NCBI GenBank assembly: GCA_002841765.1
Contig: PHAV01000006.1
Span: 77,975-141,974 of the forward strand
Origin: Deltaproteobacteria bacterium HGW-Deltaproteobacteria-4
Lineage (GTDB): Bacteria > Desulfobacterota > Desulfuromonadia > Desulfuromonadales > UBA2197
Length of the DNA: 64,000 nucleotides
Direction: 5' to 3'
In this document: positions 1-64,000 of the stretch, piece by piece
How the letters are laid out: every line of letters starts with the position of its first letter
How positions within the stretch are numbered: the stretch's first letter is position 1
Made by a program: the position numbers and the translations under genes
The notes under the pieces: model-generated
Seen by the model: only the letters and a program-made list of their open reading frames with translations
What the model was told of the DNA's origin: nothing
The model's database searches: none

Positions 1-1359
1 GCTCTTGACCCCGTGGCAGACGGCACACTGATCATGCGACCCCACCGCGGCGACGGCGCCGTGATTGACCAGGGCACCGCCGAGGGCGGCCACCAACGGC
101 TCGGCGGTCACCCCGTCCGGCGGATAGCCGTGGCAGGCAGTGCAGTCGAGGTTGAAGAGAGTGGTGTCGGCATGACATACCAGGCAGCTCTGCCCCGGCG
201 TGCCCCCGGCCGCATTGACGCCGCCGATGCCATCGAGATTGACGCCATGGCAGAGGGTGCAGGCGTTAGCGATGTTTCCGGACAGATAGTGAAAGACATT
301 GTTGTCCGGGCCGGCCCAGGTTGCTGGATGGGCGTAGAAGGGGGGATGGCAGGTTTCGCAGCCGGTGGCCAGGGTGCCGATGGTAACATTAAAGCGGGGA
401 TTGGAGCCAGGGCCGGAGGTGCCCGGCACGGCATGGCAGTTCTGGCAGGCAACCAGGTCCTGCCTGGCGTCCCGGCCATGCGCCGCTGGCGCCTGGTAAC
501 TGCCGTCGACGGGGTGAGGAGCGGTGAGCGGTCCGCTGCCGTGGCAGATGGTGGTGCTATTGTCCTCGTTGGTATGGTTGGCGGTAAAACAACTTGGAGC
601 GGTGGGGACCGGACCCGTACCAGGTCCGGTGGTCAGATGGCAGAGGGCGCAACTGCGTTCCTGGGTGGTTTCGTCGATCCCGCGGTGACTCGCAGCATAG
701 GCGGGACCCGGGTCGTTCGTCCCCTGCCAGTTGGTTGGATGGGCCGAGGCGGAAGGATGGCAGAGGTTACAGTTACCGCTGGGATTAATCTCGACGCCGA
801 CCGGGTCGGTATAGAGATCGGCGACGAAGCCGCCGTTGAAATTGCTCTCCGGCCGGCCATGGCAATTGCGGCAGACAATCTGATCAGGCTTGGCTGTCGG
901 TCCATGAGCAGTCGGGGCGGTAAAGGGGAGCGCGTGCGGTGCCGGCGGGTTTCCCTGCGGCCCGTGACAAGCGACGTTAAAGCAGCTGGGACCGGTACTC
1001 CCCCCTTCCAGGGTCGGGCCGTGACAAGCCGCGGTGGCGCAGGTGGTCCAGCTGATGGTCTGGGCAAAGGTCTGGTGGTCGGCCACGACGTCAACCCAAC
1101 CTCCCGGATGCACGGAGGTGAAGGGAGGGCCGGAACTGTGACAGTTAAAGCAGTTCACGGCGTTGCCGCTTCCGGAGAATTCGACCCCGTGACAACCTTG
1201 GCAGCTGTTCAGATCGGCGTTGGCGGCTGCTGCGTGTTGAACGAGCCACCCCGCAGGATGGATCTGCCCCGGCAGTGGGGCATCGGTGTTGCGGTCGGAA
1301 CAGCCGCCCGCGATCAACATAAAGATCACTGCAATAAGAGCGTAGATGGAGTTTTTCAT
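1..1359 (-). CDS. Outer-surface multiheme c-type cytochrome lipoprotein (OmcB/ExtC-like); C-terminus runs off the left window edge
   Basis: Not in the ORF track. I checked the minus frame (codons on 1-3, 4-6, ...) triplet by triplet and found no stop from 1359 to 1. ATG at 1359-1357 sits 6 nt after AGGAGG (1371-1366). N-terminus MKNSIYALIAVIFMLIAGGC is a signal peptide plus lipobox. 11 in-frame CxxCH (CQGCH, CFNCH, CRNCH, CNLCH, CALCH, CQNCH, CETCH, CTLCH, CLVCH, CTACH, CAVCH), 2 CX4CH and 1 CX14CH. Confidence 0.85.
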   Translation of the reverse strand, partial: MKNSIYALIAVIFMLIAGGCSDRNTDAPLPGQIHPAGWLVQHAAAANADLNSCQGCHGVEFSGSGNAVNCFNCHSSGPPFTSVHPGGWVDVVADHQTFAQTISWTTCATAACHGPTLEGGSTGPSCFNVACHGPQGNPPAPHALPFTAPTAHGPTAKPDQIVCRNCHGRPESNFNGGFVADLYTDPVGVEINPSGNCNLCHPSASAHPTNWQGTNDPGPAYAASHRGIDETTQERSCALCHLTTGPGTGPVPTAPSCFTANHTNEDNSTTICHGSGPLTAPHPVDGSYQAPAAHGRDARQDLVACQNCHAVPGTSGPGSNPRFNVTIGTLATGCETCHPPFYAHPATWAGPDNNVFHYLSGNIANACTLCHGVNLDGIGGVNAAGGTPGQSCLVCHADTTLFNLDCTACHGYPPDGVTAEPLVAALGGALVNHGAVAAVGSHDQCAVCHGVKS

Positions 1360-1376
1360 CTTTATCCTCCTGGCTG

Positions 1377-1841
1377 TTAACCGTGACAGGGTCTGCAGGT
1401 CTCGGACGCTTTCGGGTTACCGTGACAACGATAGCAGGAGGTCGGATCGAGGCGACCGTCGATCACGTGGCGACTCTGGTAATCACCGCGATGCGGCATC
1501 CCCCGGAAGGTCTCGCTCTGATTCTTCAATGAGGGTTTGAGCTCAATCCCGGTGGCATGGCATTCGTTGCAGAAACTCTGCTGATGACACATGGCGCAGA
1601 CCTGGGCGCTGCGGCTGGCAACGGAGCGGTGGGTGGTAGCAAAGGTCGGAGTGTGATTGAAATCGGCATAGGCGAGCTTGTCGCTGCGTGATTCATGACA
1701 ATCGACACAGATCGGCCGGATGTGGCTCAACCCTACATCGGCCGGGTGCTGAGCGGGGAGATAGTTTGACGAAGAACAGGCATAAAGGACGCCGAGCGTC
1801 GCGACCGTAGTCACCAGGGCGATGAGAAATCGTACAGGCAT
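1377..1841 (-). CDS. Periplasmic pentaheme c-type cytochrome (OmaB/ExtA-like partner of the porin-cytochrome cluster)
   Basis: Five CxxCH (CVDCH, CAMCH, CNECH, CYRCH, CRPCH). I moved the start to the internal Met (MPVRFLIAL..., signal-like) because AAGGAG lies 7 nt upstream. The track start at 1895 would overlap the upstream gene. Confidence 0.75.
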   Translation of the reverse strand: MPVRFLIALVTTVATLGVLYACSSSNYLPAQHPADVGLSHIRPICVDCHESRSDKLAYADFNHTPTFATTHRSVASRSAQVCAMCHQQSFCNECHATGIELKPSLKNQSETFRGMPHRGDYQSRHVIDGRLDPTSCYRCHGNPKASETCRPCHG

Positions 1842-1884
1842 AAGTTTTCTCCTTGAGATGAATGGCGGATAGAGATTTTTGCCC

Positions 1885-3177
1885 TTAGAGGCCAAAGCGA
1901 TAATTCATCACCAGCATGCCGCGAAAATCGCTGTCAAAATTCGGATCAACACTGTAATCACCCGAGAGCTTCAGTTCGAGACGATCCTTGAAGAAACGCT
2001 GACCGGCGCCGAGAGAGGCAAAGAACGAGCTGTCTTTGCCGTAGATTGATTCATCGTAGAGGGCATAAACAAGATCGCCACTGACAAAGGATCCCAGGCG
2101 CTCGTTGGGGCGATCCCAATAAAAGAAGAGACGGCTGAGCAGATAATTGTTCTTCGCCGCATCCCCTTGCATCGTCCCGAGTTCGCCGCCAATCTGCGTC
2201 AACGCTGCTCCGTGCCAAGTGACGAGCCCGGCGTAATAAGTCGCTGTGTCGTCGTTGACATGGTAGGTGAAGTGTTTGACTTTGGCGCCGATATCCCACT
2301 TGGAGGTTTTCCCCCAGAGGATGTCGGTTCCATAGGTGGTCAAACCTTCATTGCTTTGGGTGAGAATGGAGAAGGGGTTGGGGGTGCGGTTGCCATAGGC
2401 GAAGTAGTCGCGATAATCGTATTTTTCAAAGAAGGGGCGGATGGAGAAGTCGCCGAGAGTGACCGGGACTTCATAAAAATGTTCTCCCCAGCCATCGTTC
2501 TCGAGATTGTAACTCGATCGTCCGGAGAGGCTGATCCCCGCGGGGAGTTTGAAGGCGGTGTCGATCCCGAGTTGCTGATTCTGCTTATCGCCGTCGTTAC
2601 TGAGCTGTTGATAAGAAAGGCCGATTGCGTAGCGACTGTTGAGATGGTGGGCGATGCGCCCGCCGTAAATGTAATCACCGCTGCGACCCTGGATTGTGCT
2701 GAAGGCGACCGGGAAGCCGCCGTAGGCCGAGAGGGAGAATTTGTCGCCCAGATTGGTGAAGAGGCTCAAGCCGTCGATGCTGTCGTTGGCAATGCCGGCG
2801 ACGATCTGTTGACGACCGAGGCGCAGGTTGAGGTTGCTGAAGGGGCGGGTGTACTCCAGATAGCCGTAGAGAAGTTCGGCGGTGCTGTTGTCCTCATAGT
2901 AGTCGTTACGAGCGAGGTCGGTTCGTCCCCAGCCGTAGAGGTGCAGCGAGAGCCCCTTGGTGTTGTATTGACCGATATCGGCCTGCAAATATTCATAGAC
3001 CGGGGCGACGCTTTCGTCCTTGTTGGTCAGATTATCGCGTTGAAAGAGGCGGAAGAGGGTGGTCGACTGGATTTCAACTGGCATCGCCGCAGCGGCGACA
3101 GGGGGAAGGATGTGACTGATCAAGATTACGGTTACGCAGATGGAAAGGCTTAAGAGCGTCAGTCGCCAGCGATTCAT
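1885..3177 (-). CDS. Porin-like outer-membrane beta-barrel protein (OmbB/ExtB-like)
   Basis: Start at MNRWRLTLLSLSICVTVILISHILPPVAAAA (signal peptide), preceded by CAGGAGG. Gly/Tyr/Asp-rich with an alternating pattern, C-terminal ...MNYRFGL. Position is immediately upstream of the two cytochromes. Family assignment rests on context. Confidence 0.6.
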   Translation of the reverse strand: MNRWRLTLLSLSICVTVILISHILPPVAAAAMPVEIQSTTLFRLFQRDNLTNKDESVAPVYEYLQADIGQYNTKGLSLHLYGWGRTDLARNDYYEDNSTAELLYGYLEYTRPFSNLNLRLGRQQIVAGIANDSIDGLSLFTNLGDKFSLSAYGGFPVAFSTIQGRSGDYIYGGRIAHHLNSRYAIGLSYQQLSNDGDKQNQQLGIDTAFKLPAGISLSGRSSYNLENDGWGEHFYEVPVTLGDFSIRPFFEKYDYRDYFAYGNRTPNPFSILTQSNEGLTTYGTDILWGKTSKWDIGAKVKHFTYHVNDDTATYYAGLVTWHGAALTQIGGELGTMQGDAAKNNYLLSRLFFYWDRPNERLGSFVSGDLVYALYDESIYGKDSSFFASLGAGQRFFKDRLELKLSGDYSVDPNFDSDFRGMLVMNYRFGL

Positions 3178-3405
3178 AATACCTCCTGAATTGGCAATGG
3201 TAAGGATGACTGCGATTTTTTGTTGACAAGCATACTGTGTTTTAACCACATAATTATGAATATGCAAGAGCGATTAGAATTAAAATAGTTATATTTCTCG
3301 TTAGGCACGGTTTGCGCGCAAAGAATCTTTATTATTTTAGGGAATTGCACCGCCATCAGGTGCGTGGTAGGATTTCAACGAAAAAAAATAAGAGAGGATA
3401 TTGCC

Positions 3406-4536
3406 ATGCAAAGCCAGGTCTTTATGACCGATATGCGCACCGGGAACCGGGAGAATCTCCACGACAAGCTGGAGAGATTGGTTGCCTTGGCCGGCCTTCC
3501 CGGCGTGGTCAGTAAAGGGGATCTCACCGCCATCAAGATTCATTTTGGCGAGCGCGGCGGGCATGCTTATATCCGTCCGACCTTTATCCGTCGCCTTGTC
3601 GACAAGATCAAGGTGGCCGGCGGCAAGCCCTTTCTCACCGATTCCTGCACCCTTTATCCGGGTCAGCGCAAGGAAGCTGTCTCGGCGCTGGTCTGCGGCA
3701 TCGAGAACGGTTTTGACTTTGCCGTCGCCGGCGCGCCGCTGATCCTTTGTGACGGGCTGCGCGGCCACTCGGCGCGGCGGGTGAAGATCCCCGGCGAGAT
3801 TCTGGAGGACGTCGATATCGCTCTCGGCATCCTCGAAGCCGATGCGCTGCTCTGCGTTTCCCACTTCAAATGTCACGAACTGACCGGTTTCGGCGGCGCT
3901 CTCAAAAATCTCGGTATGGGCTGTTCGAGTCGGGAAGGGAAGATGGAGCAGCACTCCAATGTTGCGCCGGAGGTGGCAGAGGCGGTCTGCACCGGCTGCG
4001 CCGCCTGCCTCAAAGCCTGCGCCCATGACGCCATTTTCATCGTCGCGAAGAAGGCAAAGATCGACGAAAAGCGCTGCGTCGGCTGCGGCCGCTGCATCTC
4101 CGTCTGTGAAGAGACGGCGATCCGTGTGCAATGGAATGAAGCGCCAGCTCTGGTCATGCAGAAGATGGCCGAATATGCTTTGGGGGCGACGGAAGGCAAG
4201 AAAGGAAAAACTCTTTATATCAACTTTGTGACTCAGGTCTCGCCGGCCTGTGACTGCTACGGCCATTCCGATTCCCCGATCGTCGCCGATCTCGGTATCC
4301 TCGCCTCCATCGACCCGGTTGCCCTTGATCAGGCCTGCGCCGATCTCGTTCTCGCCGCGCCGGGGCTGCCGAATACGGCGCTGCAGAGCGGTCAGGCACC
4401 GGGCGGCGACAAGTTTCGCGGTGTTCACCCTGATGTCCCCTGGGAAGTGCAGCTCGAGCACGCCGAGAAGATCGGCCTCGGCTCGCGTCGCTATGAGCTG
4501 GTCAACCTCCAGCCGAAGAATCCGAAAGGGTGGTAA
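3406..4536 (+). CDS. DUF362-family protein with an embedded 2x[4Fe-4S] ferredoxin domain
   Basis: Two CxxCxxCxxxC motifs (CTGCAACLKAC, CVGCGRCISVC) and DUF362-like flanks. Start set at MQSQVF behind GAGAGGA. Confidence 0.7.
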   Translation: MQSQVFMTDMRTGNRENLHDKLERLVALAGLPGVVSKGDLTAIKIHFGERGGHAYIRPTFIRRLVDKIKVAGGKPFLTDSCTLYPGQRKEAVSALVCGIENGFDFAVAGAPLILCDGLRGHSARRVKIPGEILEDVDIALGILEADALLCVSHFKCHELTGFGGALKNLGMGCSSREGKMEQHSNVAPEVAEAVCTGCAACLKACAHDAIFIVAKKAKIDEKRCVGCGRCISVCEETAIRVQWNEAPALVMQKMAEYALGATEGKKGKTLYINFVTQVSPACDCYGHSDSPIVADLGILASIDPVALDQACADLVLAAPGLPNTALQSGQAPGGDKFRGVHPDVPWEVQLEHAEKIGLGSRRYELVNLQPKNPKGW

Positions 4537-4553
4537 GAAAAGATAGTTTTCAA

Positions 4554-4599
4554 GAGGAAAGAGCCGGTAATCTTGCGATCGACCGGCTCTTTCCTCTTT
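4554..4599. terminator. Bidirectional intrinsic terminator hairpin between convergent genes
   Basis: GAGGAAAGAGCCGGT / ACCGGCTCTTTCCTC forms a 15-bp stem followed by TTT, located between the DUF362 stop and the ltaE stop. Confidence 0.7.
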
Positions 4600-4607
4600 G
4601 TGGGTTA

Positions 4608-5624
4608 CTACCGCTCGGCAAACCTTTGGCAGGCCTCAACCACGCAAATAATGTCCTCGGCACGAAGATCGAGGTGGGTGACGAAGCGCAGAGCGTCGTA
4701 ACCGCCCACCAGAATTCCCTGCTCCCGCAAATATCCCTTCAGCGCCTCTTCCCGGTTGTTCTCCACCGTCACAAAGACCATATTGCTCTGCACTGTCGCC
4801 AAGTCGATGTGCAAGCCGGGGAGAGGAGCCAACCCCTCGGCGAGGATGCGGGCGAGGGCATGATCGTGGGCGAGGCGGGGAAGGTTATGCTCTAACGCAT
4901 AAAGACCGGCGGCAGCGAGAATGCCGGCCTGGCGCATGCCGCCGCCGACCATCTTGCGCCAGTGGCGCGCTTCACGGATCAAGTCGCGGCCGCCGCAAAG
5001 GAGGGCGCCGACCGGAGCGCCGAGCCCTTTGGAGAGGCAGATCGAAGCGGAATCGACGGTGGCGACCAGCTCGGCCGGGTCGATGCCCAAGGCCACAGCG
5101 GCATTGCCAAGACGGGCGCCGTCGAGGTGGAGAGCGAGACCCTGCTGTCGCGTCAAAGTCTGCATCTGCTGGTGATAGCGCAGCGACAGGACTTTGCCGG
5201 CATGGGTATTCTCCAGACAAAGGAGGCGGGTGCGGGCGTAGTGATCGTTTATCGGCTTGATGGCGCGGAGGATCCGTTCGGCACTAATCGTCCCGTCCGC
5301 CTCCATGGCAAGAGGTTGCGGCGAAATACCGCCAAGGACGGCGCCACCGCCGCCTTCGCAGCGGTAACAATGTGCCTGATCCCCGGCGAGATATTCGTCG
5401 CCACGCCGGCAGTGTGCCAATAGGGCCAAAAGATTCCCCTGCGTGCCGCTGCTGACGAAGAGGGCGCTTTCGCAGCCAAAGCGTTCGCAGGAAAAGGCTT
5501 CGAGGCGGTTGACGGTTGGATCTTCGCCGTAAACATCATCCCCGACCTCAGCGGCGATCATGGCGGCGCGCATTTCCGGCGAGGGACGGGTGACGGTGTC
5601 GCTGCGCAGGTCGATGTTTAGCAT
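4608..5624 (-). CDS. ltaE: Low-specificity L-threonine aldolase
   Basis: N-terminal DLRSDTVTRP...DDVYGEDPTVN signature of the threonine aldolase family; 338 aa. Confidence 0.85.
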   Translation of the reverse strand: MLNIDLRSDTVTRPSPEMRAAMIAAEVGDDVYGEDPTVNRLEAFSCERFGCESALFVSSGTQGNLLALLAHCRRGDEYLAGDQAHCYRCEGGGGAVLGGISPQPLAMEADGTISAERILRAIKPINDHYARTRLLCLENTHAGKVLSLRYHQQMQTLTRQQGLALHLDGARLGNAAVALGIDPAELVATVDSASICLSKGLGAPVGALLCGGRDLIREARHWRKMVGGGMRQAGILAAAGLYALEHNLPRLAHDHALARILAEGLAPLPGLHIDLATVQSNMVFVTVENNREEALKGYLREQGILVGGYDALRFVTHLDLRAEDIICVVEACQRFAER

Positions 5625-5656
5625 TTAAGTAACTCCCAAAATAACCTGAAAAAATA

Positions 5657-5763
5657 GTCGGACACGGATTAACACGGATGAAACGGATAAAAGACAGATA
5701 AATCAGGTTGAATCCCTTTTAAATCCGTCAAATCAGATTTTATCCGTGTGCTGAATGCTTTTG
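5657..5763. repeat. MITE-like ACGGAT-array repeat, copy 1 (shortened centre; one right-hand unit missing)
   Basis: GACACGGATTAACACGGATGAAACGGATAAAAGACAGATAAATCA ... AAATCCGTCAAATCAGATTTTATCCGTGTGCTGAATGC aligns with the copies at 10339 and 37729. Confidence 0.8.
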
Positions 5764-5877
5764 CTGAAAATGATTATTCCTGCCGCAATCGCTTTGCCTC
5801 AAGAGAAAAAAACAGTTATGCTCGGGCGCTCAGGTGAAGATTTTGACTTGAACGGATAAGAAAGGGGAAGAGACCGT

Positions 5878-6978
5878 ATGGCCCGGAAAATTTTTGTCGC
5901 TGCCACCGGAAAAGATTGTGGAAAGACGACCACCAGCCTTTCACTTCTGCACCTCGCCAGTAAAAAATACGGCAAGGGCCGAGTCGGCTTCATGAAGCCC
6001 TTCGGGCCGAAACCCGCCGAGTACCGCGGGGTGATCGTCGATAAGGACGCCGCCCTCACCGCCGAGATCTTCGGTCTGGAGCAGGACCCCACCCTCCTTT
6101 CTCCGGTCGTTGTCGATCGCGCCACCACCCGTGCTTTTCTCGACGGAGAATTCACCGCCGCGTTCCTGCATGAGAAGATCCGCAGTGCCCTGGACGAACT
6201 CGAGCATCAATACGACTTCATTGTTATCGAGGGATCGGGACATGGTGGTGTCGGCTCGATCTTCGATCTCAGCAATGCCGAGGTGGCCAGGATCACCGAT
6301 GCTCCGGTGATGATCGTCACCGGCGGCGGCATCGGCAATGTCGTTGATGCCACCGCTCTCAACATCGCTCTTTTCCGCCAGGCAGGTGTCGAGGTCAAAC
6401 TGGTATTGACCAACAAGGTCGATCCGGCCAAACGGGAGCAGAGCCTGCACTACCTCACCCTCGCCTTTGCCCGCATCGGGGTGCCGGTGCGTATCGGCTT
6501 CGATTATGCACCGCTCCTTGCCAATCCGACCCTGAACCGGGTGGCAAAAGTCCTCGGGGAGACCTTGCGCGCCACCCCGCAGGAAGCGCAGCGGATTATC
6601 CTCCACCAGCAGCTCGGGGCCGCTTCGTCGCAACGGGTCATTGATCTTCTCGAAGATTCAACCCTGCTGATGGTCAACTCTTCTCGTGATGAACTCCTGG
6701 TAACGACTTCGTCCCTTTATCATCTCCCCGAATATAAAAGGAAAATTGCCGGACTCCTCATCGCCGGTCTCAACCCGATTTCGAAAATTACTCAGCAGAT
6801 CATCGATGATTCGGGGGTTCCTTATCTGCGGACGATGATCACCAATTCCGAGACCTTTACCCTCCTGTCCAACGACGTCTCGAAGACGACCGCCGATGAT
6901 AAAGAAAAGATTGAACTGATCTACAGTATGGCCGAGCGTCAGCTCGATTTCGACGCCATCGAAGCACTGGTGGTGTAG
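5878..6978 (+). CDS. BioD-like P-loop + DRTGG-domain protein (Pta N-terminal-domain-like)
   Basis: N-terminus IFVAATGKDCGKTTTSLSL (P-loop). Overall layout resembles the non-catalytic N-terminal half of long phosphotransacetylases. No PTA catalytic domain present. Confidence 0.6.
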   Translation: MARKIFVAATGKDCGKTTTSLSLLHLASKKYGKGRVGFMKPFGPKPAEYRGVIVDKDAALTAEIFGLEQDPTLLSPVVVDRATTRAFLDGEFTAAFLHEKIRSALDELEHQYDFIVIEGSGHGGVGSIFDLSNAEVARITDAPVMIVTGGGIGNVVDATALNIALFRQAGVEVKLVLTNKVDPAKREQSLHYLTLAFARIGVPVRIGFDYAPLLANPTLNRVAKVLGETLRATPQEAQRIILHQQLGAASSQRVIDLLEDSTLLMVNSSRDELLVTTSSLYHLPEYKRKIAGLLIAGLNPISKITQQIIDDSGVPYLRTMITNSETFTLLSNDVSKTTADDKEKIELIYSMAERQLDFDAIEALVV

Positions 6979-7026
6979 GGGCGACCCGGTGGGTCGGCCT
7001 GGGCGAGGCACCGCCTCGCCCCTACG
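6975..7026. repeat. REP-type hairpin (GTAGGGGCGACCC... family)
   Basis: GTAGGGGCGACCCGGTGGGTCGGCCTGGGCGAGGCACCGCCTCGCCCCTAC. Same core as at 13771, 13814, 31844 and 58160. Confidence 0.8.
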
Positions 7027-7035
7027 GTAATCGTG

Positions 7036-7830
7036 TTATTTTCCGTACTTTTCCAACACGCCCGGAATCTCTTTTTTGATCCGGGCGATGCGGGTGGCAT
7101 CGGATGGGTGTGTACTGAGGAATTCCGGGGGCGCTTGCCCCCCTTTTTGCGCCGCCATCCGTTCCCAGAAGCTGATGGCGGCATGCGGATCATAGCCGGC
7201 CATGGTCATGAAGACCAAGCCGAGCTGGTCGGCTTCATTCTCCTGCAATCGACCGTAAGGGAGGAGCGCTCCGTACTGGGTGCCAACGCCGTAGACCGAC
7301 ATCCAGAGCTGTCGAGTTGCTGCCGACTTCGTCGACATCGCGGTCGAGAGTGCGATCCCCCCCATCTGAGAAATCAGTCCTTGACTCATCCGCTCATTGC
7401 CATGTTCAGCAATAGCGTGGGCGATTTCGTGGGCAAGGACGACCGCCAGTCCGGCATCATCGCGGGTCACCGGCAGGATGCCGGTGTAGACGACCACCTT
7501 ACCGCCGGGCATGCACCAGGCATTGACCTGCGGATCTTCGACCAGGTTGAACTCCCATTGGTAATCAGCGAGATGGCTTTCCAGGCCGATGTCGGCAAAA
7601 TAGCGTTCGACCGCCTGCTGGATCTTCGTCCCGACCCGCTTGACCGTCGTTGTCTGCTCCGGGTTGGCGCTGACCTTGTTCTCCTTGATGAAGGTACCGT
7701 ATTCCTGGGCGCTCATGGCGAGCATGGAGGAACCGGGGATGAGGTTGAGCTGGGAACGGCCGGTAATCGGCACGGTTGAGCAGGCGGTAAGGAGGAGCAG
7801 CGTCAGAGTGAGAGTAATGAGTCGGCACAT
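7036..7830 (-). CDS. M48-family Zn-metallopeptidase lipoprotein
   Basis: HEIAHAIAEH zinc motif and lipobox LLLLTAC. Start moved to MCRLITL behind GAGGAG. Confidence 0.8.
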   Translation of the reverse strand: MCRLITLTLTLLLLTACSTVPITGRSQLNLIPGSSMLAMSAQEYGTFIKENKVSANPEQTTTVKRVGTKIQQAVERYFADIGLESHLADYQWEFNLVEDPQVNAWCMPGGKVVVYTGILPVTRDDAGLAVVLAHEIAHAIAEHGNERMSQGLISQMGGIALSTAMSTKSAATRQLWMSVYGVGTQYGALLPYGRLQENEADQLGLVFMTMAGYDPHAAISFWERMAAQKGGQAPPEFLSTHPSDATRIARIKKEIPGVLEKYGK

Positions 7831-7954
7831 AAAAATCTCCTCAAATGGATAGACTGGGTTAGCGTAGCGTAACCCGAAGTTTTTTGGCAAGTGTAGCATA
7901 TTTTTCTTTGACTTTTATCCTGCTGACAATTACAACTGCCGCACAATCGATGAC

Positions 7955-8125
7955 CAAGCGGTCTGGTGCCGTACCCTTGCCGGTACGGATAATAGGGAAG
8001 CGGGTGCAAATCCCGCGCTGTCCCGCAACTGTCAGGGTGGACTGATCTCGCATAATCCCACTGGGGAAACCTGGGAAGGGGCGAGTGAGGGTTGATCCCC
8101 AAGCCAGGAAACCTGCCAAGCCGAC
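7955..8125 (+). promoter_or_regulatory. Cobalamin (B12) riboswitch
   Basis: GGTGCC ... AATAGGGAAGCGGGTGCAAATCCCGCGCTGTCCCGCAACTGT ... CCCACTGGGGAAACCTGGGAAGG ... AGCCAGGAAACCTGCC matches the conserved cobalamin-riboswitch core and B12-box blocks. Confidence 0.85.
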
Positions 8126-8190
8126 GCTGTTTTGGAACCTCCGTGGAAAGAGGGGCCGGAAGCGGAGGTCTATGCGCACCCTCGATTTCG

Positions 8191-8223
8191 AGCCCTATTC
8201 CGCCTGCGGAGTGGGGCTTTTTC
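8191..8223 (+). terminator. Putative expression-platform terminator of the B12 riboswitch
   Basis: AGCCCTATTCCGCCTGCGGAGTGGGGCT followed by TTTTT, 27 nt upstream of the ThiC-family start codon. Confidence 0.5.
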
Positions 8224-8249
8224 ATTACTGAATCATCTAAACCCAGGAG

Positions 8250-9566
8250 TTGAAATTCATGTTGACCCAGATCGAAGCTGCCCGCCAGGGCATCGTTACC
8301 CCGCAAATGGCCATTGTTGCCCGTGACGAACAACTCAGTGAAGCTTATATCCTGGAGAACGTCGCTAGCGGCAAGATCGTCATCCCCTGGAACCACAATC
8401 GTAAGCCGAAGGTTGTCGGCATCGGCAAGGGGCTCTCGACTAAGGTCAATGCCTCCATCGGCACCTCCTCCGATATTGTCGATTACGCTGCTGAAATCCG
8501 TAAAGCCATCGCTGCCGAGGAATCAGGCGCCGACACCCTGATGGAACTCTCGGTCGGCGGCGATCTCGACCGGGTGCGGCGCGAAGTCATCGCCAGCGTC
8601 GATTTGCCGGTCGGCAATGTCCCCCTTTACCAGGCCTTCTGCGAAGCAGCACGGCGTTATGGCGATCCCAACAAGCTCGACAAGGAGCTCCTTTTCGACC
8701 TCATCGAACAGCAGTGCAGCGATGGCATGGCCTTCATGGCGGTCCATTGCGGCATCAACCTTTACACCATCGAGCGCCTGCGCAAGCAGGGCTACCGTTA
8801 CGGCGGCCTGGTCAGCAAGGGCGGCGTCTCGATGGTAGCGTGGATGATCGCCAACCAGCAGGAGAATCCCCTTTACGAACACTTCGATCGGGTGGTAAGT
8901 ATCCTCAAGAAGTACGACACCGTCCTCTCCCTCGGCAACGGCCTGCGCGCCGGCGCGATCCACGACTCCTCCGATCGGGCGCAGATCCAGGAGCTCCTCA
9001 TCAACTGCGAGCTCGCCGAGCTCGGCCGCGACATGGGCTGCCAGATGCTGGTCGAAGGGCCCGGCCATGTCCCCCTCGACGAGATCGAAGGGAATATCCA
9101 GCTGCAAAAGCGCATGAGCGGCGGCGCCCCTTACTACATGCTCGGCCCCATTGCCTGCGATGTCGCCCCCGGCTTCGATCACATCACCGCCGCCATCGGC
9201 GCCGCCCAGTCGAGCCGCTACGGCGCCGACCTGATCTGCTATATCACCCCCGCCGAGCATCTCGCCCTCCCCAACGAAGAGGATGTGCGCATGGGGGTCA
9301 AGGCCGCCAAGATCGCCGCCTACATCGGCGACATGAACAAATATCCGGAGAAGGGGCGCGAGCGCGACAAGGAGATGTCGAAAGCGCGCCGCGATCTTGA
9401 TTGGGGGAAACAGTTCGAGCTCGCCCTCTACCCCGAAGATGCCAAGGCGATCCGCGCCAGTCGCACCCCCGAGGACGAAAATACCTGCACCATGTGCGGT
9501 GATTTCTGCGCTTCGCGCGGGGCCGGGAAGCTGTTTAACGGTGATCTCAAAGGGGACAAGATCTGA
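8250..9566 (+). CDS. bzaF: ThiC-family radical SAM enzyme, probable 5-hydroxybenzimidazole synthase (BzaF-type) rather than HMP-P synthase
   Basis: Short-form ThiC fold with C-terminal CTMCGDFC cluster motif. Deviates from canonical ThiC blocks (SLGNGLRAG, DSSDRAQ, YYMLGPIACDVAPGFDH). Sits behind a cobalamin riboswitch, not a TPP one. The thi operon elsewhere in the window lacks thiC. Confidence 0.65.
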   Translation: MKFMLTQIEAARQGIVTPQMAIVARDEQLSEAYILENVASGKIVIPWNHNRKPKVVGIGKGLSTKVNASIGTSSDIVDYAAEIRKAIAAEESGADTLMELSVGGDLDRVRREVIASVDLPVGNVPLYQAFCEAARRYGDPNKLDKELLFDLIEQQCSDGMAFMAVHCGINLYTIERLRKQGYRYGGLVSKGGVSMVAWMIANQQENPLYEHFDRVVSILKKYDTVLSLGNGLRAGAIHDSSDRAQIQELLINCELAELGRDMGCQMLVEGPGHVPLDEIEGNIQLQKRMSGGAPYYMLGPIACDVAPGFDHITAAIGAAQSSRYGADLICYITPAEHLALPNEEDVRMGVKAAKIAAYIGDMNKYPEKGRERDKEMSKARRDLDWGKQFELALYPEDAKAIRASRTPEDENTCTMCGDFCASRGAGKLFNGDLKGDKI

Positions 9567-9569
9567 ATT

Positions 9570-9656
9570 CACCACCCCCGACCCCTCCTTGTGAATAAGG
9601 AGGGGAGGTTTTGACCAAAGTCCCCCTCCTTGACAAGGAGGGGCTAGGGGTGGTGG
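9570..9656. repeat. Composite palindromic repeat (CACCACCCCC(A/G)(G/A)CCCCTCCTT family)
   Basis: Outer arms CACCACCCCCGACCCCTCCTT / AAGGAGGGGCTAGGGGTGGTGG with two decayed inner arms. Related copies at 12634, 40471, 63893 and the truncated 63991-64000. Confidence 0.8.
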
Positions 9657-9703
9657 CCCTTGGCGATGGGAGGCGCGTATATGAATTTCATCAGGTTTGA
9701 ACC

Positions 9704-10324
9704 ATGACGACTTCCCTCCTCCTCACCTTCCTCGGCGCGTCGTTGGCGATCACGGTGGCACCGGGGCCGGACAACCTCTTTATCCTCACCCAGGGGATTG
9801 CGCGGGGGCGGCGGGCGGCGATCATCACCGCCCTCGGCATGTGCAGCGGCATCAGCATTCATACCCTCGCTGCGGCGCTGGGGATCTCGGCGATCTTCGC
9901 GACTTCGGCCCTCGCCTTTAGCGCCGTCAAGTACGCCGGCGCCGCTTATCTCCTCTATCTTGCTTGTCTGACCCTGCGCCACAGCGGCGCGGTACGACTC
10001 GGGCAGGCGGATGCGCGGCCGGCGCTGGACCTCTTCAAACGCGGCTTCATCATGAACGTCCTCAACCCCAAGGTTGCCCTCTTCTTCCTCGCCTTTCTCC
10101 CCCAGTTCGTCAATCCGCAGAACGGTTCCGTCCCGGCGCAGATGCTCCTCCTCGGTGGCCTCTTCATGGCGCAGGCGGTGGTCCTCTTCACCACCCTCGG
10201 CTACTTTGCCGGGAGCATTGGTGGCTATCTGCTGGCGCGGCCGCGACTGGCGAAATATTTGGATGGTTTGACGGCTGGGGTCTTTACGGCGCTGGCGTTA
10301 CGGCTGGCTTTTGCGGAGAGATGA
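9704..10324 (+). CDS. LysE/RhtB-family amino-acid exporter
   Basis: 206 aa, six hydrophobic segments, N-terminal ...APGPDNLFILTQG... motif typical of LysE/RhtB. Confidence 0.8.
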   Translation: MTTSLLLTFLGASLAITVAPGPDNLFILTQGIARGRRAAIITALGMCSGISIHTLAAALGISAIFATSALAFSAVKYAGAAYLLYLACLTLRHSGAVRLGQADARPALDLFKRGFIMNVLNPKVALFFLAFLPQFVNPQNGSVPAQMLLLGGLFMAQAVVLFTTLGYFAGSIGGYLLARPRLAKYLDGLTAGVFTALALRLAFAER

Positions 10325-10338
10325 GGATTACGAAAGGC

Positions 10339-10470
10339 GTTTCACACGGATTGTACGGATGAAACGGATAAAATCAGATTAATCAAGACAATAGACTCTG
10401 GACCGGTTCTTTATGTTAAATCCGTGAAAATCCGTCTAATCAGATTTTATCCGTGTGCAGAATGCATTTG
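10339..10470. repeat. MITE-like ACGGAT-array repeat, copy 2 (full length)
   Basis: GTTTCACACGGATTGTACGGATGAAACGGATAAAATCAGATTAATCA ... TTAAATCCGTGAAAATCCGTCTAATCAGATTTTATCCGTGTGCAGAATGC. Both ends begin CACACGGAT in inverted orientation. Confidence 0.8.
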
Positions 10471-10489
10471 ACCGGATAATGGTTCGTCC

Positions 10490-11530
10490 CTACGTGGCAA
10501 TAAATTTCAACGCCTTCTTGTGCGCGCCGTGCAGGGATAATCCGCGCAAAACCTCCGCGTCAACCCACTCCGCCTTCCCTTCAGCGACCCGCCCCCACTC
10601 TTCCACCTGACCACTGAAAAGCCGCAGATCGACCTTGAAATGGCTGTAGGCATGAGCGACCCGCCCGGTTTCGCGGATGTCACCCACGCCGTAAGTGGCA
10701 GCGAGAACGGCGGCGATGGTCGTTGGATCGTCTCTGACGGCGACGACGCAGGTCGGGAATTCCCAGAGGCCGCCGAGCATCCCGCTCAAGGGACGGCGTT
10801 CGACCCGCCAGCGATTGTCGCGTTCCAGCAGCAGGGCGACCTGCAGCACCGTCGGCACCGCCTTGGTCTTCCGTCTCTCCGGCAACGCGTCTTGCCGTCC
10901 CTGCGCGAAGGCATGACAATGCGCAGCGAGGGGACAGAGGGAACAGGTCGGTTTGGTCGGGGTGCAGCAGGTGGCGCCGAGGTCCATGATCGCCTGAGCG
11001 TAGTCACCGGCGCGCTCAGGCGGAGTCACCGCCTCGGCCGATTGCCAGAGGATCTTCTCCGCCGCTGAGCTGCGCGGGTCGCCATCAAGGGCGAGGAGGC
11101 GCACCAGCACCCGGCGGACATTGCCGTCGAGGATGACGCCGCGCTCGCCAAAGGCGATGGCGCGGATCGCCCCGGCGGTGGAGCGGCCGACGCCGGGAAG
11201 ATCGGTCAGCTCTTCGAGGGACGAGGGGAAAGAACCACCATAGTCGTTCATCACCCGCTGCGCCGCCGCATGCAGGTTGCGGGCGCGGGAGTAGTAACCG
11301 AGGCCGGCCCAGGCGTCGATCACCGCCTCGATCGGCGCGCTGGCGAGGGTGGCGACAGCGGGGAAACGGGCGAGGAAGCGCTGGTAATAGGGGATGACCG
11401 CCGTCACCGTCGTCTGCTGGAGCATGATCTCGGAGAGCCAGATGCAATAGGGATCAGAGGTGTGGCGCCACGGCAGGTCACGGCCGACCTGGCCGTACCA
11501 GGCGAGGAGGAGCGGGGCGATGGAGATCAA
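10490..11530 (-). CDS. mutY: A/G-specific adenine DNA glycosylase
   Basis: [23 protein letters not shown] and [11 protein letters not shown] blocks, Fe-S loop [20 protein letters not shown] start overlaps the hisC stop by 4 nt. Confidence 0.9.
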
Positions 11531-12579
11531 CCAATCTCCCCCAGCGCCTTCAACGTCGTCTCCATCTCCGCATCCGTGCCGATGGTAATCCGCATCCCGT
11601 GTGCCAGGAGCGGATCGGAGAAGTAGCGCACGAGAATCTTGCGGGCGAAGAGGGCATCGTAAACCCGCTTGCCATTTCCATCCGGCGGCGAGGCAAAGAC
11701 GAAGTTGGTGCGCGACTCGACGATGGTGTAGCCGATTTCCTTGAGACCGGCGATGAAGCGTTCGCGGGTGGCGCGGATCTTGGCGACGGTGGCGGCGAGG
11801 TGCGCCTGATCAGCGAGGGCGGCGCTGCCGGCGACGAGGGCGAGGCGGTCGAGGTGGTAGTGGTCGCGGATCTTGTCGAGGGCGGCGACTACCTCGGGGC
11901 GGGCGACGGCGAGGCCGAGGCGCATCCCGGCGAGGGAGTAGCTCTTGGAGAAGGTGCGGGTGACGACGACGTTTTCGTACTTCTTGACCAGCGCCATCGC
12001 CGTGAAGTCGGCGAAATCGACGTAGGCTTCATCGACGATCAGCATGCCTGCGCAGCGCTGCGCGATCTCCTCGATGTAGGCGAGGGGGAAGGAAAAACCG
12101 AGGGGGGCGTTCGGTGAGGTGAGGAAGAAAATCTTTCCCTCGAAACGGGCCGGGAAGTCCTTGATGCGGAAGTCGTCGGTGAGGCCGAAGGTCGTGATTC
12201 TCGCCCCCTGGATCTCGGCGAGGGTGGCGTAATAGGAGTAGGAAGGATGGATGTAGGCGACCTCCTCCTCTTCGCCGGCAAAGGCGCGGATCAGGTTGTT
12301 GAGGAGCTCGTCGGAACCGTTGGCGGTGATCACCCAACTCGGGTCAAACCCGTAAAGCTCCGCCGCCACCTGACGCATCTGTTTGCTGCTGGGGTCGGGG
12401 TATTTGCGCAGATTCTCGCCGTCAGCGCCGATCTCGGCGAGGAGCGCTTCCCGAACCTTCACCGAAGGCGGGTAAGGGTTTTCGTTGGTGTTGAGCTTGA
12501 TCCACGGCTCATGATCAGGGGGCTGGAAGCCGGGGACGTAGCCGGCCATGTCACGAATGGCTTTGCGTAAGGGTTGCAT
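11527..12579 (-). CDS. hisC: Histidinol-phosphate aminotransferase
   Basis: [12 protein letters not shown] motif and [17 protein letters not shown]-lysine block; 350 aa. Confidence 0.9.
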
Positions 12580-12633
12580 GGGAGACCTCGATTTGTTTAT
12601 GTGTGTTCTTGATCCAATAAATTTTGAGACCTT

Positions 12634-12676
12634 ACCACCCCCAGCCCCTCCTTGATAAGGAGGGGCTGGGGGTGGT
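12634..12676. repeat. Perfect 20-bp palindrome of the CACCACCCCC...CCTCCTT repeat family
   Basis: ACCACCCCCAGCCCCTCCTT-GAT-AAGGAGGGGCTGGGGGTGGT, checked base by base. Confidence 0.9.
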
Positions 12677-12681
12677 GGCTT

Positions 12682-13761
12682 TTAGTATTCTTCTAAAATC
12701 TCATACAGCGTATTCCGCTTCGCCGGCGTAAACCCCGCGCCGCGGGCAATTTCGACGATCTCCTCAATCGACAGGCGGAAGTCACAACCGGCGGCGGCGA
12801 CGACGTTTTCTTCTAACATGGTGCCGCCGAGGTCGTTGGCGCCGAAACGGAGCGCCACCTGGGCCATCATCGCGCCCTGCGTCACCCAGCTCGCCTGGAT
12901 GTTGTCGATATTCTGCAGAACAATACGCGACAGGGCGAGGACGCGCAGGTAGGCGACGCCGCTGGCGGTTTCGCCGCCGAGTTCGGTATTCCCCGGCTGG
13001 TAGGTCCAGGGGATAAAGGCTGTGAAGCCGCCGGTTCTGGCCTGCAGTTCACGGATGACGAGAAGGTGCTCGACAATATCTTCCGGCGCTTCGCTGCTAC
13101 CGAACATCATCGTCGCGGTGGTGCGCATGCCGAGGCGATGCGCCTCTTCCATCACCGCCAGCCAGTCGCTGGTGCCGATCTTGTTGGGGCTGATCGCCAG
13201 ACGGACGGAGTCGACGAGGACTTCGGCGCCGCCACCGGGGATGGAAGCGAGGCCGGCGGCCTTGAGGCGCCCCAGACAATCCTCCATGCTGATCCCCGAC
13301 TGTTTGGCGATGTGGATGACCTCGGCCGGGGAAAGGGAGTGGATCTGTACACTCGGGAAGCGGCTGCGGATGAGGCGAAAGAGTTCCTCGAACCATTCGA
13401 TGCGCAGCTCGGGATGGAGTCCTCCCTGCATGAGGAGCTGGGTACCTCCGTGCTCAACCAATCCCTGCACCTTTTCCATGATCGTTTCGTAATCGAGGAG
13501 GTAGCTGTCGGCGTCGTCAAGGTTGCGGTAAAAGGCGCAAAACTTACACTTCGAGGTGCAGACGTTGGTGTAGTTGACATTGCGGTCGATGACGAAGGTC
13601 ACGCGGTGCTGGGGATGTTTTTTCTCGCGGATGGCGTCGGCGAGCTGGCCGAGGGCGAGAAGGTCGGCTTCGCGCAGCAGCCAGAGGGCCTCGTCGCGGT
13701 CGATGGGAGTGCCGGCGGTGATTTTATTTTGGATAATCTCAAATGGTTTCATTGGCGTCAT
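12682..13761 (-). CDS. mqnC: Radical SAM cyclic dehypoxanthinyl-futalosine synthase (MqnC-type)
   Basis: DRNVNYTNVCTSKCKFCAFYR cluster motif, QGGLHPEL and IHSLSPAEV blocks. I assigned MqnC versus MqnE from remembered family signatures. Confidence 0.7.
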   Translation of the reverse strand: MTPMKPFEIIQNKITAGTPIDRDEALWLLREADLLALGQLADAIREKKHPQHRVTFVIDRNVNYTNVCTSKCKFCAFYRNLDDADSYLLDYETIMEKVQGLVEHGGTQLLMQGGLHPELRIEWFEELFRLIRSRFPSVQIHSLSPAEVIHIAKQSGISMEDCLGRLKAAGLASIPGGGAEVLVDSVRLAISPNKIGTSDWLAVMEEAHRLGMRTTATMMFGSSEAPEDIVEHLLVIRELQARTGGFTAFIPWTYQPGNTELGGETASGVAYLRVLALSRIVLQNIDNIQASWVTQGAMMAQVALRFGANDLGGTMLEENVVAAAGCDFRLSIEEIVEIARGAGFTPAKRNTLYEILEEY

Positions 13762-13770
13762 GTTGTGGAT

Positions 13771-13838
13771 GGGCGACCCACCGGGTCGCCCCTACGGAAA
13801 ATTGGTTTGGCGTGTAGGGGCGACCCGGTGGGTCGCCC
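13771..13838. repeat. Two inverted REP units (GGGCGACCCACCGGGTCGCCCCTAC / GTAGGGGCGACCCGGTGGGTCGCCC)
   Basis: Units at 13771-13795 and 13814-13838, between mqnE and mqnC. Confidence 0.85.
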
Positions 13839-13847
13839 GCTTGGGCA

Positions 13848-14927
13848 TCAATAAGCCCGCAGCTCGTTATACAAGGTATCCCGCTCCACCGGGATTTTCC
13901 CGGCCTCGCGGATCAATCCGCAGAGCTGCTCTTTGGAGAGGGCCTGCGGCGAAGCGGCGCCGGCGTCGTGGCCGATCTTCTCCTCAATCACCGTGCCGTC
14001 GAGATCGTTGACCCCGAAGGTGAGGCTGACCTGGGCGATCTTGAGGCCGAGCATGACCCAGTAGGCCTTGATGTGTGCAAAGTTGTCGAGATAGAGGCGG
14101 CTGATCGCCAACGTCTTGAGGGCATCGATCCCCCCTGGTCCTTTGGCGCCGGCAATCTTGGTGTTGTCGGGCTGGAAGGCGAGGGGGATGAAGGCCTGAA
14201 AACCGTGGGTCTGATCCTGTAAGGCCCGGAGCTTGTGGAGATGATCGACGCGGTCGGTCGCGGTTTCGATGTGGCCGAAGAGCATCGTTGCGTTGCTCTT
14301 TAATCCGGTGCGATGCGCCAAGGCGGTGACTTCCAGCCAGCGTTCGCCGGAGATCTTCTCCGGGCAGATCTTTTCCCGCACTCGCGCCCCGAGGATCTCG
14401 GCGCCACCGCCGGGCATCGAGCCGAGGCCGGCGAGTTTGAGTTCTTCGATGACCGATTCGACACTCTGGCCGGTGAGGCGGGCAAAGTAGTCGATCTCGA
14501 CCGCGGTGAAGGCCTTGATATGCAGATCCGGTGAGTCGGCGCGAATAGCGGCGAGCATCTCCAGATAGAAGTCAAAGGGGAGGTCGGGGTGGAGGCCGCC
14601 GACCATGTGCAGTTCGGTGGCGCCGGCGGCCTGGGCTTCGGCGGCCTTGCGGAGGATCTCATCCAGCATCATGGTATAGCTGCCGTTCTCCCCCTCTTCC
14701 TTGCTGAAGGCGCAGAAGGTGCAGCGGTTGACGCAGATATTGGTGTAGTTGATGTGACGGTTGATATTGAAGTAGACCTTGTCACCGTGCTTACGGTGAT
14801 TGGCCAAGGCGGCGAGTTCGCCGATGGCGAGGAGGTCGTCGCTAGCAAAGAGGGCAAGGGCATCGCTGTCGGAAAGACGGACACCGGCTTCGATCTTGCT
14901 GCGGATTAAAGGAAAGAGATTGGTCAT
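13848..14927 (-). CDS. mqnE: Radical SAM aminofutalosine synthase (MqnE-type)
   Basis: NRHINYTNICVNRCTFCAF cluster motif, VGGLHPDL and HIKAFTAVEI blocks. Start moved to MTNLFPL (ATG 14927); the track extension would overlap ubiX. Confidence 0.7.
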   Translation of the reverse strand: MTNLFPLIRSKIEAGVRLSDSDALALFASDDLLAIGELAALANHRKHGDKVYFNINRHINYTNICVNRCTFCAFSKEEGENGSYTMMLDEILRKAAEAQAAGATELHMVGGLHPDLPFDFYLEMLAAIRADSPDLHIKAFTAVEIDYFARLTGQSVESVIEELKLAGLGSMPGGGAEILGARVREKICPEKISGERWLEVTALAHRTGLKSNATMLFGHIETATDRVDHLHKLRALQDQTHGFQAFIPLAFQPDNTKIAGAKGPGGIDALKTLAISRLYLDNFAHIKAYWVMLGLKIAQVSLTFGVNDLDGTVIEEKIGHDAGAASPQALSKEQLCGLIREAGKIPVERDTLYNELRAY

Positions 14928-14934
14928 GGTCGTT

Positions 14935-15552
14935 TCAGGGTTCCTCCCCCCAAGGGATGAAGAGGGCGTGCTTGATGCGCAGGCTGTCGAGAATCTTGCC
15001 GATGACAAAGTCGACGAGATCGGCCACCGTCTGCGGTTGACGGTAGAAGGCGGGCATCGCCGGGATGATCTGCGCGCCGCATTCGGCAACGGTTAAAAGG
15101 TTGCGGAGGTGGATGGAGCTCAAGGGGGTTTCACGCGGGACAATGAGGAGTTCGCGTCGCTCCTTGAGGACGACATCGGCAACCCTTTCGATGAGATTGC
15201 TGCCGGCGCCACTCGCGACCCGTCCCAGCGTCCCCATCGAGCAGGGGACGATCACCAGCGCGTCCGGGGCCGAGGTGCCGCTCGCCACCGGGGCGAAGAG
15301 GTCATTGTTGGCGTAGTGGCGCAGCTGGTAGCTGGCAAAGTGGCTGCGGATCAGCTCGCGGCTGACCTCGATATCCGTCGGCCAGTCAAGGCCGGTCTCG
15401 TAGTGCAGCACTTGGCGTCCCGCGTCGGTGAGAAGGAGGGTGACGCGGCAGTCGGCCTTTAACAGTTCCTCGACCAGGCGCAGGCCGTAGATCGAGCCGG
15501 AAGCTCCGCAGATAGCGACGACGATGTTTTTCATAGGGTGTTGACCAATCAT
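14935..15552 (-). CDS. ubiX: UbiX-family flavin prenyltransferase
   Basis: IVVAICGASGSIYGLRL N-terminus and VIVPCSMGTLG block. ATGA overlap with the upstream prenyltransferase; an alternative start at MKNIVV is possible. Confidence 0.85.
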   Translation of the reverse strand: MIGQHPMKNIVVAICGASGSIYGLRLVEELLKADCRVTLLLTDAGRQVLHYETGLDWPTDIEVSRELIRSHFASYQLRHYANNDLFAPVASGTSAPDALVIVPCSMGTLGRVASGAGSNLIERVADVVLKERRELLIVPRETPLSSIHLRNLLTVAECGAQIIPAMPAFYRQPQTVADLVDFVIGKILDSLRIKHALFIPWGEEP

Positions 15553-16412
15553 TTAATCAATACATCCGCCAGGGTGAAGCAGAAAATCGTCACGCTGATG
15601 TAGCCGTTCATATTGAAGAAGGCGGCGTCGAGCTTGGAAAGATCGCCGGGTTTGACGAGGTGGTGCTCCCAGGCGATCATCAGGCTGATGACGCCGATGC
15701 CGGCATAGTAGATCATCCCGAGGGGGAGTCCCTGCGGGATGAGCAGCAGGAGTCCGACCATCAGCCCGTGCAGCACCTTGCCGAGGAGGATTGCCCCCTT
15801 CTCGCCGAGGCGGACCGGGATCGAATGCAGCCCCTGCTTGCGGTCGAAGTCGAGATCCTGCAGGGCGTAGAAGATATCGAAACCGGCGACCCAGAATAAG
15901 ACCGCCAGCGCCAGTGCGAAAATCGGCCACTCCACCGTGCTGCGCAGGGCGATCCATGCACCCAAAGGGGCACCGGCGAGACAGATGCCGAGGACGATGT
16001 GGGCCAGGGAGGTGAAGCGCTTGCAGTAAGCGTAAAGGATGAAGAAAGCGAGGACCAGCGGCGACAGATAGAAGCACAGGGGATTGAGCTGCCAGGCCGC
16101 TACCAACAGGAGGAGGGTCGAGCCGGCGACAAAAATCCATGCTTCCTGTCGGGAGATGATCCCGGCGGGGATCTGCCGACCGGCGGTACGCGGATTTTCG
16201 GCATCGATGCGGGCGTCGATGATGCGGTTCAGCCCCATGGCGGCGTTGCGCGCTCCGACCATGGCGAGGCAGATCCAGCCGATCTGGGCAGCGGTCGGTG
16301 GCTGGCCGTTGGCCAGAGATGCAAGGGTCGCACCCATCAGGGCGAAGGGGAAAGCGAAGATGGTATGGGAGAACTTGATCATCTCCAGCAAATGACGAAT
16401 TTTGCTAAACAT
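15549..16412 (-). CDS. UbiA-family aromatic polyprenyltransferase (MqnP-like by context)
   Basis: Polytopic membrane protein with an N..GLNRIIDARID Asp-rich motif. Lies in an operon with ubiX, mqnE and mqnC. Confidence 0.8.
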   Translation of the reverse strand: MFSKIRHLLEMIKFSHTIFAFPFALMGATLASLANGQPPTAAQIGWICLAMVGARNAAMGLNRIIDARIDAENPRTAGRQIPAGIISRQEAWIFVAGSTLLLLVAAWQLNPLCFYLSPLVLAFFILYAYCKRFTSLAHIVLGICLAGAPLGAWIALRSTVEWPIFALALAVLFWVAGFDIFYALQDLDFDRKQGLHSIPVRLGEKGAILLGKVLHGLMVGLLLLIPQGLPLGMIYYAGIGVISLMIAWEHHLVKPGDLSKLDAAFFNMNGYISVTIFCFTLADVLIK

Positions 16413-16560
16413 GGGCCTCGCAGTGAGCAGGGAAAGTTGAAGAACGACGGCAGTCTACACCGGCGGGCGAGCAGCTGGCAAGAACTCTGTCGCCAAAATT
16501 GGTGCGTTTGTGTTATGTAGTTCGTCGTAAAATGACCCTTGAAAGGAAGATATAGAAACC

Positions 16561-16707
16561 ATGCCCCTTTACGAAGTGACCTACGAAGAAGCCGGTGAAA
16601 TGAAGAGCGAAGTGATCGAAGCGCCGGGACCGGTAGAGGCGAGCAACCTCTTTCGTGAAGAGAATCGCGATCGCCAGGTCATCGTTATTTGCGTCGTTCG
16701 CCAGTAG
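16561..16707 (+). CDS. Small hypothetical protein (48 aa), below the ORF-track length cut-off
   Basis: ATG at 16561 lies 8 nt after AAGGAAG. Translates to MPLYEVTYEEAGEMKSEVIEAPGPVEASNLFREENRDRQVIVICVVRQ, stop 16705-16707. Composition resembles real coding sequence. No family recognised. Confidence 0.4.
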   Translation: MPLYEVTYEEAGEMKSEVIEAPGPVEASNLFREENRDRQVIVICVVRQ

Positions 16708-16712
16708 CGCCC

Positions 16713-19274
16713 CTATTTTTTCTCCGTCGCAAAGAAGTCCCGGATTGCGGCGGGGATCTCTCCCTGTGCCAGCACTTGCGTCTGCACCGGCAGTGAGCGC
16801 ATGAAGATGCGGCCGTAGCCTTTGCGTACCAGCCGGCTGTCGAGAATCAGCACCACCCCCCGATCTTCCCGGTGGCGAATCAGCCGCCCGAATCCCTGTT
16901 TAAATCTGATCACCGCCTGCGGCACCGTGTAGTTCATGAAAGGGTCCTTCCCCGCCGCGGCAATCGCCTCGGCTCTTGCTTCGAGGACCGGTTCGGTCGG
17001 CACCTTGAAGGGGAGGCGGGTGATGATCACCTGTTCGAGGGCACGCCCCGGCACATCAACCCCTTCCCAGAAAGAGTCGGTGGCAAAGAGGACGCTGGTC
17101 GGATCGTGGATAAAGGCGCGCAGCAGCCGGTGACGGGTGTCCTCCCCCTGGCGCAGGCAGCGGTAGCCGCGCGCCTCTAAGGTCGGGGCGAGTTCGCCGT
17201 GGATGCGCCGCAATAAGGTGTAGGAGGTGAAGAGGACCAGGGTGCGGCCGTCAGCGGCGACGATCGCCCGCTCGCAGAGATCGCGCAGCTGGTCGGCGTA
17301 AAGGGTGTTCCCCGGCTCAGGGAGGTCGGCGGGGACGGCGACCAGGGTCTGGCGGGCGTAGTCAAAGGGGGAATCGAGTTCAAGCTCAGCGCAGCGGCGC
17401 GGTTCGACGAGGGCTAGGCCGGTACGCTGAGCGAAGTAGGAAAAGGAGGTGGCGACGGTGAGGGTGGCGCTGGTCATCACCACCGTCTTGAAACGATCAA
17501 AGAGGGCGGCTTTGAGTCCGGCGGCGACATCGAGGGGGGCAGTACAGAGGCGGGTGACGATCCCCTTGCCGCGGCCGATGCGTCCCATGCCGATCTCGAA
17601 CCAGATGCAGCTCCCCTCCTGATCGGCGATAAAAGCATAAAGGTCGGAGGTGACGCCGGTGATACGCGCTTCGATGCCGAGAAGATCGGTAAGGACCGAG
17701 GAAATCTTCGGTGCCACCTCGTCGGGAATCTCCTTACAGGCCTTGAGGAGTTCGCGTAACTCCTTGACCAGCTGACCGCTCTGTTGCGCCAGTTGTTGCA
17801 CCGCATCTCTCGTCTCACTCCAGGCGAGCGAGTCGCTGAACGAGGGGATAACGCGCTGGCGGATCTCCTCCCGTTCTTCGATCTTCTTCCCCAGTGCCGC
17901 GGCGAGAAGTTCGCCGATCCGCTCCAGTTCGCTGGTCGCTTTCTCCGCCAACCCCTGGCGACTGACCAGCAACGCTTCGCAGCGCGCGTAGAGGTCGCGG
18001 TATAGAACGTCGCTGCTGTCGGGGAGTTCGCGGGCGATGGTGTCGAGAAAGCGGGGGATCAGCCCCTTTTCGGCTTTACGGGGATGGCGCAGGCGGCCCA
18101 GGACGCGGGCAAAGGCAAAGCGGGTGACCTGGGTGGAGAAGTAGCGGGTCGCCACATCTTCGAGGTGATGCGCTTCGTCGAGGATAACGCGGGCAAAGGG
18201 GGGGAGGACGGCAACCGCACCGTAGTTGTCAGTCTCCTGGCGCAGAGCGAGATCGGCCAAAAGGAGGGCGTGATTAACGACGAGGAGGTCGGCTTGCGCG
18301 GCCTGGCGCCGGGCTTTGTGAAAGAAACAGCGCGAATAGTGGGGGCAGCTGACGCGGCCGCACTGGTCAGCTTCACAGCAGATTTCTTCCCAAACCTCAT
18401 CCGGCGGCAGAAAGGTGAGTTCATCCTTGCCGCCGTCTTTGGTCGCTTTTGCCCACTCCAGCAAGGCGCCGAGATGGGCGACTTCTTCGCTGTCGAAGAG
18501 CCCCGGCTCGGTTTTGGCGGTCTCGGCGCGGCGCAGGCAGAGGTAGTTGTTGCGCCCCTTGACGAGGACGGCACGGAAGTCGAGGCCGCTGGCGCGCTGG
18601 AGGAAGGGGAGATCCTTACGGATCAGCTGCTCCTGCAGGTTGATGGTGTTGGTCGAGACCACGACCCGCTCTTCGTTCTGTTTCGCCCAGAGGAGAGCGG
18701 GGACGAGGTAGGCGAGACTCTTGCCGGTGCCGGTACCAGCTTCGATCACCGCCAGTTTGCCGTGGTTGAAGGCTTCGGCGACATGAAAGGCCATGCGCAG
18801 CTGTTCGGGGCGCTCTTCAAAGTCGGGGAGGGCATTCGCTACCGCACCGCCGGGGCCGAGAATCCCGGCAATTGCCGCCATCTCCAGGGCCACTTCGTTG
18901 CGGGGGGCAAAAGGTTCGACTACGCGGTAGATGCGGCTGACGGGATTGTCGATGATAAAGAAGCCGACGCCGAGGATGCCGAGCTGGCCGGCAATATTGA
19001 GATCAGCTTTGGAGGGGTGCAGCCGGCCGGAGGGATGATTATGAATGACGACGTCGCCATAACGGCAGCCCGAGAGGATTGCCGGCACCGCTTCTTTTGA
19101 GCCGCGTGCCAACACTTCGACAGTATTGACGATCAGTTCCGCCGAGGTGCGGCCGAGAAAAAAGACCTCATTGCCGCCGGCTTCACGGATCGCTGTGGCG
19201 AGGGAAGCCGCGACGGCGGGGGTTAGGGAGGCGGTCAGGGGCGGAGTCGTTGCTGTGGTGTCGGGCATCGTCAA
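16713..19274 (-). CDS. RadC/JAB-domain - DinG/XPD-family Fe-S DNA helicase fusion protein
   Basis: N-terminus ...GNEVFFLG...VVIHNHPSGRLHPSKADL (JAMM/RadC motif). Then Walker A EAGTGTGKS, DEAH box ILDEAHHLED and a Cys cluster CCEADQCGRVSCPHYSRC typical of the DinG/XPD Fe-S domain. 853 aa. Confidence 0.8.
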   Translation of the reverse strand: MTMPDTTATTPPLTASLTPAVAASLATAIREAGGNEVFFLGRTSAELIVNTVEVLARGSKEAVPAILSGCRYGDVVIHNHPSGRLHPSKADLNIAGQLGILGVGFFIIDNPVSRIYRVVEPFAPRNEVALEMAAIAGILGPGGAVANALPDFEERPEQLRMAFHVAEAFNHGKLAVIEAGTGTGKSLAYLVPALLWAKQNEERVVVSTNTINLQEQLIRKDLPFLQRASGLDFRAVLVKGRNNYLCLRRAETAKTEPGLFDSEEVAHLGALLEWAKATKDGGKDELTFLPPDEVWEEICCEADQCGRVSCPHYSRCFFHKARRQAAQADLLVVNHALLLADLALRQETDNYGAVAVLPPFARVILDEAHHLEDVATRYFSTQVTRFAFARVLGRLRHPRKAEKGLIPRFLDTIARELPDSSDVLYRDLYARCEALLVSRQGLAEKATSELERIGELLAAALGKKIEEREEIRQRVIPSFSDSLAWSETRDAVQQLAQQSGQLVKELRELLKACKEIPDEVAPKISSVLTDLLGIEARITGVTSDLYAFIADQEGSCIWFEIGMGRIGRGKGIVTRLCTAPLDVAAGLKAALFDRFKTVVMTSATLTVATSFSYFAQRTGLALVEPRRCAELELDSPFDYARQTLVAVPADLPEPGNTLYADQLRDLCERAIVAADGRTLVLFTSYTLLRRIHGELAPTLEARGYRCLRQGEDTRHRLLRAFIHDPTSVLFATDSFWEGVDVPGRALEQVIITRLPFKVPTEPVLEARAEAIAAAGKDPFMNYTVPQAVIRFKQGFGRLIRHREDRGVVLILDSRLVRKGYGRIFMRSLPVQTQVLAQGEIPAAIRDFFATEKK

Positions 19275-19418
19275 CCTGGGGGGAAATGGTCTTTTTTTGC
19301 GGGAGAAATCGGGAATAAACGCCGGGACTATAGCACTCTGTTCGGCAAGTCACAAGGCGCGTGGTTGTCCGCTGCCCGAGGCCAGGAACCGACTTTCTCC
19401 TCATGACGAAAAAGATGG

Positions 19419-19447
19419 TTACATTTACCGCCTTCCATCGCTATAAT
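19419..19447 (+). promoter_or_regulatory. Putative sigma70 promoter of the DUF4212-SSS operon
   Basis: TTACAT - 17 nt - TATAAT, 35 nt upstream of the ATG at 19482. Confidence 0.45.
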
Positions 19448-19481
19448 TGGTAGAATTTATTTGAAATGCGTAAAGGAGACG

Positions 19482-19826
19482 ATGCCCGTGAGCAGTCCCG
19501 AATTCGACCGTCCCCCCAGTCAGCAGGATTACCGGGTCAACTTCTTTCGTCCGCAGGCCGGCTTTATGCGCCGCGAGGTCATCTATATCTGGATTGCCCT
19601 GATTGCCTGGGCGCTGTTAACCTTCGGCTTTCAATTTCTGATCTATTCCGGCCAGACCGACGCCAGCGGCAGTGGCCCCTTGACCAGTCGCACCATCTTC
19701 TCTTTTCCCTTCGAATACTGGTTTACCGGGCAGTTTCTCATCATCTGGTTTATCCTGATCTGCTTCCTCTTTAATCTCATGGTCGACCGCCTCACTGAGC
19801 GCTACCGGCAACGGAGGCAGCAGTGA
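19482..19826 (+). CDS. DUF4212-type small membrane subunit of a solute:sodium symporter
   Basis: Start set at ATG (MPVSSPEF) behind AAAGGAG. Two TM segments. The stop overlaps the symporter start (TGATG). Paralog of 43664..43918. Confidence 0.7.
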   Translation: MPVSSPEFDRPPSQQDYRVNFFRPQAGFMRREVIYIWIALIAWALLTFGFQFLIYSGQTDASGSGPLTSRTIFSFPFEYWFTGQFLIIWFILICFLFNLMVDRLTERYRQRRQQ

Positions 19827-21346
19827 TGGAAAATGAATTCAAGCTTGTCCCCCTGTTGATTCTAACCCTCTTTCTCGTTGTCTCCTTTATCATCGGGGTC
19901 GCCAGTCGTACCCGCAAAGGAGAGTACTATCCGGTCTCCGCCCATGCTGTCGGACGCATCGGCATCGGGGCGGCGATTGCCTCCAACTGGATGAGCGCCG
20001 CCTCCTTCCTCGGCATCGCCGGAATCTTCTATCTCAAGGGCTATTTTGCTCTCGCTTATGTTATCGGCTGGACCGGCGGTTACGTCCTTCTCCTGGTCCT
20101 CCTTGCCGGCCAGATCCGCCGCTTCGGCAAGTACAGTGCCCCGGAATTCGTCGAAGCGCGCTATGATTCCCCGGTCGCCCGTTTTATCTCAGCGGTAATC
20201 ACCATTATCATTTCGTTGATCTACTGCGTCGCCCAATATAAAGGGATCGGCTTGATCTTCGCCTGGATCTTCGGCATCGATTACACTGGTGCACTCCTCC
20301 TTGGCGTCGGTGTTATCTTTGCCTATCTCGCTATCTCCGGCTCCCTCGGCGCCACCCGCAACCAGCAGCTTCATTATGCCGTCCTCCTCCTGACCTTTCT
20401 GGTTCCGCTCATGGCTCTCTCCGCCAAGCTCGGCTACGGACGCTGGCTGCCGCAGATCGGCTACGGTGCTGCCCTGAGCGAAGTCAATTATCTCAGCGGC
20501 GCAGAGATGGCCGCCCCCTGGGCAGCAGCGACGCCCTACGAGTGGATCGCGCTCTGTTTTACTCTCATGGTCGGGACCGCCGGTCTCCCCCATGTCCTGT
20601 CGCGTTTTTACACCCTGCCGAATATCCGCGTCGCCCGCTGGAGTGTGGTCTGGGGGATCTTCTTTATCGGCCTTCTGTACTGGAGTGCCCCGGCCTTTGC
20701 CACCTTTGCCAAACTTTTGCAGCTGCGCGGCGAGATGCCGATCGACGCCGTGGCCGCGCAGCAGATTGCCGATGTCATCGTCATCAAAGCGGCCGAGTGG
20801 GGCGGGCTTTCGCCCTGGCTGGTCGGCATGCTCGCGGTCGGCGGGATTATGGCCGCCTTCGGCACCATTACCAGCATGCTGATCGGCGGCGCCGGCGCCT
20901 TCTCTCACGATATCTATTATCGCATCCTCAATCCTGAAGCGAGCGAGCGGCAGCGGATGAAGGTGGCGAAAGGGGCGACGCTGGTTCTGGCAATCCTGGT
21001 TGTTCTCGCTGCGGTGAATCCGCCCGGACTGATTGCCGAAATTACCGCCGTCGCCTTTGCGCTGGCCGGGAATACCCTTTTTCCGGTCTTCCTCCTCGGC
21101 ATCTGGTGGGATCGCACCAATAAATACGGCGCCATCGCCGGCATGACTCTCGGCATCGTTATTACCTTTGCTTCTCTGTCCCTCGGCAGCGTCTTCCCGA
21201 TCTTGCACCACTTGCTGCCGCCGACCTCATCGGCGCTGATCGGCGCACCGCTGGTGATTATGGTGATGATTATCGTCTCCTTGCTGACGCCGCCGCCGCC
21301 GGATGCGATCCGTCGCCACCTTGTCGAAAAGGTTCACAGCCCCTGA
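19826..21346 (+). CDS. Sodium:solute symporter family (SSS) transporter
   Basis: Polytopic. GTAGLPHVLSRFYTLP block is shared with the other two SSS proteins in the window and with ActP-type permeases. GGAGG lies 8 nt upstream. Confidence 0.8.
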   Translation: MENEFKLVPLLILTLFLVVSFIIGVASRTRKGEYYPVSAHAVGRIGIGAAIASNWMSAASFLGIAGIFYLKGYFALAYVIGWTGGYVLLLVLLAGQIRRFGKYSAPEFVEARYDSPVARFISAVITIIISLIYCVAQYKGIGLIFAWIFGIDYTGALLLGVGVIFAYLAISGSLGATRNQQLHYAVLLLTFLVPLMALSAKLGYGRWLPQIGYGAALSEVNYLSGAEMAAPWAAATPYEWIALCFTLMVGTAGLPHVLSRFYTLPNIRVARWSVVWGIFFIGLLYWSAPAFATFAKLLQLRGEMPIDAVAAQQIADVIVIKAAEWGGLSPWLVGMLAVGGIMAAFGTITSMLIGGAGAFSHDIYYRILNPEASERQRMKVAKGATLVLAILVVLAAVNPPGLIAEITAVAFALAGNTLFPVFLLGIWWDRTNKYGAIAGMTLGIVITFASLSLGSVFPILHHLLPPTSSALIGAPLVIMVMIIVSLLTPPPPDAIRRHLVEKVHSP

Positions 21347-21386
21347 AAACGATCTTGCGCTCCTTTCCTACAGAGAGCCGAACTTT

Positions 21387-22175
21387 ATGAAACTCCTCCT
21401 TTCGACGGGTAGTCTTTATACTCTGCCGATGAGCCAGGCCTGTGAAATTGCCCGCGATACCGGTTTTGACGGGGTAGAGGTCATTGTCGGCATGGAGTTT
21501 CAGCACGGCAACCCCGTCACCAAGATCCGCGAACTGCAGAAGATTATCCCGATCTATTCGCTGCATGCCCCCTTTTTCGATCTCGACGGTTGGGGGGACA
21601 AGCCGGAACAGTTGCGACTTACCGTCCGCCTCGCCATCGAGACCGGCATCCCGTTGGTTAACTTTCACCCCCCTTCCTGGATGGCGATGGAGTTTGGTTT
21701 CTGGCGCTGGTTCAATTCGATCAAGGATTATCAGCAGGAACTCGGGCAGGGGCAAGTGATATTGACGGTCGAGAATATGCCCTCCACCGGGGCCTTCAAG
21801 GTGAATCCCTATCTTCTCGCCCGGACCGAGCGGTTGATCGATTTCATGCGGCAGCACAACCTTTATCAGACCTTCGATACTACCCATATGGGCTCGGGGA
21901 AGACCAATTTTCTCAGCGATTTCCATCAATGTTACGACAGCGGCCGCATGCGGAATATTCACTTCTCTGACTATGGCAACGATCGCGAACATCTCCTTCC
22001 CGGTCGCGGCGTTCTACCCCTGACCCGTTTCTTGAATCATCTGCGCGAGACCGCCTACAACGAAACCGTCACCCTCGAACTCGCCCCTTCCGAATTTCCC
22101 AAGGATGAAGAAGGGATTCGCCGCGGCATGGCCGAGGTCTTTGCTTATCTGCAGAAAGAGACGGGACGGCGTTAA
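21387..22175 (+). CDS. Sugar-phosphate isomerase/epimerase (xylose-isomerase-like TIM barrel) family protein
   Basis: MKLLLSTGSLY...GFDGVEV... pattern of the AP-endonuclease-2/xylose-isomerase-like fold. Start moved to MKLLLS. Confidence 0.6.
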   Translation: MKLLLSTGSLYTLPMSQACEIARDTGFDGVEVIVGMEFQHGNPVTKIRELQKIIPIYSLHAPFFDLDGWGDKPEQLRLTVRLAIETGIPLVNFHPPSWMAMEFGFWRWFNSIKDYQQELGQGQVILTVENMPSTGAFKVNPYLLARTERLIDFMRQHNLYQTFDTTHMGSGKTNFLSDFHQCYDSGRMRNIHFSDYGNDREHLLPGRGVLPLTRFLNHLRETAYNETVTLELAPSEFPKDEEGIRRGMAEVFAYLQKETGRR

Positions 22176-23413
22176 ATTTTCTGTCTTTCCCCTTCCCGCC
22201 GCATCCTGCGCAACCACTCCACTCTCTTTTGTAAAATCAAAGATCCCTTCTCCACCGGCGTCAGTCGTTCGAGTTGCTCAGCGTCAATGTCGAGTTGTGC
22301 GCTCGACAGCCGGGCCGCCGCCAAAGCAAAGTGCCAATCCGGCATCCCCGGCCCTTCCGGCCAGTCGGCGGCGGTCAGTTGCGGCAGGATTTCGCTGATT
22401 CCCCCCTTGATCGCCCCTTCGGCGATGCGGATTCGGGTACTGTCACGGGTCTCCTGCCAGCGGTTCGCCGGCCCGTGCAGGCGGCTCGACCAGGCCAATG
22501 CGGTGCGCCAGGTCGCTGGGAGGGCGAGGCGGTTGCAGAAAGCCGGTGCCATGGTGAAGCCGGCATCATCGTGGCCGTGGTGTTTGGGGTAAAGGGCCGG
22601 GTCGGTGGCAAGCTTGCCAAGATCATGGAAAAAGGCACAGAAGCGTGCCCGCGGCTCTGCGCTTTGTGCCACCATATTGGCGAGGACTTCGCAGTTGTGG
22701 GTAAAGAGGTCCCCTTCCGGATGATGCTCCAGGGGGCCGGCGGGGATCTGCGGCATGCGGAAGAGCTCCGGCAGCAGATCGCGGCCGACATTGAATTGCA
22801 GCATCAGGACAAAGAAGCTGCCAGGATCCGGCTGCGCGAAGGCCTTGCTCATCTCGGCGGAGAAGCGTTCGATCGGCAGCAGCTGCAACCGCTCATGCCA
22901 ATCTGCGCTCTCGATGAGTTCCGTCGTCTGCGGGGCCAGACTCCAGCCATCGGCGGCAAAGCGGAAAGCCCGGAAAAGGCGGGTCGGATCAGCGCTGAAA
23001 GTGCCGGCGGAACAGGGACGCAACTGTCGGAGATTGAGATCATTCACCCCCCCCAGCGGGTCATATAGCTTCCCCTCCAGATCGAGAGCGAGGGCGTTGA
23101 CAGTAAAGTCGCGGCGGCGCAGGTCGTCCGCCAGTTCGGCAACACCGCCGATGCAGGTCGCCTCGACCTTGCCGAGAGCCGCCGAGTGATAAAGGTGGAT
23201 CGGTGGCGCATCTTTCGGCTTTACCTCCCGGAAACGGCGGCTCGTCAACTCCTGCTCCGGCAGGGCAACAACGAGATCGAGATCAACGCTCTCCCTGCCG
23301 AGGAGAAGATCGCGTACCGCGCCGCCGACAAGGAAGATCCGGTTATAAAGTTCCGGCGGGAAGAGGGGACGTAGCTGCTCCAAGGCAGCGCAGTTGTCGA
23401 GATCTGTGTGCAT
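22172..23413 (-). CDS. cca: CCA-adding enzyme / poly(A) polymerase-family nucleotidyltransferase with HD domain
   Basis: LVGGAVRDLLLGRESVDLDLVV, RRRDFTVNALA, HHPEGDLFTHN and FFHDLGK blocks. The start overlaps the upstream activator stop (TGATG). Confidence 0.7.
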   Translation of the reverse strand: MHTDLDNCAALEQLRPLFPPELYNRIFLVGGAVRDLLLGRESVDLDLVVALPEQELTSRRFREVKPKDAPPIHLYHSAALGKVEATCIGGVAELADDLRRRDFTVNALALDLEGKLYDPLGGVNDLNLRQLRPCSAGTFSADPTRLFRAFRFAADGWSLAPQTTELIESADWHERLQLLPIERFSAEMSKAFAQPDPGSFFVLMLQFNVGRDLLPELFRMPQIPAGPLEHHPEGDLFTHNCEVLANMVAQSAEPRARFCAFFHDLGKLATDPALYPKHHGHDDAGFTMAPAFCNRLALPATWRTALAWSSRLHGPANRWQETRDSTRIRIAEGAIKGGISEILPQLTAADWPEGPGMPDWHFALAAARLSSAQLDIDAEQLERLTPVEKGSLILQKRVEWLRRMRREGERQKI

Positions 23414-26223
23414 CAGGCGATCCGCACGGTCTTGTATAGGAAATTCTTGTAACGGAAGAAGGTCTTTTTCTCCTCGGCGGCTTCGCTGCGCGGGTCGCAG
23501 GCCCGCAACAGTTCGGCGCTCTTGGGCATGGTGTCGGCGCCAGCGGCGCGGGCGAGTTCGATGATCTCAAGGACGATATCTCGGGTGATGCGATTCGCCG
23601 AATAGGGTTCGTAGATGCCGCTCCAGAAGTCGCTCTGCCCTTCGATGATGCACTGGTAGATCTCGCGGGCGACGTCGCTGGTCAGGCTCTTGCGGTTGTT
23701 TTGCGGTTGCGGCGGATCGAGGGCAGTGAGGATGGCGCGGATATCGTCTTCACTGACGCTGCGTCCTTTGCGGAAAAAGAGGGCACGCAACAGGATGCTG
23801 CGCAGTTCGCGGATGTTGCCGGTGTAGTGGTGCGCCGCCAGCAGGGCCTGGGCGCCGCGGTTCAGGGTCGGACCGTCTTCGTCGCGCTCTTCCGGTTTTT
23901 TGTAGACGCGATAGAGTTTACCGAGGAAGTGGACAGCGAGATCGGGGATGTCTTCGCGCCGGTCATTCAAGGACGGCACCTGGATGGTCAGTTCGTTGAG
24001 GCGGTGGTAAAGGTCTTCGCGAAAATGGCCGGACTGGATCAGCGCCTTGAGGTCGCGATTGGTGGCGGCGATGAGGAGGACGCGGGCATAACGGGTGGCA
24101 TTCTCGCCGAGGCGGACAAAACCGCCATTATCAAGGAAGCGCAGCAGCTGCACCTGGGTCTTGGGGTCGGCATCGCCGATTTCATCGAGGAAGACCACCC
24201 CGCCATGCGCTTCTTCAAGAATCCCCTTGCGGTCGGTATGCGCCCCGGTGTAGGCGCCGCGTTTGTGGCCAAAGAGTTCCGAATAGGTGATCTCGCCGCT
24301 GTAGGCAGCGATGTTGGTCTTCTTCACCGGCAGTTCGCCGCGCGGGTTGATCCGCTCCTGATAGATGGCGTTGAGGCGCGAAAAGATATTGTTGAAGAGA
24401 AACTCCTTGCCGCTGCCGGTGTCGCCGGTGATCAGGATCGAGGGGAGGCCGAGGGTCGCTTCCTGCAATCCACTTTGTTGCCAGGTGGCGATGCGGTTGA
24501 AGAGGGGGGGGGTAATGGTCTGGATGAAGTTGACGACCTCGTTCGCCTTGGCCGATTTGCCGATGATATTGCCGAGGATATAGGACGAAATCTTCGGGTC
24601 TTTGTAGCCGACGTCCTTTTGCAGGCGGTTGACTTCGGTGGTCAGCTGCTCAATGCGCTGCAGATCGGAGAGGTGACGCGAGATCATCCGTTCGATGATC
24701 ATCAGGATGCGGCGGTGCTCGTCAGTAAAGTAGTGGGGGCGCAGACTGTCGAGGCAAATAACAGCAATGACTTCATCGTCGCAGATCACCGGCACGGCGA
24801 TCTCGCTTCGGATCGCCTCTGTAATCTCGCGATAAAAGCCGTCGCTGCGTTTCTCTTCCTGCGTATCGTTGATCAGGTGGGGCCGGCCGGTGAAAGCGAC
24901 GTAGCCGGTCATGCTCCGCTCTGCCGGCGGGAGATTGAGCCCGCCGACCCGATTCGGGGGGATATTGCGCTTCAGCCAAGACTTGCTCTTGGCGCCTAGC
25001 AGGGTGCCGTCCACTTCTTCGACGACCAGCCAACGCTCCCCACCTTCTTCTCGCACCAGGGCGATACTGCCGGTATCGGCGTTGATCAGTTCTGTCGCTT
25101 TGGAGAGAACGCGGGTAAGGAAGGGGGCAAGGCTATCGTATTTCTCCTTGAGGAGATCATTGATTTCAGCGAGGACCTTGATCTCGATATGTTCATCGCC
25201 GATCTCTTGTATAACCCGTTGTGCCATCTCGGCATGGGCTTCAAGGAGGCCCTTTTCAAAGTCGGTGAGGAGGTGGGCTTCGCGCATGTAGTAGTTGACC
25301 AGGCAGATGACCTTGCGGGTTCGCGGCTCATAACGCGGCACCACATAAAGGGACTTGAGACCGAGTTCTTCAACGAGATAGCGCTTTTGCAGTGACTCCG
25401 AGGGGAGATCGTCGAAGTACAGGGGGTGAAGGAGGGTGTCGTCGGTAATGATCCCCTGCCGGTTGATATAGCGGGATAGGAGAGATTTTCCCGGTCCGAG
25501 GCTGATCAGGCGCTCATCCTCGTAAAGGAGGGCCGCTTCCCGCTCTTTCGAGTAAGAGGCGACGATCTGCAAGCTCTCCTGTTTCTCCCCGGTGGAAGGG
25601 ATGAGAACTGAAGCCAGTGTCAATTTGTCGATCAGTCGGACCGCCGACTTCACCATGATCAGCGCCGCTTCTTTCTTCTTGGCCTGATCGACGCGTCGTG
25701 CCAGGACAAGCTGCTGATGGTATTTACGCGCCTGATCGATGATCGGGGCAACATCGGTCAAAAAGTTCTCAAGGAGATTCAGGGACGGCTCGGCTGGAAG
25801 CTGCCCGGGATGGCTGCTGTCGAGACAGAGGACACCGATACCACGTTCCAGATGGATCAAGGGGAGGAGCAGAGTGGCGCGAATCTCAAATCGTCGGGCA
25901 AATTCCGGTCCGCCATCCGGGAGCATTGCGAAATCGTCGATTCGGTTGCCGGTGCGGGTCAGGTAGGCGTGGGCCTCAAGGTCGTCGGCGTTGGTCAAGG
26001 GAAAGGTCGTCGCGCGCAGAGCCGCTGCGTGGGGGCCAGTCGCTGCCGCACAGGCAAGGACACCGTCGGTCAGATCTTCAAGATAAAGACGGCAGCGCCC
26101 CTGACGGTTGATCAGGGCAATTGCTTCCAGAAGTGCATGGAGAATGTCATCAAGATTCTCCTTGGAGTAGGAATTAATTTTGAGGCGCAACTGATCGAGT
26201 CGGATAGAGGTGTTGATCGGCAT
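23413..26223 (-). CDS. Sigma54-dependent transcriptional activator with three N-terminal GAF-like domains
   Basis: AAA+ core: ILITGDTGSGKE (Walker A), GAYTGA (variant of GAFTGA), VFLDEIGD (Walker B). About 560 aa of upstream sensory region with three GAF-like repeats, two ending ...CLDS. Confidence 0.8.
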   Translation of the reverse strand: MPINTSIRLDQLRLKINSYSKENLDDILHALLEAIALINRQGRCRLYLEDLTDGVLACAAATGPHAAALRATTFPLTNADDLEAHAYLTRTGNRIDDFAMLPDGGPEFARRFEIRATLLLPLIHLERGIGVLCLDSSHPGQLPAEPSLNLLENFLTDVAPIIDQARKYHQQLVLARRVDQAKKKEAALIMVKSAVRLIDKLTLASVLIPSTGEKQESLQIVASYSKEREAALLYEDERLISLGPGKSLLSRYINRQGIITDDTLLHPLYFDDLPSESLQKRYLVEELGLKSLYVVPRYEPRTRKVICLVNYYMREAHLLTDFEKGLLEAHAEMAQRVIQEIGDEHIEIKVLAEINDLLKEKYDSLAPFLTRVLSKATELINADTGSIALVREEGGERWLVVEEVDGTLLGAKSKSWLKRNIPPNRVGGLNLPPAERSMTGYVAFTGRPHLINDTQEEKRSDGFYREITEAIRSEIAVPVICDDEVIAVICLDSLRPHYFTDEHRRILMIIERMISRHLSDLQRIEQLTTEVNRLQKDVGYKDPKISSYILGNIIGKSAKANEVVNFIQTITPPLFNRIATWQQSGLQEATLGLPSILITGDTGSGKEFLFNNIFSRLNAIYQERINPRGELPVKKTNIAAYSGEITYSELFGHKRGAYTGAHTDRKGILEEAHGGVVFLDEIGDADPKTQVQLLRFLDNGGFVRLGENATRYARVLLIAATNRDLKALIQSGHFREDLYHRLNELTIQVPSLNDRREDIPDLAVHFLGKLYRVYKKPEERDEDGPTLNRGAQALLAAHHYTGNIRELRSILLRALFFRKGRSVSEDDIRAILTALDPPQPQNNRKSLTSDVAREIYQCIIEGQSDFWSGIYEPYSANRITRDIVLEIIELARAAGADTMPKSAELLRACDPRSEAAEEKKTFFRYKNFLYKTVRIA

Positions 26224-26384
26224 GAGCGTCTGCTTTCAGTGTGTTGTTAAGTTACACAGAGAGTATAGGGGATAAGCGGGTGCAGGTAAACGGAAGAAAT
26301 GGATCCGATGTGCAAAGGATTTTTCACGAAGGAGTACTATTTGCTTTACAGGAATAGGCTCTTCGTGTAATTTGCCAAACCTGC

Positions 26385-26475
26385 GGAGAGATGTCCGAGT
26401 GGTTTAAGGAGCACGCCTGGAAAGTGTGTGTACGTTAATAGCGTACCGAGGGTTCGAATCCCTCTCTCTCCTCCA
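26385..26475 (+). tRNA. tRNA-Ser (anticodon GGA), long variable arm, CCA encoded
   Basis: Acceptor stem GGAGAGA/TCTCTCC, anticodon stem-loop CACGC-CTGGAAA-GTGTG, long extra arm GTACG..CGTAC, T-arm GAGGGTTCGAATCCCTC. Confidence 0.9.
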
Positions 26476-26486
26476 TGAAAAAGCAA

Positions 26487-26521
26487 AGAAGCCCTTGAGA
26501 AATTGGGGGCTTCTTTTTTTA
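26487..26521 (+). terminator. Intrinsic terminator after tRNA-Ser
   Basis: AGAAGCCC ... GGGCTTCT followed by a T run. Confidence 0.75.
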
Positions 26522-26963
26522 TGGGGATATGTTTATTTTCACTGACAAGTCGATTGGTAAGATTTTAGTCAGAGGTCAGGACTATAAAGAAGTTAGCCTC
26601 TTCCGCAGAATCTGTGGAAGAGGCTATTTTTATGCGGTGTGAACCGGTGACGGTCTGTCGTCTTGCCGTCGCCTGTGCCATTAAAGAGAATCTAGTCTCT
26701 CTACTACTACTAGAAGCGCGACCTTGTCGCCCCTCTAACAGAAGGGGGCGAAGAGTCGGCGCGCGTCTTGGCAAAAGATTTGATGGAGTTGCTGCGCGAA
26801 GTACAGGAATAATTACATGGATAGAATAGAACATGGTACTTCATAATTTTATGAGGATTGAACATGCATTCCGATGAAGTATTGAAAATTAGACTATTGA
26901 ATATTTGCGATAACGCTGTATTCTTATGCACGGTTGATAAATTTAAAAAAGGAGAGACTGAAA

Positions 26964-27479
26964 ATGGCGACTTTATTGGAGATGGCAAAAGATATCGTTA
27001 TTGCGCACGCAACCACGACACCGATGTCGAAGGACGATTTGCTCAAAGAGATTCAGGACGTTTATGCTGTACTGTTGGCCCTGGAAAAGGGTGTTGATGT
27101 TGTAGTCGAAGCGGAGGTTGTTGCTGAAGAGGTCAAACCGGCGATTTCTGCTAAGAAATCGATTGGCAAGAATGCAATTACTTGTATCATCTGTGGCGAG
27201 AGCATGAAGACGTTGTCACGCCACCTTATGGCCAAGCACAATATGAAGGCCAAAGATTATCGTAAAGAATTCGGCATTCCCCGGACCCAGGCTCTTGCGG
27301 CCAAGTCCTATTCCGAAACGCGGAAGAAGATGGCTATAGATAGCGGTCTCGGTGAAAAGTTGGCCGCCGCACGGATAGCCAATGCCGAGAAAAAAAATGC
27401 CGCGGTTAAAGAGAAGAAAGTTCCGGCCGGAACCAAAGCGAAGAAACTAACGTCAGCCAAGATGAAAAGTAAGGTTTAA
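26964..27479 (+). CDS. MucR/Ros-family zinc-finger transcriptional regulator
   Basis: ITCIICGESMKTLSRHLMAKHNMKAKDYRKEFGIP...LAAKSYSETRKKMA matches the Ros/MucR C2H2-like core. Start at MATLLEMAKD behind AAGGAGAG. Lys-rich tail. Confidence 0.8.
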   Translation: MATLLEMAKDIVIAHATTTPMSKDDLLKEIQDVYAVLLALEKGVDVVVEAEVVAEEVKPAISAKKSIGKNAITCIICGESMKTLSRHLMAKHNMKAKDYRKEFGIPRTQALAAKSYSETRKKMAIDSGLGEKLAAARIANAEKKNAAVKEKKVPAGTKAKKLTSAKMKSKV

Positions 27480-27506
27480 GTTTATCTGATCGTCATGAAA
27501 TAGCTC

Positions 27507-27537
27507 AGGCCTGGCCATTCGGTCAGGCCTTTTTTTC
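27507..27537 (+). terminator. Intrinsic terminator after the mucR-like gene
   Basis: AGGCCTG-GCCATTCGGT-CAGGCCT followed by TTTTTTT. Confidence 0.75.
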
Positions 27538-27621
27538 AGGTAATTCGATTGTAAATCCCACCTGTTTTGGCTAGAATTCATCCCCGCACTGCTATTATCC
27601 TTCCTTTTCAGGAGTCCTGCC

Positions 27622-28662
27622 ATGGCGATCAAGCCGATCCGTTTTGAAAATGATACTCTCCTCCTTATCGATCAACGCCTCCTCCCCAACCAGGAGGTCT
27701 GGCTCAGTTATAAAGATGCCGAAGGTGTCGCCGAAGCGATTCGCAGCATGGTGGTGCGCGGTGCCCCGGCGATCGGGGTAACAGCGGCTTACGGCGCCGC
27801 CTTTGGTGCCGATGCCATCTACGCCGTTGACTTCATCGAGTTCTTCGAAGAGTTTAACGATGTCTGCGATCTCCTCGCCGCGACCCGGCCGACGGCAGTC
27901 AACCTTTGCTGGGCGCTGGAGCGGATGAAGACCTGCGCCCGTGCTCATGCGGATCTGCCGGGGAGCGAGCTTAAGGCCGCGCTCTTTGCCGAAGCGCATG
28001 CGATAGCCGCCGAGGATGAAATTCTCAATCGGGCGATGGGGGCGCACGGCCAGGAGTTGATCCCGGACGGGTCGCGTATCCTCACCCACTGCAATGCCGG
28101 CGCGCTGGCGACCGGCGGCTTCGGTACCGCCCTCGGCGTCATCCGGGCGGCGGTGGAGGCGGGGAAATCGGTCAGCGTTATCGCTGATGAAACCCGCCCC
28201 TGGCTGCAAGGGGCGCGTTTGACGGCGTGGGAGTTGATGCAGGATGGCATCCCGGTGACGCTGATCTGCGACAACATGGCCGGCTACCTGATGAGCAAAG
28301 GGGAGATCGACTGCGTCATCGTCGGCGCTGACCGCATTGCCGCCAATGGCGATACCGCCAACAAGATCGGTACCTACAGTGTCGCCATCCTCGCCAAAGA
28401 ACACGATATCCCCTTTTATGTTGCCGCTCCCCTCTCGACCATTGATCGCAGTCTGAGTGACGGCAGCCTCATCCCCATCGAGGAGCGCAGCCCTGACGAG
28501 GTCACCCACTGCGGCGGCCACCCCATTGCGCCGGCCGGAGTGACGGTATGCAATCCCGCTTTCGACATCACCCCCGCCCGATACATTAGTGCGATTATCA
28601 CCGAACGCGGCGTGGCGACGGCTGACTTTCAAATCGCGTTGGCGGGGCTCTTTACGCGATGA
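27622..28662 (+). CDS. mtnA: S-methyl-5-thioribose-1-phosphate isomerase
   Basis: LIDQRLLP...[14 protein letters not shown]...THCNAG...[18 protein letters not shown]...[19 protein letters not shown] blocks of the MtnA/eIF-2B family. Confidence 0.85.
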
Positions 28663-31600
28663 TGGGGCCCGGGCAACTCTGTGAACGCCTTGCCGACTTG
28701 GACGGTATCCGGGAGCGCGACAGCTGGCGTCTGCTTGCTGTCGATCTCGGCCTGGTGGAGATTGCCAAGAGCGCCACCAACCTGCAGGAACTGCACGAAC
28801 GACTGGCCTCGGAGTCGCTTCTGGCCGCCCTGATCGGTGATGCCCTGCTCTCTGCCGATCCGGATCAGGCGCTCAATGGCCTGGAACGTTTTTGTGATGG
28901 CCAGCCGCAGGAGCTCCTTCAGCTGATCCTCACGGCACCGCTGCGGCGCCAGCAACTTGTTACCATCCTTGGCGCTTCCCCATTTCTCACTAACATCCTG
29001 TGCCGCGATGAAGAGTTCCCCCGCCGCCTCTTGATCGATGGCAAGATCGACTGTATCAAGAGCGAAGAAGAGATGCTCGCTGAGTTGCGGGACGGCATCC
29101 CTGATGCTGTCGATTTCGTCACCCTGCAGAAGGGATTGCGCCGCTATAAATGCCGGGAGATCCTGCGCATTGCCGGCCGTGATCTCTGCGGCCTCGACGA
29201 TCTGGCTCGTACTACCTATGCCCTCTCGGCTCTGGCGTCCGCCACTTTGCAACGCTCCTGCGAAATCTGCGGAATTCTCCTGAGGGAGGAGTACGGCGCA
29301 CCGCTCCTTGATTCTCTCACTGGTGATGAGGGCATCGAAGCGGAGTTTACCGTTCTCGGGATGGGGAAGTTCGGGGGACGCGAACTGAACTTTTCTTCGG
29401 ATATTGACCTTATCTACTTTTATACGAGCGAGAAGGGGATGACTGCCGGCGTGCCGACACCGCAGGGGGGACGACGCAATCAGATTCATCTCCATCAGTT
29501 CTTTGCCAAACTCGCCGATCTGGTCAGCAAGGCGGTCGGACAGGCGACGGAGGACGGCTTTGTCTTCCGTGTCGATCTGCGTCTGCGCCCGGAAGGGAAC
29601 AGCGGTGAGATGGCGACGCCGCTGCGCAGTGCGGAAATTTATTACGAGCACTGGGGGCAGAGCTGGGAGCGGGCGGCGATGATCAAGGCACGGCCGGTCG
29701 CCGGCTCGATCGCGCTTGGCGAGAAGCTCCTTAAGAGCCTTGAACCCTTTATCTTTCGCCGCTATCTCGATTACGGCATGGTCGAGGACATCAAGGGGAT
29801 GAAGCAGAAGATCGACCACAACCTGACCCGCGAGCGGGAAGGGGAGCGAAATCTCAAGCTCGGACGCGGCGGTATTCGCGAGATCGAATTCTTCATTCAG
29901 GCGCTGCAGCTGATCTATGCTGGCAAACAGCCGGAACTGCGGGAAAAGGGATCGATGGCGGCGCTTTGCAAACTGGTCGAAGCCGGTTTGGTGCGGGAGG
30001 AAGAAGCGACGCTGCTGCGCGAAGCTTATACTTTTTTGCGTACCGTCGAACATCGCATCCAGGTCGTCCAGGAACGCCAGACCCATAACCTGCCGGCGAG
30101 TGACGCCGAGTTGCTGGTCCTGTCCCGGCGCAGTGGTTTTTCCTCGCTGGCGGAGTTCTCTGCGACTCTGGAGCGCCATCGTCAGGGGGTCCACACCATC
30201 TTCCATGATCTTTTTTACAGCGGCGAAGAGACGCTGCGCGACGAGATCCGGCCCGAGATCCTTTGGCTCTTTGATCCGGCCGCCGATGCCGATCTGGTCA
30301 TGGATTATCTCGAAGAGCAGCGCTTCAAGAACCCCGCCGGGGCTTACGAAAGTCTCCTCGCCCTGCGCGACGGACCGAAGAATTCACCAATGACCGAGCG
30401 GGCGCGGCGCCATTTTGAACGGATCGCCCCCCTGCTTATGCAGGAGGTTCTGGCGGCGCCGGAGCCGGAAATGGCGCTGCGCAATCTTGAGCGCTTTCTC
30501 GGCGCCCTGCGCGCCCGCGCGACTTTCTACGCCTTGCTGGCGGAGAATCGGACGATTATTACTCTGCTCGTCTCCCTCTTCGCCACCAGCCAGTTCCTGT
30601 CGCGCATCTTTATCCAGCATCCCGAGATCCTTGATGCCCTGGTCAGCAGTTCCTACAGTGTTACCTTCAAGGAGCGGGAGGTCATGGCGGCTGAACTGGC
30701 GGCGCAATTGGCCCTCCATCCCGATTATGAAGATCAACTCGGCATTCTGCGGCGTTTCCACAAGGAAGAGACGCTGCGCATCGGTTTGAACGATATTCAC
30801 GGCAATACCCGCTTGGAGGAGAGTACTCTGCAGCTCTCGGCCTTGGCTGATGTTTGTCTGTGTGCAGCGATGGAGATGGCGCGGCGCGAACTGCTGCCGC
30901 GATACGGTCTCCCCTGGGTGATGGATGACAACGGACAGGAGCGGCCCGCCGGTTTTGCTATCGTCGGCATGGGGAAGCTCGGGGGGATGGAGCTCAACTA
31001 CCACTCGGATCTTGATATTATCTTTATTCATGAGGGGAGCGGTGAGACCAAACCGGCACCGGGATGCGATCCCGAGCGTTTCCGGCCGCAAACGAATCAG
31101 GAATATTTTTCCCGGCTCGCGCAGCGGATTATCTCGGTGCTGACTCTGAAGACGCCGGAAGGCTCCCTTTACGAGATCGACACCCGTTTGCGCCCTTCCG
31201 GGAATCAGGGGCCGCTGGTCACCAGTCTTGCCGCATATCGCGATTACCATCAAACCACGGCGCAACCGTGGGAGCGCCAGGCGCTGATCAAGGCGCGGGT
31301 TGTTTGTGGCCCGCCGGAGTTGACAAAAAAGATTGACGAGCTCAATCGCCAGATCGTTTATGGCCGTGAGCTGCCGGAGAATCTGGCAGGAGAGATTCGG
31401 CGTTTGCGGGAACGGATGGAGAGTGAGATTGCCAAAGAAGGGGCTGATCACTTTAACATCAAGACCGGCCGCGGCGGTATGGTCGATGTCGAGTTTATTG
31501 TCCAGTATCTGCAACTGCGCCACGGCGGGGCTTATGCCGAACTTCAGGGGCACAGTACTCTGGAGGCGTTGAAGGTCTTGCAGCAGACAGGTTTGCTCGC

Positions 31601-31847
31601 GGTCGCCGACTTTGCCACTCTGCTGCAGGGGTATGAATTTCTCCGTCGCCTCGAAAACAAGTTGCGGCTGATCCATGACGAATCGATCAGTGCCCTTTCC
31701 GGGGAACCGGCGTATCTGCGCAAACTCGCGCAGCGTCTCGGTTATCCGGATCGCCCGCAGCGTGCTGACGAACTCTTTCTGGCCGAGTACCGGCAGATGA
31801 CGACAGGGATCCGGGCGGTCTTTGCGAAGATTTTTGAGGCTTCGTAA
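28659..31847 (+). CDS. glnE: Bifunctional glutamine synthetase adenylyltransferase/adenylyl-removing enzyme
   Basis: Two nucleotidyltransferase modules ([21 protein letters not shown] and [21 protein letters not shown]), each followed by D.RLRP.G..G. 1062 aa. ATGA overlap with mtnA. Confidence 0.9.
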
Positions 31848-31871
31848 GGGCGGTTCACGAACCGCCCCTAC
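31844..31871. repeat. REP-type hairpin (variant of GTAGGGGC family), bidirectional terminator position
   Basis: GTAAGGGCGGTTCACGAACCGCCCCTAC, between convergent glnE and the PilZ gene. Confidence 0.7.
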
Positions 31872-32560
31872 AGCTGTTTACGCAGTTCCGGGGAGAGGTC
31901 AAAGTGGTTGATGCCGACTTCAAAGGCCCAGCGCGGCAGCTGCGGGCAGATGTTGTTGAAGAAGGTCAGGATAATGGTGTCACGCAGCAGGGCTTGATTC
32001 ACGAGAGAAATTTTTTCGAAAAGGATGCCGGCGTCATAACGGTTGTCGCTGTCAGGGAAGGTATTCACATAAATGACCTTTGCCGTCAGAGCCAGGTTCA
32101 GCTGTGGCAGCGGCAGGACGATGGGGAATAGTTCTCCGACCGCCAGTTCTCTGGGCAAAGAAAGGCGGGCACCGGCCGGGGAGAGACTGTTTAATCGTCC
32201 GGGTGCTTCCTGATTGCGGATATTCATGGAGATCGGGAGGTCGACAGCGAGGCGCAGGTGGCGGCGGTGGGGGAGGTGGTAGTATTTTTCGAGGAGCTGC
32301 CAGAGATGTTCGAGGACGATCGGCATATTGACGTGATCATTGTCAACATAAGCGGAGAAGATGAGGTCGATCCGCTTGCGATGTTCAGCACAACGCGGAC
32401 AGTTTTCTTCAGCGAGAAGGAGTTCGTCCTGACTCTCCGGGCAAGTTGTACTGACACTGAAGCCCCATTCGTTGAGCAGTGCTGTTAAAAAGAGGCACAA
32501 CCCTTCATCGGTGATGCAGAGATGGATGTTCTTTGCGTTGTTGCGGTCAAAGGTCATCAT
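31868..32560 (-). CDS. PilZ-domain protein (putative c-di-GMP receptor) with an unassigned N-terminal domain
   Basis: HRRHLRL (RxxxR-type) followed by NSLSPAGARL (D/NxSxxG-type) in the C-terminal half. ATGA overlap with the ttcA stop. Confidence 0.6.
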   Translation of the reverse strand: MMTFDRNNAKNIHLCITDEGLCLFLTALLNEWGFSVSTTCPESQDELLLAEENCPRCAEHRKRIDLIFSAYVDNDHVNMPIVLEHLWQLLEKYYHLPHRRHLRLAVDLPISMNIRNQEAPGRLNSLSPAGARLSLPRELAVGELFPIVLPLPQLNLALTAKVIYVNTFPDSDNRYDAGILFEKISLVNQALLRDTIILTFFNNICPQLPRWAFEVGINHFDLSPELRKQL

Positions 32561-33342
32561 TCTTCCTCCGCATGGCTACTCTGCCCGATGAAATCCCAGA
32601 GATCGCGGTCTTGCAGATGACGGGGCTGAACATTACCGAGGGCGCCGATCAGGCTGCTGCGAATATGGGGGATATCCTTGGCGAGCTCCCGGATCAGGCG
32701 TTTCATCCGTTGCCGCTTAAGATCGCTGCAGCTGGCGACCGGACAGGCACAAGAGACGATGGGGAAGGAGTTTTCCCGGCCCAGAGCTATCAGTTTCTCC
32801 TCTTCGACATAAACAAAGGGGCGAATGACCGTCTGTTGGCCGTTGTCGGCGAGAAGTTTCGGGCTCATCGCCGCGAGGCGGCCGATGTAAAACTGGTTGA
32901 GAAGGAGGGTCTCGATAAAGTCGTCAAGATGATGGCCGAGGGCGATCTTGTTGCAGCCGAGGCGCTGTGCGACGTTGTAGAGGGCGCCACGGCGCAGGCG
33001 GGCGCAAAAAGAGCAGTACGACGTGCCGGGGCGGCGTTTCTCTTCAATGATGCTGTAGCATTCGGTCGCTTCCATGTGATAAGTGAAGCCGTACTGCTGC
33101 AGATGCTTTTCAATGACATCGGTGCGATAACCGGGGTAGTCGGAGTCGATGTTGACGGCGACCAGTTCGTAAGGAATCGGCGCATGCCGGCGTAAGGCGT
33201 CGAGGGTGTGGAGGAGGGCATAGGAATCTTTTCCTCCGGAGACGCCGATAGCAATCCGGTCGCCGGCTTCGATCAGGGAAAAATCGCCGACCGCTTTGCC
33301 GGCCAATTTGCGAACTTTATGAAAGAGCTTTGATTCGAGCAA
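32557..33342 (-). CDS. ttcA: tRNA 2-thiocytidine(32) synthetase
   Basis: PP-loop GVSGGKDS, CSFCARLRRG, LGHHLDD and C-terminal SCACP block. Confidence 0.85.
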   Translation of the reverse strand: MLESKLFHKVRKLAGKAVGDFSLIEAGDRIAIGVSGGKDSYALLHTLDALRRHAPIPYELVAVNIDSDYPGYRTDVIEKHLQQYGFTYHMEATECYSIIEEKRRPGTSYCSFCARLRRGALYNVAQRLGCNKIALGHHLDDFIETLLLNQFYIGRLAAMSPKLLADNGQQTVIRPFVYVEEEKLIALGRENSFPIVSCACPVASCSDLKRQRMKRLIRELAKDIPHIRSSLIGALGNVQPRHLQDRDLWDFIGQSSHAEEE

Positions 33343-33445
33343 GGACCCGCCTGATGTATTAATTGATTAAATTCGTCCTGAATTTAAGGGATTTCTGAAA
33401 AAAAAGCAAACCGCTTGCGGACTTTAACGCCTTGCTGGAGACAAA

Positions 33446-34816
33446 ATGCTCCCTTATGCTTTTGATCTGCGCAAATTCATAGAACATCTGAATTGGAACA
33501 ACGAGCTGCACACGATTGCTGTCCCGGTGGCCCTGACGCTGGAGCTTGCCCGGATCACCGAGCGGGTCAGCAAGGCGCACGGTCCAGCCCTCCGTTTCAG
33601 CGCGCTGCAACCGGCGGCCTTGCCGATCCTGACCAACCTTTTCGGCAGCCCGCGCCGTGCTGCCTGGGCGCTGGGGGCGGCGGATGAAGATCTGTCCTTG
33701 CTGACCGAGCGTTTGATCTTGCTGCTGCAAGAAGAAAGCGGCAGTGCCGCGCAGCGATTGGAGAAACTTTGCTCCGCCATCAAGCCGGCATTGGTCCCCC
33801 CCTGCTGGCAGGAGATGGCCGCGGAATTGACGGAACTCCCGTTTCTGCAATCCTGGCCGGATGATGGCGGCAGCTACCTGACCCTGCCGCTGGTGGTGAC
33901 CCGACACCCTGAAAGCGGTGCGATCAACTGGGGGATCTACCGGGTGCAACGCAGTTCGGACGGCAGCTTACTGATTCACTGGAAAGAAGGCTCGGGGGCG
34001 GGTGCTCATGCCCGCGCCTGGCAGGAACGGGGCGCGCCGATGCCGGTTGCCATCGTCCTTGGCGCGCCGCCGGCCCTCCTCTGGGCGGCGGCCGCACCGT
34101 TGCCGGCCGGGGTTGACGAAGCCGCATTTGTTGGTCTCCTTGCCGGCGAAGCGTTGCCGCTGTCGCGCTGCGTGACCCTCGATCTCCTTGTTCCGGCCGT
34201 AGCCGAAGTCGTGCTGGAAGGGTACGTCTTGCCTGGCGAGGTCGGACGCGAAGGTCCCTTTGGTAATCACAGCGGTAGTTATGCACCGGCGGCTCTCGTG
34301 CCGCGCTTGCATCTCTCGGCTCTGCACCGGCGTCGGGATGCCTGTTGTCCGGCAACGGTGGTCGGGCCGCCACCGATGGAGGATTGTTATCTGGCGGCTC
34401 TCACTCCCCAGCTTTTTCTGCCGCTGCTGCGTATCGATTGTCCCGAAGTCGTCGCTCTCTCCATGCCCCTCGAAGGGATCTTTCACGGCTGCGCGTTGGT
34501 GGCGGCTGCAGTGGACCGAAATGGTGCAGAGTTGCTACAGCGCCTGCGCACCACCGATCTGCTGCTGCGCTCGCGACTGCTCATCCTTTTTGGGCCCGAA
34601 GTTAATGTCCATGATTACGCTGCGGCTTTCTGGCGTGCTCTGAATGCTGTCGATCCGCAGCGCGATCTGACGATCCTCCCCGGGATGGGGCTCAATATCG
34701 ACGCTTCCCGTCCTTTGTCTCGCCCGTTATCCCCTGATCCGCAGATCGTGACGCAAGTCGCGGCGCGAGCCCGGGAGTACGGGTTGCCGGCATCCTGGTT
34801 TATTGACTCAAATTGA
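33446..34816 (+). CDS. UbiD-family (prenylated-FMN dependent) decarboxylase, divergent
   Basis: SYLTLPLVVTRHPESGAINWGIYRVQ and GAPPALLWAAAAPLP blocks resemble the UbiD core. 456 aa. GGAGAC RBS. Confidence 0.6.
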   Translation: MLPYAFDLRKFIEHLNWNNELHTIAVPVALTLELARITERVSKAHGPALRFSALQPAALPILTNLFGSPRRAAWALGAADEDLSLLTERLILLLQEESGSAAQRLEKLCSAIKPALVPPCWQEMAAELTELPFLQSWPDDGGSYLTLPLVVTRHPESGAINWGIYRVQRSSDGSLLIHWKEGSGAGAHARAWQERGAPMPVAIVLGAPPALLWAAAAPLPAGVDEAAFVGLLAGEALPLSRCVTLDLLVPAVAEVVLEGYVLPGEVGREGPFGNHSGSYAPAALVPRLHLSALHRRRDACCPATVVGPPPMEDCYLAALTPQLFLPLLRIDCPEVVALSMPLEGIFHGCALVAAAVDRNGAELLQRLRTTDLLLRSRLLILFGPEVNVHDYAAAFWRALNAVDPQRDLTILPGMGLNIDASRPLSRPLSPDPQIVTQVAARAREYGLPASWFIDSN

Positions 34817-34862
34817 ATAAATTCACTATGACAAAAAAACCATATCAGGTAGACTCTGCGCC

Positions 34863-35735
34863 ATGAGTACTTTGGCTTTTAGTCTGATCCTCTTCTCGGC
34901 GCTGATGCATGCCCTGTGGAATCTCCTTGTCAAGCGCAGCCGCGACAAAACCATCTATATCTGGTGGATGTTTGTCGTCTCGGCAACGCTCTTTACCGCG
35001 CTCCTCCCTTTTCTCCCCGGCCCTTTCCCTTTGCCGTCGCCGCATATTGTTGCCCTCGCCGCCAGTGGTGGGCTCTGTTTTGTCCTGTATCATATTGCCA
35101 ATGGTCAGGCTTATCATCGCGGCGACCTGTCCCTGGTTTACCCCCTGTCGCAGACCTCGATGTTGTATGTTCCGGTCTGGGGCGCCCTCCTGCTCGGGGA
35201 AAAGATCTCCGGATTGGGCCTGTGCGGGATTGCTTTGGTCGTGATCGGCGTCTGGTGTGTGCAGTTGCGGCGGATCTCCCTTGATGAAGCCCTCCGCCCC
35301 TTGCGCAGCCTCAATGAAGAGGCGGTGCGCTATGCCCTCTTTGCCGGCTTTATCTACTCGGTCGGCGCGGTCATCGACAAGACCGGGGTCATGGATTATT
35401 CTCCCCTCTACTTCACTTATCTGCTGGTCATCTTCATGCTGGTCTTTATGTCCCTCAACCTTCTCCGCCCCCGCTACCGCGGCCGCATCCTGCGTGAGTG
35501 GCAATACAATCCCCGCCTCATCCTCATTGCCGGTCCGGTGATGATGGGTTCTTTTCTCACCTTCCGCTACGGTCTCAAACTTGCCCCCTTAAGTTACGCT
35601 GTTCCGACTAGGCAGGTGAGTATCCTCATCGGCGTCCTTATCGGCACTCTCTTTCTCAACGAAACCTGCGGCCGCATCCGTTTGTTGGCTGGCGTTACCA
35701 TTCTCGCCGGCGTGGTTTTGATCCGGTTTGGTTGA
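34863..35735 (+). CDS. EamA/DMT-family transporter
   Basis: 290 aa, about ten hydrophobic segments arranged as two similar halves. Confidence 0.65.
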   Translation: MSTLAFSLILFSALMHALWNLLVKRSRDKTIYIWWMFVVSATLFTALLPFLPGPFPLPSPHIVALAASGGLCFVLYHIANGQAYHRGDLSLVYPLSQTSMLYVPVWGALLLGEKISGLGLCGIALVVIGVWCVQLRRISLDEALRPLRSLNEEAVRYALFAGFIYSVGAVIDKTGVMDYSPLYFTYLLVIFMLVFMSLNLLRPRYRGRILREWQYNPRLILIAGPVMMGSFLTFRYGLKLAPLSYAVPTRQVSILIGVLIGTLFLNETCGRIRLLAGVTILAGVVLIRFG

Positions 35736-35795
35736 GGGGTGGCACTCCCCGTCCATTTGCGCTACCATACTGTTCCTACGCACAACCTTGAATTG

Positions 35796-35855
35796 GTAGG
35801 GATACTTCTTGTGGGTATCCGCCTTAATCCGGGCACCCACAAGGGATGCCCCTAC
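35796..35855. repeat. REP variant, two inverted units (GTAGGGATACTTCTTGTGGGTATCC / GGGCACCCACAAGGGATGCCCCTAC)
   Basis: Read directly from the sequence. It accounts for the spurious N-terminal extension of track ORF 35739..36458. Confidence 0.7.
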
Positions 35856-35882
35856 CGGAAATCCTTTATCTGCCGGAGCACC

Positions 35883-36458
35883 ATGAAAAACCTAGCCAAC
35901 TTCCTCTTTGAAGTCGGGATGCTCAAACGCACGCCGCGCACCGGCTTTCAGTTTCTCGGCTCTGGAGCCGAGTCGGTCGCCGAGCACTCCTTCCGTACCG
36001 CCGTCATCGGCTACACGCTGGCGCAGCTTGACGGTACAGTGAATCCGGCGCGGGTCATGCAATTGTGCCTCTTTCACGATATCCCCGAGGCGCGTACCGG
36101 CGATCTAAACTATGTCAACAAGAAGTATGTGCAGGCCGATGAAGGGCGGGCCGTGCGCGATCTTGCCGCGACTCTCCCTTTTGGCGACGATTATCAGGGT
36201 ACGATCGCGGAATTTACCGCCGGGGAGACGCCAGAGTCTTGTCTCGCTCACGATGCCGATCAGCTGGAGATGATCCTCGCTCTCAAAGAGTACCGGGATC
36301 TCGGCAATCGCAATGCCGAAGAGTGGTACCCCTACTCTCTGAAACGATTGAAGACCGTGGTGGCCCGTGAGTTGGCCGAGACCATCTGGGTCACCGATTC
36401 GAGCCGCTGGTGGTTCGAGGGGGAGGGAGAGGCCTGGTGGGTGAAGGGGAAGCGCTAA
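35883..36458 (+). CDS. HD-domain phosphohydrolase (YfbR-like 5'-deoxynucleotidase family)
   Basis: FLFEVGMLKRTPRTGF...SVAEHSF...LFHDIPEARTGD H...HD...D motif set. Start moved to MKNLANF. Confidence 0.7.
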   Translation: MKNLANFLFEVGMLKRTPRTGFQFLGSGAESVAEHSFRTAVIGYTLAQLDGTVNPARVMQLCLFHDIPEARTGDLNYVNKKYVQADEGRAVRDLAATLPFGDDYQGTIAEFTAGETPESCLAHDADQLEMILALKEYRDLGNRNAEEWYPYSLKRLKTVVARELAETIWVTDSSRWWFEGEGEAWWVKGKR

Positions 36459-36509
36459 AGATATTCGGTTGACTTTTTCCGCGGCACCCTGCTAGCTTAA
36501 CATCACAAT

Positions 36510-36610
36510 TTAGCCCTAGGGGAGTGACTGACGTCACTGAGAGTTTCGCCGCCAGCGGGACGACCCTTTGAACCTGATCCGGCTCATACCGGCGTAGGGA
36601 AGCGGCGCAT
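36510..36610 (+). promoter_or_regulatory. TPP (thiamine pyrophosphate) riboswitch
   Basis: AGGGGAGTG...CTGAGAG...ACCCTTTGAACCTGATCCGGCTCATACCGGCGTAGGGAAG matches the THI-box core. Confidence 0.85.
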
Positions 36611-36629
36611 CCTCCCGAACGAATTATGA

Positions 36630-36670
36630 AGACGGTGGAGCCGCGACAAGTCGGCTCCACCGTCTTTTTA
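36630..36670 (+). terminator. Intrinsic terminator forming the TPP riboswitch expression platform
   Basis: GACGGTGGAGCC-GCGACAAGT-CGGCTCCACCGTC followed by TTTTT, 15 nt before the thiF start. Confidence 0.75.
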
Positions 36671-36684
36671 TTTGTGGTGACTTT

Positions 36685-37491
36685 ATGCAGATCATGGTCA
36701 ATGAACGCAGTATCGAAGTCCCCGCCGGGATAAGCCTCTTTGCGCTGCGCGCCAGTTACAAGCCGCAGGCCGATCTCCTGATCGTCAACGGCTTTCCAGC
36801 GCCAAAGGATCAGCTCCTGGCGGATGGTGACCGGGTGGCGCTGATCCAGCGCGGTGAAGTGCCGCTCCCTGAAGAGATGGAAGCGCTGCTCATGGCGCGC
36901 CACACGCCGGGAGTGCATGAAAAGATCAAGGGGGGGACGGTTGGGATTGCCGGCTGCGGCGGCCTCGGTTCGGCGGTGGCGGTCGCTCTTGCCCGCATCG
37001 GTGTCGGGCGGTTGTTGCTGGCTGATTTCGATCTGGTCGAACCGTCGAATCTCAATCGTCAGCAGTTCTTTGTCGATCAGATCGGCTTGGCCAAGGTCGA
37101 TGCCCTCAAAGCGAATCTCGGGCGGATCAATCCTTTCGTCAAGGTCGCCACCTATCATGGCCGCCTTGATCGCAGCAATATCCCGCAGGTCTTTAGCGTC
37201 GCCGATCTTCTGATTGAAGCCTTTGACGGTGCCGATCAGAAGGCGCTGCTGGTTGAGAGCTGGCGGCAGAGCTTTCCCGAAAAACCGCTGATCGCCGCCT
37301 CGGGCCTCGCCGGTTTCGGACCGTCTAATACTATCACCACCCGGCGGGTCGGCCGTAACTTCTGGCTGGTCGGCGATGGCGACAGTAGCGCCGGTCCCGG
37401 TCAGGGGTTGATGGCGCCGCGCGTCGGCGTTGCGGCGCACCACCAGGCCAATGCTGCCCTGCGCCTGCTGTTGGGCGAAGAACCGGAATAA
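36685..37491 (+). CDS. thiF: ThiF-type sulfur-carrier adenylyltransferase with an N-terminal ThiS-like (beta-grasp) domain
   Basis: The first ~60 aa (MQIMVNERSIEVPAG...DGDRVALIQRGE) resemble ThiS but lack a C-terminal GG. Then GIAGCGGLGS Rossmann motif and EPSNLNRQ E1-like blocks. Confidence 0.75.
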   Translation: MQIMVNERSIEVPAGISLFALRASYKPQADLLIVNGFPAPKDQLLADGDRVALIQRGEVPLPEEMEALLMARHTPGVHEKIKGGTVGIAGCGGLGSAVAVALARIGVGRLLLADFDLVEPSNLNRQQFFVDQIGLAKVDALKANLGRINPFVKVATYHGRLDRSNIPQVFSVADLLIEAFDGADQKALLVESWRQSFPEKPLIAASGLAGFGPSNTITTRRVGRNFWLVGDGDSSAGPGQGLMAPRVGVAAHHQANAALRLLLGEEPE

Positions 37492-37512
37492 ATTAACGAC
37501 AAGGATTTAACC

Positions 37513-37710
37513 ATGCAACTACAAATTAACGGTAACACGCGCGATGTCAGCGCCGGTGACGTCGCCGGCCTGCTTCAGGAGTTGGGACTTGATGCCAGCC
37601 GTGTTGCCGTCGAATTGAATCGCGCCATTGTCCTGCAAGCCAACTTTGCCCAAACCCCGTTAGTCGCCGGAGACAGCATCGAAATCGTCCAGTTCGTCGG
37701 CGGCGGGTAA
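37513..37710 (+). CDS. thiS: Sulfur carrier protein ThiS
   Basis: 65 aa, MQLQINGN..., ending ...IEIVQFVGGG. Confidence 0.9.
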   Translation: MQLQINGNTRDVSAGDVAGLLQELGLDASRVAVELNRAIVLQANFAQTPLVAGDSIEIVQFVGGG

Positions 37711-37728
37711 TTCAACCTGAACAAGGCT

Positions 37729-37871
37729 GTTTCACACGGATTTACACGGATGAGACGGATAAAGGACAGATAAATCAAAATGGCGAGTATTGATCGTCAA
37801 AAAGGTGTGGGGTGAACGTTTAATCCGTAAAATCCGTACAAATCAGATTTTATCCGTGTGAAATGCTCTTG
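37729..37871. repeat. MITE-like ACGGAT-array repeat, copy 3 (longest), inside the thi operon
   Basis: GTTTCACACGGATTTACACGGATGAGACGGATAAAGGACAGATAAATCA ... TTTAATCCGTAAAATCCGTACAAATCAGATTTTATCCGTGTGAAATGC. Begins 19 nt after the thiS stop and ends 31 nt before the thiG ATG. Confidence 0.8.
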
Positions 37872-37901
37872 CGTTATTTCTCCTCAGGAAAAGGATCTTC
37901 C

Positions 37902-38672
37902 ATGTCCGATCTTATCATTGCCAATCGCACCTTCTCCTCCCGGCTCCTTATCGGCACCGGCAAGTTTTCCTCCAACGCCGCCATGGTCGCGGCCATGGAA
38001 GGCTCCGGATGCGAGATTGTCACTGTTGCCCTGCGCCGCGTCGATGTCGACGATCCGCAGGACAGCTTGTTGTCCCACATTGACCGGAATAAATATCTCC
38101 TCCTCCCCAATACCAGCGGTGCTCGTGATGCCGAAGAAGCAGTGCGTCTCGCCCGTCTTTCCCGGGCGGCCGGCTGTGAGCCGTGGATCAAACTCGAAGT
38201 CACCCCGGACCCTTATTATCTTCTTCCCGACCCGATCGAGACCTTGAAGGCGGCGGAGATTCTCGTCAAGGAAGGCTTCATCGTCCTCCCTTACATCAAC
38301 GCTGATCCGGTCCTCGCCAAGCGTCTGCAGGAAGTCGGTACGGCCACGGTCATGCCGCTAGGGGCGCCGATCGGCACGAATCGCGGCCTGCGCACCCGTG
38401 AGCAGATCGCCATCATCATCGAGCAGGCGATTGTTCCGGTCATCGTCGATGCCGGGCTCGGTGCCCCCTCTCATGCTGCTGAAGCGATGGAGCTCGGTGC
38501 CGATGCCGTTCTGGTTAACACCGCTCTGGCGGTGGCCCGCGATCCGGGGTTGATGGGGCAGGCTTTCCGCAAAGGGGTTGAAGCCGGACGCGAGGGCTAT
38601 CTGGCCGGCCTCGGCAGTCAGCGGCATCAGGCAGAAGCGTCCAGTCCTCTGACCGGTTTTTTGCGCAACTAA
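37902..38672 (+). CDS. thiG: Thiazole synthase
   Basis: [17 protein letters not shown] and VMPLGAPIG...AGLG blocks. Start moved to MSDLIIANR; the track extension starts inside the repeat. Confidence 0.9.
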
Positions 38673-38714
38673 AATCGGACCGATCTGACCGATCGGACCG
38701 ATCCGACTGATCGG

Positions 38715-39836
38715 ATGATAAAAATGTCTTTTCTCGACGAAATCAGTAAGTACGACCCGGCGCAGATTCGCGACGAAATTGCCGCCCGGACGAGCGCCGA
38801 TGTCGAGCGCGCCCTGACGGCGACGCCGTTGCGCCTCGATGGTTTTCTTGCCCTGCTGTCGCCGGCAGCGGCGCCGTATCTGGAGACGATGGCGCAGCGC
38901 GCGCATCAGCTCACCGTGCAGCGCTTCGGACGGACCATCCAGATGTACGCCCCCCTGTATCTTTCCAACGAATGTTCCAACGGCTGCCTGTACTGCGGTT
39001 TCAACGTTCACAACCAGATGCCGCGCAAAACCTTGAGTGTCGACGAGATTTACGCTGAAGCGCAGGTACTGCACGATCGCGGTTTCCGGCATCTTCTCAT
39101 CGTCACCGGCGAAGCGCCGCAGATTGCCGGGCTCGATTATCTCGAAGCAGCGATTCAGCGGATTCGTCCCCTCTTCTCGTCGCTGAGTATCGAGATCTAT
39201 CCCCTCGATCAAACCGGTTATGCGCGACTGATCGCCGCCGGCGTCGATGGCCTCACCTTGTATCAGGAGACTTACGCGCGCCCCCTTTACGCGCAGATGC
39301 ACCCCTCCGGCAAGAAGCGAGATTACGACTGGCGCCTCCTCGGGCCGGAGCGCGCTGCGGCTGCCGGCATCCGCCGAGTCGGGGTCGGGAGTCTCCTTGG
39401 GCTCGGCGACTTCCGCGTCGAAGGCTTCTTTACAGCGCTGCACGCCCTTTATCTCGCCCGTCACTACTGGCGCACCCACCTCAGCGTCTCCTTCCCGCGC
39501 ATGCGCCCGGCGGATGGCGGTTTTCAGCCGCTGGCGCCGGTCTCGGACCGGGACTTTGTCCAGATCCTCTGCGCCCTGCGTCTCCTGATCCCCGACGCCG
39601 GGCTCGTTCTCTCCACCCGCGAAAGCGCCACCCTGCGCGACCATCTCCTTCCCTTGGGGATTACCCAGATGAGCGCCGGCAGCTGCACGGCGCCGGGGGG
39701 GTACGCCAGCGAGGATGACAGCGGTCAGCAGTTTGTGATTGACGATGATCGCAACGTCGATGAAGTGGCGGCGATGATCCGCAGTCAGGGATATGAGCCG
39801 GTCTGGAAGGATTGGGATGTCGCGTTTGTGCGCTGA
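38715..39836 (+). CDS. thiH: 2-iminoacetate synthase (tyrosine lyase), radical SAM
   Basis: YLSNECSNGCLYCGFN cluster motif. 373 aa, positioned between thiG and thiE. Start could be 38724. Confidence 0.85.
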   Translation: MIKMSFLDEISKYDPAQIRDEIAARTSADVERALTATPLRLDGFLALLSPAAAPYLETMAQRAHQLTVQRFGRTIQMYAPLYLSNECSNGCLYCGFNVHNQMPRKTLSVDEIYAEAQVLHDRGFRHLLIVTGEAPQIAGLDYLEAAIQRIRPLFSSLSIEIYPLDQTGYARLIAAGVDGLTLYQETYARPLYAQMHPSGKKRDYDWRLLGPERAAAAGIRRVGVGSLLGLGDFRVEGFFTALHALYLARHYWRTHLSVSFPRMRPADGGFQPLAPVSDRDFVQILCALRLLIPDAGLVLSTRESATLRDHLLPLGITQMSAGSCTAPGGYASEDDSGQQFVIDDDRNVDEVAAMIRSQGYEPVWKDWDVAFVR

Positions 39837-40467
39837 AGAGGGGAAGGTCGACTTCTCTTTGTATTTGATCAGCGATCGAAAATCCCTGCCGAGCGGGCAG
39901 GAGCTGGTCGCGACAGTGCGGGCGGCTTTGCGCGGCGGGGTGCGGGCGGTGCAGCTGCGGGAAAAAGATTTGAGTGCCGCCGAACTCTACCCGTTGGCGC
40001 TGGCATTGCGGCAGGTGACGCGGGAATTTTCCGCCCGATTGCTGATCAACGACCGTGTCGATCTTGCTCTGGCGGTTGACGCGGATGGCGTTCATCTCGG
40101 CGCACATTCTTTGCCGGTGAGTGTTGTCCGCCAGCTCCTTGGCGAGCAGCGCATCATCGGCGTCTCCACGCATCACCCCGATGAAGTTCATCGCGCCGCT
40201 GTTGCCGGCGCCGACTTTGTCACCTTCGGGCCGGTTTACTCCACTCCCTCGAAAATTGCTTACGGACCGCCGGTCGGATTGGAACCACTTGCGGCGGTTT
40301 GTGCTGACCCCCCCCTGCCGGTCTTTGCTCTCGGCGGAGTGAGCGTAGCGCGTCTCCCCGAGCTGCGCGCGGCCGGCTGCGCTCATGTTGCGTTGATCGG
40401 GGCGATTCTGCAGGCGGTCGATCCGGAGGAAGCGGCGCGGGGTTTGTTGCGGGGGATTACGGGCTAA
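39817..40467 (+). CDS. thiE: Thiamine-phosphate synthase
   Basis: LYLISDR...VQLREKD...LLINDRVDLA...DGVHLG...GVSTH...FGPVY.T.SK...ALGG blocks. Start set at the second ATG behind GGAAGGA. Overlaps the thiH end. Confidence 0.85.
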   Translation: MSRLCAEEGKVDFSLYLISDRKSLPSGQELVATVRAALRGGVRAVQLREKDLSAAELYPLALALRQVTREFSARLLINDRVDLALAVDADGVHLGAHSLPVSVVRQLLGEQRIIGVSTHHPDEVHRAAVAGADFVTFGPVYSTPSKIAYGPPVGLEPLAAVCADPPLPVFALGGVSVARLPELRAAGCAHVALIGAILQAVDPEEAARGLLRGITG

Positions 40468-40470
40468 AAT

Positions 40471-40576
40471 CACCACCCCCCGACCCCCTCCTAAACTAAG
40501 GAGGGGGAGACGGTCAAAAGCTCCCCTCTTTTTTTAAGGAGGACCCAGATTCGGGCCTAAAGGGCTGGGGGTGGCG
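40471..40576. repeat. Composite palindromic repeat (CACCACCCCC...CCTCCT family), degenerate
   Basis: CACCACCCCCCGACCCCCTCCTAAACTAAGGAGGGGGAGACGG ... AAGGAGGACCC ... AGGGCTGGGGGTGGCG. Confidence 0.7.
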
Positions 40577-40587
40577 AGGTTCTTGAT

Positions 40588-42042
40588 TTACCGCGGTGCG
40601 TTCATGTCAAGCTGATAGCGGTTGCGCATGATGCTGATCAGGGTGTTGACGCCGCGCAGGGCGCTGCGAAGCTGATCGCGGGATCGCTCGGGGAGGAGGG
40701 ACGGGTCGACAAGGTTGCCCGCCTCCTGTCCGGAGCTGAGAGCACTCAACTGCTTCTCCAGACGCAGCTTGACGAGAAAGGTAAAGCCTTCTTTCAAGGT
40801 TTCCCACTCCTCATCCGAGACAATCTGGAGGAGGTGGAGACGTTCGAGTTTATCCCAGGTTGTCCCGCCGAGAATCCCCGTCTCCAGGGCGAGGAGCCCG
40901 ACCCCCCGGGTCAAAGTAAAAATCCCCCCCTTTTTTAGATCGATCTTCCCCCGCTCCTCCCCTGATTTCCCCGTTAAAAAGCGGCCAAAGATGCCGATCG
41001 GCGCTTTGAAACGTGCGATATTGCGCGCCATGTTCGGAAAGAAGATGCCGTTGTTTTTGGTGTAGACGCTGAGATGGACGCGCAGTTCTTTCTCGAATTC
41101 CTTGTCACCATGCACCACGCGTAAATCCTGAAAAACGCCGAAATAGACCATCTGCTCCGGGGTGGGGATAGAGATCCAGCGCGCCGTCAATTCTTTCCAT
41201 TCGCTCAGGCTGTGGCACCAATCCGGAGAGTTGGCCATCATCTGCCCCGGGCAAAGGGGGACGCCCACAAACTCCAGGGCGGCGACAATGCGTTCGGCAA
41301 AGCGCCGCACCTCGACAAGTTGGTCGGCGGGGAGGTCGTCGCGGTAAACGATGGCACTGTCCTGGTCGGTGCGCAGGGTCTGCTCACCGCGCCCTTCGCT
41401 TCCGAGAGCAAGGTAGGCCGCGCCGGGCGGCAGGCAGATCCTCTCTGTGGTGGCGAGGATGGCGATCAAACGCTCGGTCAAAGCATCATTGAAATGGCTG
41501 ATGAGTTGAATCAGGCTCTGGGTATCGGCATTGGTACGGAGCGCGTACTGGAGCATGCCGATCATCTTTTTGCCGAGGGTGCGCAGCTGTTCGAGAGAGG
41601 TCGCCGCTTCGATCTCTTTGATCAGATAAAGCGGGCTGCGGGTTTGAATGCGCAGCAGGTCGGTATCGGTCATGACCCCGACGAGGCGCTCCAGTTCATC
41701 GACGACGATCAGGCGGTGGATATTGTGCTTGGCCATCAAAAAGATGGCCTTGAAGAGGTAGTCGTGGGCGTAGATGGTGATCAGGCGAGTCTTCATGATT
41801 TCGCCGACCTTCAGCTGCCCGAGGGTGTCAGGGGCATCGGCGATGAGGTTGCGGAGGTCGCGTAGCGAGACGATGCCGACGGGCTTTTCTGTTTCGACGA
41901 CCACGACCCCTGAAATATTCTGGCGCTTCATCAGGCGGGCCATTTCAACCAGGCTCAGCTCGGGCGAACAGGTGATAGCCGGACGATGGCAGACACTGTC
42001 AACGGTGATGAAAAAGAAACTGTCTTCATTGATAGCCGGCAT
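40588..42042 (-). CDS. CBS-pair + DUF294-type nucleotidyltransferase + DUF294_C substrate-binding-domain protein (paralog 1)
   Basis: Two CBS-like repeats (...GVVVVETEKPVGIVSLRDL..., ...HRLIVVDELERLVGVMTDTDLL...). NTase motif LALGSEGRGEQTLRTDQDSAIVY. Start set at ATG (MPAINED) behind AGGTGG. Confidence 0.8.
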   Translation of the reverse strand: MPAINEDSFFFITVDSVCHRPAITCSPELSLVEMARLMKRQNISGVVVVETEKPVGIVSLRDLRNLIADAPDTLGQLKVGEIMKTRLITIYAHDYLFKAIFLMAKHNIHRLIVVDELERLVGVMTDTDLLRIQTRSPLYLIKEIEAATSLEQLRTLGKKMIGMLQYALRTNADTQSLIQLISHFNDALTERLIAILATTERICLPPGAAYLALGSEGRGEQTLRTDQDSAIVYRDDLPADQLVEVRRFAERIVAALEFVGVPLCPGQMMANSPDWCHSLSEWKELTARWISIPTPEQMVYFGVFQDLRVVHGDKEFEKELRVHLSVYTKNNGIFFPNMARNIARFKAPIGIFGRFLTGKSGEERGKIDLKKGGIFTLTRGVGLLALETGILGGTTWDKLERLHLLQIVSDEEWETLKEGFTFLVKLRLEKQLSALSSGQEAGNLVDPSLLPERSRDQLRSALRGVNTLISIMRNRYQLDMNAPR

Positions 42043-42339
42043 GATGTCCACCTGATTTTTGACGGGAAGTGATCATATTCTTCCGTAATTGCTGGAAGAA
42101 TGCAATTCAAAAGGGTGGACGCCACCGCTGTTCCGCCACCGCTGCTGTGTTCCACTCTGTAACGCCGTTTAAGTCCATCGCTGCCGGTGGCCGGGAGGGG
42201 GCTGTTTGCCGGTATGGATTCCTTTGTTCCCGTGTATCAATAAAACGCATATTTATCGAATTTATTTTTATCAGCGAAACATCAACTCCCTTGTTATGAA
42301 AAATCAAAAGGAGATAAATAATTTTATTTTTCAAAAGGT

Positions 42340-42368
42340 TTGACCGATCTAATCGATAAAAATATAAT
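42340..42368 (+). promoter_or_regulatory. Near-consensus sigma70 promoter with no adjacent ORF
   Basis: TTGACC (42340-42345) - 17 nt - TATAAT (42363-42368), counted base by base. Confidence 0.5.
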
Positions 42369-42374
42369 AAATAA

Positions 42375-42440
42375 AGATAGTTATTCGTTTAATGGAGCTT
42401 GAAGATTCCTCTTTTGGGGGGTGGCAGCTCCCTTTTTTTG
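42375..42440 (+). ncRNA. Candidate ~65-nt small RNA, or terminated leader, between the orphan promoter and a T-tract hairpin
   Basis: GGAGCT (42394-42399) pairs with AGCTCC (42426-42431), with an inner CCTC/GGGG pairing, followed by TTTTTTT (42433-42439). No ORF with an RBS in the unit. Confidence 0.3.
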
Positions 42441-42482
42441 CGAGATTAATATGCCGGTGAAATGAAATTTTAAAATATAGTG

Positions 42483-42511
42483 TTGACAATTATAGAACGA
42501 TGTACTAATAA
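42483..42511 (+). promoter_or_regulatory. Putative sigma70 promoter of the iclR-family gene
   Basis: TTGACA - 17 nt - TAATAA, preceded by the AT-palindrome ATTTTAAAAT. Confidence 0.4.
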
Positions 42512-42584
42512 AAATATAACACACTTTAGAAAAACGTTTTATCCCCATTTGGCCCTTTCACGATAGACGATCAAAGGTGCAAAG

Positions 42585-43349
42585 ATGACCAGAGAAAAAG
42601 GCGTCTATTCAGTTCAAGCGGTTGTCAAGGCGATTGAGCTTCTCGAAGCGCTGGCGCAGGAGGAGACCAATCTCACCCTGGCAGTCCTGGCCAAGAAGCT
42701 CGAGCTCAGTCGCAATAAATCATTCCGCCTCCTGGCCACCCTTGAAGACAAGGGACTGGTCGAGCGCAATGAAAGTACCGGTGCTTACAGTCTTGGCGTG
42801 CAGGCCTTCGAGATGGCGCAGCATATTCTCAAGAGTGCGAACCTTCTCCGTCTGGCTCACCCGGTGATGGAAGAGTTGGCCCATAAACTTGGCGAAGCCA
42901 TCTACCTTACCGTTGTTAGTGACGATGAAGTCCTCTTTCTTGATATGGTCGATTCCTTTCAGCAGGTCCGCGCTGTCGATCTGGTCGGCAAGCGTTTCCC
43001 CTTCTTTACCAACGCCGCCGGCAAGGTGATCAAGTCGGTCGGTTCCATCGATCTCTTCGGGCGTGGCGGCAAGCGCCGCAGCGAAGAGGAATCCCGGGAA
43101 TTGGTCAAGGAGCTGGAAGAGATTCGCCGTAAAGGTGTGGCTGTCGATTTTGGCGGACTGGGCGAAGGGATCTGTGCGGTGGCAGTGGTGATACGCGATT
43201 ACGCCGGCAAGGTGGTCGGTGCGCTCACTCTTCTCGCCCCCTCCTTTCGTATGCTGCCGGAGCGACTGGAGGGTGAAGTGATCCCCGCCCTTTTGGTCGC
43301 CGGTGAGCAGTTGTCGATGAAATTCGGTTATTCTCGTGCCTATGCTTGA
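42585..43349 (+). CDS. IclR-family transcriptional regulator
   Basis: N-terminal wHTH (VQAVVKAIELLEALA...LAVLAKKLELSRNKSFRLLATLEDKGLVE) and a C-terminal IclR effector-domain pattern. 254 aa. Confidence 0.8.
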   Translation: MTREKGVYSVQAVVKAIELLEALAQEETNLTLAVLAKKLELSRNKSFRLLATLEDKGLVERNESTGAYSLGVQAFEMAQHILKSANLLRLAHPVMEELAHKLGEAIYLTVVSDDEVLFLDMVDSFQQVRAVDLVGKRFPFFTNAAGKVIKSVGSIDLFGRGGKRRSEEESRELVKELEEIRRKGVAVDFGGLGEGICAVAVVIRDYAGKVVGALTLLAPSFRMLPERLEGEVIPALLVAGEQLSMKFGYSRAYA

Positions 43350-43663
43350 CGATTTTTAATAATGGTGTAAGTTCTTTGGCAGATGATAATTTTTACCAGA
43401 AAGAGTTTCGCTCAAAGGTTTAATCGCAAAAACTGTTATGCACCGACATGAAGAAGATCTATTGAATGCTAGGAAAGGAGAATGAATGACTTTAATGAGA
43501 CGAAAAGGCGCAACCTTCGGCAGTGTCACTTTTAACGAGGAGGTCTCATTCCGCCGGCATCTGTAACAACAGCAGTACAAAAGTTCGAGATGGAAAAGTG
43601 GTGATTATCGCGGCTGATTCCGGCCAAGAGCAACCAACATTACAAGCAGAGTGAGGAGAATTT

Positions 43664-43918
43664 ATGGACACAAGTGGAAAGGCTTACTGGCACGCGGTAC
43701 TAAAACTCGTAGGGGCACACCTATTCGTCTGGGCCCTGGTTTCTTATGGTTTCGGTATCGTCTTCGCTTCGGCACTGAACAACATCCATCTGGGTGGTTA
43801 CCCGCTTGGCTTCTGGTTTGCGCATCAGGGCTCGATCTATTGTTTCATTGCCCTGATTTTCGTGTTCGCCAAGTTGATGGGCGAACTTGACAAAAAATTC
43901 GATGTCCACGAGCAATAG
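43664..43918 (+). CDS. DUF4212-type small membrane subunit of a solute:sodium symporter
   Basis: 84 aa, two TM segments, GAGGAG RBS, directly upstream of the SSS gene. Confidence 0.7.
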   Translation: MDTSGKAYWHAVLKLVGAHLFVWALVSYGFGIVFASALNNIHLGGYPLGFWFAHQGSIYCFIALIFVFAKLMGELDKKFDVHEQ

Positions 43919-43931
43919 GGAGGCGACCTAA

Positions 43932-45737
43932 ATGGATCTTCAAACTTTAACTTATCTTTTCGTTGGCGGTAGTTTCGCCGTTTACTTCGGCATCGCCCTT
44001 TGGGCTCGCGCCGGCAGCACCAGCGAATTCTATGTGGCCGGTGGTGGCGTTCCCCCGATGTTGAACGGCATGGCTACCGCGGCTGACTGGATGTCGGCAG
44101 CGTCCTTTATCTCTATGGCCGGCCTCATCTCCAACATGGGCTATGGCGGCGGTCTCTTCCTGATGGGGTGGACCGGCGGCTACGTTCTGATGGCGATGCT
44201 GCTGGCTCCTTACCTGCGTAAGTTTGGCAAGTTTACCGTCCCCTCCTTTGTCGCTGAGCGTTACTATTCCAATGGCGCGGCAACCGTGGCGGTTATCTGC
44301 CTCTTGACCATGTCCCTGACCTATATCATCGGCCAGATGACTGGCGTCGGCGTCACCTTTGCCCGTTTCCTCGGGGTGACCAACGAAATGGGTATCTACC
44401 TTGGCATGGCGATCGTCTTTGCCTATGCCGTCTTCGGCGGCATGAAGGGGATCACCTACACCCAGGTGGCCCAGTACGTTGTCTTGATCGCCGCCTATAC
44501 AATCCCGGCCATCTTCATCTCCTTCCAGTTGACTGGCAATCCGATCCCCCAGCTCGGCCTCGGCGGTGATCTGGTCGGTCAGAACATCTCTCTGCTGGCC
44601 CGGCTTGATCAGGTCGTCACCGACCTTGGATTCGGCCAGTACACCACCTCGGCGACCGGCAGCTTGTTTAACATGTTCATTTATACCGTGACCCTGATGA
44701 TCGGCACCGCCGGTCTGCCCCACGTCATCATTCGCTTCTTCACCGTCCCCACCGTTGCTGCGGCCCGTTCCTCGGCCGGTTGGGCCCTGGTCTTCATTGC
44801 CCTGCTTTACACCACCGCACCCGCGGTAGCCGCCATGGCCCGCATGAATCTGATCTCCACGGTCAACTCGGCCGCCAAGACCGGCGGCGACATGTACGCC
44901 GCCGATGCCAGCCTGGTTCATGCCGAGCGTCCGGCCTGGATGAAGCGTTGGGAAGTCACCGGCCTGCTTAAATGGGAAGACAAGAACAACGACGGCCGCA
45001 TTCAGTACTACAATGACAAAACCAAGAACGAAGCTGCCGCCGCTAAAGCAGCCGCTGCAGGCTGGGGCGGCAACGAACTGACCGTCAACGCTGACATCAT
45101 CGTTCTGGCCAACCCGGAGATCGCCCTGCTGCCCAACTGGGTCATCGCTCTGGTCGCCGCCGGCGGTGTCGCAGCAGCACTCTCCACCGCCGCCGGTCTG
45201 CTCCTCGCCATCTCTTCGGCAATCTCCCATGACCTGCTGAAGAAAATCTGGATGCCGAACCTCAGCGAAAAAGGCGAACTGATGGCCGGTAAAGTTGCCA
45301 TGGCTGGCTCGATCGTGGTTGCAGGCTGGCTCGGTCTCAATCCCCCGGGCTTCGCTGCCGGCACCGTGGCCCTGGCCTTCGGTATTGCCGCCTCCACCAT
45401 CTTCCCGGTACTGATGATGGGTATCTTCAACAAGAAGATGAACAAGGAAGGCGCCATTGCCGGTATGCTGGCAGGTCTGTTCGTCACCCTGTTCTACGTT
45501 TTTGCCCACAAAGGGATCTTCTTCATCAAAGGGACCGGTTACCTCCCCTTGATCGGTGGCGCGAACTCCTTCTTAGGCCTCACCCCGGAAGCCTTTGGCA
45601 CCATCGGTGCGCTGGCCAACTTTGCTGTCGCTTATGTGGTGAGCAAGTTCACCCCGGAGTGCCCGGAGCACATCCAGCACCTGGTTGAAGATGTCCGTAC
45701 GCCGCGTGGATCTAAAGTCGTCAGTGGCGCGCACTAA
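43932..45737 (+). CDS. Sodium:solute symporter family transporter (601 aa)
   Basis: Polytopic, GTAGLPHVIIRFFTVPT block, AGGGAGG RBS. Contains a hydrophilic insert (...KWEDKNNDGRIQYYNDKTKNEAAAAKAAAAGWGG...). Confidence 0.8.
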   Translation: MDLQTLTYLFVGGSFAVYFGIALWARAGSTSEFYVAGGGVPPMLNGMATAADWMSAASFISMAGLISNMGYGGGLFLMGWTGGYVLMAMLLAPYLRKFGKFTVPSFVAERYYSNGAATVAVICLLTMSLTYIIGQMTGVGVTFARFLGVTNEMGIYLGMAIVFAYAVFGGMKGITYTQVAQYVVLIAAYTIPAIFISFQLTGNPIPQLGLGGDLVGQNISLLARLDQVVTDLGFGQYTTSATGSLFNMFIYTVTLMIGTAGLPHVIIRFFTVPTVAAARSSAGWALVFIALLYTTAPAVAAMARMNLISTVNSAAKTGGDMYAADASLVHAERPAWMKRWEVTGLLKWEDKNNDGRIQYYNDKTKNEAAAAKAAAAGWGGNELTVNADIIVLANPEIALLPNWVIALVAAGGVAAALSTAAGLLLAISSAISHDLLKKIWMPNLSEKGELMAGKVAMAGSIVVAGWLGLNPPGFAAGTVALAFGIAASTIFPVLMMGIFNKKMNKEGAIAGMLAGLFVTLFYVFAHKGIFFIKGTGYLPLIGGANSFLGLTPEAFGTIGALANFAVAYVVSKFTPECPEHIQHLVEDVRTPRGSKVVSGAH

Positions 45738-45764
45738 GCTGATCGTTCATGAAGGTTAGTTTTG

Positions 45765-45796
45765 CCCCGCCAGCATTTGCTGGCGGGGTTTTTTTC
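45765..45796 (+). terminator. Intrinsic terminator after the SSS gene
   Basis: CCCCGCCAGC-ATTT-GCTGGCGGGG followed by TTTTTTT. Confidence 0.85.
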
Positions 45797-45893
45797 TATG
45801 ATTATTTGATTGCTAGAAGACCGCTTCCTCGGGTACAAACAGACGCTATAAAATTATCAATGCCTCCTGAAGGGGGCCCGATAGGAGTATCGA

Positions 45894-46265
45894 ATGTCTG
45901 ACGGAATACTTTTTAATGCCAGCATCGCAATGACATGGATCCTTTTCCTGGCGCTGTTTCCCATGACCTTTTTTTGGCTGCGTCGTGCCTGGCGTATTTT
46001 TATCAAAAAAGACTATTCCGAAGTGGCCTTGAAACATGGGGAGTCACCACCGAATCCAAAAAAATGGGCACTGGTTGTCGGGCTTCTCAATATTTTTGCC
46101 GGGTCGGTTGCCATCGCAGTGATCGTCGGCGTTGCGATCGGCCACTGGCATTACGACACCTGGACGGCTATGGCTGGTTCGACGATCTGGATCAAGCTTT
46201 TTGCTGACTTTGTCATCAGTCGTCAGGCGCACCCATTTACCAAAAAGAAAAAGAAAGAAGCTTAA
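45894..46265 (+). CDS. Hypothetical small membrane protein
   Basis: 123 aa, AGGAG RBS, 3-4 hydrophobic segments, Lys-rich tail (KKKKKEA). No family recognised. Confidence 0.5.
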   Translation: MSDGILFNASIAMTWILFLALFPMTFFWLRRAWRIFIKKDYSEVALKHGESPPNPKKWALVVGLLNIFAGSVAIAVIVGVAIGHWHYDTWTAMAGSTIWIKLFADFVISRQAHPFTKKKKKEA

Positions 46266-46312
46266 TCCTTCATTGCGGGTTCCGCTTGCGATCGGAAGAA
46301 TGCACATCCCCT

Positions 46313-46345
46313 GCGGCCCGCCTCTTTTTTGGCGGGCCGTTTTTC
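46313..46345 (+). terminator. Intrinsic terminator
   Basis: GCGGCCCGCC-TCTTTTTT-GGCGGGCCG followed by TTTTT. It overlaps the track's upstream start of the next ORF, which supports the later start at 46377. Confidence 0.7.
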
Positions 46346-46376
46346 GTCTTTGCCCTTTAACGCACGGGAGGCTGAC

Positions 46377-47822
46377 ATGAACATCGAAGAACACGTTTAT
46401 GCTCGACCCGTACGGGAGTTCTGCCGCCGGGAGCTGATCCTTTGTTCCAGCGACGACTTTGTGCAGGACGCTGCGGCGCAGATGGCGCAACAGGGGATTT
46501 CCAGTGTGATTGTCTGCGCTGACGGAGAACCGGTGGGGATCTTCACGGATCGTGACCTGCGTAACAAGGTGGTGGCTGTCGGCGGGGATGCTGCCACGCT
46601 GCGGGCTGGAGCCATCATGAGCCACCCGCTTGTCGTCGTCAGGGACGAAGATTTCCTCTTCGAAGCCGTTTATCAGATGTCCCGGCAGGGAATCCATCGT
46701 GTCGGTGTGGTCGATACAGCGGGCCGCTTGTGCGGTATGCTCACCGAATCAGATTTGATCCGGGTGCAGACCAACTCGCCGCAGCGCCTGGTGCGGCAAC
46801 TCGCAAGTGCCGGGAGTATCGCCGACCTCAAGGTCATCCACCACAACATCAATGAGCTGACCGCTTCGCTGCATCAGGTGCGGGTGCCGACCCACGATCT
46901 GATGCGCTTGATCAGTCATTTGAATGATCAGATCGTGCAGCGTCTTATCGATCTCCTGCGCCAGGAGAAATTCTCGCAGCTACCTGCCGGCTTTGCTTTT
47001 GTCGCCCTCGGAAGCGAGGGGCGCGGCGAGCAGACCCTCAAAACTGATCAGGATAATGCCATGATCTATGCGGATGATCTCTCCGCCGCAGAGGTAGCGT
47101 GTCTTGCCAGTTTTTCCGAGGCGCTGATCGCTGCTTTGATAGAGATCGGTGTGCCGGAATGTCCCGGCGGCATCATGGCAACGAATCCCTTTTGGCGGCG
47201 GAGTTTGACGGCCTGGCGGGAGGAAATCGACCAGTGGATCAATCTCCCCGATAGCGAAAGTATTCTGCACTTCTGCATGTTCAGCGATCTGCGCACCCTG
47301 GCCGGTGACCCGGAACTGGAACAGGCGATCAAGGCGCATATTGCCGCGCGGACCCGGCAGGAAACGCTCTTTTTAACCCGATTGGCGGTTCAGGCCGGAA
47401 AGTTCGTTCCCCCTCTGGGTCTGTTCGGTGGTTTTAAGGTGGCAAAGGGGGGCGAGCACCGCGGCGAGATCGATCTCAAGACGGCCGGGCTCTTTGCGCT
47501 GACCGAAGGGATCAGGGTTCTGGGGCTTTCCATCGGATTGGTGGGGGGCGGGACGCCGGAGAAGATGGCGCAACTCGTTGCGCAAGGGGTGCTGAGTCAC
47601 GAACAATACCAGGACCTGCTGGCCAGCTTCAATCTGTTGTGTCAGTTACGGCTGCAGGGGCAGTTGGAGGCGATCACCATCGGGGGCGACCCTTCGAATT
47701 ACATCGCTCCTCGTGCCCTGAACCGTGTCGAGCAAGGACGGCTGCACGTCACCCTGGAAGTGGTGAAGTCCTTTGAGACCTTTATTAAAGCGCGCTTCCG
47801 CCTCGACCTTGTCCCGGGTTAA
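46377..47822 (+). CDS. CBS-pair + DUF294-type nucleotidyltransferase + DUF294_C protein (paralog 2)
   Basis: CBS repeats (...SSVIVCADGEPVGIFTDRDL..., ...HRVGVVDTAGRLCGMLTESDL...). NTase motif VALGSEGRGEQTLKTDQDNAMIY. Start at MNIEEHV behind GGGAGG. Confidence 0.8.
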   Translation: MNIEEHVYARPVREFCRRELILCSSDDFVQDAAAQMAQQGISSVIVCADGEPVGIFTDRDLRNKVVAVGGDAATLRAGAIMSHPLVVVRDEDFLFEAVYQMSRQGIHRVGVVDTAGRLCGMLTESDLIRVQTNSPQRLVRQLASAGSIADLKVIHHNINELTASLHQVRVPTHDLMRLISHLNDQIVQRLIDLLRQEKFSQLPAGFAFVALGSEGRGEQTLKTDQDNAMIYADDLSAAEVACLASFSEALIAALIEIGVPECPGGIMATNPFWRRSLTAWREEIDQWINLPDSESILHFCMFSDLRTLAGDPELEQAIKAHIAARTRQETLFLTRLAVQAGKFVPPLGLFGGFKVAKGGEHRGEIDLKTAGLFALTEGIRVLGLSIGLVGGGTPEKMAQLVAQGVLSHEQYQDLLASFNLLCQLRLQGQLEAITIGGDPSNYIAPRALNRVEQGRLHVTLEVVKSFETFIKARFRLDLVPG

Positions 47823-47861
47823 GTTCTGGCGAGGCGGCGGCTCCGGGTAATCTTTCTTTAC

Positions 47862-48488
47862 TTAAATGACGCTGGCAACTTCTTTGTTGGGCTTTTTGCA
47901 GAGATCGAAGAGGAGCTTGCCTAACCCGAGCAGCGCCATCGCCGCAAAGAACAAGCCCCTGCCGCTCGACGGTTTTTTCCCTTCGCTGATAAAGATGACC
48001 TGCTCAGAAACCGGAATATTCATCTTTGTCAGCAACTCTTTGAGTTTGCTTGCGTTAGAGTCAGCGATCAGGCTGCTGACAGTCATCCCCTGCAGGTCAT
48101 ACTGCCCGATAAAGAGTTGCCGGTTTTCCTTGAGGAATTCAGCGCGTGTTATTTCTGTGTCGAGATCAAAGTAGTAGGTTTTGAGAGCGTTGAGGATTTG
48201 CGGATCACGAGTTTCAAACCAGATCTGCAGATCCTCTGAGGTCTCGGACGCTTTCAACGGGACCAGAAAGGAACTGATCTCCACGGTGCCGCTCATGTTG
48301 ATCGCCTGCAGCAGGTCGCGATAGCCGCCCTCTATCTTCAGCCATTCCCGCGGTGCCCCCTGTCGGGTCAGTTCTGTTATGTTGATCACGTGTGGTTCGG
48401 GGTTGCGCAGATAAAGGGCAAGGTCGGTGACGCCGAGCCAGCCGAGGACGAGACAGACGACCAGTAAAGTGACACGGAAACGTTTCAT
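47862..48488 (-). CDS. Hypothetical membrane-anchored protein (N- and C-terminal TM segments)
   Basis: MKRFRVTLLVVCLVLGWLG... and ...GLFFAAMALLGLGKLLF. Visibly lower GC than its neighbours. Start set at the second Met, giving AAGGA 8 nt upstream. Confidence 0.5.
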   Translation of the reverse strand: MKRFRVTLLVVCLVLGWLGVTDLALYLRNPEPHVINITELTRQGAPREWLKIEGGYRDLLQAINMSGTVEISSFLVPLKASETSEDLQIWFETRDPQILNALKTYYFDLDTEITRAEFLKENRQLFIGQYDLQGMTVSSLIADSNASKLKELLTKMNIPVSEQVIFISEGKKPSSGRGLFFAAMALLGLGKLLFDLCKKPNKEVASVI

Positions 48489-48503
48489 TCTTTGCATCCT
48501 TAT

Positions 48504-48534
48504 GAAAAAAAGTGGGCCGCCCGAAGGCGGCCCA
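48504..48534 (-). terminator. Intrinsic terminator after the ActP-like gene
   Basis: The minus strand reads TGGGCCGCC-TTCG-GGCGGCCCA followed by CTTTTTTT. Confidence 0.8.
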
Positions 48535-48570
48535 AAGTATTTCAGAGCATCAGCTTTGAGGCAAGTTTAA

Positions 48571-50493
48571 TCAGGCGGTTTCGACGTCGTGGCCGCGGTT
48601 GATGTCCTTCTGGGTCATCAACGAGACGAGAACCAGAGTGAGAATCGACAGCGGGATAGAAATGGCGGCCGGGCTGTTAAAGCTGATCGGCGCATCCTTG
48701 GGGAGGAGGCCGTAAAGGGCCCACATGTCCGGGGAGATGAGGATCAGGCCGAGGGAGCTGACAATGCCGACGATGATCGAGGCGGAGATGCCGCGAGCGG
48801 TTGTCTTGCTCCAGAAAAGGAGCATGAGAATGGCGGGGAGATTCGCCGAGGCAGCAACCGCAAAGGCCCAGCCGACCAGGAAGGAGACGTTCATCCCTTC
48901 GAACATGATCCCGAGGTAGATGGCGATACAGCCGACGACGACCGCAGAGATCTTGCCGGCGCGGACTTTGCCGGTATCGCTCATTTTCATGTTGAAGTAG
49001 TTGTCCATCAGGTCATGGGCAACAGCGCCGGAGGCGGCAACGATCAGCCCTGATACAGTGCCGAGGACTGTAGCAAAGGCCAGGGAAGAGATGATTGCAA
49101 AGAGGATAACCCCGAAGGAGAGGGCCAGAAGCGGTGCGGACATATTGTTGTCGGTGAGATTAATGACACCGTTGGTCATGGCGCCGACCCCCATGAAGAG
49201 GGTGAGGAGATAAAAGAAACCGATGGCAGCGATGGCGACGATAGTCGATTTGCGGGCTGCCGCCTGGCTCGGAACCGTGTAATAGCGGATGAGGATGTGG
49301 GGGAGAGCCGCAGTCCCGCAAAAGAGGGCGAGCATCAGCGAAACGAAGTTGAAGGTCTCGGTCGGGGTGGCGTTGTCGACCTTGAACTTGAGGCCGGGCC
49401 GGAGAATCCGCGAGCCGGGGGTCGGTTTCTGGAAGAAGATTTCAGCCTTCTCCTTGCCGTCGACAACGTAGGTTTTACCCCAGAGGACGATTGTCGAATC
49501 CTTGATCGCCGAAAGATAGGCAAAGGGGCCGACGGCGCCGGTGGTGATGACTTCCTTGCCGTTCATCCGCAGTTCTTTGACGTGGCCGACCGGGAAGAAG
49601 TCACCGGCCTCTTTGGCGGCACCGTTATAAAGCTTGGTGCCGTCTGCTTTGGTGGTGACATAAAGCGTCTGCTCAAGAGTGAAGCCAGCGTCATTCCTGG
49701 CAAGTTTCCAGATCGTCTCTTTGCCGTCTTTGGCGAGTTTGACAAACCCGGCTTTGCCGTAGGCCGAATCGAGACCGGCAACAACCGTATAGGCAGGATC
49801 GCTGATCTCCAGCGCGGCGGTCGCGGTCAGAGGTTTGAAGTCATGATATGCAACGCCGTTATTCACCGGTGTGGTCGAGAGACCGCGAACCAGAACCATA
49901 ACGACGACGACCGTCGACATGATCAACAGCAGGGCGCCTTTGAAGAACTGAACATAGGTGGTCGAGGCCATCCCTGCGGTGGCGACGATAATGGTGACAA
50001 CAATACCGACGATGCAGACGCCAACCCAGTGCGGCAGACCGAGGAGGGGCTGGACGAGGACGCCGGCGCCGACCATCTGCGGGATGAGGTAGAAGACCGA
50101 GACCATCAGGGTGGAGATTGCGGCGGTGAGCTGAATCGACTTGGAGTTGAATTTGGAGTCGAGAGCATCGGTAAAGGTGTATTTACCGAGGCGTTTCATC
50201 GGCTCGGCAACGAGGAAGAGAGCGACGACCCAGCCGGCGAGGTAGCCGATCGAGTACATCCAGCCGTCATAACCGGAGGTCGCGATCATGCCGCAGATGC
50301 CGAGGAAGGAGGCTGCCGAGAGGTAGTCGCCGGCAAAGGCGATACCGTTGGTGAACCAGTGAACGTTGCCGCCGGCAGCATAATAGCTGGAAGCGGAACT
50401 GGTACGGCGGCCAAGGTAGAAGGAGAGGCCGAGGACGAAGGCGACAAACGTGATGAAGAGGCCGATAGCTAACGGAGACTGTGCGTAGATCAT
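48571..50493 (-). CDS. Cation/acetate symporter ActP-like SSS transporter with a large hydrophilic insertion (640 aa)
   Basis: YYAAGGNVHWFTNGIAFAGDYLSAASFLG and GTAALPHILIRYYTVPS blocks, as in ActP. AAGGGAGAA RBS. Preceded by a DUF485 gene, as in yjcH-actP. Confidence 0.8.
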   Translation of the reverse strand: MIYAQSPLAIGLFITFVAFVLGLSFYLGRRTSSASSYYAAGGNVHWFTNGIAFAGDYLSAASFLGICGMIATSGYDGWMYSIGYLAGWVVALFLVAEPMKRLGKYTFTDALDSKFNSKSIQLTAAISTLMVSVFYLIPQMVGAGVLVQPLLGLPHWVGVCIVGIVVTIIVATAGMASTTYVQFFKGALLLIMSTVVVVMVLVRGLSTTPVNNGVAYHDFKPLTATAALEISDPAYTVVAGLDSAYGKAGFVKLAKDGKETIWKLARNDAGFTLEQTLYVTTKADGTKLYNGAAKEAGDFFPVGHVKELRMNGKEVITTGAVGPFAYLSAIKDSTIVLWGKTYVVDGKEKAEIFFQKPTPGSRILRPGLKFKVDNATPTETFNFVSLMLALFCGTAALPHILIRYYTVPSQAAARKSTIVAIAAIGFFYLLTLFMGVGAMTNGVINLTDNNMSAPLLALSFGVILFAIISSLAFATVLGTVSGLIVAASGAVAHDLMDNYFNMKMSDTGKVRAGKISAVVVGCIAIYLGIMFEGMNVSFLVGWAFAVAASANLPAILMLLFWSKTTARGISASIIVGIVSSLGLILISPDMWALYGLLPKDAPISFNSPAAISIPLSILTLVLVSLMTQKDINRGHDVETA

Positions 50494-50508
50494 GTTATGG
50501 TTTCTCCC

Positions 50509-50775
50509 TTAACCGTTCAGGTCAGACTCTGCTTTGGTGCAGAGATGGTTGTAGATGACAGCTTGGAACAGCGCCAGAGCGATCAGCCCAAAGCCCCAGA
50601 GGACGGCGGCAGTCTGCCCCATCACTGTGGTTTCCATCGCTTTGGGATTGGTAGCAATGATGACGACATACGTAAAGTAAACGATGGTATAAAAGACAAA
50701 CATCTTTACTCCGAGTTTGGTCTTGTAGGCGGCCGCTTCGTCCTTGCCCAGTTTTACGGCGGGTCCATGTCCCAT
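50509..50775 (-). CDS. DUF485 (YjcH-like) small membrane protein
   Basis: 88 aa from MGHGPAVKLG... behind AAAGGAG. Two TM segments, immediately upstream of the ActP-like gene. Confidence 0.7.
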   Translation of the reverse strand: MGHGPAVKLGKDEAAAYKTKLGVKMFVFYTIVYFTYVVIIATNPKAMETTVMGQTAAVLWGFGLIALALFQAVIYNHLCTKAESDLNG

Positions 50776-50877
50776 GATAATCACTCCTTTGAATAATGTT
50801 TGTGGGGGAACTCTTCCGGCTCCCGCACAAAATGAAGAAAAAAACCTGCAAATGGCGCAGATCACCGACAGTAGAAC

Positions 50878-50942
50878 ACAAGATATGATTGAAAATACAA
50901 GATGTTATGCTGACTATTGTGGTAAATTATGCGTTATCTTGT
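50878..50942. promoter_or_regulatory. Three copies of an ACAAGAT motif (two direct, one inverted) in the divergent promoter region
   Basis: ACAAGAT at 50878-50884 and 50897-50903. ATCTTGT at 50936-50942. Extended similarity A(C/T)ACAAGAT(A/G). Confidence 0.35.
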
Positions 50943-51310
50943 GTTATTAGATCCGCGCCATAATATGTTGTTATAAAATCATGTCAACAAAAAATGTATA
51001 AAATATCTGGTTTTTTGTCGGGCTGGCAGAATTTTGTTTTTAGAGCGTGAAGAAGGAGTTCCATAAGTTCGGTGACTTGGAGAACATTTAGAATAGTGTT
51101 TGAGATGACTGGTAAATGGGACCATATCTGTATGGCGGATGAGGTGGAACTTTTCTAATGATTTGACAGCGCACCGGGAGGATTTTTGCCAACAAAGCAA
51201 CGATGATGAAAGCATTTGAAAACTGATTTGTTTTGAACTTAGTGTTATATAGATGGGGAAGGTTTTGCACCTTCCTGGTTGTCCCATTCTTTCTTTCGCG
51301 GAGCAATCCC

Positions 51311-52540
51311 ATGCCCCAGCGTCATGCTCCTCTACCGGAGAAATCGAGCGACTTCATCACCGGAATCACCCGACAGGTGCGGGAGTACATGCTCAGCCTC
51401 GACCGGGCAGAAGCCGAAGCTCTGTTGGGGCAGTTGCGGCAACGGGTGGAGGAGGAAAGTGTTGCTCTTGCCACCGTGCAGTCGACCCATACACAGTTGC
51501 TGCAACAGGTCGCGGTCAGTGCTGACTATCAGGAGTTGGCCGCGATTCACCGGCAGTTGAACGAGCTTGAGATCACACGTTTTGAAGCTGTCCCCTCAGT
51601 GCCGGCTTTGCATTATGCCTGCACCCGCTACCGTAATCTCCTCGCTGCCCGGACGATGACGCTGGTTGAAGCGGATATGGTTGGCAGCGGGGCGGGCCCG
51701 GCCCCGGTGCTGTATGCGCTGCTGAGTATGGGGAGTGACGGTCGTTACGAGCAGACGCTGATTACGGATCAGGATTATCTTCTCGTTTATGCCGATGGTG
51801 GTGCTGCCGGGGTCGACAGTTACTTTGTCACCTTCTCGGCGCAACTCGTTGACCGGCTCGCCGAGGTCGGGTTTAAAAAGTGCAGCGGCGAGATCATGCC
51901 GTCGAATCCGACCTGGCGGGGGTCGCTGCAGCAGTGGAAGCGCCGGATCCTGGCGATTGTCTGCTATGAATATGATGAATACGCCAAAAATCTCATGGAT
52001 CTGATCGTCCTCTCCGATGCCCGTTTTATCGCCGGGGAGCAGTCCCTGGCCGAAGCTCTGATCGTGGTGATTCGGGATTTTGAGCGCAGTTATTTCCAGG
52101 TCATCTATGGGATGGCAAAGGCCGCGACCGAGATGAAGGTCGGCCTTCGCTGGTTCGGGCGGCTCTGGACCGAGAAGAAGGGAGCGCATCAGGGCGAAAT
52201 GAACATCAAGCTCCTTGGCTGGGCGGCGCTGGTGATGAATGTGCGCATCCTCGCCGTCAACCATAATATCATTGAAACCTCGACGCTGCAGCGCATCGAC
52301 AAACTCGAGTTAGCGCGCAGTTTCTCCGCCAAATTTGCCGCCGGCTTGCGCAGTGCCTATCTGCTCTTGACCCGCCTGCGCATCCAGTTGCAAATTCGCG
52401 AACTGCGCGGCCTGCAGGAAGATTCTTATTATCTACAACTTCAAACCCTGAGCCTGCGCGAACAGGAGGAGTTGCGCCAGGCCCTGCGGCGCATTGAAGA
52501 GTTGCAGAAGATTATCCATACCAATTTCACCATTGTTTGA
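51311..52540 (+). CDS. DUF294-type nucleotidyltransferase + DUF294_C protein without CBS domains (paralog 3)
   Basis: NTase motif LSMGSDGRYEQTLITDQDYLLVY. The N-terminal ~110 aa is helical/coiled-coil-like instead of CBS. Start set at MPQRHAPL. Confidence 0.7.
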   Translation: MPQRHAPLPEKSSDFITGITRQVREYMLSLDRAEAEALLGQLRQRVEEESVALATVQSTHTQLLQQVAVSADYQELAAIHRQLNELEITRFEAVPSVPALHYACTRYRNLLAARTMTLVEADMVGSGAGPAPVLYALLSMGSDGRYEQTLITDQDYLLVYADGGAAGVDSYFVTFSAQLVDRLAEVGFKKCSGEIMPSNPTWRGSLQQWKRRILAIVCYEYDEYAKNLMDLIVLSDARFIAGEQSLAEALIVVIRDFERSYFQVIYGMAKAATEMKVGLRWFGRLWTEKKGAHQGEMNIKLLGWAALVMNVRILAVNHNIIETSTLQRIDKLELARSFSAKFAAGLRSAYLLLTRLRIQLQIRELRGLQEDSYYLQLQTLSLREQEELRQALRRIEELQKIIHTNFTIV

Positions 52541-52568
52541 ACGGTGCAGCTTGCAAAGGAGTCCTTCT

Positions 52569-53036
52569 ATGAGTCAAGCCGGAGTGGTACGGATCCAGCA
52601 TTTGATGAGAATTCACAGCATTGTGCAGGGGGTTTTGATGGCGCTCCTGCTCTTTGTTGCCTGGAAATTACAGCAGGTCTATGCGGTAAAAGGGGCGCTG
52701 AAGCTCTTCTTCAACAGCATCTATCTGACCCTGGGGTTGCAGGTCCTCTTTTTTTATCCGATTTATCGTTTTGCCGCCAGGGAGGCATCGGCTGAACTCA
52801 CGGCGCCCAAGGCAAAAAAGGAGCAAGAGCAAAAGGCGTTGCAACGGCAGCGCATCGTTGCCTCTCTCAGCAAAGCGGCGGTCTTTATCTTCTACGGCAC
52901 CTTGATCGCCAGTGCTCCGGCCGGCACCTTTGTCAGTAGTGCGGCGTTTTTCTCCTTTTTCGCGACAACGCTGACCTATCTGCAATGTTTCAACTTTGCC
53001 GCGAACAGGTTGCTCCTTTCACCGAAAAAGCGTTAA
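52569..53036 (+). CDS. Hypothetical membrane protein
   Basis: 155 aa from MSQAGVV behind AAAGGAG. Four hydrophobic segments. No family recognised. Confidence 0.45.
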   Translation: MSQAGVVRIQHLMRIHSIVQGVLMALLLFVAWKLQQVYAVKGALKLFFNSIYLTLGLQVLFFYPIYRFAAREASAELTAPKAKKEQEQKALQRQRIVASLSKAAVFIFYGTLIASAPAGTFVSSAAFFSFFATTLTYLQCFNFAANRLLLSPKKR

Positions 53037-53041
53037 AGACT

Positions 53042-53824
53042 TTAACCCCCTCGTTTTCGTCCCCGCCAGTCGTTGATGCTCCAGGCGATTTGTGTCCACA
53101 TGCCGCGCAGCAGGGCCACCTCTTCCTGGTCGGGCCGGGTCCTGCTCAGGAGGTGGTGCAGCTTGTTCCGTACCCCGGCCGGTGAACTCGGATTCAGGAA
53201 GGCGATCCTTTCGAGGACCGCATCCATCTGTCCGAGCATGGCCTGCAGTTCTGCCTGCTGCGGGAGAGTTGCGTCCTCCGGCACTATCGATGGCGGGGAG
53301 GTCTGCGTCTGCGGCCGGAAAATTTCGTAAAGGAAGAGGAGGACGGCCTGGGCGAGATTGAGGGAGCCGAGTTCGTTTGTCGTCGCCACGGTGGCGGCGT
53401 GGGAGCAGAGGGCGACTTCCTCACTGCTGAGGCCGCTATCCTCGCGGCCAAAGACCAGGGCAATCCGCGTGTCAGGCGGCAGGGTCGCCAGCAGTTCCGG
53501 TACGGCGGTGCTGTCGAGAAGATCGCCGCGTAATCGCCCGCTACGGCGGGTGGTGGCGATGGAGAGATGGCAGTCGGCGAGGGCGTCGGGCAGGCTGCTG
53601 TAAACTTTCGCCGTGCCGAGGAGAGGATGCGCATTGACGGCGAACTTGCGCGCTTCGGGGTGGAGGTGCGGGCAGGGATTGACCAGACGTAAGTCTGTGA
53701 CGCCAAAGTTGGACATGGCGCGCACAGTGGCGCCGATATTCCCCGGCTGCTGCGGCGAGCAGAGGATGATGGCGAGGCGCTGCGGTTGGAGGTTCGCCAT
53801 GTCAGCATTTCCATCCTTCTTCAT
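53042..53824 (-). CDS. SpoU/TrmH-class RNA 2'-O-methyltransferase (TrmJ-like)
   Basis: LAIILCSPQQPGNIGATVRAMSNFG and LVFGREDSGLS...LNLAQAV blocks of the SPOUT/TrmJ group. Confidence 0.75.
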   Translation of the reverse strand: MKKDGNADMANLQPQRLAIILCSPQQPGNIGATVRAMSNFGVTDLRLVNPCPHLHPEARKFAVNAHPLLGTAKVYSSLPDALADCHLSIATTRRSGRLRGDLLDSTAVPELLATLPPDTRIALVFGREDSGLSSEEVALCSHAATVATTNELGSLNLAQAVLLFLYEIFRPQTQTSPPSIVPEDATLPQQAELQAMLGQMDAVLERIAFLNPSSPAGVRNKLHHLLSRTRPDQEEVALLRGMWTQIAWSINDWRGRKRGG

Positions 53825-53860
53825 CGTTGCTCCCGCTTGTGTCAGAAAGTCTGACCGTTC

Positions 53861-54370
53861 TCACTTGCCACCTGTCGGGGTAAAGTTCAGGGCGGCGGAG
53901 TTCATGCAGTAGCGCAGTCCGGTCGGCGCCGGACCGTCGTTAAAGACGTGGCCGAGATGGCCGCCGCAGCGGGCGCAAAGGACCTCGGTCCGCACCGAGA
54001 AAAAGCCGCGATCCTCTTTGGTCTGGACATTTTCCTGCGCAATCGGTGCAAAGAAGCTCGGCCAACCAGTACCGGAATCGTATTTATCCCCGGAACGGAA
54101 GAGCTCCAGGCCGCAGCCGGCACAGGAATAGATCCCCTCCGCATGATGGTCGTGGAATTTATTGCTGAAGGGTCGTTCGGTCCCGGCCTCGCGTAAAACA
54201 TGATACTGCTCAGCCGTCAATTGCTTCTTCCACTCTGCCGGACTCTTGCTGATCGTCTCACTCATGATCAATCCTTTGCTGGCGGTTGAATAGACCTGAA
54301 TCGGGGCGGCGAAGGCTGGTGTCACCAGCAGCAGCCAGAGTAGCCATCCGTAAAATAGCTGTTTAGTCAT
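53861..54370 (-). CDS. msrB: Peptide-methionine (R)-S-oxide reductase with a signal peptide
   Basis: CAGCG...GWPSF...CARCGGHLGHVFNDGP...RYCMNS. N-terminus MTKQLFYGWLLWLLLVTPAFA behind AAAGGAGG. Confidence 0.85.
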   Translation of the reverse strand: MTKQLFYGWLLWLLLVTPAFAAPIQVYSTASKGLIMSETISKSPAEWKKQLTAEQYHVLREAGTERPFSNKFHDHHAEGIYSCAGCGLELFRSGDKYDSGTGWPSFFAPIAQENVQTKEDRGFFSVRTEVLCARCGGHLGHVFNDGPAPTGLRYCMNSAALNFTPTGGK

Positions 54371-54426
54371 AGGGCCTCCTTTGCCTGGGTTTGTCAGCAA
54401 AGTATAGCGCATTCCCCGGGATCCAG

Positions 54427-55482
54427 CTACTTGTCGGCCTCATTTCGACCTGGATTGGCGACAGCGACGTTTTCACCGTTAGCGGCGCGGATGATCGCCG
54501 TCGGCCCGAGTTGCACGATCGCATTTGCCAGGAGCGGCATCTTGCCGCGGCCGCCGGGGAGATCGATGACGTACTGGGGGATAGCCATTCCCGGCAGGGT
54601 GTTGCGCAGGGCCGCGACCAAACTCAGGCCGCTTTCGATGCTGGTGCGCAGATGGGCGGTACCGGCGACAAGGTCGCCGTGATGCAGATAATAGGGCCGC
54701 ACCCGCAGCCGCAGCAGGCCGCGAAATAATGAACGCAGGGTCTCGGCATCATCATTGACGCCGCGCAGCAACACGCTCTGGTTGCCGAGGGGAATGCCGG
54801 CCGCGGCCAGGCGCTGACAGGCTTCGGCGGCTTCCGGAGTCAGTTCGCGGGGATGGTTGAAGTGGGTGTTGAGGTACAAAGGATGATGTCGTCCGAGGAG
54901 TGCAGCGAGTCGTTCCGTGATCCGTTCCGGGAGGACGACCGGCACGCGGCTGTGGATGCGGATCGTCTCGACATGGGGGATGGCCCGCAGCCGACTCAGC
55001 AGATCGTCGAGGCGATCATCGTCCAGCAGGAGAGGATCGCCGCCGGAAAGGATGACTTCATGCAACGCCGGGGTTTGGGCGATATAAGAAAGGGCGGCGG
55101 CAAAATCCGGCCCCTGGTTTCCGGAGCTGCAGCCGATGGCGCGCTTGCGTGTGCAGAAGCGGCAGTAAACGGCGCAGGTGGCGGTGGTGAGGAGGAGAGC
55201 CCGATCCGGGTAGCGGTGCACCAGTCCCGGCACCGGGCTCAGCCGGGTTTCACACAGGGGATCGGAAAGAAGACCGTCTACTTCCAGTTCCGCGGGATCA
55301 GGGACGCACTGCCGCCAAAGGGGATCGCCCGGTCCTTCGAGGAGGTCGAGATAATAGGGGGTGATGCGCAGCGGATAGCGCTGTGCCACCGCCAGCAGCG
55401 GCACCGGGTCGATGGCAAAGCGGGCCGTAAGTTGCGCCGGGTCGGTGAGGGAGTCGCGTAAGGATTGTTGCCAGGGTTCCAT
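54427..55482 (-). CDS. KamA-family radical SAM protein (lysine 2,3-aminomutase / EpmB-like)
   Basis: HRYPDRALLLTTATCAVYCRFCTRK cluster block, SGGDPL and HFNHPREL blocks. 351 aa. Confidence 0.8.
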   Translation of the reverse strand: MEPWQQSLRDSLTDPAQLTARFAIDPVPLLAVAQRYPLRITPYYLDLLEGPGDPLWRQCVPDPAELEVDGLLSDPLCETRLSPVPGLVHRYPDRALLLTTATCAVYCRFCTRKRAIGCSSGNQGPDFAAALSYIAQTPALHEVILSGGDPLLLDDDRLDDLLSRLRAIPHVETIRIHSRVPVVLPERITERLAALLGRHHPLYLNTHFNHPRELTPEAAEACQRLAAAGIPLGNQSVLLRGVNDDAETLRSLFRGLLRLRVRPYYLHHGDLVAGTAHLRTSIESGLSLVAALRNTLPGMAIPQYVIDLPGGRGKMPLLANAIVQLGPTAIIRAANGENVAVANPGRNEADK

Positions 55483-55527
55483 GTCATAAGCCGGTGAAAG
55501 ATTAAAGGGGGTGTGTCAGACTTTCTT

Positions 55528-57126
55528 TTAGCATACCCGCGCTGGTGGCGGAAAGAAAAAGGCGTGATTCGAGGTCAGCCACGGCGGGGTGCGCTGGAGG
55601 ATGGCGCGGATGGCCGGCTCCCGTTTCAGCGCCGCCAAGAAGCGACGCGCTTCGTCCCGGCCCCAATCGGTGCTGCTGCTAAATGAGCGATAAAGGCCGA
55701 GGGGGGCGGCGCTGTCGAGGAGGTTGGCGCTATCGATGGCATAGTCGCCGGCCTGCTCCAGCAGCGAAGCATCGCGGGGGAGATTCATCAACGCCAGATT
55801 GAGAAAGCCGATCTTCTCGGCATGCTCCAGTAGGAAGCGGCGCGTTAATTCTGCATCGGCTGCGGTCTCGCCGGGGATGCCGGTCATGACATAAACATAG
55901 CTGGCAATCCCGGCAACCCGGAGATTTTCGAGGATCTGCGCCGCCTCGGTCAGCTTTGTCCCCTTGTCCATCTGTTCAAGGACGGCTTGAGAGCCGCTCT
56001 CCAGCCCGAGTTGCAGCAGGGTGCAGCCACTTTTGGCCAGGCCGGCGACCAGAACCGGATCGAGGAGGGCGCGTTCAAAGCGGACAAAACCGTGCCAGCG
56101 AAGATGGTGGAGTTCGGCATGGCGGGCAGCGAGGGCCTTGAGGGTCGGTGCCGGGATGGCGTTGTCGGTGAGATGAAAATCCCTAACCCCGGTCCTGGCG
56201 GCCAAAGCCAGCAAGCGATCCGGAAAAGCGACCGCCGGGTCGCTGCCGTAAGGGTGGGTCGGGGCGGCGGCTTCCGGGCAGAAGCGGCACCTGCCCCAGT
56301 AGCAGCCGCGCGATGCGGCGAGGGGGAGGACCGGCCGCGGCGAAAGATAGTCAGCCAGCGGCAGGTCGGAAAAGTCGGGGTTAAAGGCGATCTCCGTGCC
56401 GCTGAGGAGATAGTCGTGCGCGCTGCCGCCCGCTAATCGGCACAGCGGCTCTTCCCCTGGCCCGAAGATCAGATGGTCAAAAAGGGGTAAACGGATCGCC
56501 CCGGCCGTCAGGATGCGTTGCCAGGAGGTGATCATGCCGCCGCCGGCGACGAGGGTGGCTTCAGGGAGGGCGCGGCGCAGCAGGCCGGCGAGCTCGAAAG
56601 AGGGGAGGAGCTGATGGCGGTAGTTGATGGAGAGAGCGATGATGCGCGGCGCCCGGGAAACCACTGCCGGCACGACCTCTCCGGCAAAGTGCTCGTGAAA
56701 GAGAGTGGTCACGCTCCCCTCCGCCACCTGCTGCAAGGCCGCCGGCGCAAAGGGGGAGAACTCTTCGTATTCATAATCACCGAGGGTGAGCCGCTCCCCC
56801 TTGTCGCCATACAGACCGAGGAGGGTGTGCAAATGGTGCAAGGCGGTGGCATAGCGGGGAAAGGAGGTGAGGGCGGCAACAGAACGGACCAGAACCAGCG
56901 ATGGCTTCGCCTGTTTCAGGGCGCGGCGCACGTTCGTCGGCGGCTGCGTTCCGGCGACCCGTGCAGCGTTTTCCGGCGCCAGCAGGGACAGGGTGGCGCT
57001 GAGATTAACATCGAGCGTCGCCACCGAAAAGCCCTTGGCGCGCAGAGTGCCGGCAAGGACGGCGAGACCGAGCGGCGGCTCGACCGCCTTGGTCGCCGGC
57101 GGCTGAATGAGCATGACATCGGTCAT
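55528..57126 (-). CDS. B12-binding-domain radical SAM protein
   Basis: N-terminal MLIQPP...PPLGLAVLAGTLRAKGF (cobalamin-binding-like Rossmann domain). Cluster motif ASRGCYWGRCRFCPE. 532 aa. Confidence 0.65.
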   Translation of the reverse strand: MTDVMLIQPPATKAVEPPLGLAVLAGTLRAKGFSVATLDVNLSATLSLLAPENAARVAGTQPPTNVRRALKQAKPSLVLVRSVAALTSFPRYATALHHLHTLLGLYGDKGERLTLGDYEYEEFSPFAPAALQQVAEGSVTTLFHEHFAGEVVPAVVSRAPRIIALSINYRHQLLPSFELAGLLRRALPEATLVAGGGMITSWQRILTAGAIRLPLFDHLIFGPGEEPLCRLAGGSAHDYLLSGTEIAFNPDFSDLPLADYLSPRPVLPLAASRGCYWGRCRFCPEAAAPTHPYGSDPAVAFPDRLLALAARTGVRDFHLTDNAIPAPTLKALAARHAELHHLRWHGFVRFERALLDPVLVAGLAKSGCTLLQLGLESGSQAVLEQMDKGTKLTEAAQILENLRVAGIASYVYVMTGIPGETAADAELTRRFLLEHAEKIGFLNLALMNLPRDASLLEQAGDYAIDSANLLDSAAPLGLYRSFSSSTDWGRDEARRFLAALKREPAIRAILQRTPPWLTSNHAFFFPPPARVC

Positions 57127-57317
57127 TATTCGTCCGGCGATTCGGGGGTGGAGGGCGCCAGGGCGCTGAGCATCTCACGGAAGCTGCGATTTTCCCGTTC
57201 GAGGATGGCGATGCGCCGGCCGAATTCAGCGGCGATGCTGCTCAGTTCTTCGACCAGGCGCTCCTGATGGGCGTAGCGAATTTCCAGTTCGACGAGTCTT
57301 TTTTTCGTTGTATCCAC
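57126..57317 (-). CDS. slyX: SlyX-family coiled-coil protein
   Basis: GTG start behind CAGGAG. Sequence VDTTKKRLVELEIRYAHQERLVEELSSIAAEFGRRIAILERENRSFREML.... The stop overlaps the radical SAM start (TAATG). Confidence 0.65.
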   Translation of the reverse strand: MDTTKKRLVELEIRYAHQERLVEELSSIAAEFGRRIAILERENRSFREMLSALAPSTPESPDE

Positions 57318-57447
57318 AGTAGAATCTCCTGTTTTGGGGTTCTTTATATGTCGGACCGGTCGCATCCGATTGATCTTTTGTTGCCTGCGCGGCGGTGCTG
57401 TGCTACAAAATCGGCCAGCGAGCGACGAAACCGGGAGGCAGTACAGC

Positions 57448-58155
57448 ATGTATCAAATCAGTGAAAAGGGACGGGGCATCCGCGAAATGTTCGACGCCAT
57501 CGCCCCCCGTTATGATCTGCTCAATCGTCTCCTCTCCTTTGGTGTCGACCGGCGCTGGCGCAAAACCGCCGTCGGTCTCCTGAGTGTCCCCGGCGACGGT
57601 ATGGTCCTTGACGTCGCGACTGGCACCGGCGATGTTGCTTTGGAAATCGCCAGCCGCACCCCGGCCACGGTGCAGATCATCGGCGCCGACTTTACCCAGG
57701 GGATGCTGGTGCATGGCCTCGACAAAGTCGCCGCCTCTCCTTATGCGCAGCGGATTCAGCTGGTCAATGCCCCTTGTGAAGAGCTCCCCTTTCCTGCGGC
57801 GCTCTTTGATGCCGTGACCATCGCCTTCGGGATCCGCAATGTCGTCGATCGCCCCGCCGGCTTACGCGAGATGTGCCGGGTCCTCAAACCGGGCGGCCGG
57901 GTGGTCATCCTCGAATTCTCCAACCCCAGGAGCCGACTCTTTAAAGCCCTCTACGACTTCTACTTTCTCCAGGTCCTCCCCCGAATCGGCGGGCTGATCT
58001 CCCGGCGCAGCGCTTATCAATATCTTCCCGATTCCGTTCAGGCCTTCCCCCCCCGCGAAGACTTCATGCAGATGATGCAGGCCGCCGGTTTTCGCTCCGT
58101 CACCCATCACGATCAAACCTTCGGCATCGCCACGATTTATACCGGCATTAAATAA
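57448..58155 (+). CDS. ubiE: Demethylmenaquinone/ubiquinone C-methyltransferase
   Basis: FDAIAPRYDLLNRLLSFG, VLDVATGTGD and FGIRNV blocks. Start moved to MYQISEK behind GGGAGG. Confidence 0.85.
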   Translation: MYQISEKGRGIREMFDAIAPRYDLLNRLLSFGVDRRWRKTAVGLLSVPGDGMVLDVATGTGDVALEIASRTPATVQIIGADFTQGMLVHGLDKVAASPYAQRIQLVNAPCEELPFPAALFDAVTIAFGIRNVVDRPAGLREMCRVLKPGGRVVILEFSNPRSRLFKALYDFYFLQVLPRIGGLISRRSAYQYLPDSVQAFPPREDFMQMMQAAGFRSVTHHDQTFGIATIYTGIK

Positions 58156-58159
58156 TTTC

Positions 58160-58187
58160 GTAGGGGCACGGCGCGCCGTGCCCCTAC
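58160..58187. repeat. REP-type hairpin (GTAGGGGCACGGCGCGCCGTGCCCCTAC) between convergent genes
   Basis: Perfect palindrome. The asmA-family stop codon lies inside it. Confidence 0.8.
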
Positions 58188-61100
58188 CGGAACAGCTCCG
58201 TCACGTCGTCAACGATCTTGCCCGGCAGGCCGAAAGTCCGTTTGAAGATGCCGACGGCCATATCCGAGAGGGACGAAAAGGGAATCGCCTCGACATCAGG
58301 ATCCTGACTGCTGCCGGTAACGTGGAAGTTGGCAACGACGAAGGCTTTCTTCTCCCCGGTTAATATCCATCCCGCCAGCGGAATGTTGGAGAGGATCTTG
58401 TCGACGGTCTGCAACGGTTTGACGCCGATAAGGAAGTCGAGACGATCCTTGACGAGATCCGCCTTGCCGACAAAAGCCATGTCAAAGGCGGGGCTGCTAA
58501 CTGCGAGATCTTCGCTGTGCATCACACCATCGGTGAAGGTCAGGTTCCCTTTGATCCGGTCGAAGAGCAGGCCGTCCTTGTCGACGTCGGGGAAGTTGAA
58601 GGTGAGGAGCTGCCCGACATTAAAGAGGGCAAGGGCGCGACTGATACTGGTAAATCCCCGCATCAGGCCTTTATTGAGGCGAAGGTTGACGTTGCCGTCA
58701 CAGGTCGGCAGAAAGCGGCCGATCTCTCCTTGTAAGGTAAAGGTGCTCGACAGAGTGCCGGAGATGCTCCCGCGCTTCCCTAAAAGTTGTCTTTGTACCT
58801 GCGCCGCGTCGATCTTCTCCGCTTGTCCGGAGACTTTCAAGATCGGATGTTCTTCCCGCAGCGGACCGGTGCTAATGGCGACGTTGGCATGGCCAGCGCC
58901 GATCTCCAGACGCAGCAGCTCAATCTGCAGGGCTCCGTTGCGCAGAGCGATCGTGCCGGCGGCATTTGCAAATCTGACCCCGAAAAGATCGCCGTTTGCA
59001 ATCGTCACCTGAATATCGGCGCTCAGGGGGTGGGCCGTGTCGGCGGTTGGCGTTGAGCGCGGCGCCGGTTTTTCACCCTTGTGCCAAAGAGCGATGATGC
59101 CGGCGATATTCCCCTGACTGGCAACGATGTCGAGAATCAGGTTGGCCGGCGTGTAGGTGAGACGGCCATTGATCAGGGCTTTGGTTTCATTGTCGATCTC
59201 GGCGCTGATCTGTTCAAAGAGAATCCCGCTGCCGGAGATGACCAGGCGGCCCTCGATAGAGGAAAAGATCTTTTGCGGCGAGCTGAAGACAAGATCGGCC
59301 GCCCGGGTTTTCGCAAGATCAAGGTCGAGAGTGAGCTGGAACGCCGGCAGCCATTTCAGGTCAGCGCTGGCCCGTACCGGCGAACTGCCGAGGAGGCCGG
59401 TGATCGCCGGGAATTCGATCCCCTCGCGATGGACGAGCATCCGTCCGCTGGCGTCGTGCAGATTGGCAACGCTGGCCCAGAGGTGCATGCCGAGCTTCCG
59501 AAACTCCCCACTCCCCTGCAAACTCCTCAGCCCCTTGCGGTCTCCGCTTAAATCGAGACGCAGATCGACTTCGCCGCTCCCCCGCAGCTTCTGCTGGACC
59601 GGCAGGAAGGGGGGGAGCTTTTCGAGGAGGAGATGACTAATGTCACAAGCGAGGGTGTAGCCGCCGCTGCTGTCGAGGGCGAAGTGCCCGTTGGCGCGGG
59701 CTTCAGCAAAAGGGAGGAGGAGGCGGGCATGGCTGAGTTCGAGCCCGGAAGACTGCACTGCGCCGAGGATGAGGAGTTCACCAACCTCTCCGGCCCGTTT
59801 CAGCGGGATGTCGTTAAAGTGGACGGCCGCGCTCTCGAAGCGCGACTGCAGATCAAGGAGGAGTCGGGAGGGCGTCCCACTGATCTTGCCGGAAAAGGAG
59901 ATGGGGCCACTGGCCTGCAGCTTCTTTTGCCAAGCCGCGGCGAGGAGGGGGATCAGAGCTTCCGCCCGCGCCGTACTGGTGATCTGCAGGTTAAAGCTCG
60001 CTTCCCCCTGGCGCGGGAAAGCGATATGGCCTGCCCCTGCACTCTTCCCGCCGAGGAGGGTGGCTTTAGCGCTTTTGATTGCCAGTTCGCCATCTGTCCA
60101 GACTCCGTCTCCCGCCGCATTCTCCACCAGACCGATCCCCTTGAGGTTAAAACGTCCATCCCGGAGCAGAAGAAGAGCGGTGTCGAGGTGGAGTCCTTCC
60201 GTACTCGACCAGCGCAGCTGGATCTTTTCCATGCCGACGCTGCCGCTCACTCCCTGGCCGCGCAGGGCCGTTGCCAGTTGGGGCAGAGTGTGCTCGGGGA
60301 TCCATGGGCCGAGGAGATTCAGGGGGGTCGTCGGGACAGCCAGGGTCGCAATCAGGGGTGTTGTCGCGGTTGGCAGTAGCACTTCGCCGTGCAGGGACAG
60401 GGCATCGACGCGAAGGAGAAGGTTGCGGATCGTGTCGGTTGCGGCGCTTTGCCAGATGCCGCCAAGGACGATTTCACCGGCATGCAGCGGGGCAGCGTAC
60501 AGGGTCGGCAGGTTCAACGCCGCGTCCGGACTTTCGGCGCGGAGTTCAAAAGCAAGGCCGCTGGCCGGAGCGCCCTGCGCGTGTAAGCTCAATTTGGCCA
60601 ATCCGGCGAACCGGAGCTTTTTTTCGCCACTTTCGCGGGCAAGGGGCAGCTGCGCCAGATCGAGCTCTTTCATCCCGAGGGTGAGATCAATGCGAGTTTC
60701 CTGCCAGGGAGCATCCGCATTCGCTGCTTCAATCATTCCGGATAATTGCCAGGCAGTTCGCAACTCTCCGGAGCGGATCTCTCCACTCGCCGTGACTGCC
60801 ACAGGCGTCAGGAAAGCGATGTTGTCCAGTTGCAGATTGATTTTGTCAAGATCGTAACGCTGCGCGCCGTTCATGACCGTCACGCGGCTGTTGCGTAGCA
60901 GCAAGGTGCTGATATTGGTACGGCGTAACAGGTCGAGGAAGGTTTTCAGCCGTTCTGGCGCCGTCTTCTCCGCTTCCCTGGTCGTTGTCCCGACCGGGAC
61001 GTTGATACGGAGTTGTGCCCCTTCGAGGAGGATGCTTGAGAAACTCAACTGTCGCTGCAAAAGCGGGGTGATATGGAGCCGCAGCAGCAGATGGTCGACA

Positions 61101-61354
61101 ATCAGAGAGCTGGCCTCCTCCGGGGCGCCGATGGCGGTATCGCTGAGCTCCAGGCTGAGGCCGTGGCGCAGGGCAAAGTGAATCGCGCCGATCTGGACCG
61201 GGCGCTGCAGGGCTTGCTGCAGTCCGGCCTGGAGTTGGCTCCGGTAATCGTTGAGATTGAAAGAGTAAAGAAAGAGAGTGAGCGCTACCCCGGCCGCACC
61301 AAACAGCAGGGCGATCAGGGTGATAACGGGATGGCGGCGCAGACGTTGAAACAC
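58184..61354 (-). CDS. AsmA/YhdP-family large envelope protein
   Basis: 1056 aa. N-terminal TM anchor (VITLIALLFGAAGVALTLFLY), then a long beta-rich body and an AsmA-like C-terminal region. Assigned on architecture. Confidence 0.6.
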   Translation of the reverse strand: MFQRLRRHPVITLIALLFGAAGVALTLFLYSFNLNDYRSQLQAGLQQALQRPVQIGAIHFALRHGLSLELSDTAIGAPEEASSLIVDHLLLRLHITPLLQRQLSFSSILLEGAQLRINVPVGTTTREAEKTAPERLKTFLDLLRRTNISTLLLRNSRVTVMNGAQRYDLDKINLQLDNIAFLTPVAVTASGEIRSGELRTAWQLSGMIEAANADAPWQETRIDLTLGMKELDLAQLPLARESGEKKLRFAGLAKLSLHAQGAPASGLAFELRAESPDAALNLPTLYAAPLHAGEIVLGGIWQSAATDTIRNLLLRVDALSLHGEVLLPTATTPLIATLAVPTTPLNLLGPWIPEHTLPQLATALRGQGVSGSVGMEKIQLRWSSTEGLHLDTALLLLRDGRFNLKGIGLVENAAGDGVWTDGELAIKSAKATLLGGKSAGAGHIAFPRQGEASFNLQITSTARAEALIPLLAAAWQKKLQASGPISFSGKISGTPSRLLLDLQSRFESAAVHFNDIPLKRAGEVGELLILGAVQSSGLELSHARLLLPFAEARANGHFALDSSGGYTLACDISHLLLEKLPPFLPVQQKLRGSGEVDLRLDLSGDRKGLRSLQGSGEFRKLGMHLWASVANLHDASGRMLVHREGIEFPAITGLLGSSPVRASADLKWLPAFQLTLDLDLAKTRAADLVFSSPQKIFSSIEGRLVISGSGILFEQISAEIDNETKALINGRLTYTPANLILDIVASQGNIAGIIALWHKGEKPAPRSTPTADTAHPLSADIQVTIANGDLFGVRFANAAGTIALRNGALQIELLRLEIGAGHANVAISTGPLREEHPILKVSGQAEKIDAAQVQRQLLGKRGSISGTLSSTFTLQGEIGRFLPTCDGNVNLRLNKGLMRGFTSISRALALFNVGQLLTFNFPDVDKDGLLFDRIKGNLTFTDGVMHSEDLAVSSPAFDMAFVGKADLVKDRLDFLIGVKPLQTVDKILSNIPLAGWILTGEKKAFVVANFHVTGSSQDPDVEAIPFSSLSDMAVGIFKRTFGLPGKIVDDVTELFR

Positions 61355-61512
61355 AGGGGGAGATCTCCTTGAGAAGCAATCGGGGCGTCAGTATAGCGCG
61401 CTCGACGGAGTTGGGGAAGAAGCAAGTCAAACTTTGCCGGAAATCTTTACTCACAGGGGGACGTCATGCTAAAAGAAAACGCTTCAGCTCCCTCCTTGTG
61501 AAAGGGTTTCCC

Positions 61513-62634
61513 ATGCTTGGCCACCGTCCTACTTACGTCGAGATCGATCTTGCCGCCATCCGCCACAACCTGCTGGAGGTGCGCCGGCGCCTGGGTCCGG
61601 TCGGAAAGATCCTGGCGGTGGTCAAGGCCGATGCTTACGGCCATGGCGCGCAGCGGGTGGCCCCCGCTCTTGCCGCCGCCGGGGCCGATCTCTTCGGTGT
61701 GGCGATTGTTGAAGAAGGGATTGAGCTGCGCAACGCCGGAGTGCGGCAGCCGATTGTCGTCCTCGGCGGCTTCTATCCGGGGCAGGAGCTGAGCCTCCTC
61801 CAGCATGAACTCATCCCCTGCCTCTTCGATCTTGACAGTGCGCGGCGGCTGGAGACGATCGCCGCCGCTGCCGGCGTGATCTGGCCTTATCACCTCAAGA
61901 TCGATACCGGCATGGGGCGCATCGGTTTTCTCCCCGAAGAGCTCGCCGTGGTCTTGCCCCAACTCGCCGCCCTGACCCATCTCCGCCTCGACGGGGTCCT
62001 GTCCCACCTGGCCCTGGCCGATGATCCCCCCCATCCCCTCACCGCTGAACAGATTAACCTGTTTCGCGCCATCCTCAGCCAGGTGCTGGCTGCCGGCTTT
62101 ACCCCGACTGAGATCCATCTCGGCAACAGTGCCACCATCTTCTCCCGTGATATCCCGGAATGTAACGTTGTCCGTCCCGGCATCGCCCTCTACGGCGCGG
62201 CGCCATCCGACTACTTTGCCGGCCAGCTCGACCTCCGTCCGGTGATGAGTTTCCGTTCGCGCATCGCCCTGCTCAAGAGCGTCCCGGCCGGCACCGGCAT
62301 CTCCTACGGACACCGCTATCGCGCCCTGCGCCCCAGCTTCATCGCTGCGGTGCCGGTCGGGTATGCCGACGGCTACAGCCGTCAGCTCACCAATCGCGGT
62401 GAGGTGCTGATCCGCGGCCAGCGCGCTCCGGTCGCCGGGACGGTCTGCATGGACTGGATCATGGTTGATGTCACCGACATTCCCGACGTCAGCGTCGGTG
62501 ATGAAGTTACCCTCCTCGGCCGTGACCAAAACGACGCCATCAGCGCCGAAGAGTGGGCCGGCAAGGTCGGGACGATCTCTTACGAAATCTTCTGTAATGT
62601 CAGCAAGCGCGTTCCGCGCATCTATCGCGACTAA
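61513..62634 (+). CDS. alr: Alanine racemase
   Basis: VEIDLAAIRHN and AVVKADAYGHG (PLP lysine) blocks, C-terminal ...SYEIFCNVSKRVPRIY. Start moved to MLGHRPTY. Confidence 0.9.
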   Translation: MLGHRPTYVEIDLAAIRHNLLEVRRRLGPVGKILAVVKADAYGHGAQRVAPALAAAGADLFGVAIVEEGIELRNAGVRQPIVVLGGFYPGQELSLLQHELIPCLFDLDSARRLETIAAAAGVIWPYHLKIDTGMGRIGFLPEELAVVLPQLAALTHLRLDGVLSHLALADDPPHPLTAEQINLFRAILSQVLAAGFTPTEIHLGNSATIFSRDIPECNVVRPGIALYGAAPSDYFAGQLDLRPVMSFRSRIALLKSVPAGTGISYGHRYRALRPSFIAAVPVGYADGYSRQLTNRGEVLIRGQRAPVAGTVCMDWIMVDVTDIPDVSVGDEVTLLGRDQNDAISAEEWAGKVGTISYEIFCNVSKRVPRIYRD

Positions 62635-62643
62635 GGCTGGTCC

Positions 62644-63864
62644 ATGAGCCTACTTCTTCTCGCCCTTGATCTCGGCACCACCACCCTCGCCGGCCGGATT
62701 CTTGACGCGCAGGGGCAGGTGCTGGCCGAAGGCAAGGTGGCGAATCCGCAGCGGGCGCTCGGTGCCGATATTGTCCGCCGCCTGGAAGCAGCGTTGGCCG
62801 GGGAGGGGGAGCGGTTGCAGGCGCTGCTGGTCGACGGCATCGCGGCGCTCCTTGATGATCTCCTGCGTGCCGCCGGTGCCGGCCGCGAATCGATTGGCGC
62901 TGTTGCGGTGGCAGCGAATCCCGGGGTGACGGCTCTCTTCTGTGGCGACGATGTGCGTCCCATCCTCTTCCCGCCGCATCGCCCGAAGAATCCGGGGTTG
63001 CGCTCCCTTGCTCTGCCTGTCCTCCAGCTTCCCGTCCCCCTCGTGCTCTTTCCTGTGCTCAGCGGTTATGTCGGCGGCGATCTGGTTGCCTGTCTTTACG
63101 GCCTTGCTTCTGTTACTGAAGGCACTCTCGTTATCGATCTCGGCACCAACGGTGAAATTGCCATCGGCAATGCGGACGGTTGGCTTGCTACTTCGGTGCC
63201 GGCCGGGCCGGCCTTTGAGGGAGGGGAAATCAGCTGCGGCCAGCTGGCGACGACCGGAGCGATCAGCAACGTGACCCGCGTCGGTGATCGTTTGCAGCTG
63301 GAGGTCATCGGCGGCGGCGTGCCGACCGGTCTTGCCGGCAGCGGTCTCTTCGCCGTCATCGCGGTCGGGATCGAAAGCGAACTGATCGATTGTAGCGGCC
63401 GGATCGTGACGCCTGCCGAAGTCGACTCGAACCTTTCCCGCTATCTGCGCCCTGACGGCCGAGCTCAGGCTCTCTGTCTTTATCGCGATGCCGGGCGCGA
63501 AATTGTCGTCACGCAGGGAGATATCCGCGCTTTCCAGCTTGCCAAAGGGGCGGTGCGTGCCGGAATCGACGCCCTTTTGGCCCGTGCTGATATTCCGGTT
63601 GCGGCGGTTGAACAGGTTATTGTCACCGGCGCTTTCGGACTTTCTCTCGACCGAAAAAGCTTGAAAAGCGTTGCCATCCTCCCTGCCGTCATGGTAGAAA
63701 AAGCGCTCTTTATTCCCGGTGGCGCCCTTTCCGGGGTGCAGCGTTTTCTCCTGCAAGATGACGGTTGCGCGCAGTTACAGGTGCTGACTGAAAAGATGCG
63801 CAGTTACCCCCTTTCCGGGACGCCAGCATTTGAGCGCGCCTTTTTGGCCGCGCTGGATTTTTAA
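62644..63864 (+). CDS. ASKHA-fold ATPase, DUF4445/RACo C-terminal-domain-like, lacking an N-terminal ferredoxin domain
   Basis: LALDLGTTTLAG and VIDLGTNGEIA phosphate motifs, PAGPAFEGGEISCG block typical of corrinoid-activase-like ASKHA proteins. Confidence 0.6.
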   Translation: MSLLLLALDLGTTTLAGRILDAQGQVLAEGKVANPQRALGADIVRRLEAALAGEGERLQALLVDGIAALLDDLLRAAGAGRESIGAVAVAANPGVTALFCGDDVRPILFPPHRPKNPGLRSLALPVLQLPVPLVLFPVLSGYVGGDLVACLYGLASVTEGTLVIDLGTNGEIAIGNADGWLATSVPAGPAFEGGEISCGQLATTGAISNVTRVGDRLQLEVIGGGVPTGLAGSGLFAVIAVGIESELIDCSGRIVTPAEVDSNLSRYLRPDGRAQALCLYRDAGREIVVTQGDIRAFQLAKGAVRAGIDALLARADIPVAAVEQVIVTGAFGLSLDRKSLKSVAILPAVMVEKALFIPGGALSGVQRFLLQDDGCAQLQVLTEKMRSYPLSGTPAFERAFLAALDF

Positions 63865-63892
63865 CGGTCGCGTCCGGTTAGTTTTTGCATTT

Positions 63893-63937
63893 AGTCCCCC
63901 TCCTTCCTATTCAAGGTCAAGGAGGGGTTAGGGGTGG
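63893..63937. repeat. Degenerate copy of the CCCCTCCTT...AAGGAGGGG palindromic repeat; a further copy starts at 63991 and is cut by the window end
   Basis: GTCCCCCTCCTTCCTATTCAAGGTCAAGGAGGGGTTAGGGGTGGT. The window ends ...CTTACCACCC, identical to 12631-12640. Confidence 0.7.
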
Positions 63938-64000
63938 TTGCTTTTGTTTTTCATCAATCTTAAAAATAAAACGAAGTAAAGCCCCAAATACTTACCACCC

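Follow-up and report, generated by a model that had tools for sequence, protein, structure and literature searches.

The locus studied here raises the question of whether the ThiC-family gene that follows a cobalamin riboswitch in the window (the whole stretch of 64,000 nucleotides that was analysed) is a thiamine gene or encodes BzaF, a ThiC paralog that makes 5-hydroxybenzimidazole (5-OHBza). The present analysis argues strongly for BzaF: the locus is very probably a one-gene regulatory unit, composed of a cobalamin riboswitch and a BzaF that would make 5-OHBza for a cobamide. The coordinates of the features are collected in Table 1.

Table 1. Features of the bzaF locus and its 3' flank, in window coordinates.
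Feature	Position	Strand	Basis
Cobalamin riboswitch aptamer (class I, RF00174)	7947-8134	+	cmscan
Candidate anti-terminator, upstream segment pairing with the terminator 5' arm	8143-8203	+	folding
Intrinsic terminator, 13-bp stem, loop CTGC, then T5	8190-8222	+	terminator scan
Shine-Dalgarno AGGAG, 9 nt 5' of ATG 8259	8245-8249	+	read from sequence
bzaF, 435 aa, predicted 5-hydroxybenzimidazole synthase (radical SAM, ThiC family)	8259-9566	+	PF01964, orthology
Pair of REP-like palindromes, CCCTCCTT...AAGGAGGG, between bzaF and lysE	9583-9642	.	genome motif count, folding
LysE/RhtB-family exporter gene	9704-10324	+	PF01810, 113 bits

The cobalamin riboswitch proposed in the initial annotation passes the covariance-model check, as a cmscan of the window matches RF00174 over model positions 1-189 of 189 with 123.5 bits (E 1.6e-30), which is far above chance level, the gathering score being 31.5 bits. 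The leaders of two close relatives, L008 and L010, are almost identical to that of the window bzaF, and the arms of the hairpin flanking the GGUGCAAAUCC core covary among the three (GCGGG/CCCGC in the window, GAAGG/CCTTC in L008, and GAGGG/CCCTC in L010). The terminator-like hairpin that had been noted 5' of the gene is also borne out, with 13 pairs at 8190-8219 and TTTTT at 8218-8222. On its own, the hairpin has a folding energy of -22.2 kcal/mol, and the terminator is kept in both relatives.

When the region 8134-8206 is folded without the 3' arm of the terminator, the segment at about 8143-8163 pairs with that at about 8185-8203 (-28.7 kcal/mol), forming what may be an anti-terminator. From these elements we infer an off-switch: with cobamide plentiful, the aptamer would be bound, the terminator would form, and transcription of bzaF would stop, while with cobamide low the putative anti-terminator would allow BzaF to be made.

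The gene itself belongs to the ThiC family, as had been claimed, its product matching PF01964 with 597.5 bits over residues 3-420; the length given at the time, 438 aa, does not stand. That figure corresponds to the listed ORF start, TTG 8250, while ATG 8259 gives 435 aa, for which both the length and the N-terminus agree with the orthologs. The AGGAG preceding ATG 8259 is also kept in L008 and L010, and this codon is the better choice of start.

The window protein is 87% identical to AAR36397.1 of G. sulfurreducens PCA (378/435, zero gaps), the UniRef name of which is 5-hydroxybenzimidazole synthase, and 88% identical to the ortholog of G. pickeringii, which carries the RefSeq name 'BzaF'. 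According to PMC7726332, which cites Hazra 2015, GSU3005 is the BzaF of G. sulfurreducens and the maker of its 5-OHBza lower ligand; the names and this paper are the grounds on which AAR36397.1 is equated with GSU3005. The phylogeny agrees, placing the window protein in a clade of 99/100 support with the G. sulfurreducens, G. metallireducens, and G. pickeringii proteins, separate both from ThiC and from BzaA/BzaB. The sequence comparison thus supports an ordinary copy of bzaF, orthologous to that of G. sulfurreducens, the enzyme of which is experimentally characterised.

ThiC, as represented by the Arabidopsis (4S25) and Caulobacter (3EPM) enzymes and by the genome's own ThiC on contig 6, belongs to the same PF01964 fold family as BzaF and acts on the same substrate, 5-aminoimidazole ribotide (AIR). 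It also has the C-terminal Fe-S cysteines, the metal-binding histidines, Glu422, and Arg386 in common with the window protein, in which the cluster cysteines C410, C413, and C417, the metal ligands H270 and H334, and residues E266 and R230 are retained. The two differ at a position that contacts the substrate. Asp383 of the plant enzyme (AtThiC) binds the N3 of AIR and is replaced by Asn in BzaF (PMC12661338, PMC11117688); the aligned residue of the window protein is Asn227. This position is Asn in all 17 members of the BzaF clade, the protein of G. sulfurreducens PCA likewise, and Asp in all 34 ThiC sequences. Relative to ThiC, the clade carries the invariant replacements D258E, T320A, D383N, P387A, C443S, and L482I (AtThiC numbering), as well as N228S in 16/17 members. 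The three blocks at which the initial annotation had seen a departure from ThiC (SLGNGLRAG, DSSDRAQ, and AAYIGDMNKY) are found in the protein and do differ from canonical ThiC. Within these blocks, however, only N227 and A231 hold as signatures of the BzaF clade in general, the other two blocks being limited to the Desulfuromonadales/Geobacter subclade.

It could be argued that the protein is a second, B12-regulated ThiC isozyme producing the thiamine pyrimidine HMP-P, given that it exceeds the cut-offs of the NCBIfam ThiC equivalogs (NF009895, 592 against 410; TIGR00190, 549 against 460) and that most orthologs are named 'phosphomethylpyrimidine synthase ThiC' in public records. These models cannot serve as a discriminator, however, because they are likewise passed by the proteins scanned to represent the BzaF clade (two) and BzaB (one). 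No BzaF model occurs among the NCBIfam 20.0 matches of the window protein. Such an isozyme is also hard to reconcile with the Asn at position 383 and with the contents of the genome, which is rated 100% complete. Exactly two PF01964 genes are found in it: the one in the window, the thi operon of which lacks a thiC as had been stated, and a canonical thiC on contig 6, located 3' of thiE-thiD behind a TPP riboswitch. The second, TPP-controlled thiC that the initial annotation proposed searching for is therefore present, and the window protein is only 46-48% identical to its product, compared to 87% for the G. sulfurreducens BzaF. Neither of the two TPP riboswitches of the genome lies 5' of bzaF, and the neighbours of the orthologs form cobUTS operons rather than thi operons. 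We consider a thiamine role extremely improbable. The assignment as BzaF, which had been put forward as probable, is supported by the clade, the identity, the Asp383 to Asn replacement, and the separate thiC taken together.

The comparison extends to BzaA and BzaB of the Eubacterium limosum/Moorella type, for which a metagenome contig (L107) provided the reference pair. These, too, are paralogs of ThiC whose genes follow a cobalamin riboswitch (6423-6625 in L107), and they carry out the same overall step as BzaF, AIR to 5-OHBza (PMC7617358). Unlike the window protein, both retain Asp at position 383; they form a different clade and are encoded by two tandem ThiC-like genes, where the window has a single one. 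The BzaB model TIGR04386 gives the window protein 533.9 bits against a cut-off of 700, both PF01964 proteins of the genome score under this cut-off, and no BzaB above it was found in 301 genomes of the same phylum. The arrangement in G. sulfurreducens is closer, with a single bzaF and no bzaA/bzaB pair, a separate thiC, cobUTSC genes, and cobalamin-riboswitch control, all as in the window genome.

With regard to the fate of the product, the initial annotation found no bzaC/D/E or cobT following the gene and regarded the lower-ligand chemistry as open. The contig does carry a cobO-cobU-cobT-cobS-cobC-cbiA operon, which lies upstream at a distance of 40 kb, beyond the edge of the window, behind a second cobalamin riboswitch, and the genome also encodes cbiD and cbiB. 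The view of the chemistry as open is not upheld, since cobT, cobS, cobC, and cobU are at hand elsewhere in the genome and a profile search of the genome gave no BluB, BzaB, or BzaD above the cut-offs; the best score of any BzaD/BzaE-like protein did not exceed 133 bits, with a cut-off of 450. Because of this inventory, 5-hydroxybenzimidazole is predicted to be the final ligand, as in G. sulfurreducens. The same route as in G. sulfurreducens is envisaged: the window protein, as a radical SAM enzyme, would convert AIR into 5-hydroxybenzimidazole, and CobT, CobS, and CobC, supplied from the separate riboswitch-controlled operon, would couple this base to the corrinoid, yielding a [5-OHBza]cobamide of the Factor III type.

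This prediction would fail if the product of the BzaF-clade enzyme underwent another step, such as O-methylation to 5-methoxybenzimidazole, so that the cobamide is not the 5-OHBza form. The genome does encode one family-2 O-methyltransferase of PF00891 (92 bits), the family of which we take BzaC to be a member. The gene is, however, located on contig 5, away from the three cobalamin riboswitches of the genome (contigs 19 and 20); its best match is a weak BchU-like one, and the ORFs scanned beside it have no match to cobamide families. The low BzaD/BzaE-like scores speak against further modification as well. Extra bza genes were seen beside bzaF at none of 80 loci, a weak point because the mapping used cob queries only. 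Overall, modification beyond 5-hydroxybenzimidazole appears very unlikely, and the unmodified ligand is kept as the prediction.

The gene neighbourhood in relatives is consistent with a role in cobamide synthesis. At 69 of 80 orthologous loci, cobU, cobT, cobS, cobC, or cbiA lies on the same strand as the ortholog, being directly adjacent at 60, and a match to RF00174 is found upstream at 9 of the 11 loci scanned. While ThiC genes have a TPP riboswitch and thi neighbours, bzaF has a cobalamin riboswitch and, in relatives, cob neighbours. In most Geobacter-type genomes bzaF is the last or an inner gene of cobU-cobT-cobS-(cobC-cbiA) and uses the riboswitch of the operon, whereas the window bzaF stands alone 40 kb away, flanked by a gene for an M48 protease on one side and by lysE on the other, and is equipped with a riboswitch and a terminator of its own. 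Three close relatives share this position outside the cob genes and the private riboswitch. The relocation is the sole unusual feature of the locus.

The LysE-type gene that had been reported downstream is found (Table 1), on the same strand as bzaF and separated from it by a 137-nt spacer, and the neighbourhood is common to the three close relatives. One might thus consider bzaF and lysE as a unit under the riboswitch, in which 5-hydroxybenzimidazole would be synthesised and the free base exported for cross-feeding. Against this, lysE adjoins bzaF only in these closest relatives (four genomes of 81, the window counted), in L008 an amidohydrolase-like ORF intervenes, and the spacer in the window is occupied by two dispersed REP-like palindromes with a very stable fold (-72 kcal/mol for the whole spacer). 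The LysE protein scores under the cut-offs of all NCBIfam equivalogs, among them exporters of amino acids and of homoserine lactones. It is therefore unlikely that LysE and bzaF are functionally linked, the likelihood of an export unit being very small, and lysE is probably an incidental neighbour outside the bzaF system. Just as doubtful is the idea that bzaF, cut from the cob operon and placed with a private riboswitch beside an exporter, could uncouple ligand synthesis from nucleotide-loop assembly and release 5-hydroxybenzimidazole to neighbours.

Under the preferred assignment as BzaF, the locus corrects a common mis-annotation, as most public records label such genes thiC. It also leads to the prediction that an uncultured Desulfuromonadales bacterium makes a 5-hydroxybenzimidazolyl cobamide rather than cobalamin, a difference that bears on which neighbours could use its corrinoid. 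The biology of BzaF was reportedly established for Geobacter and Desulfuromonas in 2015, by Hazra et al. and by Mehta et al., and from that year on BzaF under B12-riboswitch control has been a known system in relatives of Geobacter. The sole new detail is the relocation of bzaF with a dedicated riboswitch, a small example of riboswitch-gene reshuffling.

We have also considered whether the bzaF riboswitch could be a recent duplicate of that of the cob operon. The alignment of the two is confined to the conserved core, and since only this core is common to both, a recent copy is rejected. As for the palindromes 3' of bzaF, the REP-like motif occurs in 60 copies in the genome, and those in the spacer are likely an RNA-end or insulating structure that is not specific to bzaF.

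Pfam assigns the window protein, at 597.5 bits, to the radical SAM family of ThiC, as the initial annotation stated, but the length of 438 aa given there follows from the listed TTG start at 8250. The ATG at 8259, with AGGAG upstream (8245-8249), gives 435 aa, in agreement with the orthologs in length and N-terminus. Two NCBIfam ThiC equivalog models are passed (592 vs a cut-off of 410, 549 vs 460), the BzaB model is not (534 vs 700), and no BzaF model is among the matches. These ThiC models are non-discriminating, because they are also passed by a true BzaB and by two representatives of the BzaF clade.

The nearest relatives in the protein database (86-97% identical) are from Geobacter, Geomonas, Citrifermentans, Pelobacter and Desulfuromonas; in some sources they carry the name 5-hydroxybenzimidazole synthase, and the G. 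pickeringii one is called BzaF in RefSeq. The G. sulfurreducens PCA protein AAR36397.1 (UniRef name 5-hydroxybenzimidazole synthase), which shares a cluster with a G. anodireducens protein, is 87% identical to the window protein over all 435 residues with 0 gaps, and 47% identical to the second ThiC-family protein of the genome. According to PMC7726332, which cites Hazra et al. 2015, the lower ligand of the G. sulfurreducens cobamide is 5-hydroxybenzimidazole (5-OHBza) and is made by BzaF (GSU3005). A 48-sequence tree, built carefully by maximum likelihood, included the window protein, the genome's own ThiC, named Geobacter proteins, ThiC of other genomes in the phylum, representatives at 50% identity drawn from 1.84 billion searched proteins and, as BzaA/BzaB reference, a pair on a metagenome contig behind its own cobalamin riboswitch. 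The window protein groups with the G. sulfurreducens, G. metallireducens and G. pickeringii proteins (support 99/100), and two remoter representatives, 63% and 57% identical, join at 100/100 and 100/98. The BzaA/BzaB pair forms a separate clade (100/94), and neither clade contains the genome's own ThiC. A quick 80-sequence tree agrees with this.

In AtThiC, Asp383 hydrogen-bonds the N3 of AIR and is among the few residues differing between ThiC and BzaF, being Asn in the latter (PMC12661338, PMC11117688). It is the D of SIGDGLRPG (from the 4S25 chain offset), where the window protein reads SLGNGLRAG, which puts Asn at residue 227. When 17 members of the clade were aligned with 34 ThiC, six positions proved invariant within each group and different between them (D258E, T320A, D383N, P387A, C443S and L482I, AtThiC numbering); at N228, every ThiC has Asn and 16 of the 17 clade proteins have Ser. 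None of the metal-binding histidines, Glu422, Arg386, Tyr449 or the three cluster cysteines is changed. Among the blocks originally listed as departing from ThiC, SLGNGLRAG carries the diagnostic Asn, whereas DSSDRAQ and AAYIGDMNKY are confined to the Geobacter/Desulfuromonas subclade. Judged by orthology, this residue and the gene context, the enzyme is BzaF, and the initial proposal was correct.

The assembly (3.02 Mb, 30 contigs, rated 100% complete) contains exactly two ThiC-family genes. The second is a TPP-controlled thiC: the genome has only two TPP riboswitches, and this gene lies downstream of one of them. The other riboswitch, found by the Rfam scan, stands at the head of the window's thi operon, as originally described. 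There are three cobalamin riboswitches in the genome. One precedes a cob operon upstream on the same contig, and the cobT noted as absent after bzaF is located there. In the genome, neither BzaD (best match 133 bits vs a cut-off of 450) nor BluB (37 vs 150) was found, and no BzaB exceeds its model cut-off. Since CbiD and CbiB are encoded, anaerobic corrin synthesis de novo is likely. On the same strand 3' of the cob operon lies a gene for a 583-aa fusion protein that joins PabB (aminodeoxychorismate synthase) to a PRK07546-like C-terminal domain.

In the published scheme, bzaF alone gives 5-hydroxybenzimidazole as lower ligand (PMC6461909, PMC7617358), which predicts this ligand for the present organism. 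It is possible, though improbable, that the product is methylated here by a BzaC-like O-methyltransferase, as the genome has one clear PF00891 member, with a weak BchU-like match and adjoining a DUF454 gene. However, the genome scan found no cobalamin riboswitch on its contig, and the ORFs scanned around it matched no cobamide family.

Features of the bzaF region and related loci
Feature	Location	Strand	Details
Terminator-like hairpin, T6 run	window 7855-7876	+	between divergent M48 protease gene start and riboswitch promoter region
Cobalamin riboswitch, full-length	window 7947-8134	+	123.5 bits, E 1.6e-30
Terminator-like hairpin	window 8190-8219; T5 8218-8222	+	13 pairs; top-ranked such site in region
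bzaF	window 8259-9566	+	435 aa
REP-like palindrome, CCCTCCTT-N(2-10)-AAGGAGGG	window 9583-9604, 9624-9642, 12646-12664		third copy between hisC and mqnC
LysE-family gene	window 9704-10324		amino-acid and homoserine-lactone exporter matches, all below cut-offs (NCBIfam)
mutY, hisC, futalosine-pathway menaquinone cluster	window 10490-16412	-	mqnC, mqnE, ubiX-type and mqnP-like prenyltransferases
TPP riboswitch	window 36508-36617
Second cobalamin riboswitch and cobO-cobU-cobT-cobS-cobC-cbiA	G000 contig 19: 43631-50600 (L093:231-7175)		outside window; riboswitch 42 kb upstream on same contig
Third cobalamin riboswitch	contig 20: 119231-119366	-	53 bits, partial (model 47-167); ahead of cbiM cobalt-transporter gene with 87-residue N-terminal extension
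thiC	contig 6		434 aa, SLGDGFRPG; after fused thiE-thiD gene
Family-2 O-methyltransferase (PF00891)	G000 contig 5: 99309-100298 (L118:1132-2121)	+	92 bits
atoC RNA motif (RF01733)	L053:11792-11882, L069:12736-12826, L087:11699-11789		70-77 bits

The cobalamin riboswitch proposed before bzaF was recovered in the Rfam scan of the whole window, well above the gathering score of 31.5 bits, and the proposed hairpin was also found. The hairpin alone folds with -22.2 kcal/mol. When its 3' arm is omitted, the 5' arm pairs with approximately 8143-8163 (-28.7 kcal/mol), and the folding therefore predicts that an anti-terminator alternative exists. Just 5' of the aptamer, TTGACT (7908-7913) and TACAAC (7931-7936), spaced by 17 nt and read by eye, might form a promoter; this stays a guess because the consensus scan did not list the site.

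The reading with the best support is that lower-ligand synthesis is under feedback control. Complete cobamide would bind the aptamer, the terminator would form and bzaF would not be transcribed. When cobamide is scarce, BzaF would convert AIR to 5-hydroxybenzimidazole, which CobT, CobC and CobS would build into the cofactor. We infer both the direction of the riboswitch, an off-switch, and the identity of the final cobamide.

Geobacter-type bzaF genes have been reported behind cobalamin riboswitches. Among 80 orthologous loci, 69 have the nucleotide-loop genes cobU, cobT, cobS, cobC and cbiA on the same strand as the ortholog, within 300 nt in 60 of them. The frequent order is cobU-cobT-cobS-cobC-cbiA-bzaF, which fits the G. 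sulfurreducens numbering in PMC7726332 (cobU GSU3010, bzaF GSU3005). Three loci (L008, L009 and L010) share the window order of DRTGG-like gene, M48 protease gene, bzaF, lysE and mutY, and eight have neither arrangement, six of these with less than 2.5 kb of upstream sequence. A same-strand upstream cobalamin riboswitch was found by Rfam in 9 of the 11 loci scanned: ~4.5 kb away at the cob operon head in six, ~2.8 kb away ahead of cobU in one, and directly upstream of bzaF in L008 and L010. The leaders of these two align with that of the window end to end, terminator included, and both arms of one aptamer hairpin change together across the three; the genome's own cob-operon riboswitch has the conserved core alone in common with that of bzaF. 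These sequence comparisons therefore indicate that bzaF has left the cob operon in this lineage, where it has a separate riboswitch. The system is otherwise the already known Geobacter-type BzaF, from which it differs only by this relocation, in a narrow lineage.

A functional link between bzaF and lysE was considered and is unlikely, because the two adjoin only in the closest relatives, an amidohydrolase-like ORF (MTLRDYQLFDAHLHIID..., ~3570-4334, +) that is absent from the window intervenes in L008, the closest relative (BzaF 96% identical), and the 137-nt spacer in the window is filled by two copies (joint fold -72 kcal/mol) of a REP-like palindrome with 60 occurrences genome-wide. The neighborhood thus appears incidental. 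In Geomonas and Geomesophilobacter loci, an atoC RNA motif sits 5.7-6.7 kb downstream of the bzaF start.

Follow-up and report, generated by a model that had tools for sequence, protein, structure and literature searches.

Short repeats occur three times between the genes of a 64,000-nt stretch of DNA (referred to here as the window), and they raise the question of what kind of element they are and what they have to do with their host. The window corresponds to C19:77975-141974 of an assembly from an uncultured member of the Desulfuromonadales (G000; 3.02 Mb in 30 contigs; 55.7% GC), which we call the host genome. A sequence-only reading of the window had described the repeats as MITE-like elements with inverted terminal arrays of three ACGGAT units, and had offered a protein-binding-site cassette as the other possibility.

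Three copies of an inverted-array element in the window

Reading and alignment of the window sequence placed three copies where the earlier reading had put them. The copies, and the two arms of the second one (i.e., the copy originally reported), are as follows.

5651..5763, plus strand: copy 1; 113 bp; profile score, 88.6 bits; right arm without one ATCCGT unit.
10333..10469, plus strand: copy 2 (the reported copy); 137 bp; profile score, 110.5 bits.
10343..10380, plus strand: left arm of copy 2; CACACGGAT-TGT-ACGGAT-GAA-ACGGAT-AAAA-TCAGAT; phased units at 9-10-nt spacing.
10416..10457, plus strand: right arm of copy 2; TTAAATCCGT GAAAATCCGT CTAATCAGAT TTTATCCGTGTG; four phased decamers.
37722..37870, plus strand: copy 3; 149 bp; profile score, 95.3 bits.

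The left arm of each window copy consists of CACACGGAT followed by two further ACGGAT units at a spacing of 9-10 nt, and left arms also carry one more unit in degenerate form, either ACAGAT or TCAGAT. On the right, the array is inverted and terminates in the 19-mer ATCAGATTTTATCCGTGTG. The center between the arms is variable among the aligned copies. The inverted arms with three ACGGAT units were thus as described, and so was the loss of one unit from copy 1, which we could assign to the right arm. Outside the arrays lies a short inverted repeat, AAAGGCnTTT...AAATGCyTTT (AAAGGCnTTT / AAAnGCCTTT). In an information-content profile of 16 copies, conservation reached 11 nt further left and 12 nt further right, as a further inverted repeat, and then stopped abruptly; the element bounds listed above follow from this profile.

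The pattern ACGGAT-N3-5-ACGGAT-N3-5-ACGGAT matched the window three times and none of 100 dinucleotide shuffles. The right-end 17-mer CAGATTTTATCCGTGTG had three exact occurrences in the window (expected number at ≤3 mismatches, 0.07). A fourth, weak match at 46750 lay inside a coding region and was discarded as a chance hit. The earlier reading had taken the unit spacing to suggest that a multimeric protein binds on one face of the DNA. The 9-10-nt spacing itself was confirmed; it is slightly less than a helical turn, so that the units would share a face only approximately. The idea of a protein-binding-site cassette is nevertheless plausible.

Copy 1 had been placed after ltaE. That placement was wrong: ltaE is on the minus strand (4608-5624), and the copy is therefore upstream of it, in the divergent promoter region between ltaE and a 366-aa gene (5878-6978). 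Copy 2 is located between the convergent genes for a LysE/RhtB-family exporter (9704-10324) and mutY (10490-11530, minus strand). Copy 3 is inside the thi operon in the sense orientation, between thiS (37513-37710) and thiG (37902-38672). Gene context and domain matches supported the latter two assignments as originally given. These solo copies are probably passive passengers. The one effect that they are likely to have on the host is to add a long, imperfect hairpin to transcripts, and the thi operon appears to tolerate it.

A dispersed intergenic family in the host genome

With a profile made from the 14 copies containing TTTATCCGTGTG, we detected 27 loci in the host genome, in mixed orientation. 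The intergenic location claimed for the window copies applied to all 27. Sixteen strong copies, the window's three among them, form subfamily A. Subfamily B comprises four more symmetric copies (C20:3496, 4374, and 5492 and C5:46633), and subfamily C comprises three copies with CGGAT/CTGAT units. The remaining loci are truncated copies; one of these (C11:41482-41556) contains five tandem ACACGGATG units, which indicates unit slippage. Regarding orientation, six of the 16 strong copies are in the sense direction within operons and three are antisense, with three more in divergent and four in convergent regions.

Every same-orientation triple array of the host genome falls within these 27 loci, and no solitary array end was found beside a larger gene block. 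Folding of both strands gave a long imperfect hairpin (fold z-scores, -1.5 to -4.0). Of 16 copies, 14 were more stable as the plus strand (mean difference, 4.8 kcal/mol), an effect that a p-value overstates because the copies are related by descent. Mismatches between the arms were of the G:U type in 85 cases and of the A:C type in 75, i.e., without strand bias or an excess of G:U.

Gain, loss, and distribution of the repeats

The joined flanks of all 27 loci were compared by BLAST with three genomes of the same genus, together with alignments. The closest of these (G001; ~92% identical) was filled at nearly every site. In the other two (G002 and G003; ~85% identical), the match was continuous across the junction at no fewer than 12 sites. 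The orthologous sites that lack the element in these two genomes include all three of the window. The orthologous site of copy 1 in G002 has no element. G001 has copy 2, G003 lacks it, and G002 carries a GTAG-type REP hairpin in its place. Copy 3, between thiS and thiG, is present in G001, and both G002 and G003 have an unrelated GC-rich hairpin there. Several further sites are likewise occupied by other hairpin repeats in the same spot of congeners. Such intergenic positions are thus slots where one kind of foldback repeat takes the place of another.

The copy number and the empty sites in G002 and G003 agree with the description of a non-autonomous, dispersed inverted-repeat element, given the 27 intergenic loci and the presence/absence differences among congeners. 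The earlier reading had also named a pattern that would point to a conserved regulatory site, namely, three loci only, kept in synteny in all relatives; we found 27 copies, with absences at orthologous sites. Divergence in the empty-site alignments with G002 and G003 was too great for exact insertion junctions to be obtained, and no recent insertion between the host genome and G001 was found that would define one. The one G001-specific copy sits in a larger indel, and an apparent tandem copy in G001 (C149) looks like an assembly artifact. Two larger length differences were also inspected and set aside: at the C3:25878 site, G002 has a 3.3-kb insert with toxin-antitoxin-like genes and no element, and an 8.2-kb extra segment beside C16:41699 contains ordinary accessory genes.

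Triple arrays were patchily distributed in the order: of 201 genomes, 25 had them, representing 16 of the 69 genera (reversed control pattern, 1 match). The highest counts were in the host genome (28), G001 (25), and G184 (9). The right-end 19-mer ATCAGATTTTATCCGTGTG was also detected in other Desulfuromonadales and Geobacteraceae metagenome-assembled genomes (MAGs) and, at 7 to 12 copies per genome (≤2 mismatches; controls, 0), in Ignavibacteria and Bacteroidota MAGs. The copies of the latter two groups consist only of the right-arm array of four phased decamers, located in the loop of a different hairpin repeat with a 19-bp stem. In metagenome contigs, a composite of ~215 bp recurs in many copies, with the hairpin between two other conserved modules and TTAG at the bounds; subfamily C of the host genome belongs to this type. 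Contig L104 carries four tandem copies, and some other metagenome contigs carry right halves alone. The occurrence of right arrays alone in several settings indicates that the conserved module is the phased array more than the palindrome as a whole. The unit formed by TTAG, an L-module, the hairpin, an R-module, and TTAG suggested IS200/IS605-like ends, but the L-module is essentially absent from the order. Searches of plasmid, phage, and IMG/VR collections gave no match to the element.

GxxExxY nuclease genes adjoin the arrays

The statement that no transposase is present was correct for the window, but gene-bearing relatives of the element do carry a gene, which encodes a GxxExxY PD-(D/E)XK nuclease. 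Such a gene abuts elements in G027, on L104, and on C20 of the host genome. The host genome has four PF13366 (PDDEXK_3) genes. The single one of the ACGGAT-linked clade is at C20:5123-5512, outside the window, and its last codons and stop codon fall within an element's left arm (AAAAAGCGTTTCACACGGATTTAA). The three paralogous genes lie amid arrays built of different units (CACGAA, CACGGAG/CACAGAG, and an ACGC type), and a leader, AAAGGCATTTTG, is common to the CACGAA and ACGGAT families.

The proteins encoded next to ACGGAT arrays in three organisms were 56-64% identical to each other and 33-40% identical to the host paralogues. Four homologues with 77-87% identity, from unrelated metagenome contigs, had ACGGAT-type elements on both sides, often two or three in tandem. 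A further 20 homologues (49-72% identity) from 18 genomes of the order were, as judged by eye, all flanked by inverted arrays, the units of which drift among ACGGAT, GCGGAT, GCTGAT, GCAGAT, ACAGAT, and CACGAT. Genes of the clade were in or next to such inverted arrays in 26 contexts, drawn from at least 20 genomes and metagenomes; with a strict arm detector (at least three CnGA[T/A] units at 8-12-nt spacing), arms were present in 23 of these 26. The gene lay between a left and a right arm in at least three contexts (G029b, G029c, and G034), which is the layout expected of a gene-bearing parent.

The clade protein (~130 aa) matches PF13366 at 2e-39, and a database protein (P0001) is 99% identical to the one encoded on C20. 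The homologue alignment shows no variation at E27, D66, and E76 and almost none at K78; these residues correspond to the GxxExxY and D...ExK motifs. The predicted model (pLDDT, 79) has Cas4 SSO0001 and lambda exonuclease as its nearest folds; a sequence search found no solved structure for the clade protein. One search returned more than 7,900 relatives.

The correspondence between protein and unit is loose. Protein identity was 59.9% within and 54.9% between unit types (labels assigned by eye), a difference that 4 of 5,000 permutations equaled or exceeded, and the nearest protein neighbor had the same unit label in 15 of 25 cases, i.e., the mapping is not one to one. Simple linkage of a gene with its neighboring repeats could by itself give such a correlation between unit and clade.

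Proximity of gene and repeat is also far from general. Of the 27 copies in the host genome, 26 lie far from its one clade gene; the 19-mer copies of Ignavibacteria and Bacteroidota MAGs are not adjacent to the PF13366 genes of those genomes; and the G001 assembly, with about 25 arrays, yielded no PF13366 match at all. Across genomes, array-bearing and gene-bearing sets overlapped in 8 cases versus 4.6 expected (odds ratio, 2.4; one-sided p = 0.06). As genes surrounded by tandem repeats may go missing from MAG assemblies, the absence of a gene is soft evidence.

A gene-less foldback family as the favored explanation

We regard the three window copies, with moderate confidence, as gene-less members of a foldback family associated with GxxExxY nucleases. 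Elements of this family are bounded by a short inverted repeat, within which two arrays, each of three or four phased 9-10-bp units, face inward on either side of a variable center; the unit core is CnGAT, which takes the form ACGGAT in the host genome. In many genomes, full-length or adjacent relatives hold the ~130-aa PDDEXK_3 gene between the arms or adjoining them, with the stop codon in a left arm.

The arrays would serve as recognition sites of the nuclease, several protomers of which may assemble on the phased units. That the nuclease recognizes the arrays is a reasonable inference. It might then cut at or near the arms, on duplex DNA or on a folded single strand, and the cut could seed copying of the element into other intergenic sites, often occupied by hairpins, via host recombination or repair. 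Alternatively, as in the Ssn/NTS system considered below, the cut may mark and process single-stranded DNA. The spread of the repeats by the nuclease is speculative, and a lone 130-aa PD-(D/E)XK nuclease cannot by itself join DNA, a point against the favored explanation. The nuclease is nonetheless a testable candidate partner of the repeat because gene-carrying relatives of the repeat hold the GxxExxY gene.

A more far-reaching proposal is that the gene and its inverted arrays together make up either a minimal selfish element of a kind not described so far or a site-specific nuclease system that resembles Ssn but uses a second fold, and that a nuclease recognizing its own arms drives the spread of the gene-less copies. 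We advance this only tentatively, as a minority possibility of some weight.

Alternative explanations

The arrays may be sites of a nuclease that acts on host or incoming single-stranded DNA and may be kept for transformation control, repair, or defense rather than as selfish DNA. The model for this is the Ssn family, in which small GIY-YIG nuclease genes are flanked by cognate dispersed hairpin repeats, next to which the enzymes cut single-stranded DNA, as shown experimentally (Chenal et al. 2025, Nat Commun 16:2388, PMC11893778). The gene-plus-repeat layout of that study matches the one described here: a small nuclease gene has dispersed hairpin repeats on one or both sides, the repeat varies, here loosely, with the homologue, and the association is widespread across phyla. 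The better folding of the plus strand is in the same direction. The two systems differ in several respects, however. Ssn is a GIY-YIG enzyme with proven site-specific activity on single-stranded DNA and a role in transformation, whereas the protein considered here is assigned to the different PD-(D/E)XK fold. The repeats here are inverted multi-unit arrays and far fewer (27 copies versus hundreds of NTS). Moreover, G001 keeps its repeats without a detectable gene, and the counts of G:U- and A:C-type mismatches between the arms give no indication of a strand bias. We consider this explanation unlikely.

We judge it rather unlikely that the arrays are binding-site cassettes for a host nucleoid-associated protein or global regulator resembling IHF or HU. 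This was proposed for Geobacter metallireducens, in which "predicted global regulator binding sites" of classes 1 to 3 are described as paired sites on opposite strands, each with 3-5 tandem 7-9-nt repeats; they are intergenic, lie at a variable distance from each other, are called unique to that species, and are read by the authors as IHF/HU sites (Aklujkar et al. 2009, BMC Microbiol 9:109, PMC2700814). At the level of the figure legends, the paired inverted three-repeat architecture of class 2 is the same as that of the elements here, and the CCGTS core of its unit, TCTCCGTS[Y], is contained in ATCCGTS. The first bases of the unit differ, and the authors made no link to a nuclease gene.

The conserved right arm has further features that would suit such a protein, namely, A-tracts in phase and an IHF-like AATCAGATTTTAT; that the right half alone is conserved across phyla would suit it as well. 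Against this, the neighboring genes are functionally unrelated and the orientation is mixed. Copies are absent from orthologous sites of congeners, where other repeats are found, and such turnover is unlike a regulon. The unit sequence, furthermore, appears to shift from genome to genome along with the adjacent nuclease gene. Likenesses to CsrA sites, DnaA boxes, and IHF, CRP, and parS motifs were set aside as partial matches without support.

The classical form of the sequence-only reading, in which a DDE insertion sequence or a transposon whose ends have multiple sites (in the style of Tn7, Mu, or IS21) gave rise to the element by internal deletion and supplied the transposase that moves it in trans, is improbable. 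The family does have the hallmarks of terminal inverted repeats, subterminal units, small size, lack of an open reading frame, dispersed copies, and insertion polymorphism. It resembles the bacterial MITEs Correia/CREE of Neisseria, ERIC, and Chunjie of Geobacter uraniireducens, which are also gene-less, 100-160 bp in length, and bounded by terminal inverted repeats. These families are likewise intergenic or operonic, tolerated in transcripts, and polymorphic for presence and absence.

MITEs have target-site duplications and a DDE parent, and neither was found for the elements here. Direct repeats in the flanks had a mean length of 4.1 nt versus 4.4 nt for shuffled pairings, and two were at least 7 nt long versus 1.9 expected; i.e., no target-site duplication was detected above shuffled pairings. 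No match to DDE_Tnp_1 (PF01609) was found in the host genome, which has only three rve genes, with no ACGGAT arrays near them, and the search for a transposase flanked by the same termini was negative there as well. The confinement of all same-orientation triple arrays to the 27 short elements, without long-range paired arrays in the host genome, and the lack of matches in the plasmid, phage, and IMG/VR collections are further points against such a derivation. The term MITE-like was therefore apt for a non-autonomous dispersed repeat and not for its mechanism.

A role at the RNA level, in which a transcribed long hairpin acts as a terminator, an mRNA stabilizer, an RNase III target, or a small RNA, appears quite improbable. 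In either orientation, a U-run follows the hairpin described above (AAAGGC...GCCUUU), whose plus strand is the stabler one, and six copies inside operons are in the sense orientation. However, three copies are antisense and three are in divergent promoter regions, no consensus promoter or terminator was predicted, and the arm mismatches show no excess of G:U. No Rfam family matched at the gathering threshold; the best sub-threshold match (E ≤ 10) was NsiR8, with 24.7 bits against a cutoff of 61. TwoAYGGAY (RF01731) was absent from the cmscan matches even at E ≤ 10.

It is very improbable that the copies are REP or REPIN elements moved by a RAYT (Y1/HUH) transposase. The resemblance is appreciable: elements of both kinds are short palindromes, extragenic and present in tens of copies, without target-site duplications and with turnover between related strains. 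In both, a single-copy gene among cognate repeats is the presumed trans-acting enzyme, and the repeat families vary, here loosely, with the enzyme clade. The host genome does have one RAYT-like Y1_Tnp gene, and the plus strand of the element is weakly biased to the G-rich strand as defined by GC skew (19 versus 8). That gene (C4:27192-28187), the only one of its kind in the host genome, is flanked by an unrelated 25-nt inverted repeat, and its natural partner is a separate and much larger GTAG-headed REP family (GTAGGGGCG...; ~140 GTAGGGGC heads). The ACGGAT elements have no GTAG head. Their arms are three or four phased 9-10-nt units rather than a GTAG-headed hairpin, and the associated enzyme is a ~130-aa PF13366 nuclease rather than a Y1 protein. 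No RAYT gene was found near arrays in G027, G142, G057, or G001, and in L104, four tandem elements interrupt a Y1-like open reading frame.

Integron attC sites (e.g., the VCRs of Vibrio) are similar in being imperfect palindromes of 60-140 bp with conserved ends and a variable center that follow small open reading frames one by one, as in the C20:3.5-5.6 kb cluster and the metagenome arrays, but most copies here are solitary and dispersed, the consensus ends contain no RYYYAAC/GTTRRRY cores by inspection, and no integron integrase is nearby, none of the nine PF00589 matches in the host genome being close to an element cluster.

Published precedents and implications

The closest published work comprises REP/RAYT, which is the classical analogue, Ssn/NTS, and the paired sites of G. 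metallireducens. The association of GxxExxY genes with repeats was not found in print; in the literature searched, the papers that mention GxxExxY do not concern repeats. Motif strings of the element retrieved only primers from the literature, and the motif was not found in the searched supplement text of Geobacter and Pelobacter genome papers. A 2012 survey of the nuclease superfamily lists PDDEXK_3 as "unknown." To this background, the present work contributes one lineage with presence/absence data among congeners.

If the link between nuclease and repeat is one of physical linkage only, the elements remain ordinary extragenic repeats. Regarding annotation, foldback arrays of this kind account for many intergenic repeats that are otherwise "orphan," both in Desulfuromonadales and in other phyla, and they break short-read assemblies. 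The PF13366 family is very large; its members are small nucleases of bacteria, archaea, and viruses for which no function has been assigned, and a link to a repeat makes the family experimentally approachable. If the nuclease is specific, in sequence or structure, for programmable repeat units, the family may offer a second source of site-specific nucleases beside Ssn.

Riboswitches and short repeat arrays

The thi operon, which includes the ACGGAT-family element between thiS and thiG (copy 3), has a TPP riboswitch at its head. The array beyond thiG is similar to elements catalogued for Geobacter metallireducens as "four heptanucleotide repeat" (GGACCGG). Features in window coordinates are as follows.

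7947-8134, cobalamin riboswitch (123.5 bits)
36508-36617, TPP riboswitch (71.1 bits)
38678-38701 (C19:116652-116675), tandem array GGACCGAT-CTGACCGAT-CGGACCGAT-CCGACTGAT, immediately 3' of the thiG stop

Elsewhere in the genome under study (G000), three phased TGTGGATA(A) units (TTGTGGATATTGTGGATAACTGTGGAAAAC; C23:51603-51627) are similar to DnaA boxes and may mark the replication origin.

Truncated, half and tandem ACGGAT elements

A truncated element (G000:C11:41482-41556) has five tandem ACACGGATG units in its left arm and only GGTGTGCAAAATGCCTTTT in its right arm, evidence that slippage changes the number of units. Element halves were found in the same-genus genome G001: within L007 226-3437 (G001:C116), a right half adjoins a left half (…ATCCGTGTGCTGATTTTAAAAGCATTTTTCACACGGAT…) and a solitary right half lies 3 kb beyond. 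Between these halves lie a HicAB pair and two genes, one nucleotidyltransferase-like and one transglutaminase-like; the halves and part of that region are missing from G000. The element at C16:41699 of G000 immediately adjoins an 8.2-kb segment (C16:33484-41698; GGDEF/EAL protein, glycine-betaine-type ABC transporter, and porin-like gene) that is present in G000 and not in G001.

Four tandem ~120-bp elements occupy positions 1363-1828 of contig L104 (Ga0299906_10136729). Before them comes the start (~40 codons) of an ORF resembling a Y1 transposase (GQIYHVLNRGNGRANVF...), and after them a GxxExxY nuclease gene; apparently, the Y1 gene has been interrupted.

Composite and hairpin repeats

Metagenome contigs (L109, L111, L112, L119, L132, L135, and others) carry a scattered ~215-bp composite with unrelated flanks. 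Preceded by TTAG, it consists of TCTCTTACGACTTGAGTC...GAGCAAAAC, an ACGGAT hairpin, and AAAATGTCTTTT..CCTGTTTGGTTCCGGCTTGTCCGGCTTAG, and is followed by G. The TTAG at each border and the small subterminal hairpins are reminiscent of IS200/IS605-type ends. Subfamily C of G000 (C4:51875, C19:194892, and C27:179479) belongs to this type; at the C19:194892 site, G003 has a form with an internal deletion.

Hairpin repeats of Ignavibacteria and Bacteroidota (L002, L003, L010, L012, L015, L023, L027, L029, and the Melioribacter-labelled MAG L033) have the stem GAGGTTGTCTCAAAAGTAA / TTACTTTTGAGACAACCTC and, within the loop, one four-decamer array whose end is the identical 19-mer, ATCAGATTTTATCCGTGTG. 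Each genome has 7 to 12 copies.

A separate REP-like family

The window also contains a REP-like family of classical type, GTAGGGGCG(hairpin)CGCCCCTAC, whose copies are frequently arranged as inverted doublets. They lie at the following sites (C19 positions in parentheses).

~6975-7040 (84949), REP-like copy
13788-13840 (91762/91788), REP-like copy
31864 (109838), REP-like copy
35848 (113822), REP-like copy
43709 (121683), REP-like copy
58160-58190 (136134), REP-like copy

G000 contains about 140 GTAGGGGC heads of this family, which is distinct from the ACGGAT family. Outside the window, the sole Y1_Tnp gene of G000 (C4:27192-28187; RAYT-like, 331 aa) has a 25-nt inverted repeat, ATGGGGGACGCAGTTGATT.../...AATCAACTGCGTCCCCCAT, on both sides. 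The GTAGGGGC family is probably the partner of this single RAYT-like gene.

Follow-up and report, generated by a model that had tools for sequence, protein, structure and literature searches.

A RadC-type JAB domain and a DinG/XPD-type Fe-S helicase predicted in one reading frame: one more ortholog of the RadC-like DinG subgroup

Introduction

Most bacterial lineages and many mobile elements encode RadC-type JAB proteins, and we know of no activity that has been demonstrated for them. Among the few strong hints that RadC-type JAB domains act on DNA is the covalent link of such a domain to a DinG helicase. It was already published in 2011, when RadC-JAB::DinG fusions were reported and a nuclease role was inferred for them by Iyer et al. 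(PMC3239186); the subgroup received its name, 'RadC-like DinG', together with an AlphaFold3 model, in a 2025 review in which the Desulfuromonas soudanensis protein A0A0M4DKS9 serves as the exemplar (PMC11981726). In the same review, the predicted architecture of RadC-like DinG is described as most like that of YoaA, the E. coli DinG paralog whose partner is HolC (chi). The ExoDinG proteins of Bacillus and Staphylococcus (PDB 8ZEF/9II8) likewise carry an N-terminal accessory hydrolase on a DinG core, which in their case is an RNase H-like DnaQ 3'-5' exonuclease. A survey of the literature on RadC biochemistry since 2018 revealed nothing relevant.

We describe here a gene of this kind in a 64 kb stretch of bacterial DNA, hereafter the window. 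The initial annotation of the gene, made from the sequence alone, stated that RadC-family JAB proteins have no settled function and that DinG proteins of other lineages carry exonuclease additions, both in agreement with the literature, and it presented the fusion as a useful functional clue. This last point is not new, as the same kind of inference had already been drawn by Iyer et al. in 2011 (PMC3239186): the architecture is known and the locus is one more ortholog. The protein is almost certainly a chromosomal member of the catalogued RadC-like DinG subgroup.

Results

Reading frame and start codon

The gene lies on the minus strand, as do all the features given below. In the ORF listing of the window, a single frame occupies positions 16713..19274, as initially annotated, and codes for 853 amino acids when counted from the TTG at 19274. 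That length holds for the longest ORF; the true start is probably the ATG at 19268, which gives a coding sequence at 16713..19268 (stop codon at 16713-16715) and a product of 851 residues. The ATG is favoured because 851 residues is also the length of a 94% identical ortholog (P0001). About 55 bp 5' of this ATG, a match to the sigma-70-like promoter consensus, TTGTGA-17-TATAGT with an upstream TG, is found at 19327..19355; it is a consensus match only. The possibility that the fusion results from misassembly or from a frameshift was ruled out, since the same single-ORF architecture is common to hundreds of independent genomes, and the joining of RadC/JAB and DinG in one ORF is real.

The helicase part

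The initial annotation had described a superfamily 2 helicase with a Walker A motif, a DEAH box and a Cys-rich Fe-S insertion, and all three are present in the translation. Motif I (AGTGTGKS, residues 177-184) is encoded at 18717..18740 and motif II (DEAH, residues 364-367) at 18168..18179. Between them, the predicted Fe-S cluster insertion (residues 244-314, 18327..18539) contains C244, C297, C298, C303, C308 and C314, of which C244, C303, C308 and C314 are the conserved set, with C298 in addition. In the full-length AlphaFold2 model (pLDDT 80), a predicted Arch domain made up of long helices and a beta-hairpin extends over about residues 401-580 (17529..18068) and matches the fold of DinG in 6FWR. 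The second motor domain, covering the Pfam Helicase_C_2 region at about residues 669-827 (16788..17264), was recognized by PF13307 with an E-value of 1.5e-45; the Pfam DEAD model matched the protein with 1.9e-10. With Foldseek, the whole model was matched to E. coli DinG (6FWR, E=8e-37) and S. aureus DinG (9II8, E=7e-30), and also to CasDinG and XPD. These data support the assignment of this part, by sequence and model, to the DinG/XPD-type Fe-S SF2 helicases, with a predicted Fe-S cluster.

Among the NCBIfam models, YoaA gave the best score (598 bits), followed by DinG PRK08074 (505) and PRK11747 (429). The protein shares with YoaA the 4-Cys Fe-S core, but its score is below the equivalog cutoff of 680 and YoaA has no N-terminal JAB domain.

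The N-terminal domain

The initial annotation had also reported a complete JAMM/RadC signature at the N-terminus, and E34, H76-N-H78, S86 and D89 are indeed intact in the translation. Glu34, the putative JAMM general base, lies in GGNEVFFLG and is encoded at 19167..19169. The JAMM motif itself, HNHPSGRLHPSKAD (residues 76-89, 19002..19043), provides the zinc-ligand positions H76 and H78 together with D89, while S86 and D89 form its S..D part. The motif and the upstream Glu are those of canonical RadC (PF04002 plus HhH; 2QLC), in which the motif reads HNHPSGxxxPSxxD; unlike canonical RadC, the domain has invariant features of its own, for example the A54-R55-G56 motif, and the N-terminal HhH region of canonical RadC is absent from it.

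At the sequence level, the likeness to RadC is confined to the surroundings of the motif. Pfam RadC (PF04002), whose gathering score is 22.1, reached 22.0 bits, over residues 75-98 only; a precomputed PF04002 match is present in most of the orthologs. The canonical RadC models PRK00024 and TIGR00608 of NCBIfam gave 23.6 bits (cutoff 180) and 18 bits (cutoff 133.85), respectively, and a sequence search of solved structures returned only a weak RadC match (2QLC, E=0.018). An hhalign comparison of the N-terminal domain with canonical RadC had a probability of 96%, but only 29 columns were aligned, all of them around the motif. As so short a profile alignment leaves the whole fold unproven, structure prediction was needed. 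The AlphaFold2 model of residues 1-145 (pLDDT 88.4) adopts a predicted JAB/MPN fold, in which a helix, two strands, a helix, a strand, a helix and two strands follow each other. Its top Foldseek match in the PDB was RadC 2QLC (E=3.5e-5), followed by AF2198, Rpn11 and CSN5, with moderate TM-scores of 0.40-0.60. Motif and model together support the view that residues 15-120 (18909..19226) fold as a JAB domain of the RadC type and carry the complete JAMM site. Model and conservation place a linker between this domain and the helicase at residues 121-150 (18819..18908).

Conservation and distribution

Among 48 orthologs of 62-94% identity, the residues E34, H76, N77, H78, P79, P85, S86, D89, C244, C303, C308 and C314 do not vary, and neither do the Walker A motif and the DEAH box, so that this set of motifs does not result from chance. 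The JAMM site, whose variation among orthologs would have spoken against the initial annotation, is thus kept in all of them. In a set of 69 diverse full-length proteins from several phyla, E34, S86, D89, R55 and G56 are invariant; C244, C308 and C314 are found in 69/69 and C303 in 62/69, and motif II reads DE(A/G)H. In overall conservation, the JAB domain is about level with the Fe-S domain (62% identity) and ahead of the Arch domain (48%); the linker, at 43%, is the lowest of all stretches. E34, S86 and D89 are also invariant in 28 N-domain sequences. The search pattern of the genome scan contained H76 and H78, while E34, S86 and D89 were not part of it.

This conservation bears on whether the JAB domain is an enzyme. 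Scaffolding by inactive MPN domains, as in Rpn8 and CSN6, is common, and the domain could by analogy be a non-catalytic, zinc-stabilised binding or regulatory module that recruits the helicase to a partner, replaces the contact with HolC (chi) or keeps the motor autoinhibited. Such a role would agree with the YoaA-like helicase core, the organisms with RadC-like DinG being reported to lack HolC (PMC11981726), and with the fusobacterial versions, in which the zinc ligands have been lost and DNA binding may be the sole role left (Iyer et al., PMC3239186). We nevertheless consider it improbable: a module that did no more than bind zinc would need neither the general-base Glu nor the Ser and Asp of the S..D part, and the invariance of E34, S86 and D89 in both the 69 proteins and the 28 N-domains is the pattern expected from selection on catalysis.

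At a threshold of E<=1e-30, a profile of the N-terminal domain retrieved 272 clusters. The 150 best hits without exception carry the domain at the N-terminus, and those that are complete have about 810-920 residues. A relative of the domain is present in the genomes of at least 428 species; within the best 80 of these loci, almost all complete ORFs have 840-930 residues and helicase motifs. The relatives belong to several phyla and include the Desulfuromonadales and Geobacter relatives, KSB1, Calditrichaeota, Nitrospirota and spirochaetes. The JAB-DinG architecture is fixed. Among the short matches to the N-terminal domain, no convincing natural fission or stand-alone version was detected. Those which could be taken for stand-alone versions are contig-end fragments; one short locus (L001) has an in-frame stop at the codon of the invariant Pro154, and two apparently split loci (L082 and L083) are genes in pieces, probably because of frameshift errors in long-read assemblies.

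The sequence nearest to the window protein is a metagenomic protein of 94% identity. The window protein comes from the same order as the named examples of the subgroup, the Desulfuromonadales, with 62-69% full-length identity to other Desulfuromonas proteins, and its N-terminal domain is 67% identical to that of the D. soudanensis exemplar. As in the other members, a RadC-like JAB domain with E, H, H and D precedes a YoaA-like 4-Cys DinG core. Nothing substantive sets it apart; only its gene neighbours are lineage-specific.

Gene neighbourhood

In the window, the gene is surrounded by genes for UbiA, a UbiX-like flavoprotein, two radical-SAM proteins of the MqnC/E type, an aminotransferase, DUF4212 with an SSF symporter and a CCA-type nucleotidyltransferase. 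These menaquinone/futalosine-type and symporter genes are unrelated to repair. By tblastn, no neighbour in the window is kept beside the gene in related loci, and the locus therefore gives no operon-level clue. Near the gene, no match to the Geobacter-type LexA box, which we take to be GGTTNNCNNNNGNNNACC, was detected, and matches to this box in the window as a whole are fewer than expected by chance; upstream of the gene there is thus no sign of damage induction.

In some other lineages, the context hints at DNA repair, the adjacent gene coding for an MBL/RMMBL nuclease, an HhH-GPD glycosylase or a canonical RadC. In KSB1 and Calditrichaeota, the MBL/RMMBL nuclease gene is directly upstream of the fusion gene. 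A separate canonical radC is located near the fusion gene in 12 related species, indicating that the fusion is not a replacement of RadC.

The surroundings also bear on a possible defence function, in which the protein would serve as the CasDinG-like helicase of a mobile anti-phage or CRISPR-associated system instead of as a housekeeping repair enzyme. According to the literature, conjugative elements and prophages often carry RadC domains, and the PADLOC typeIV_DinG model PDLC01439 was matched strongly (3.5e-133), as were Csf4 models; these matches are explained by the DinG core common to both kinds of protein. Against such a function, no cas or other known defence gene is present among the ten flanking genes scanned, the 64 kb contain no CRISPR-like array, and the NCBIfam Csf4 model TIGR03117 gave 120.6 bits for a cutoff of 400. 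Moreover, orthologs of 62-69% identity occur throughout the sampled Desulfuromonadales genomes in varied housekeeping contexts, a distribution that indicates vertical inheritance. The defence reading was rejected on the Csf4 score, the flanking genes and the absence of an array, and we regard it as very improbable.

Discussion

A RadC-like DinG protein would combine a motor with a hydrolase. From what is known of the DinG, XPD and FANCJ families, the motor should hydrolyse ATP and move 5'->3' along single-stranded DNA. In the architecture of the protein, the JAB domain is tethered to motor domain 1 through the variable linker of about 30 residues. Since E34, H76, H78, S86 and D89 are all invariant across phyla, this domain is probably a working zinc hydrolase and not a relic, and its substrate may be something that the helicase encounters or uncovers on DNA. 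We give this identity and general mechanism, the choice of JAB chemistry excepted, a probability of roughly 0.8.

The initial annotation had suggested the removal of an adduct ahead of the helicase. In this tentative version, the JAB domain would hydrolyse amide bonds, peptide or isopeptide, in adducts that a protein or peptide has formed with the DNA strand. In the part of PMC10505908 that cites Yaneva 2023, FANCJ is described as unfolding DNA-protein crosslinks for SPRTN, which offers a functional analogy: an Fe-S 5'->3' helicase of the XPD/DinG family works with a zinc metalloprotease on DNA. A peptidase version of RadC-like DinG would be the one-polypeptide counterpart of that couple, although FANCJ and SPRTN are two separate proteins and SPRTN is of the zincin type, not JAB. 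The adduct-removal idea competes with the published nuclease hypothesis. We rate it slightly above the latter, with the rest of the probability going to other or non-catalytic roles.

If the JAMM site acts on DNA-bound substrates in either version, a biochemical function would be given to the widespread RadC family. That the site does so, making the protein a single-chain helicase-protease for crosslinks or the first nucleic-acid enzyme with a JAB fold, seems to us rather doubtful. The fusion proteins are in any case a handy route to RadC chemistry and to the choice between peptidase and nuclease. The present analysis makes minor additions to the earlier descriptions: a wider range of phyla, the strict conservation of E34, S86, D89 and the Arg-Gly motif, the nuclease-helicase gene pair of KSB1 and Calditrichaeota, and the co-residence of canonical radC. 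They could guide the choice of model organisms and of substrates.

In the nuclease version, the JAB domain would be a nuclease or another nucleic-acid-processing enzyme that has taken the place of the ExoDinG 3'-5' exonuclease, giving a helicase-nuclease. To our knowledge, phosphodiester cleavage has been shown for no enzyme of the JAB or deaminase fold, and all the characterised JAMM enzymes are amidohydrolases. We regard this version as rather unlikely. The replacement would be a 'non-homologous domain displacement' in the terms of Iyer et al. 2011 (PMC3239186), who relate the JAB fold to that of deaminases, enzymes acting on nucleotides, and who also describe fusions of RadC JABs with HhH, ArdC-N and DnaG primase modules. 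The same authors argue that RadC-type JABs lack the groove for the ubiquitin tail, and the accessory domains of ExoDinG, EndoDinG and CasDinG-HNH, thus all the others known on DinG-like helicases, are nucleases (PMC11981726); both observations also speak against a peptidase. The alignment with ExoDinG is in keeping with a displacement, the helicase core being aligned over its full length and the match to PRK08074 running from position 249 to 911 of 931. It covers everything after the exonuclease, so that no DnaQ-type domain is present and the JAB domain occupies its position with an unrelated, JAB/deaminase-like fold. On the other side, the separate MBL/RMMBL gene upstream of the fusion gene weakly suggests that in KSB1 and Calditrichaeota the nuclease is provided by another protein, and the helicase core scores higher with the HMM of the nuclease-free YoaA than with that of ExoDinG.

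Coding sequence of the fusion protein

The open reading frame of the RadC/JAB-helicase fusion was recovered as a single long ORF at exactly the coordinates proposed in the initial annotation (16713-19274, 853 aa, TTG start), and the ORF listing of the window places it on the minus strand, which had not been indicated. An ATG codon at 19268, two codons downstream of the TTG at 19274, yields a product of 851 aa. Because the nearest known protein, the metagenomic P0001 (94% identical), is also 851 aa long, ATG 19268 is likely the translation start, and residues are numbered from it. The motifs quoted previously were each found by direct translation: E34 within GGNEVFFLG, HNHPSGRLHPSKAD at residues 76-89, AGTGTGKS at residues 177-184, DEAH at residues 364-367 and the cysteine-rich insertion (C244...C297/C298/C303/C308/C314). 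The GC content of the window is 58.7%; an opposite-strand ORF of 338 aa (18084-19100, plus strand), wholly contained in the helicase gene, is probably spurious and of a kind common in G+C-rich DNA.

Fold of the JAB and helicase domains

The Pfam RadC model matched residues 75-98 with 22.0 bits, just under its gathering score of 22.1, RadC 2QLC was matched at E=0.018 when the N-domain was compared with the PDB by phmmer, and hhalign against 12 canonical RadC proteins gave a probability of 96% across 29 columns. The similarity to RadC is visible to sequence methods in the motif region only, and residues 1-145 were therefore modelled by themselves, with 28 diverse N-domain sequences as input. The resulting model (pLDDT 88.4) displays the order helix, two strands, helix, strand, helix, two strands. 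In the Foldseek search, RadC 2QLC ranked first (E=3.5e-5), followed by the archaeal JAB protein AF2198, Rpn11, CSN5 and BRCC36. This ranking argues against a fold other than JAB and, at the level of a predicted structure, bears out the JAB assignment made initially.

In the helicase part, Helicase_C_2 (1.5e-45), DEAD (1.9e-10) and a weak DEAD_2 were detected with Pfam. The top NCBIfam model was YoaA, the E. coli DinG paralog (598 bits, under its cutoff of 680), followed by Bacillus-type DinG (505 bits) and E. coli-type DinG (429 bits). The AlphaFold2 model of the full-length protein, built from 48 orthologs (pLDDT 80.2, pTM 0.77), was best matched in the PDB by E. coli DinG 6FWR (E=8e-37) and S. 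aureus DinG 9II8, then by CasDinG and XPD. By analogy with its family, the motor would use ATP to move 5'->3' on single-stranded DNA with its Fe-S domain.

Conservation of the JAMM site and the helicase motifs

E34, H76, N77, H78, P79, P85, S86 and D89 are invariant in the 48 orthologs (62-94% identity), as are C244, C303, C308, C314, the Walker A motif and DEAH. When 69 full-length proteins of greater diversity, drawn from species-representative genomes, were compared, E34, R55, G56, S86 and D89 were present in 69/69, C244, C308 and C314 also in 69/69, and C303 in 62/69. The search pattern for this set included H76 and H78, so that their conservation in it proves nothing, and did not include E34, S86 or D89. 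Among orthologs, the identity of the JAB domain (62%) is similar to that of the Fe-S domain and above that of the Arch domain (48%). The JAMM residues are thus conserved, and architecture, fold models and conservation together support the structural reading of a RadC/JAB-DinG fusion. As the general-base glutamate and the Ser/Asp pair of the S..D motif are invariant, the JAB domain may be a catalytically active zinc hydrolase linked to motor domain 1; the same invariance makes a purely structural or recruiting role of the domain improbable.

Distribution and genomic neighbours of related genes

The N-domain profile, run against 1.84 billion representative proteins, retrieved 272 clusters at E<=1e-30 and 586 at E<=1e-10; the domain was N-terminal in every one of the 150 best matches listed, complete proteins being of about 810-920 aa. 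Scanning of species-representative genomes gave at least 428 genomes with a match, among them Desulfuromonadales and Geobacter relatives, KSB1, Calditrichaeota, Nitrospirota, Spirochaetia and Deferribacteres bins. Of the complete ORFs at the best 80 loci, nearly all are 840-930 aa long and have helicase motifs. Apparent stand-alone N-domains were rejected as contig-end fragments, genes in several pieces or the result of one in-frame stop. The latter, on a metagenomic contig (L001:6001-8550), falls on the codon for Pro154, a residue invariant elsewhere (...DFEAR*EQQQM...), the gene being called as two; a pseudogene or an error in sequencing is the probable explanation, rather than a natural split. 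At two further loci (L082, L083) the gene was called as several broken pieces, probably because of frameshift errors in long-read assemblies.

Clustering of the ORFs flanking these 80 loci revealed recurrent neighbours that are lineage-specific only. At nine KSB1/Calditrichaeota-type loci (L041, L046, L047, L065, L068, L072, L075, L077, L078), an MBL/RMMBL-fold nuclease gene lies directly upstream on the same strand and often overlaps the fusion gene; at L065 it occupies 4993-5973 and the helicase gene starts at 5980. It resembles TIGR04122, the ligase-associated DNA-damage-response exonuclease (186 bits, cutoff 325). Since the remaining neighbours vary around this pair, the two genes appear to form a nuclease-helicase cassette. 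A divergent HhH-GPD glycosylase gene upstream and an SGNH hydrolase gene downstream were each found at nine loci, mostly of Desulfuromonadales. In 12 species, mostly Desulfuromonadales (L010, L014, L015, L018, L020, L021, L024, L028, L030, L031, L033, L039), a canonical full-length radC (PRK00024, 249 bits; e.g. L010:6109-6825) is located 0.6-2 kb downstream on the same strand, often with the SGNH hydrolase gene between and the glycosylase gene upstream. The presence of this gene shows that the fused JAB domain occurs alongside RadC rather than in its place. The fusion is very unlikely to serve in defence or in a CRISPR system.

Possible activity of the JAB domain

To our knowledge, all characterised JAMM enzymes are amidohydrolases, and structure searches with the JAB domain returned proteases only. 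For these reasons, and given the separate adjoining nuclease in one lineage and a precedent in which, according to PMC10505908, the Fe-S helicase FANCJ unfolds DNA-protein crosslinks for the zinc protease SPRTN, we lean slightly, with a probability of roughly one in three, to the domain hydrolysing amides of DNA-linked protein or peptide adducts. The published hypothesis that it may be a nuclease is a serious rival of somewhat lower probability: it was derived from the 3'-5' exonuclease that related helicases bear in the equivalent place by Iyer et al. 2011 (PMC3239186), who had already described the RadC-JAB::DinG fusion, and repeated in PMC5512222, where RadC JABs are said to be without the ubiquitin-tail groove, and the other accessory domains on DinG-like helicases are all nucleases (PMC11981726).

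The latter review, of 2025, defined the subgroup as RadC-like DinG, with a YoaA-like architecture and HolC absent, stated that no research had been done on it so far, and presented a Desulfuromonas soudanensis protein as its AlphaFold3-modelled exemplar. The N-domain of this exemplar is 67% identical to that of the window protein; the window gene is thus an ordinary ortholog whose architecture has been described before. The question of RadC chemistry is real, and the locus offers no route to it beyond published work.

Surroundings of the gene in the window

Directly downstream on the same minus strand, genes for a UbiA prenyltransferase, a UbiX-like flavoprotein and two radical-SAM CofH/MqnC-like proteins (12682-16412) form a run whose Pfam matches suggest a futalosine-type menaquinone cluster, followed by an aminotransferase gene (11527-12579, minus strand). 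Upstream, the DUF4212 and sodium:solute symporter genes are divergent. None of these menaquinone-type, DUF4212 and symporter neighbours travels with the fusion gene in related loci of other genomes. No match to a Geobacter-type LexA box was found at the fusion gene; a sigma-70-like consensus match is located at 19355-19327. On the plus strand, a cobalamin riboswitch (7947-8134, 123.5 bits), a TPP riboswitch (36508-36617, 71.1 bits) and a tRNA-Ser (GGA) (26385-26475) scored above their Rfam gathering scores. A sigma-54 activator of 936 aa (23413-26223, minus strand) carries several GAF-type sensor regions before its AAA+ domain; next to it, a gene of the CCA-adding/poly(A) polymerase family (22172-23413) also encodes an HD domain.
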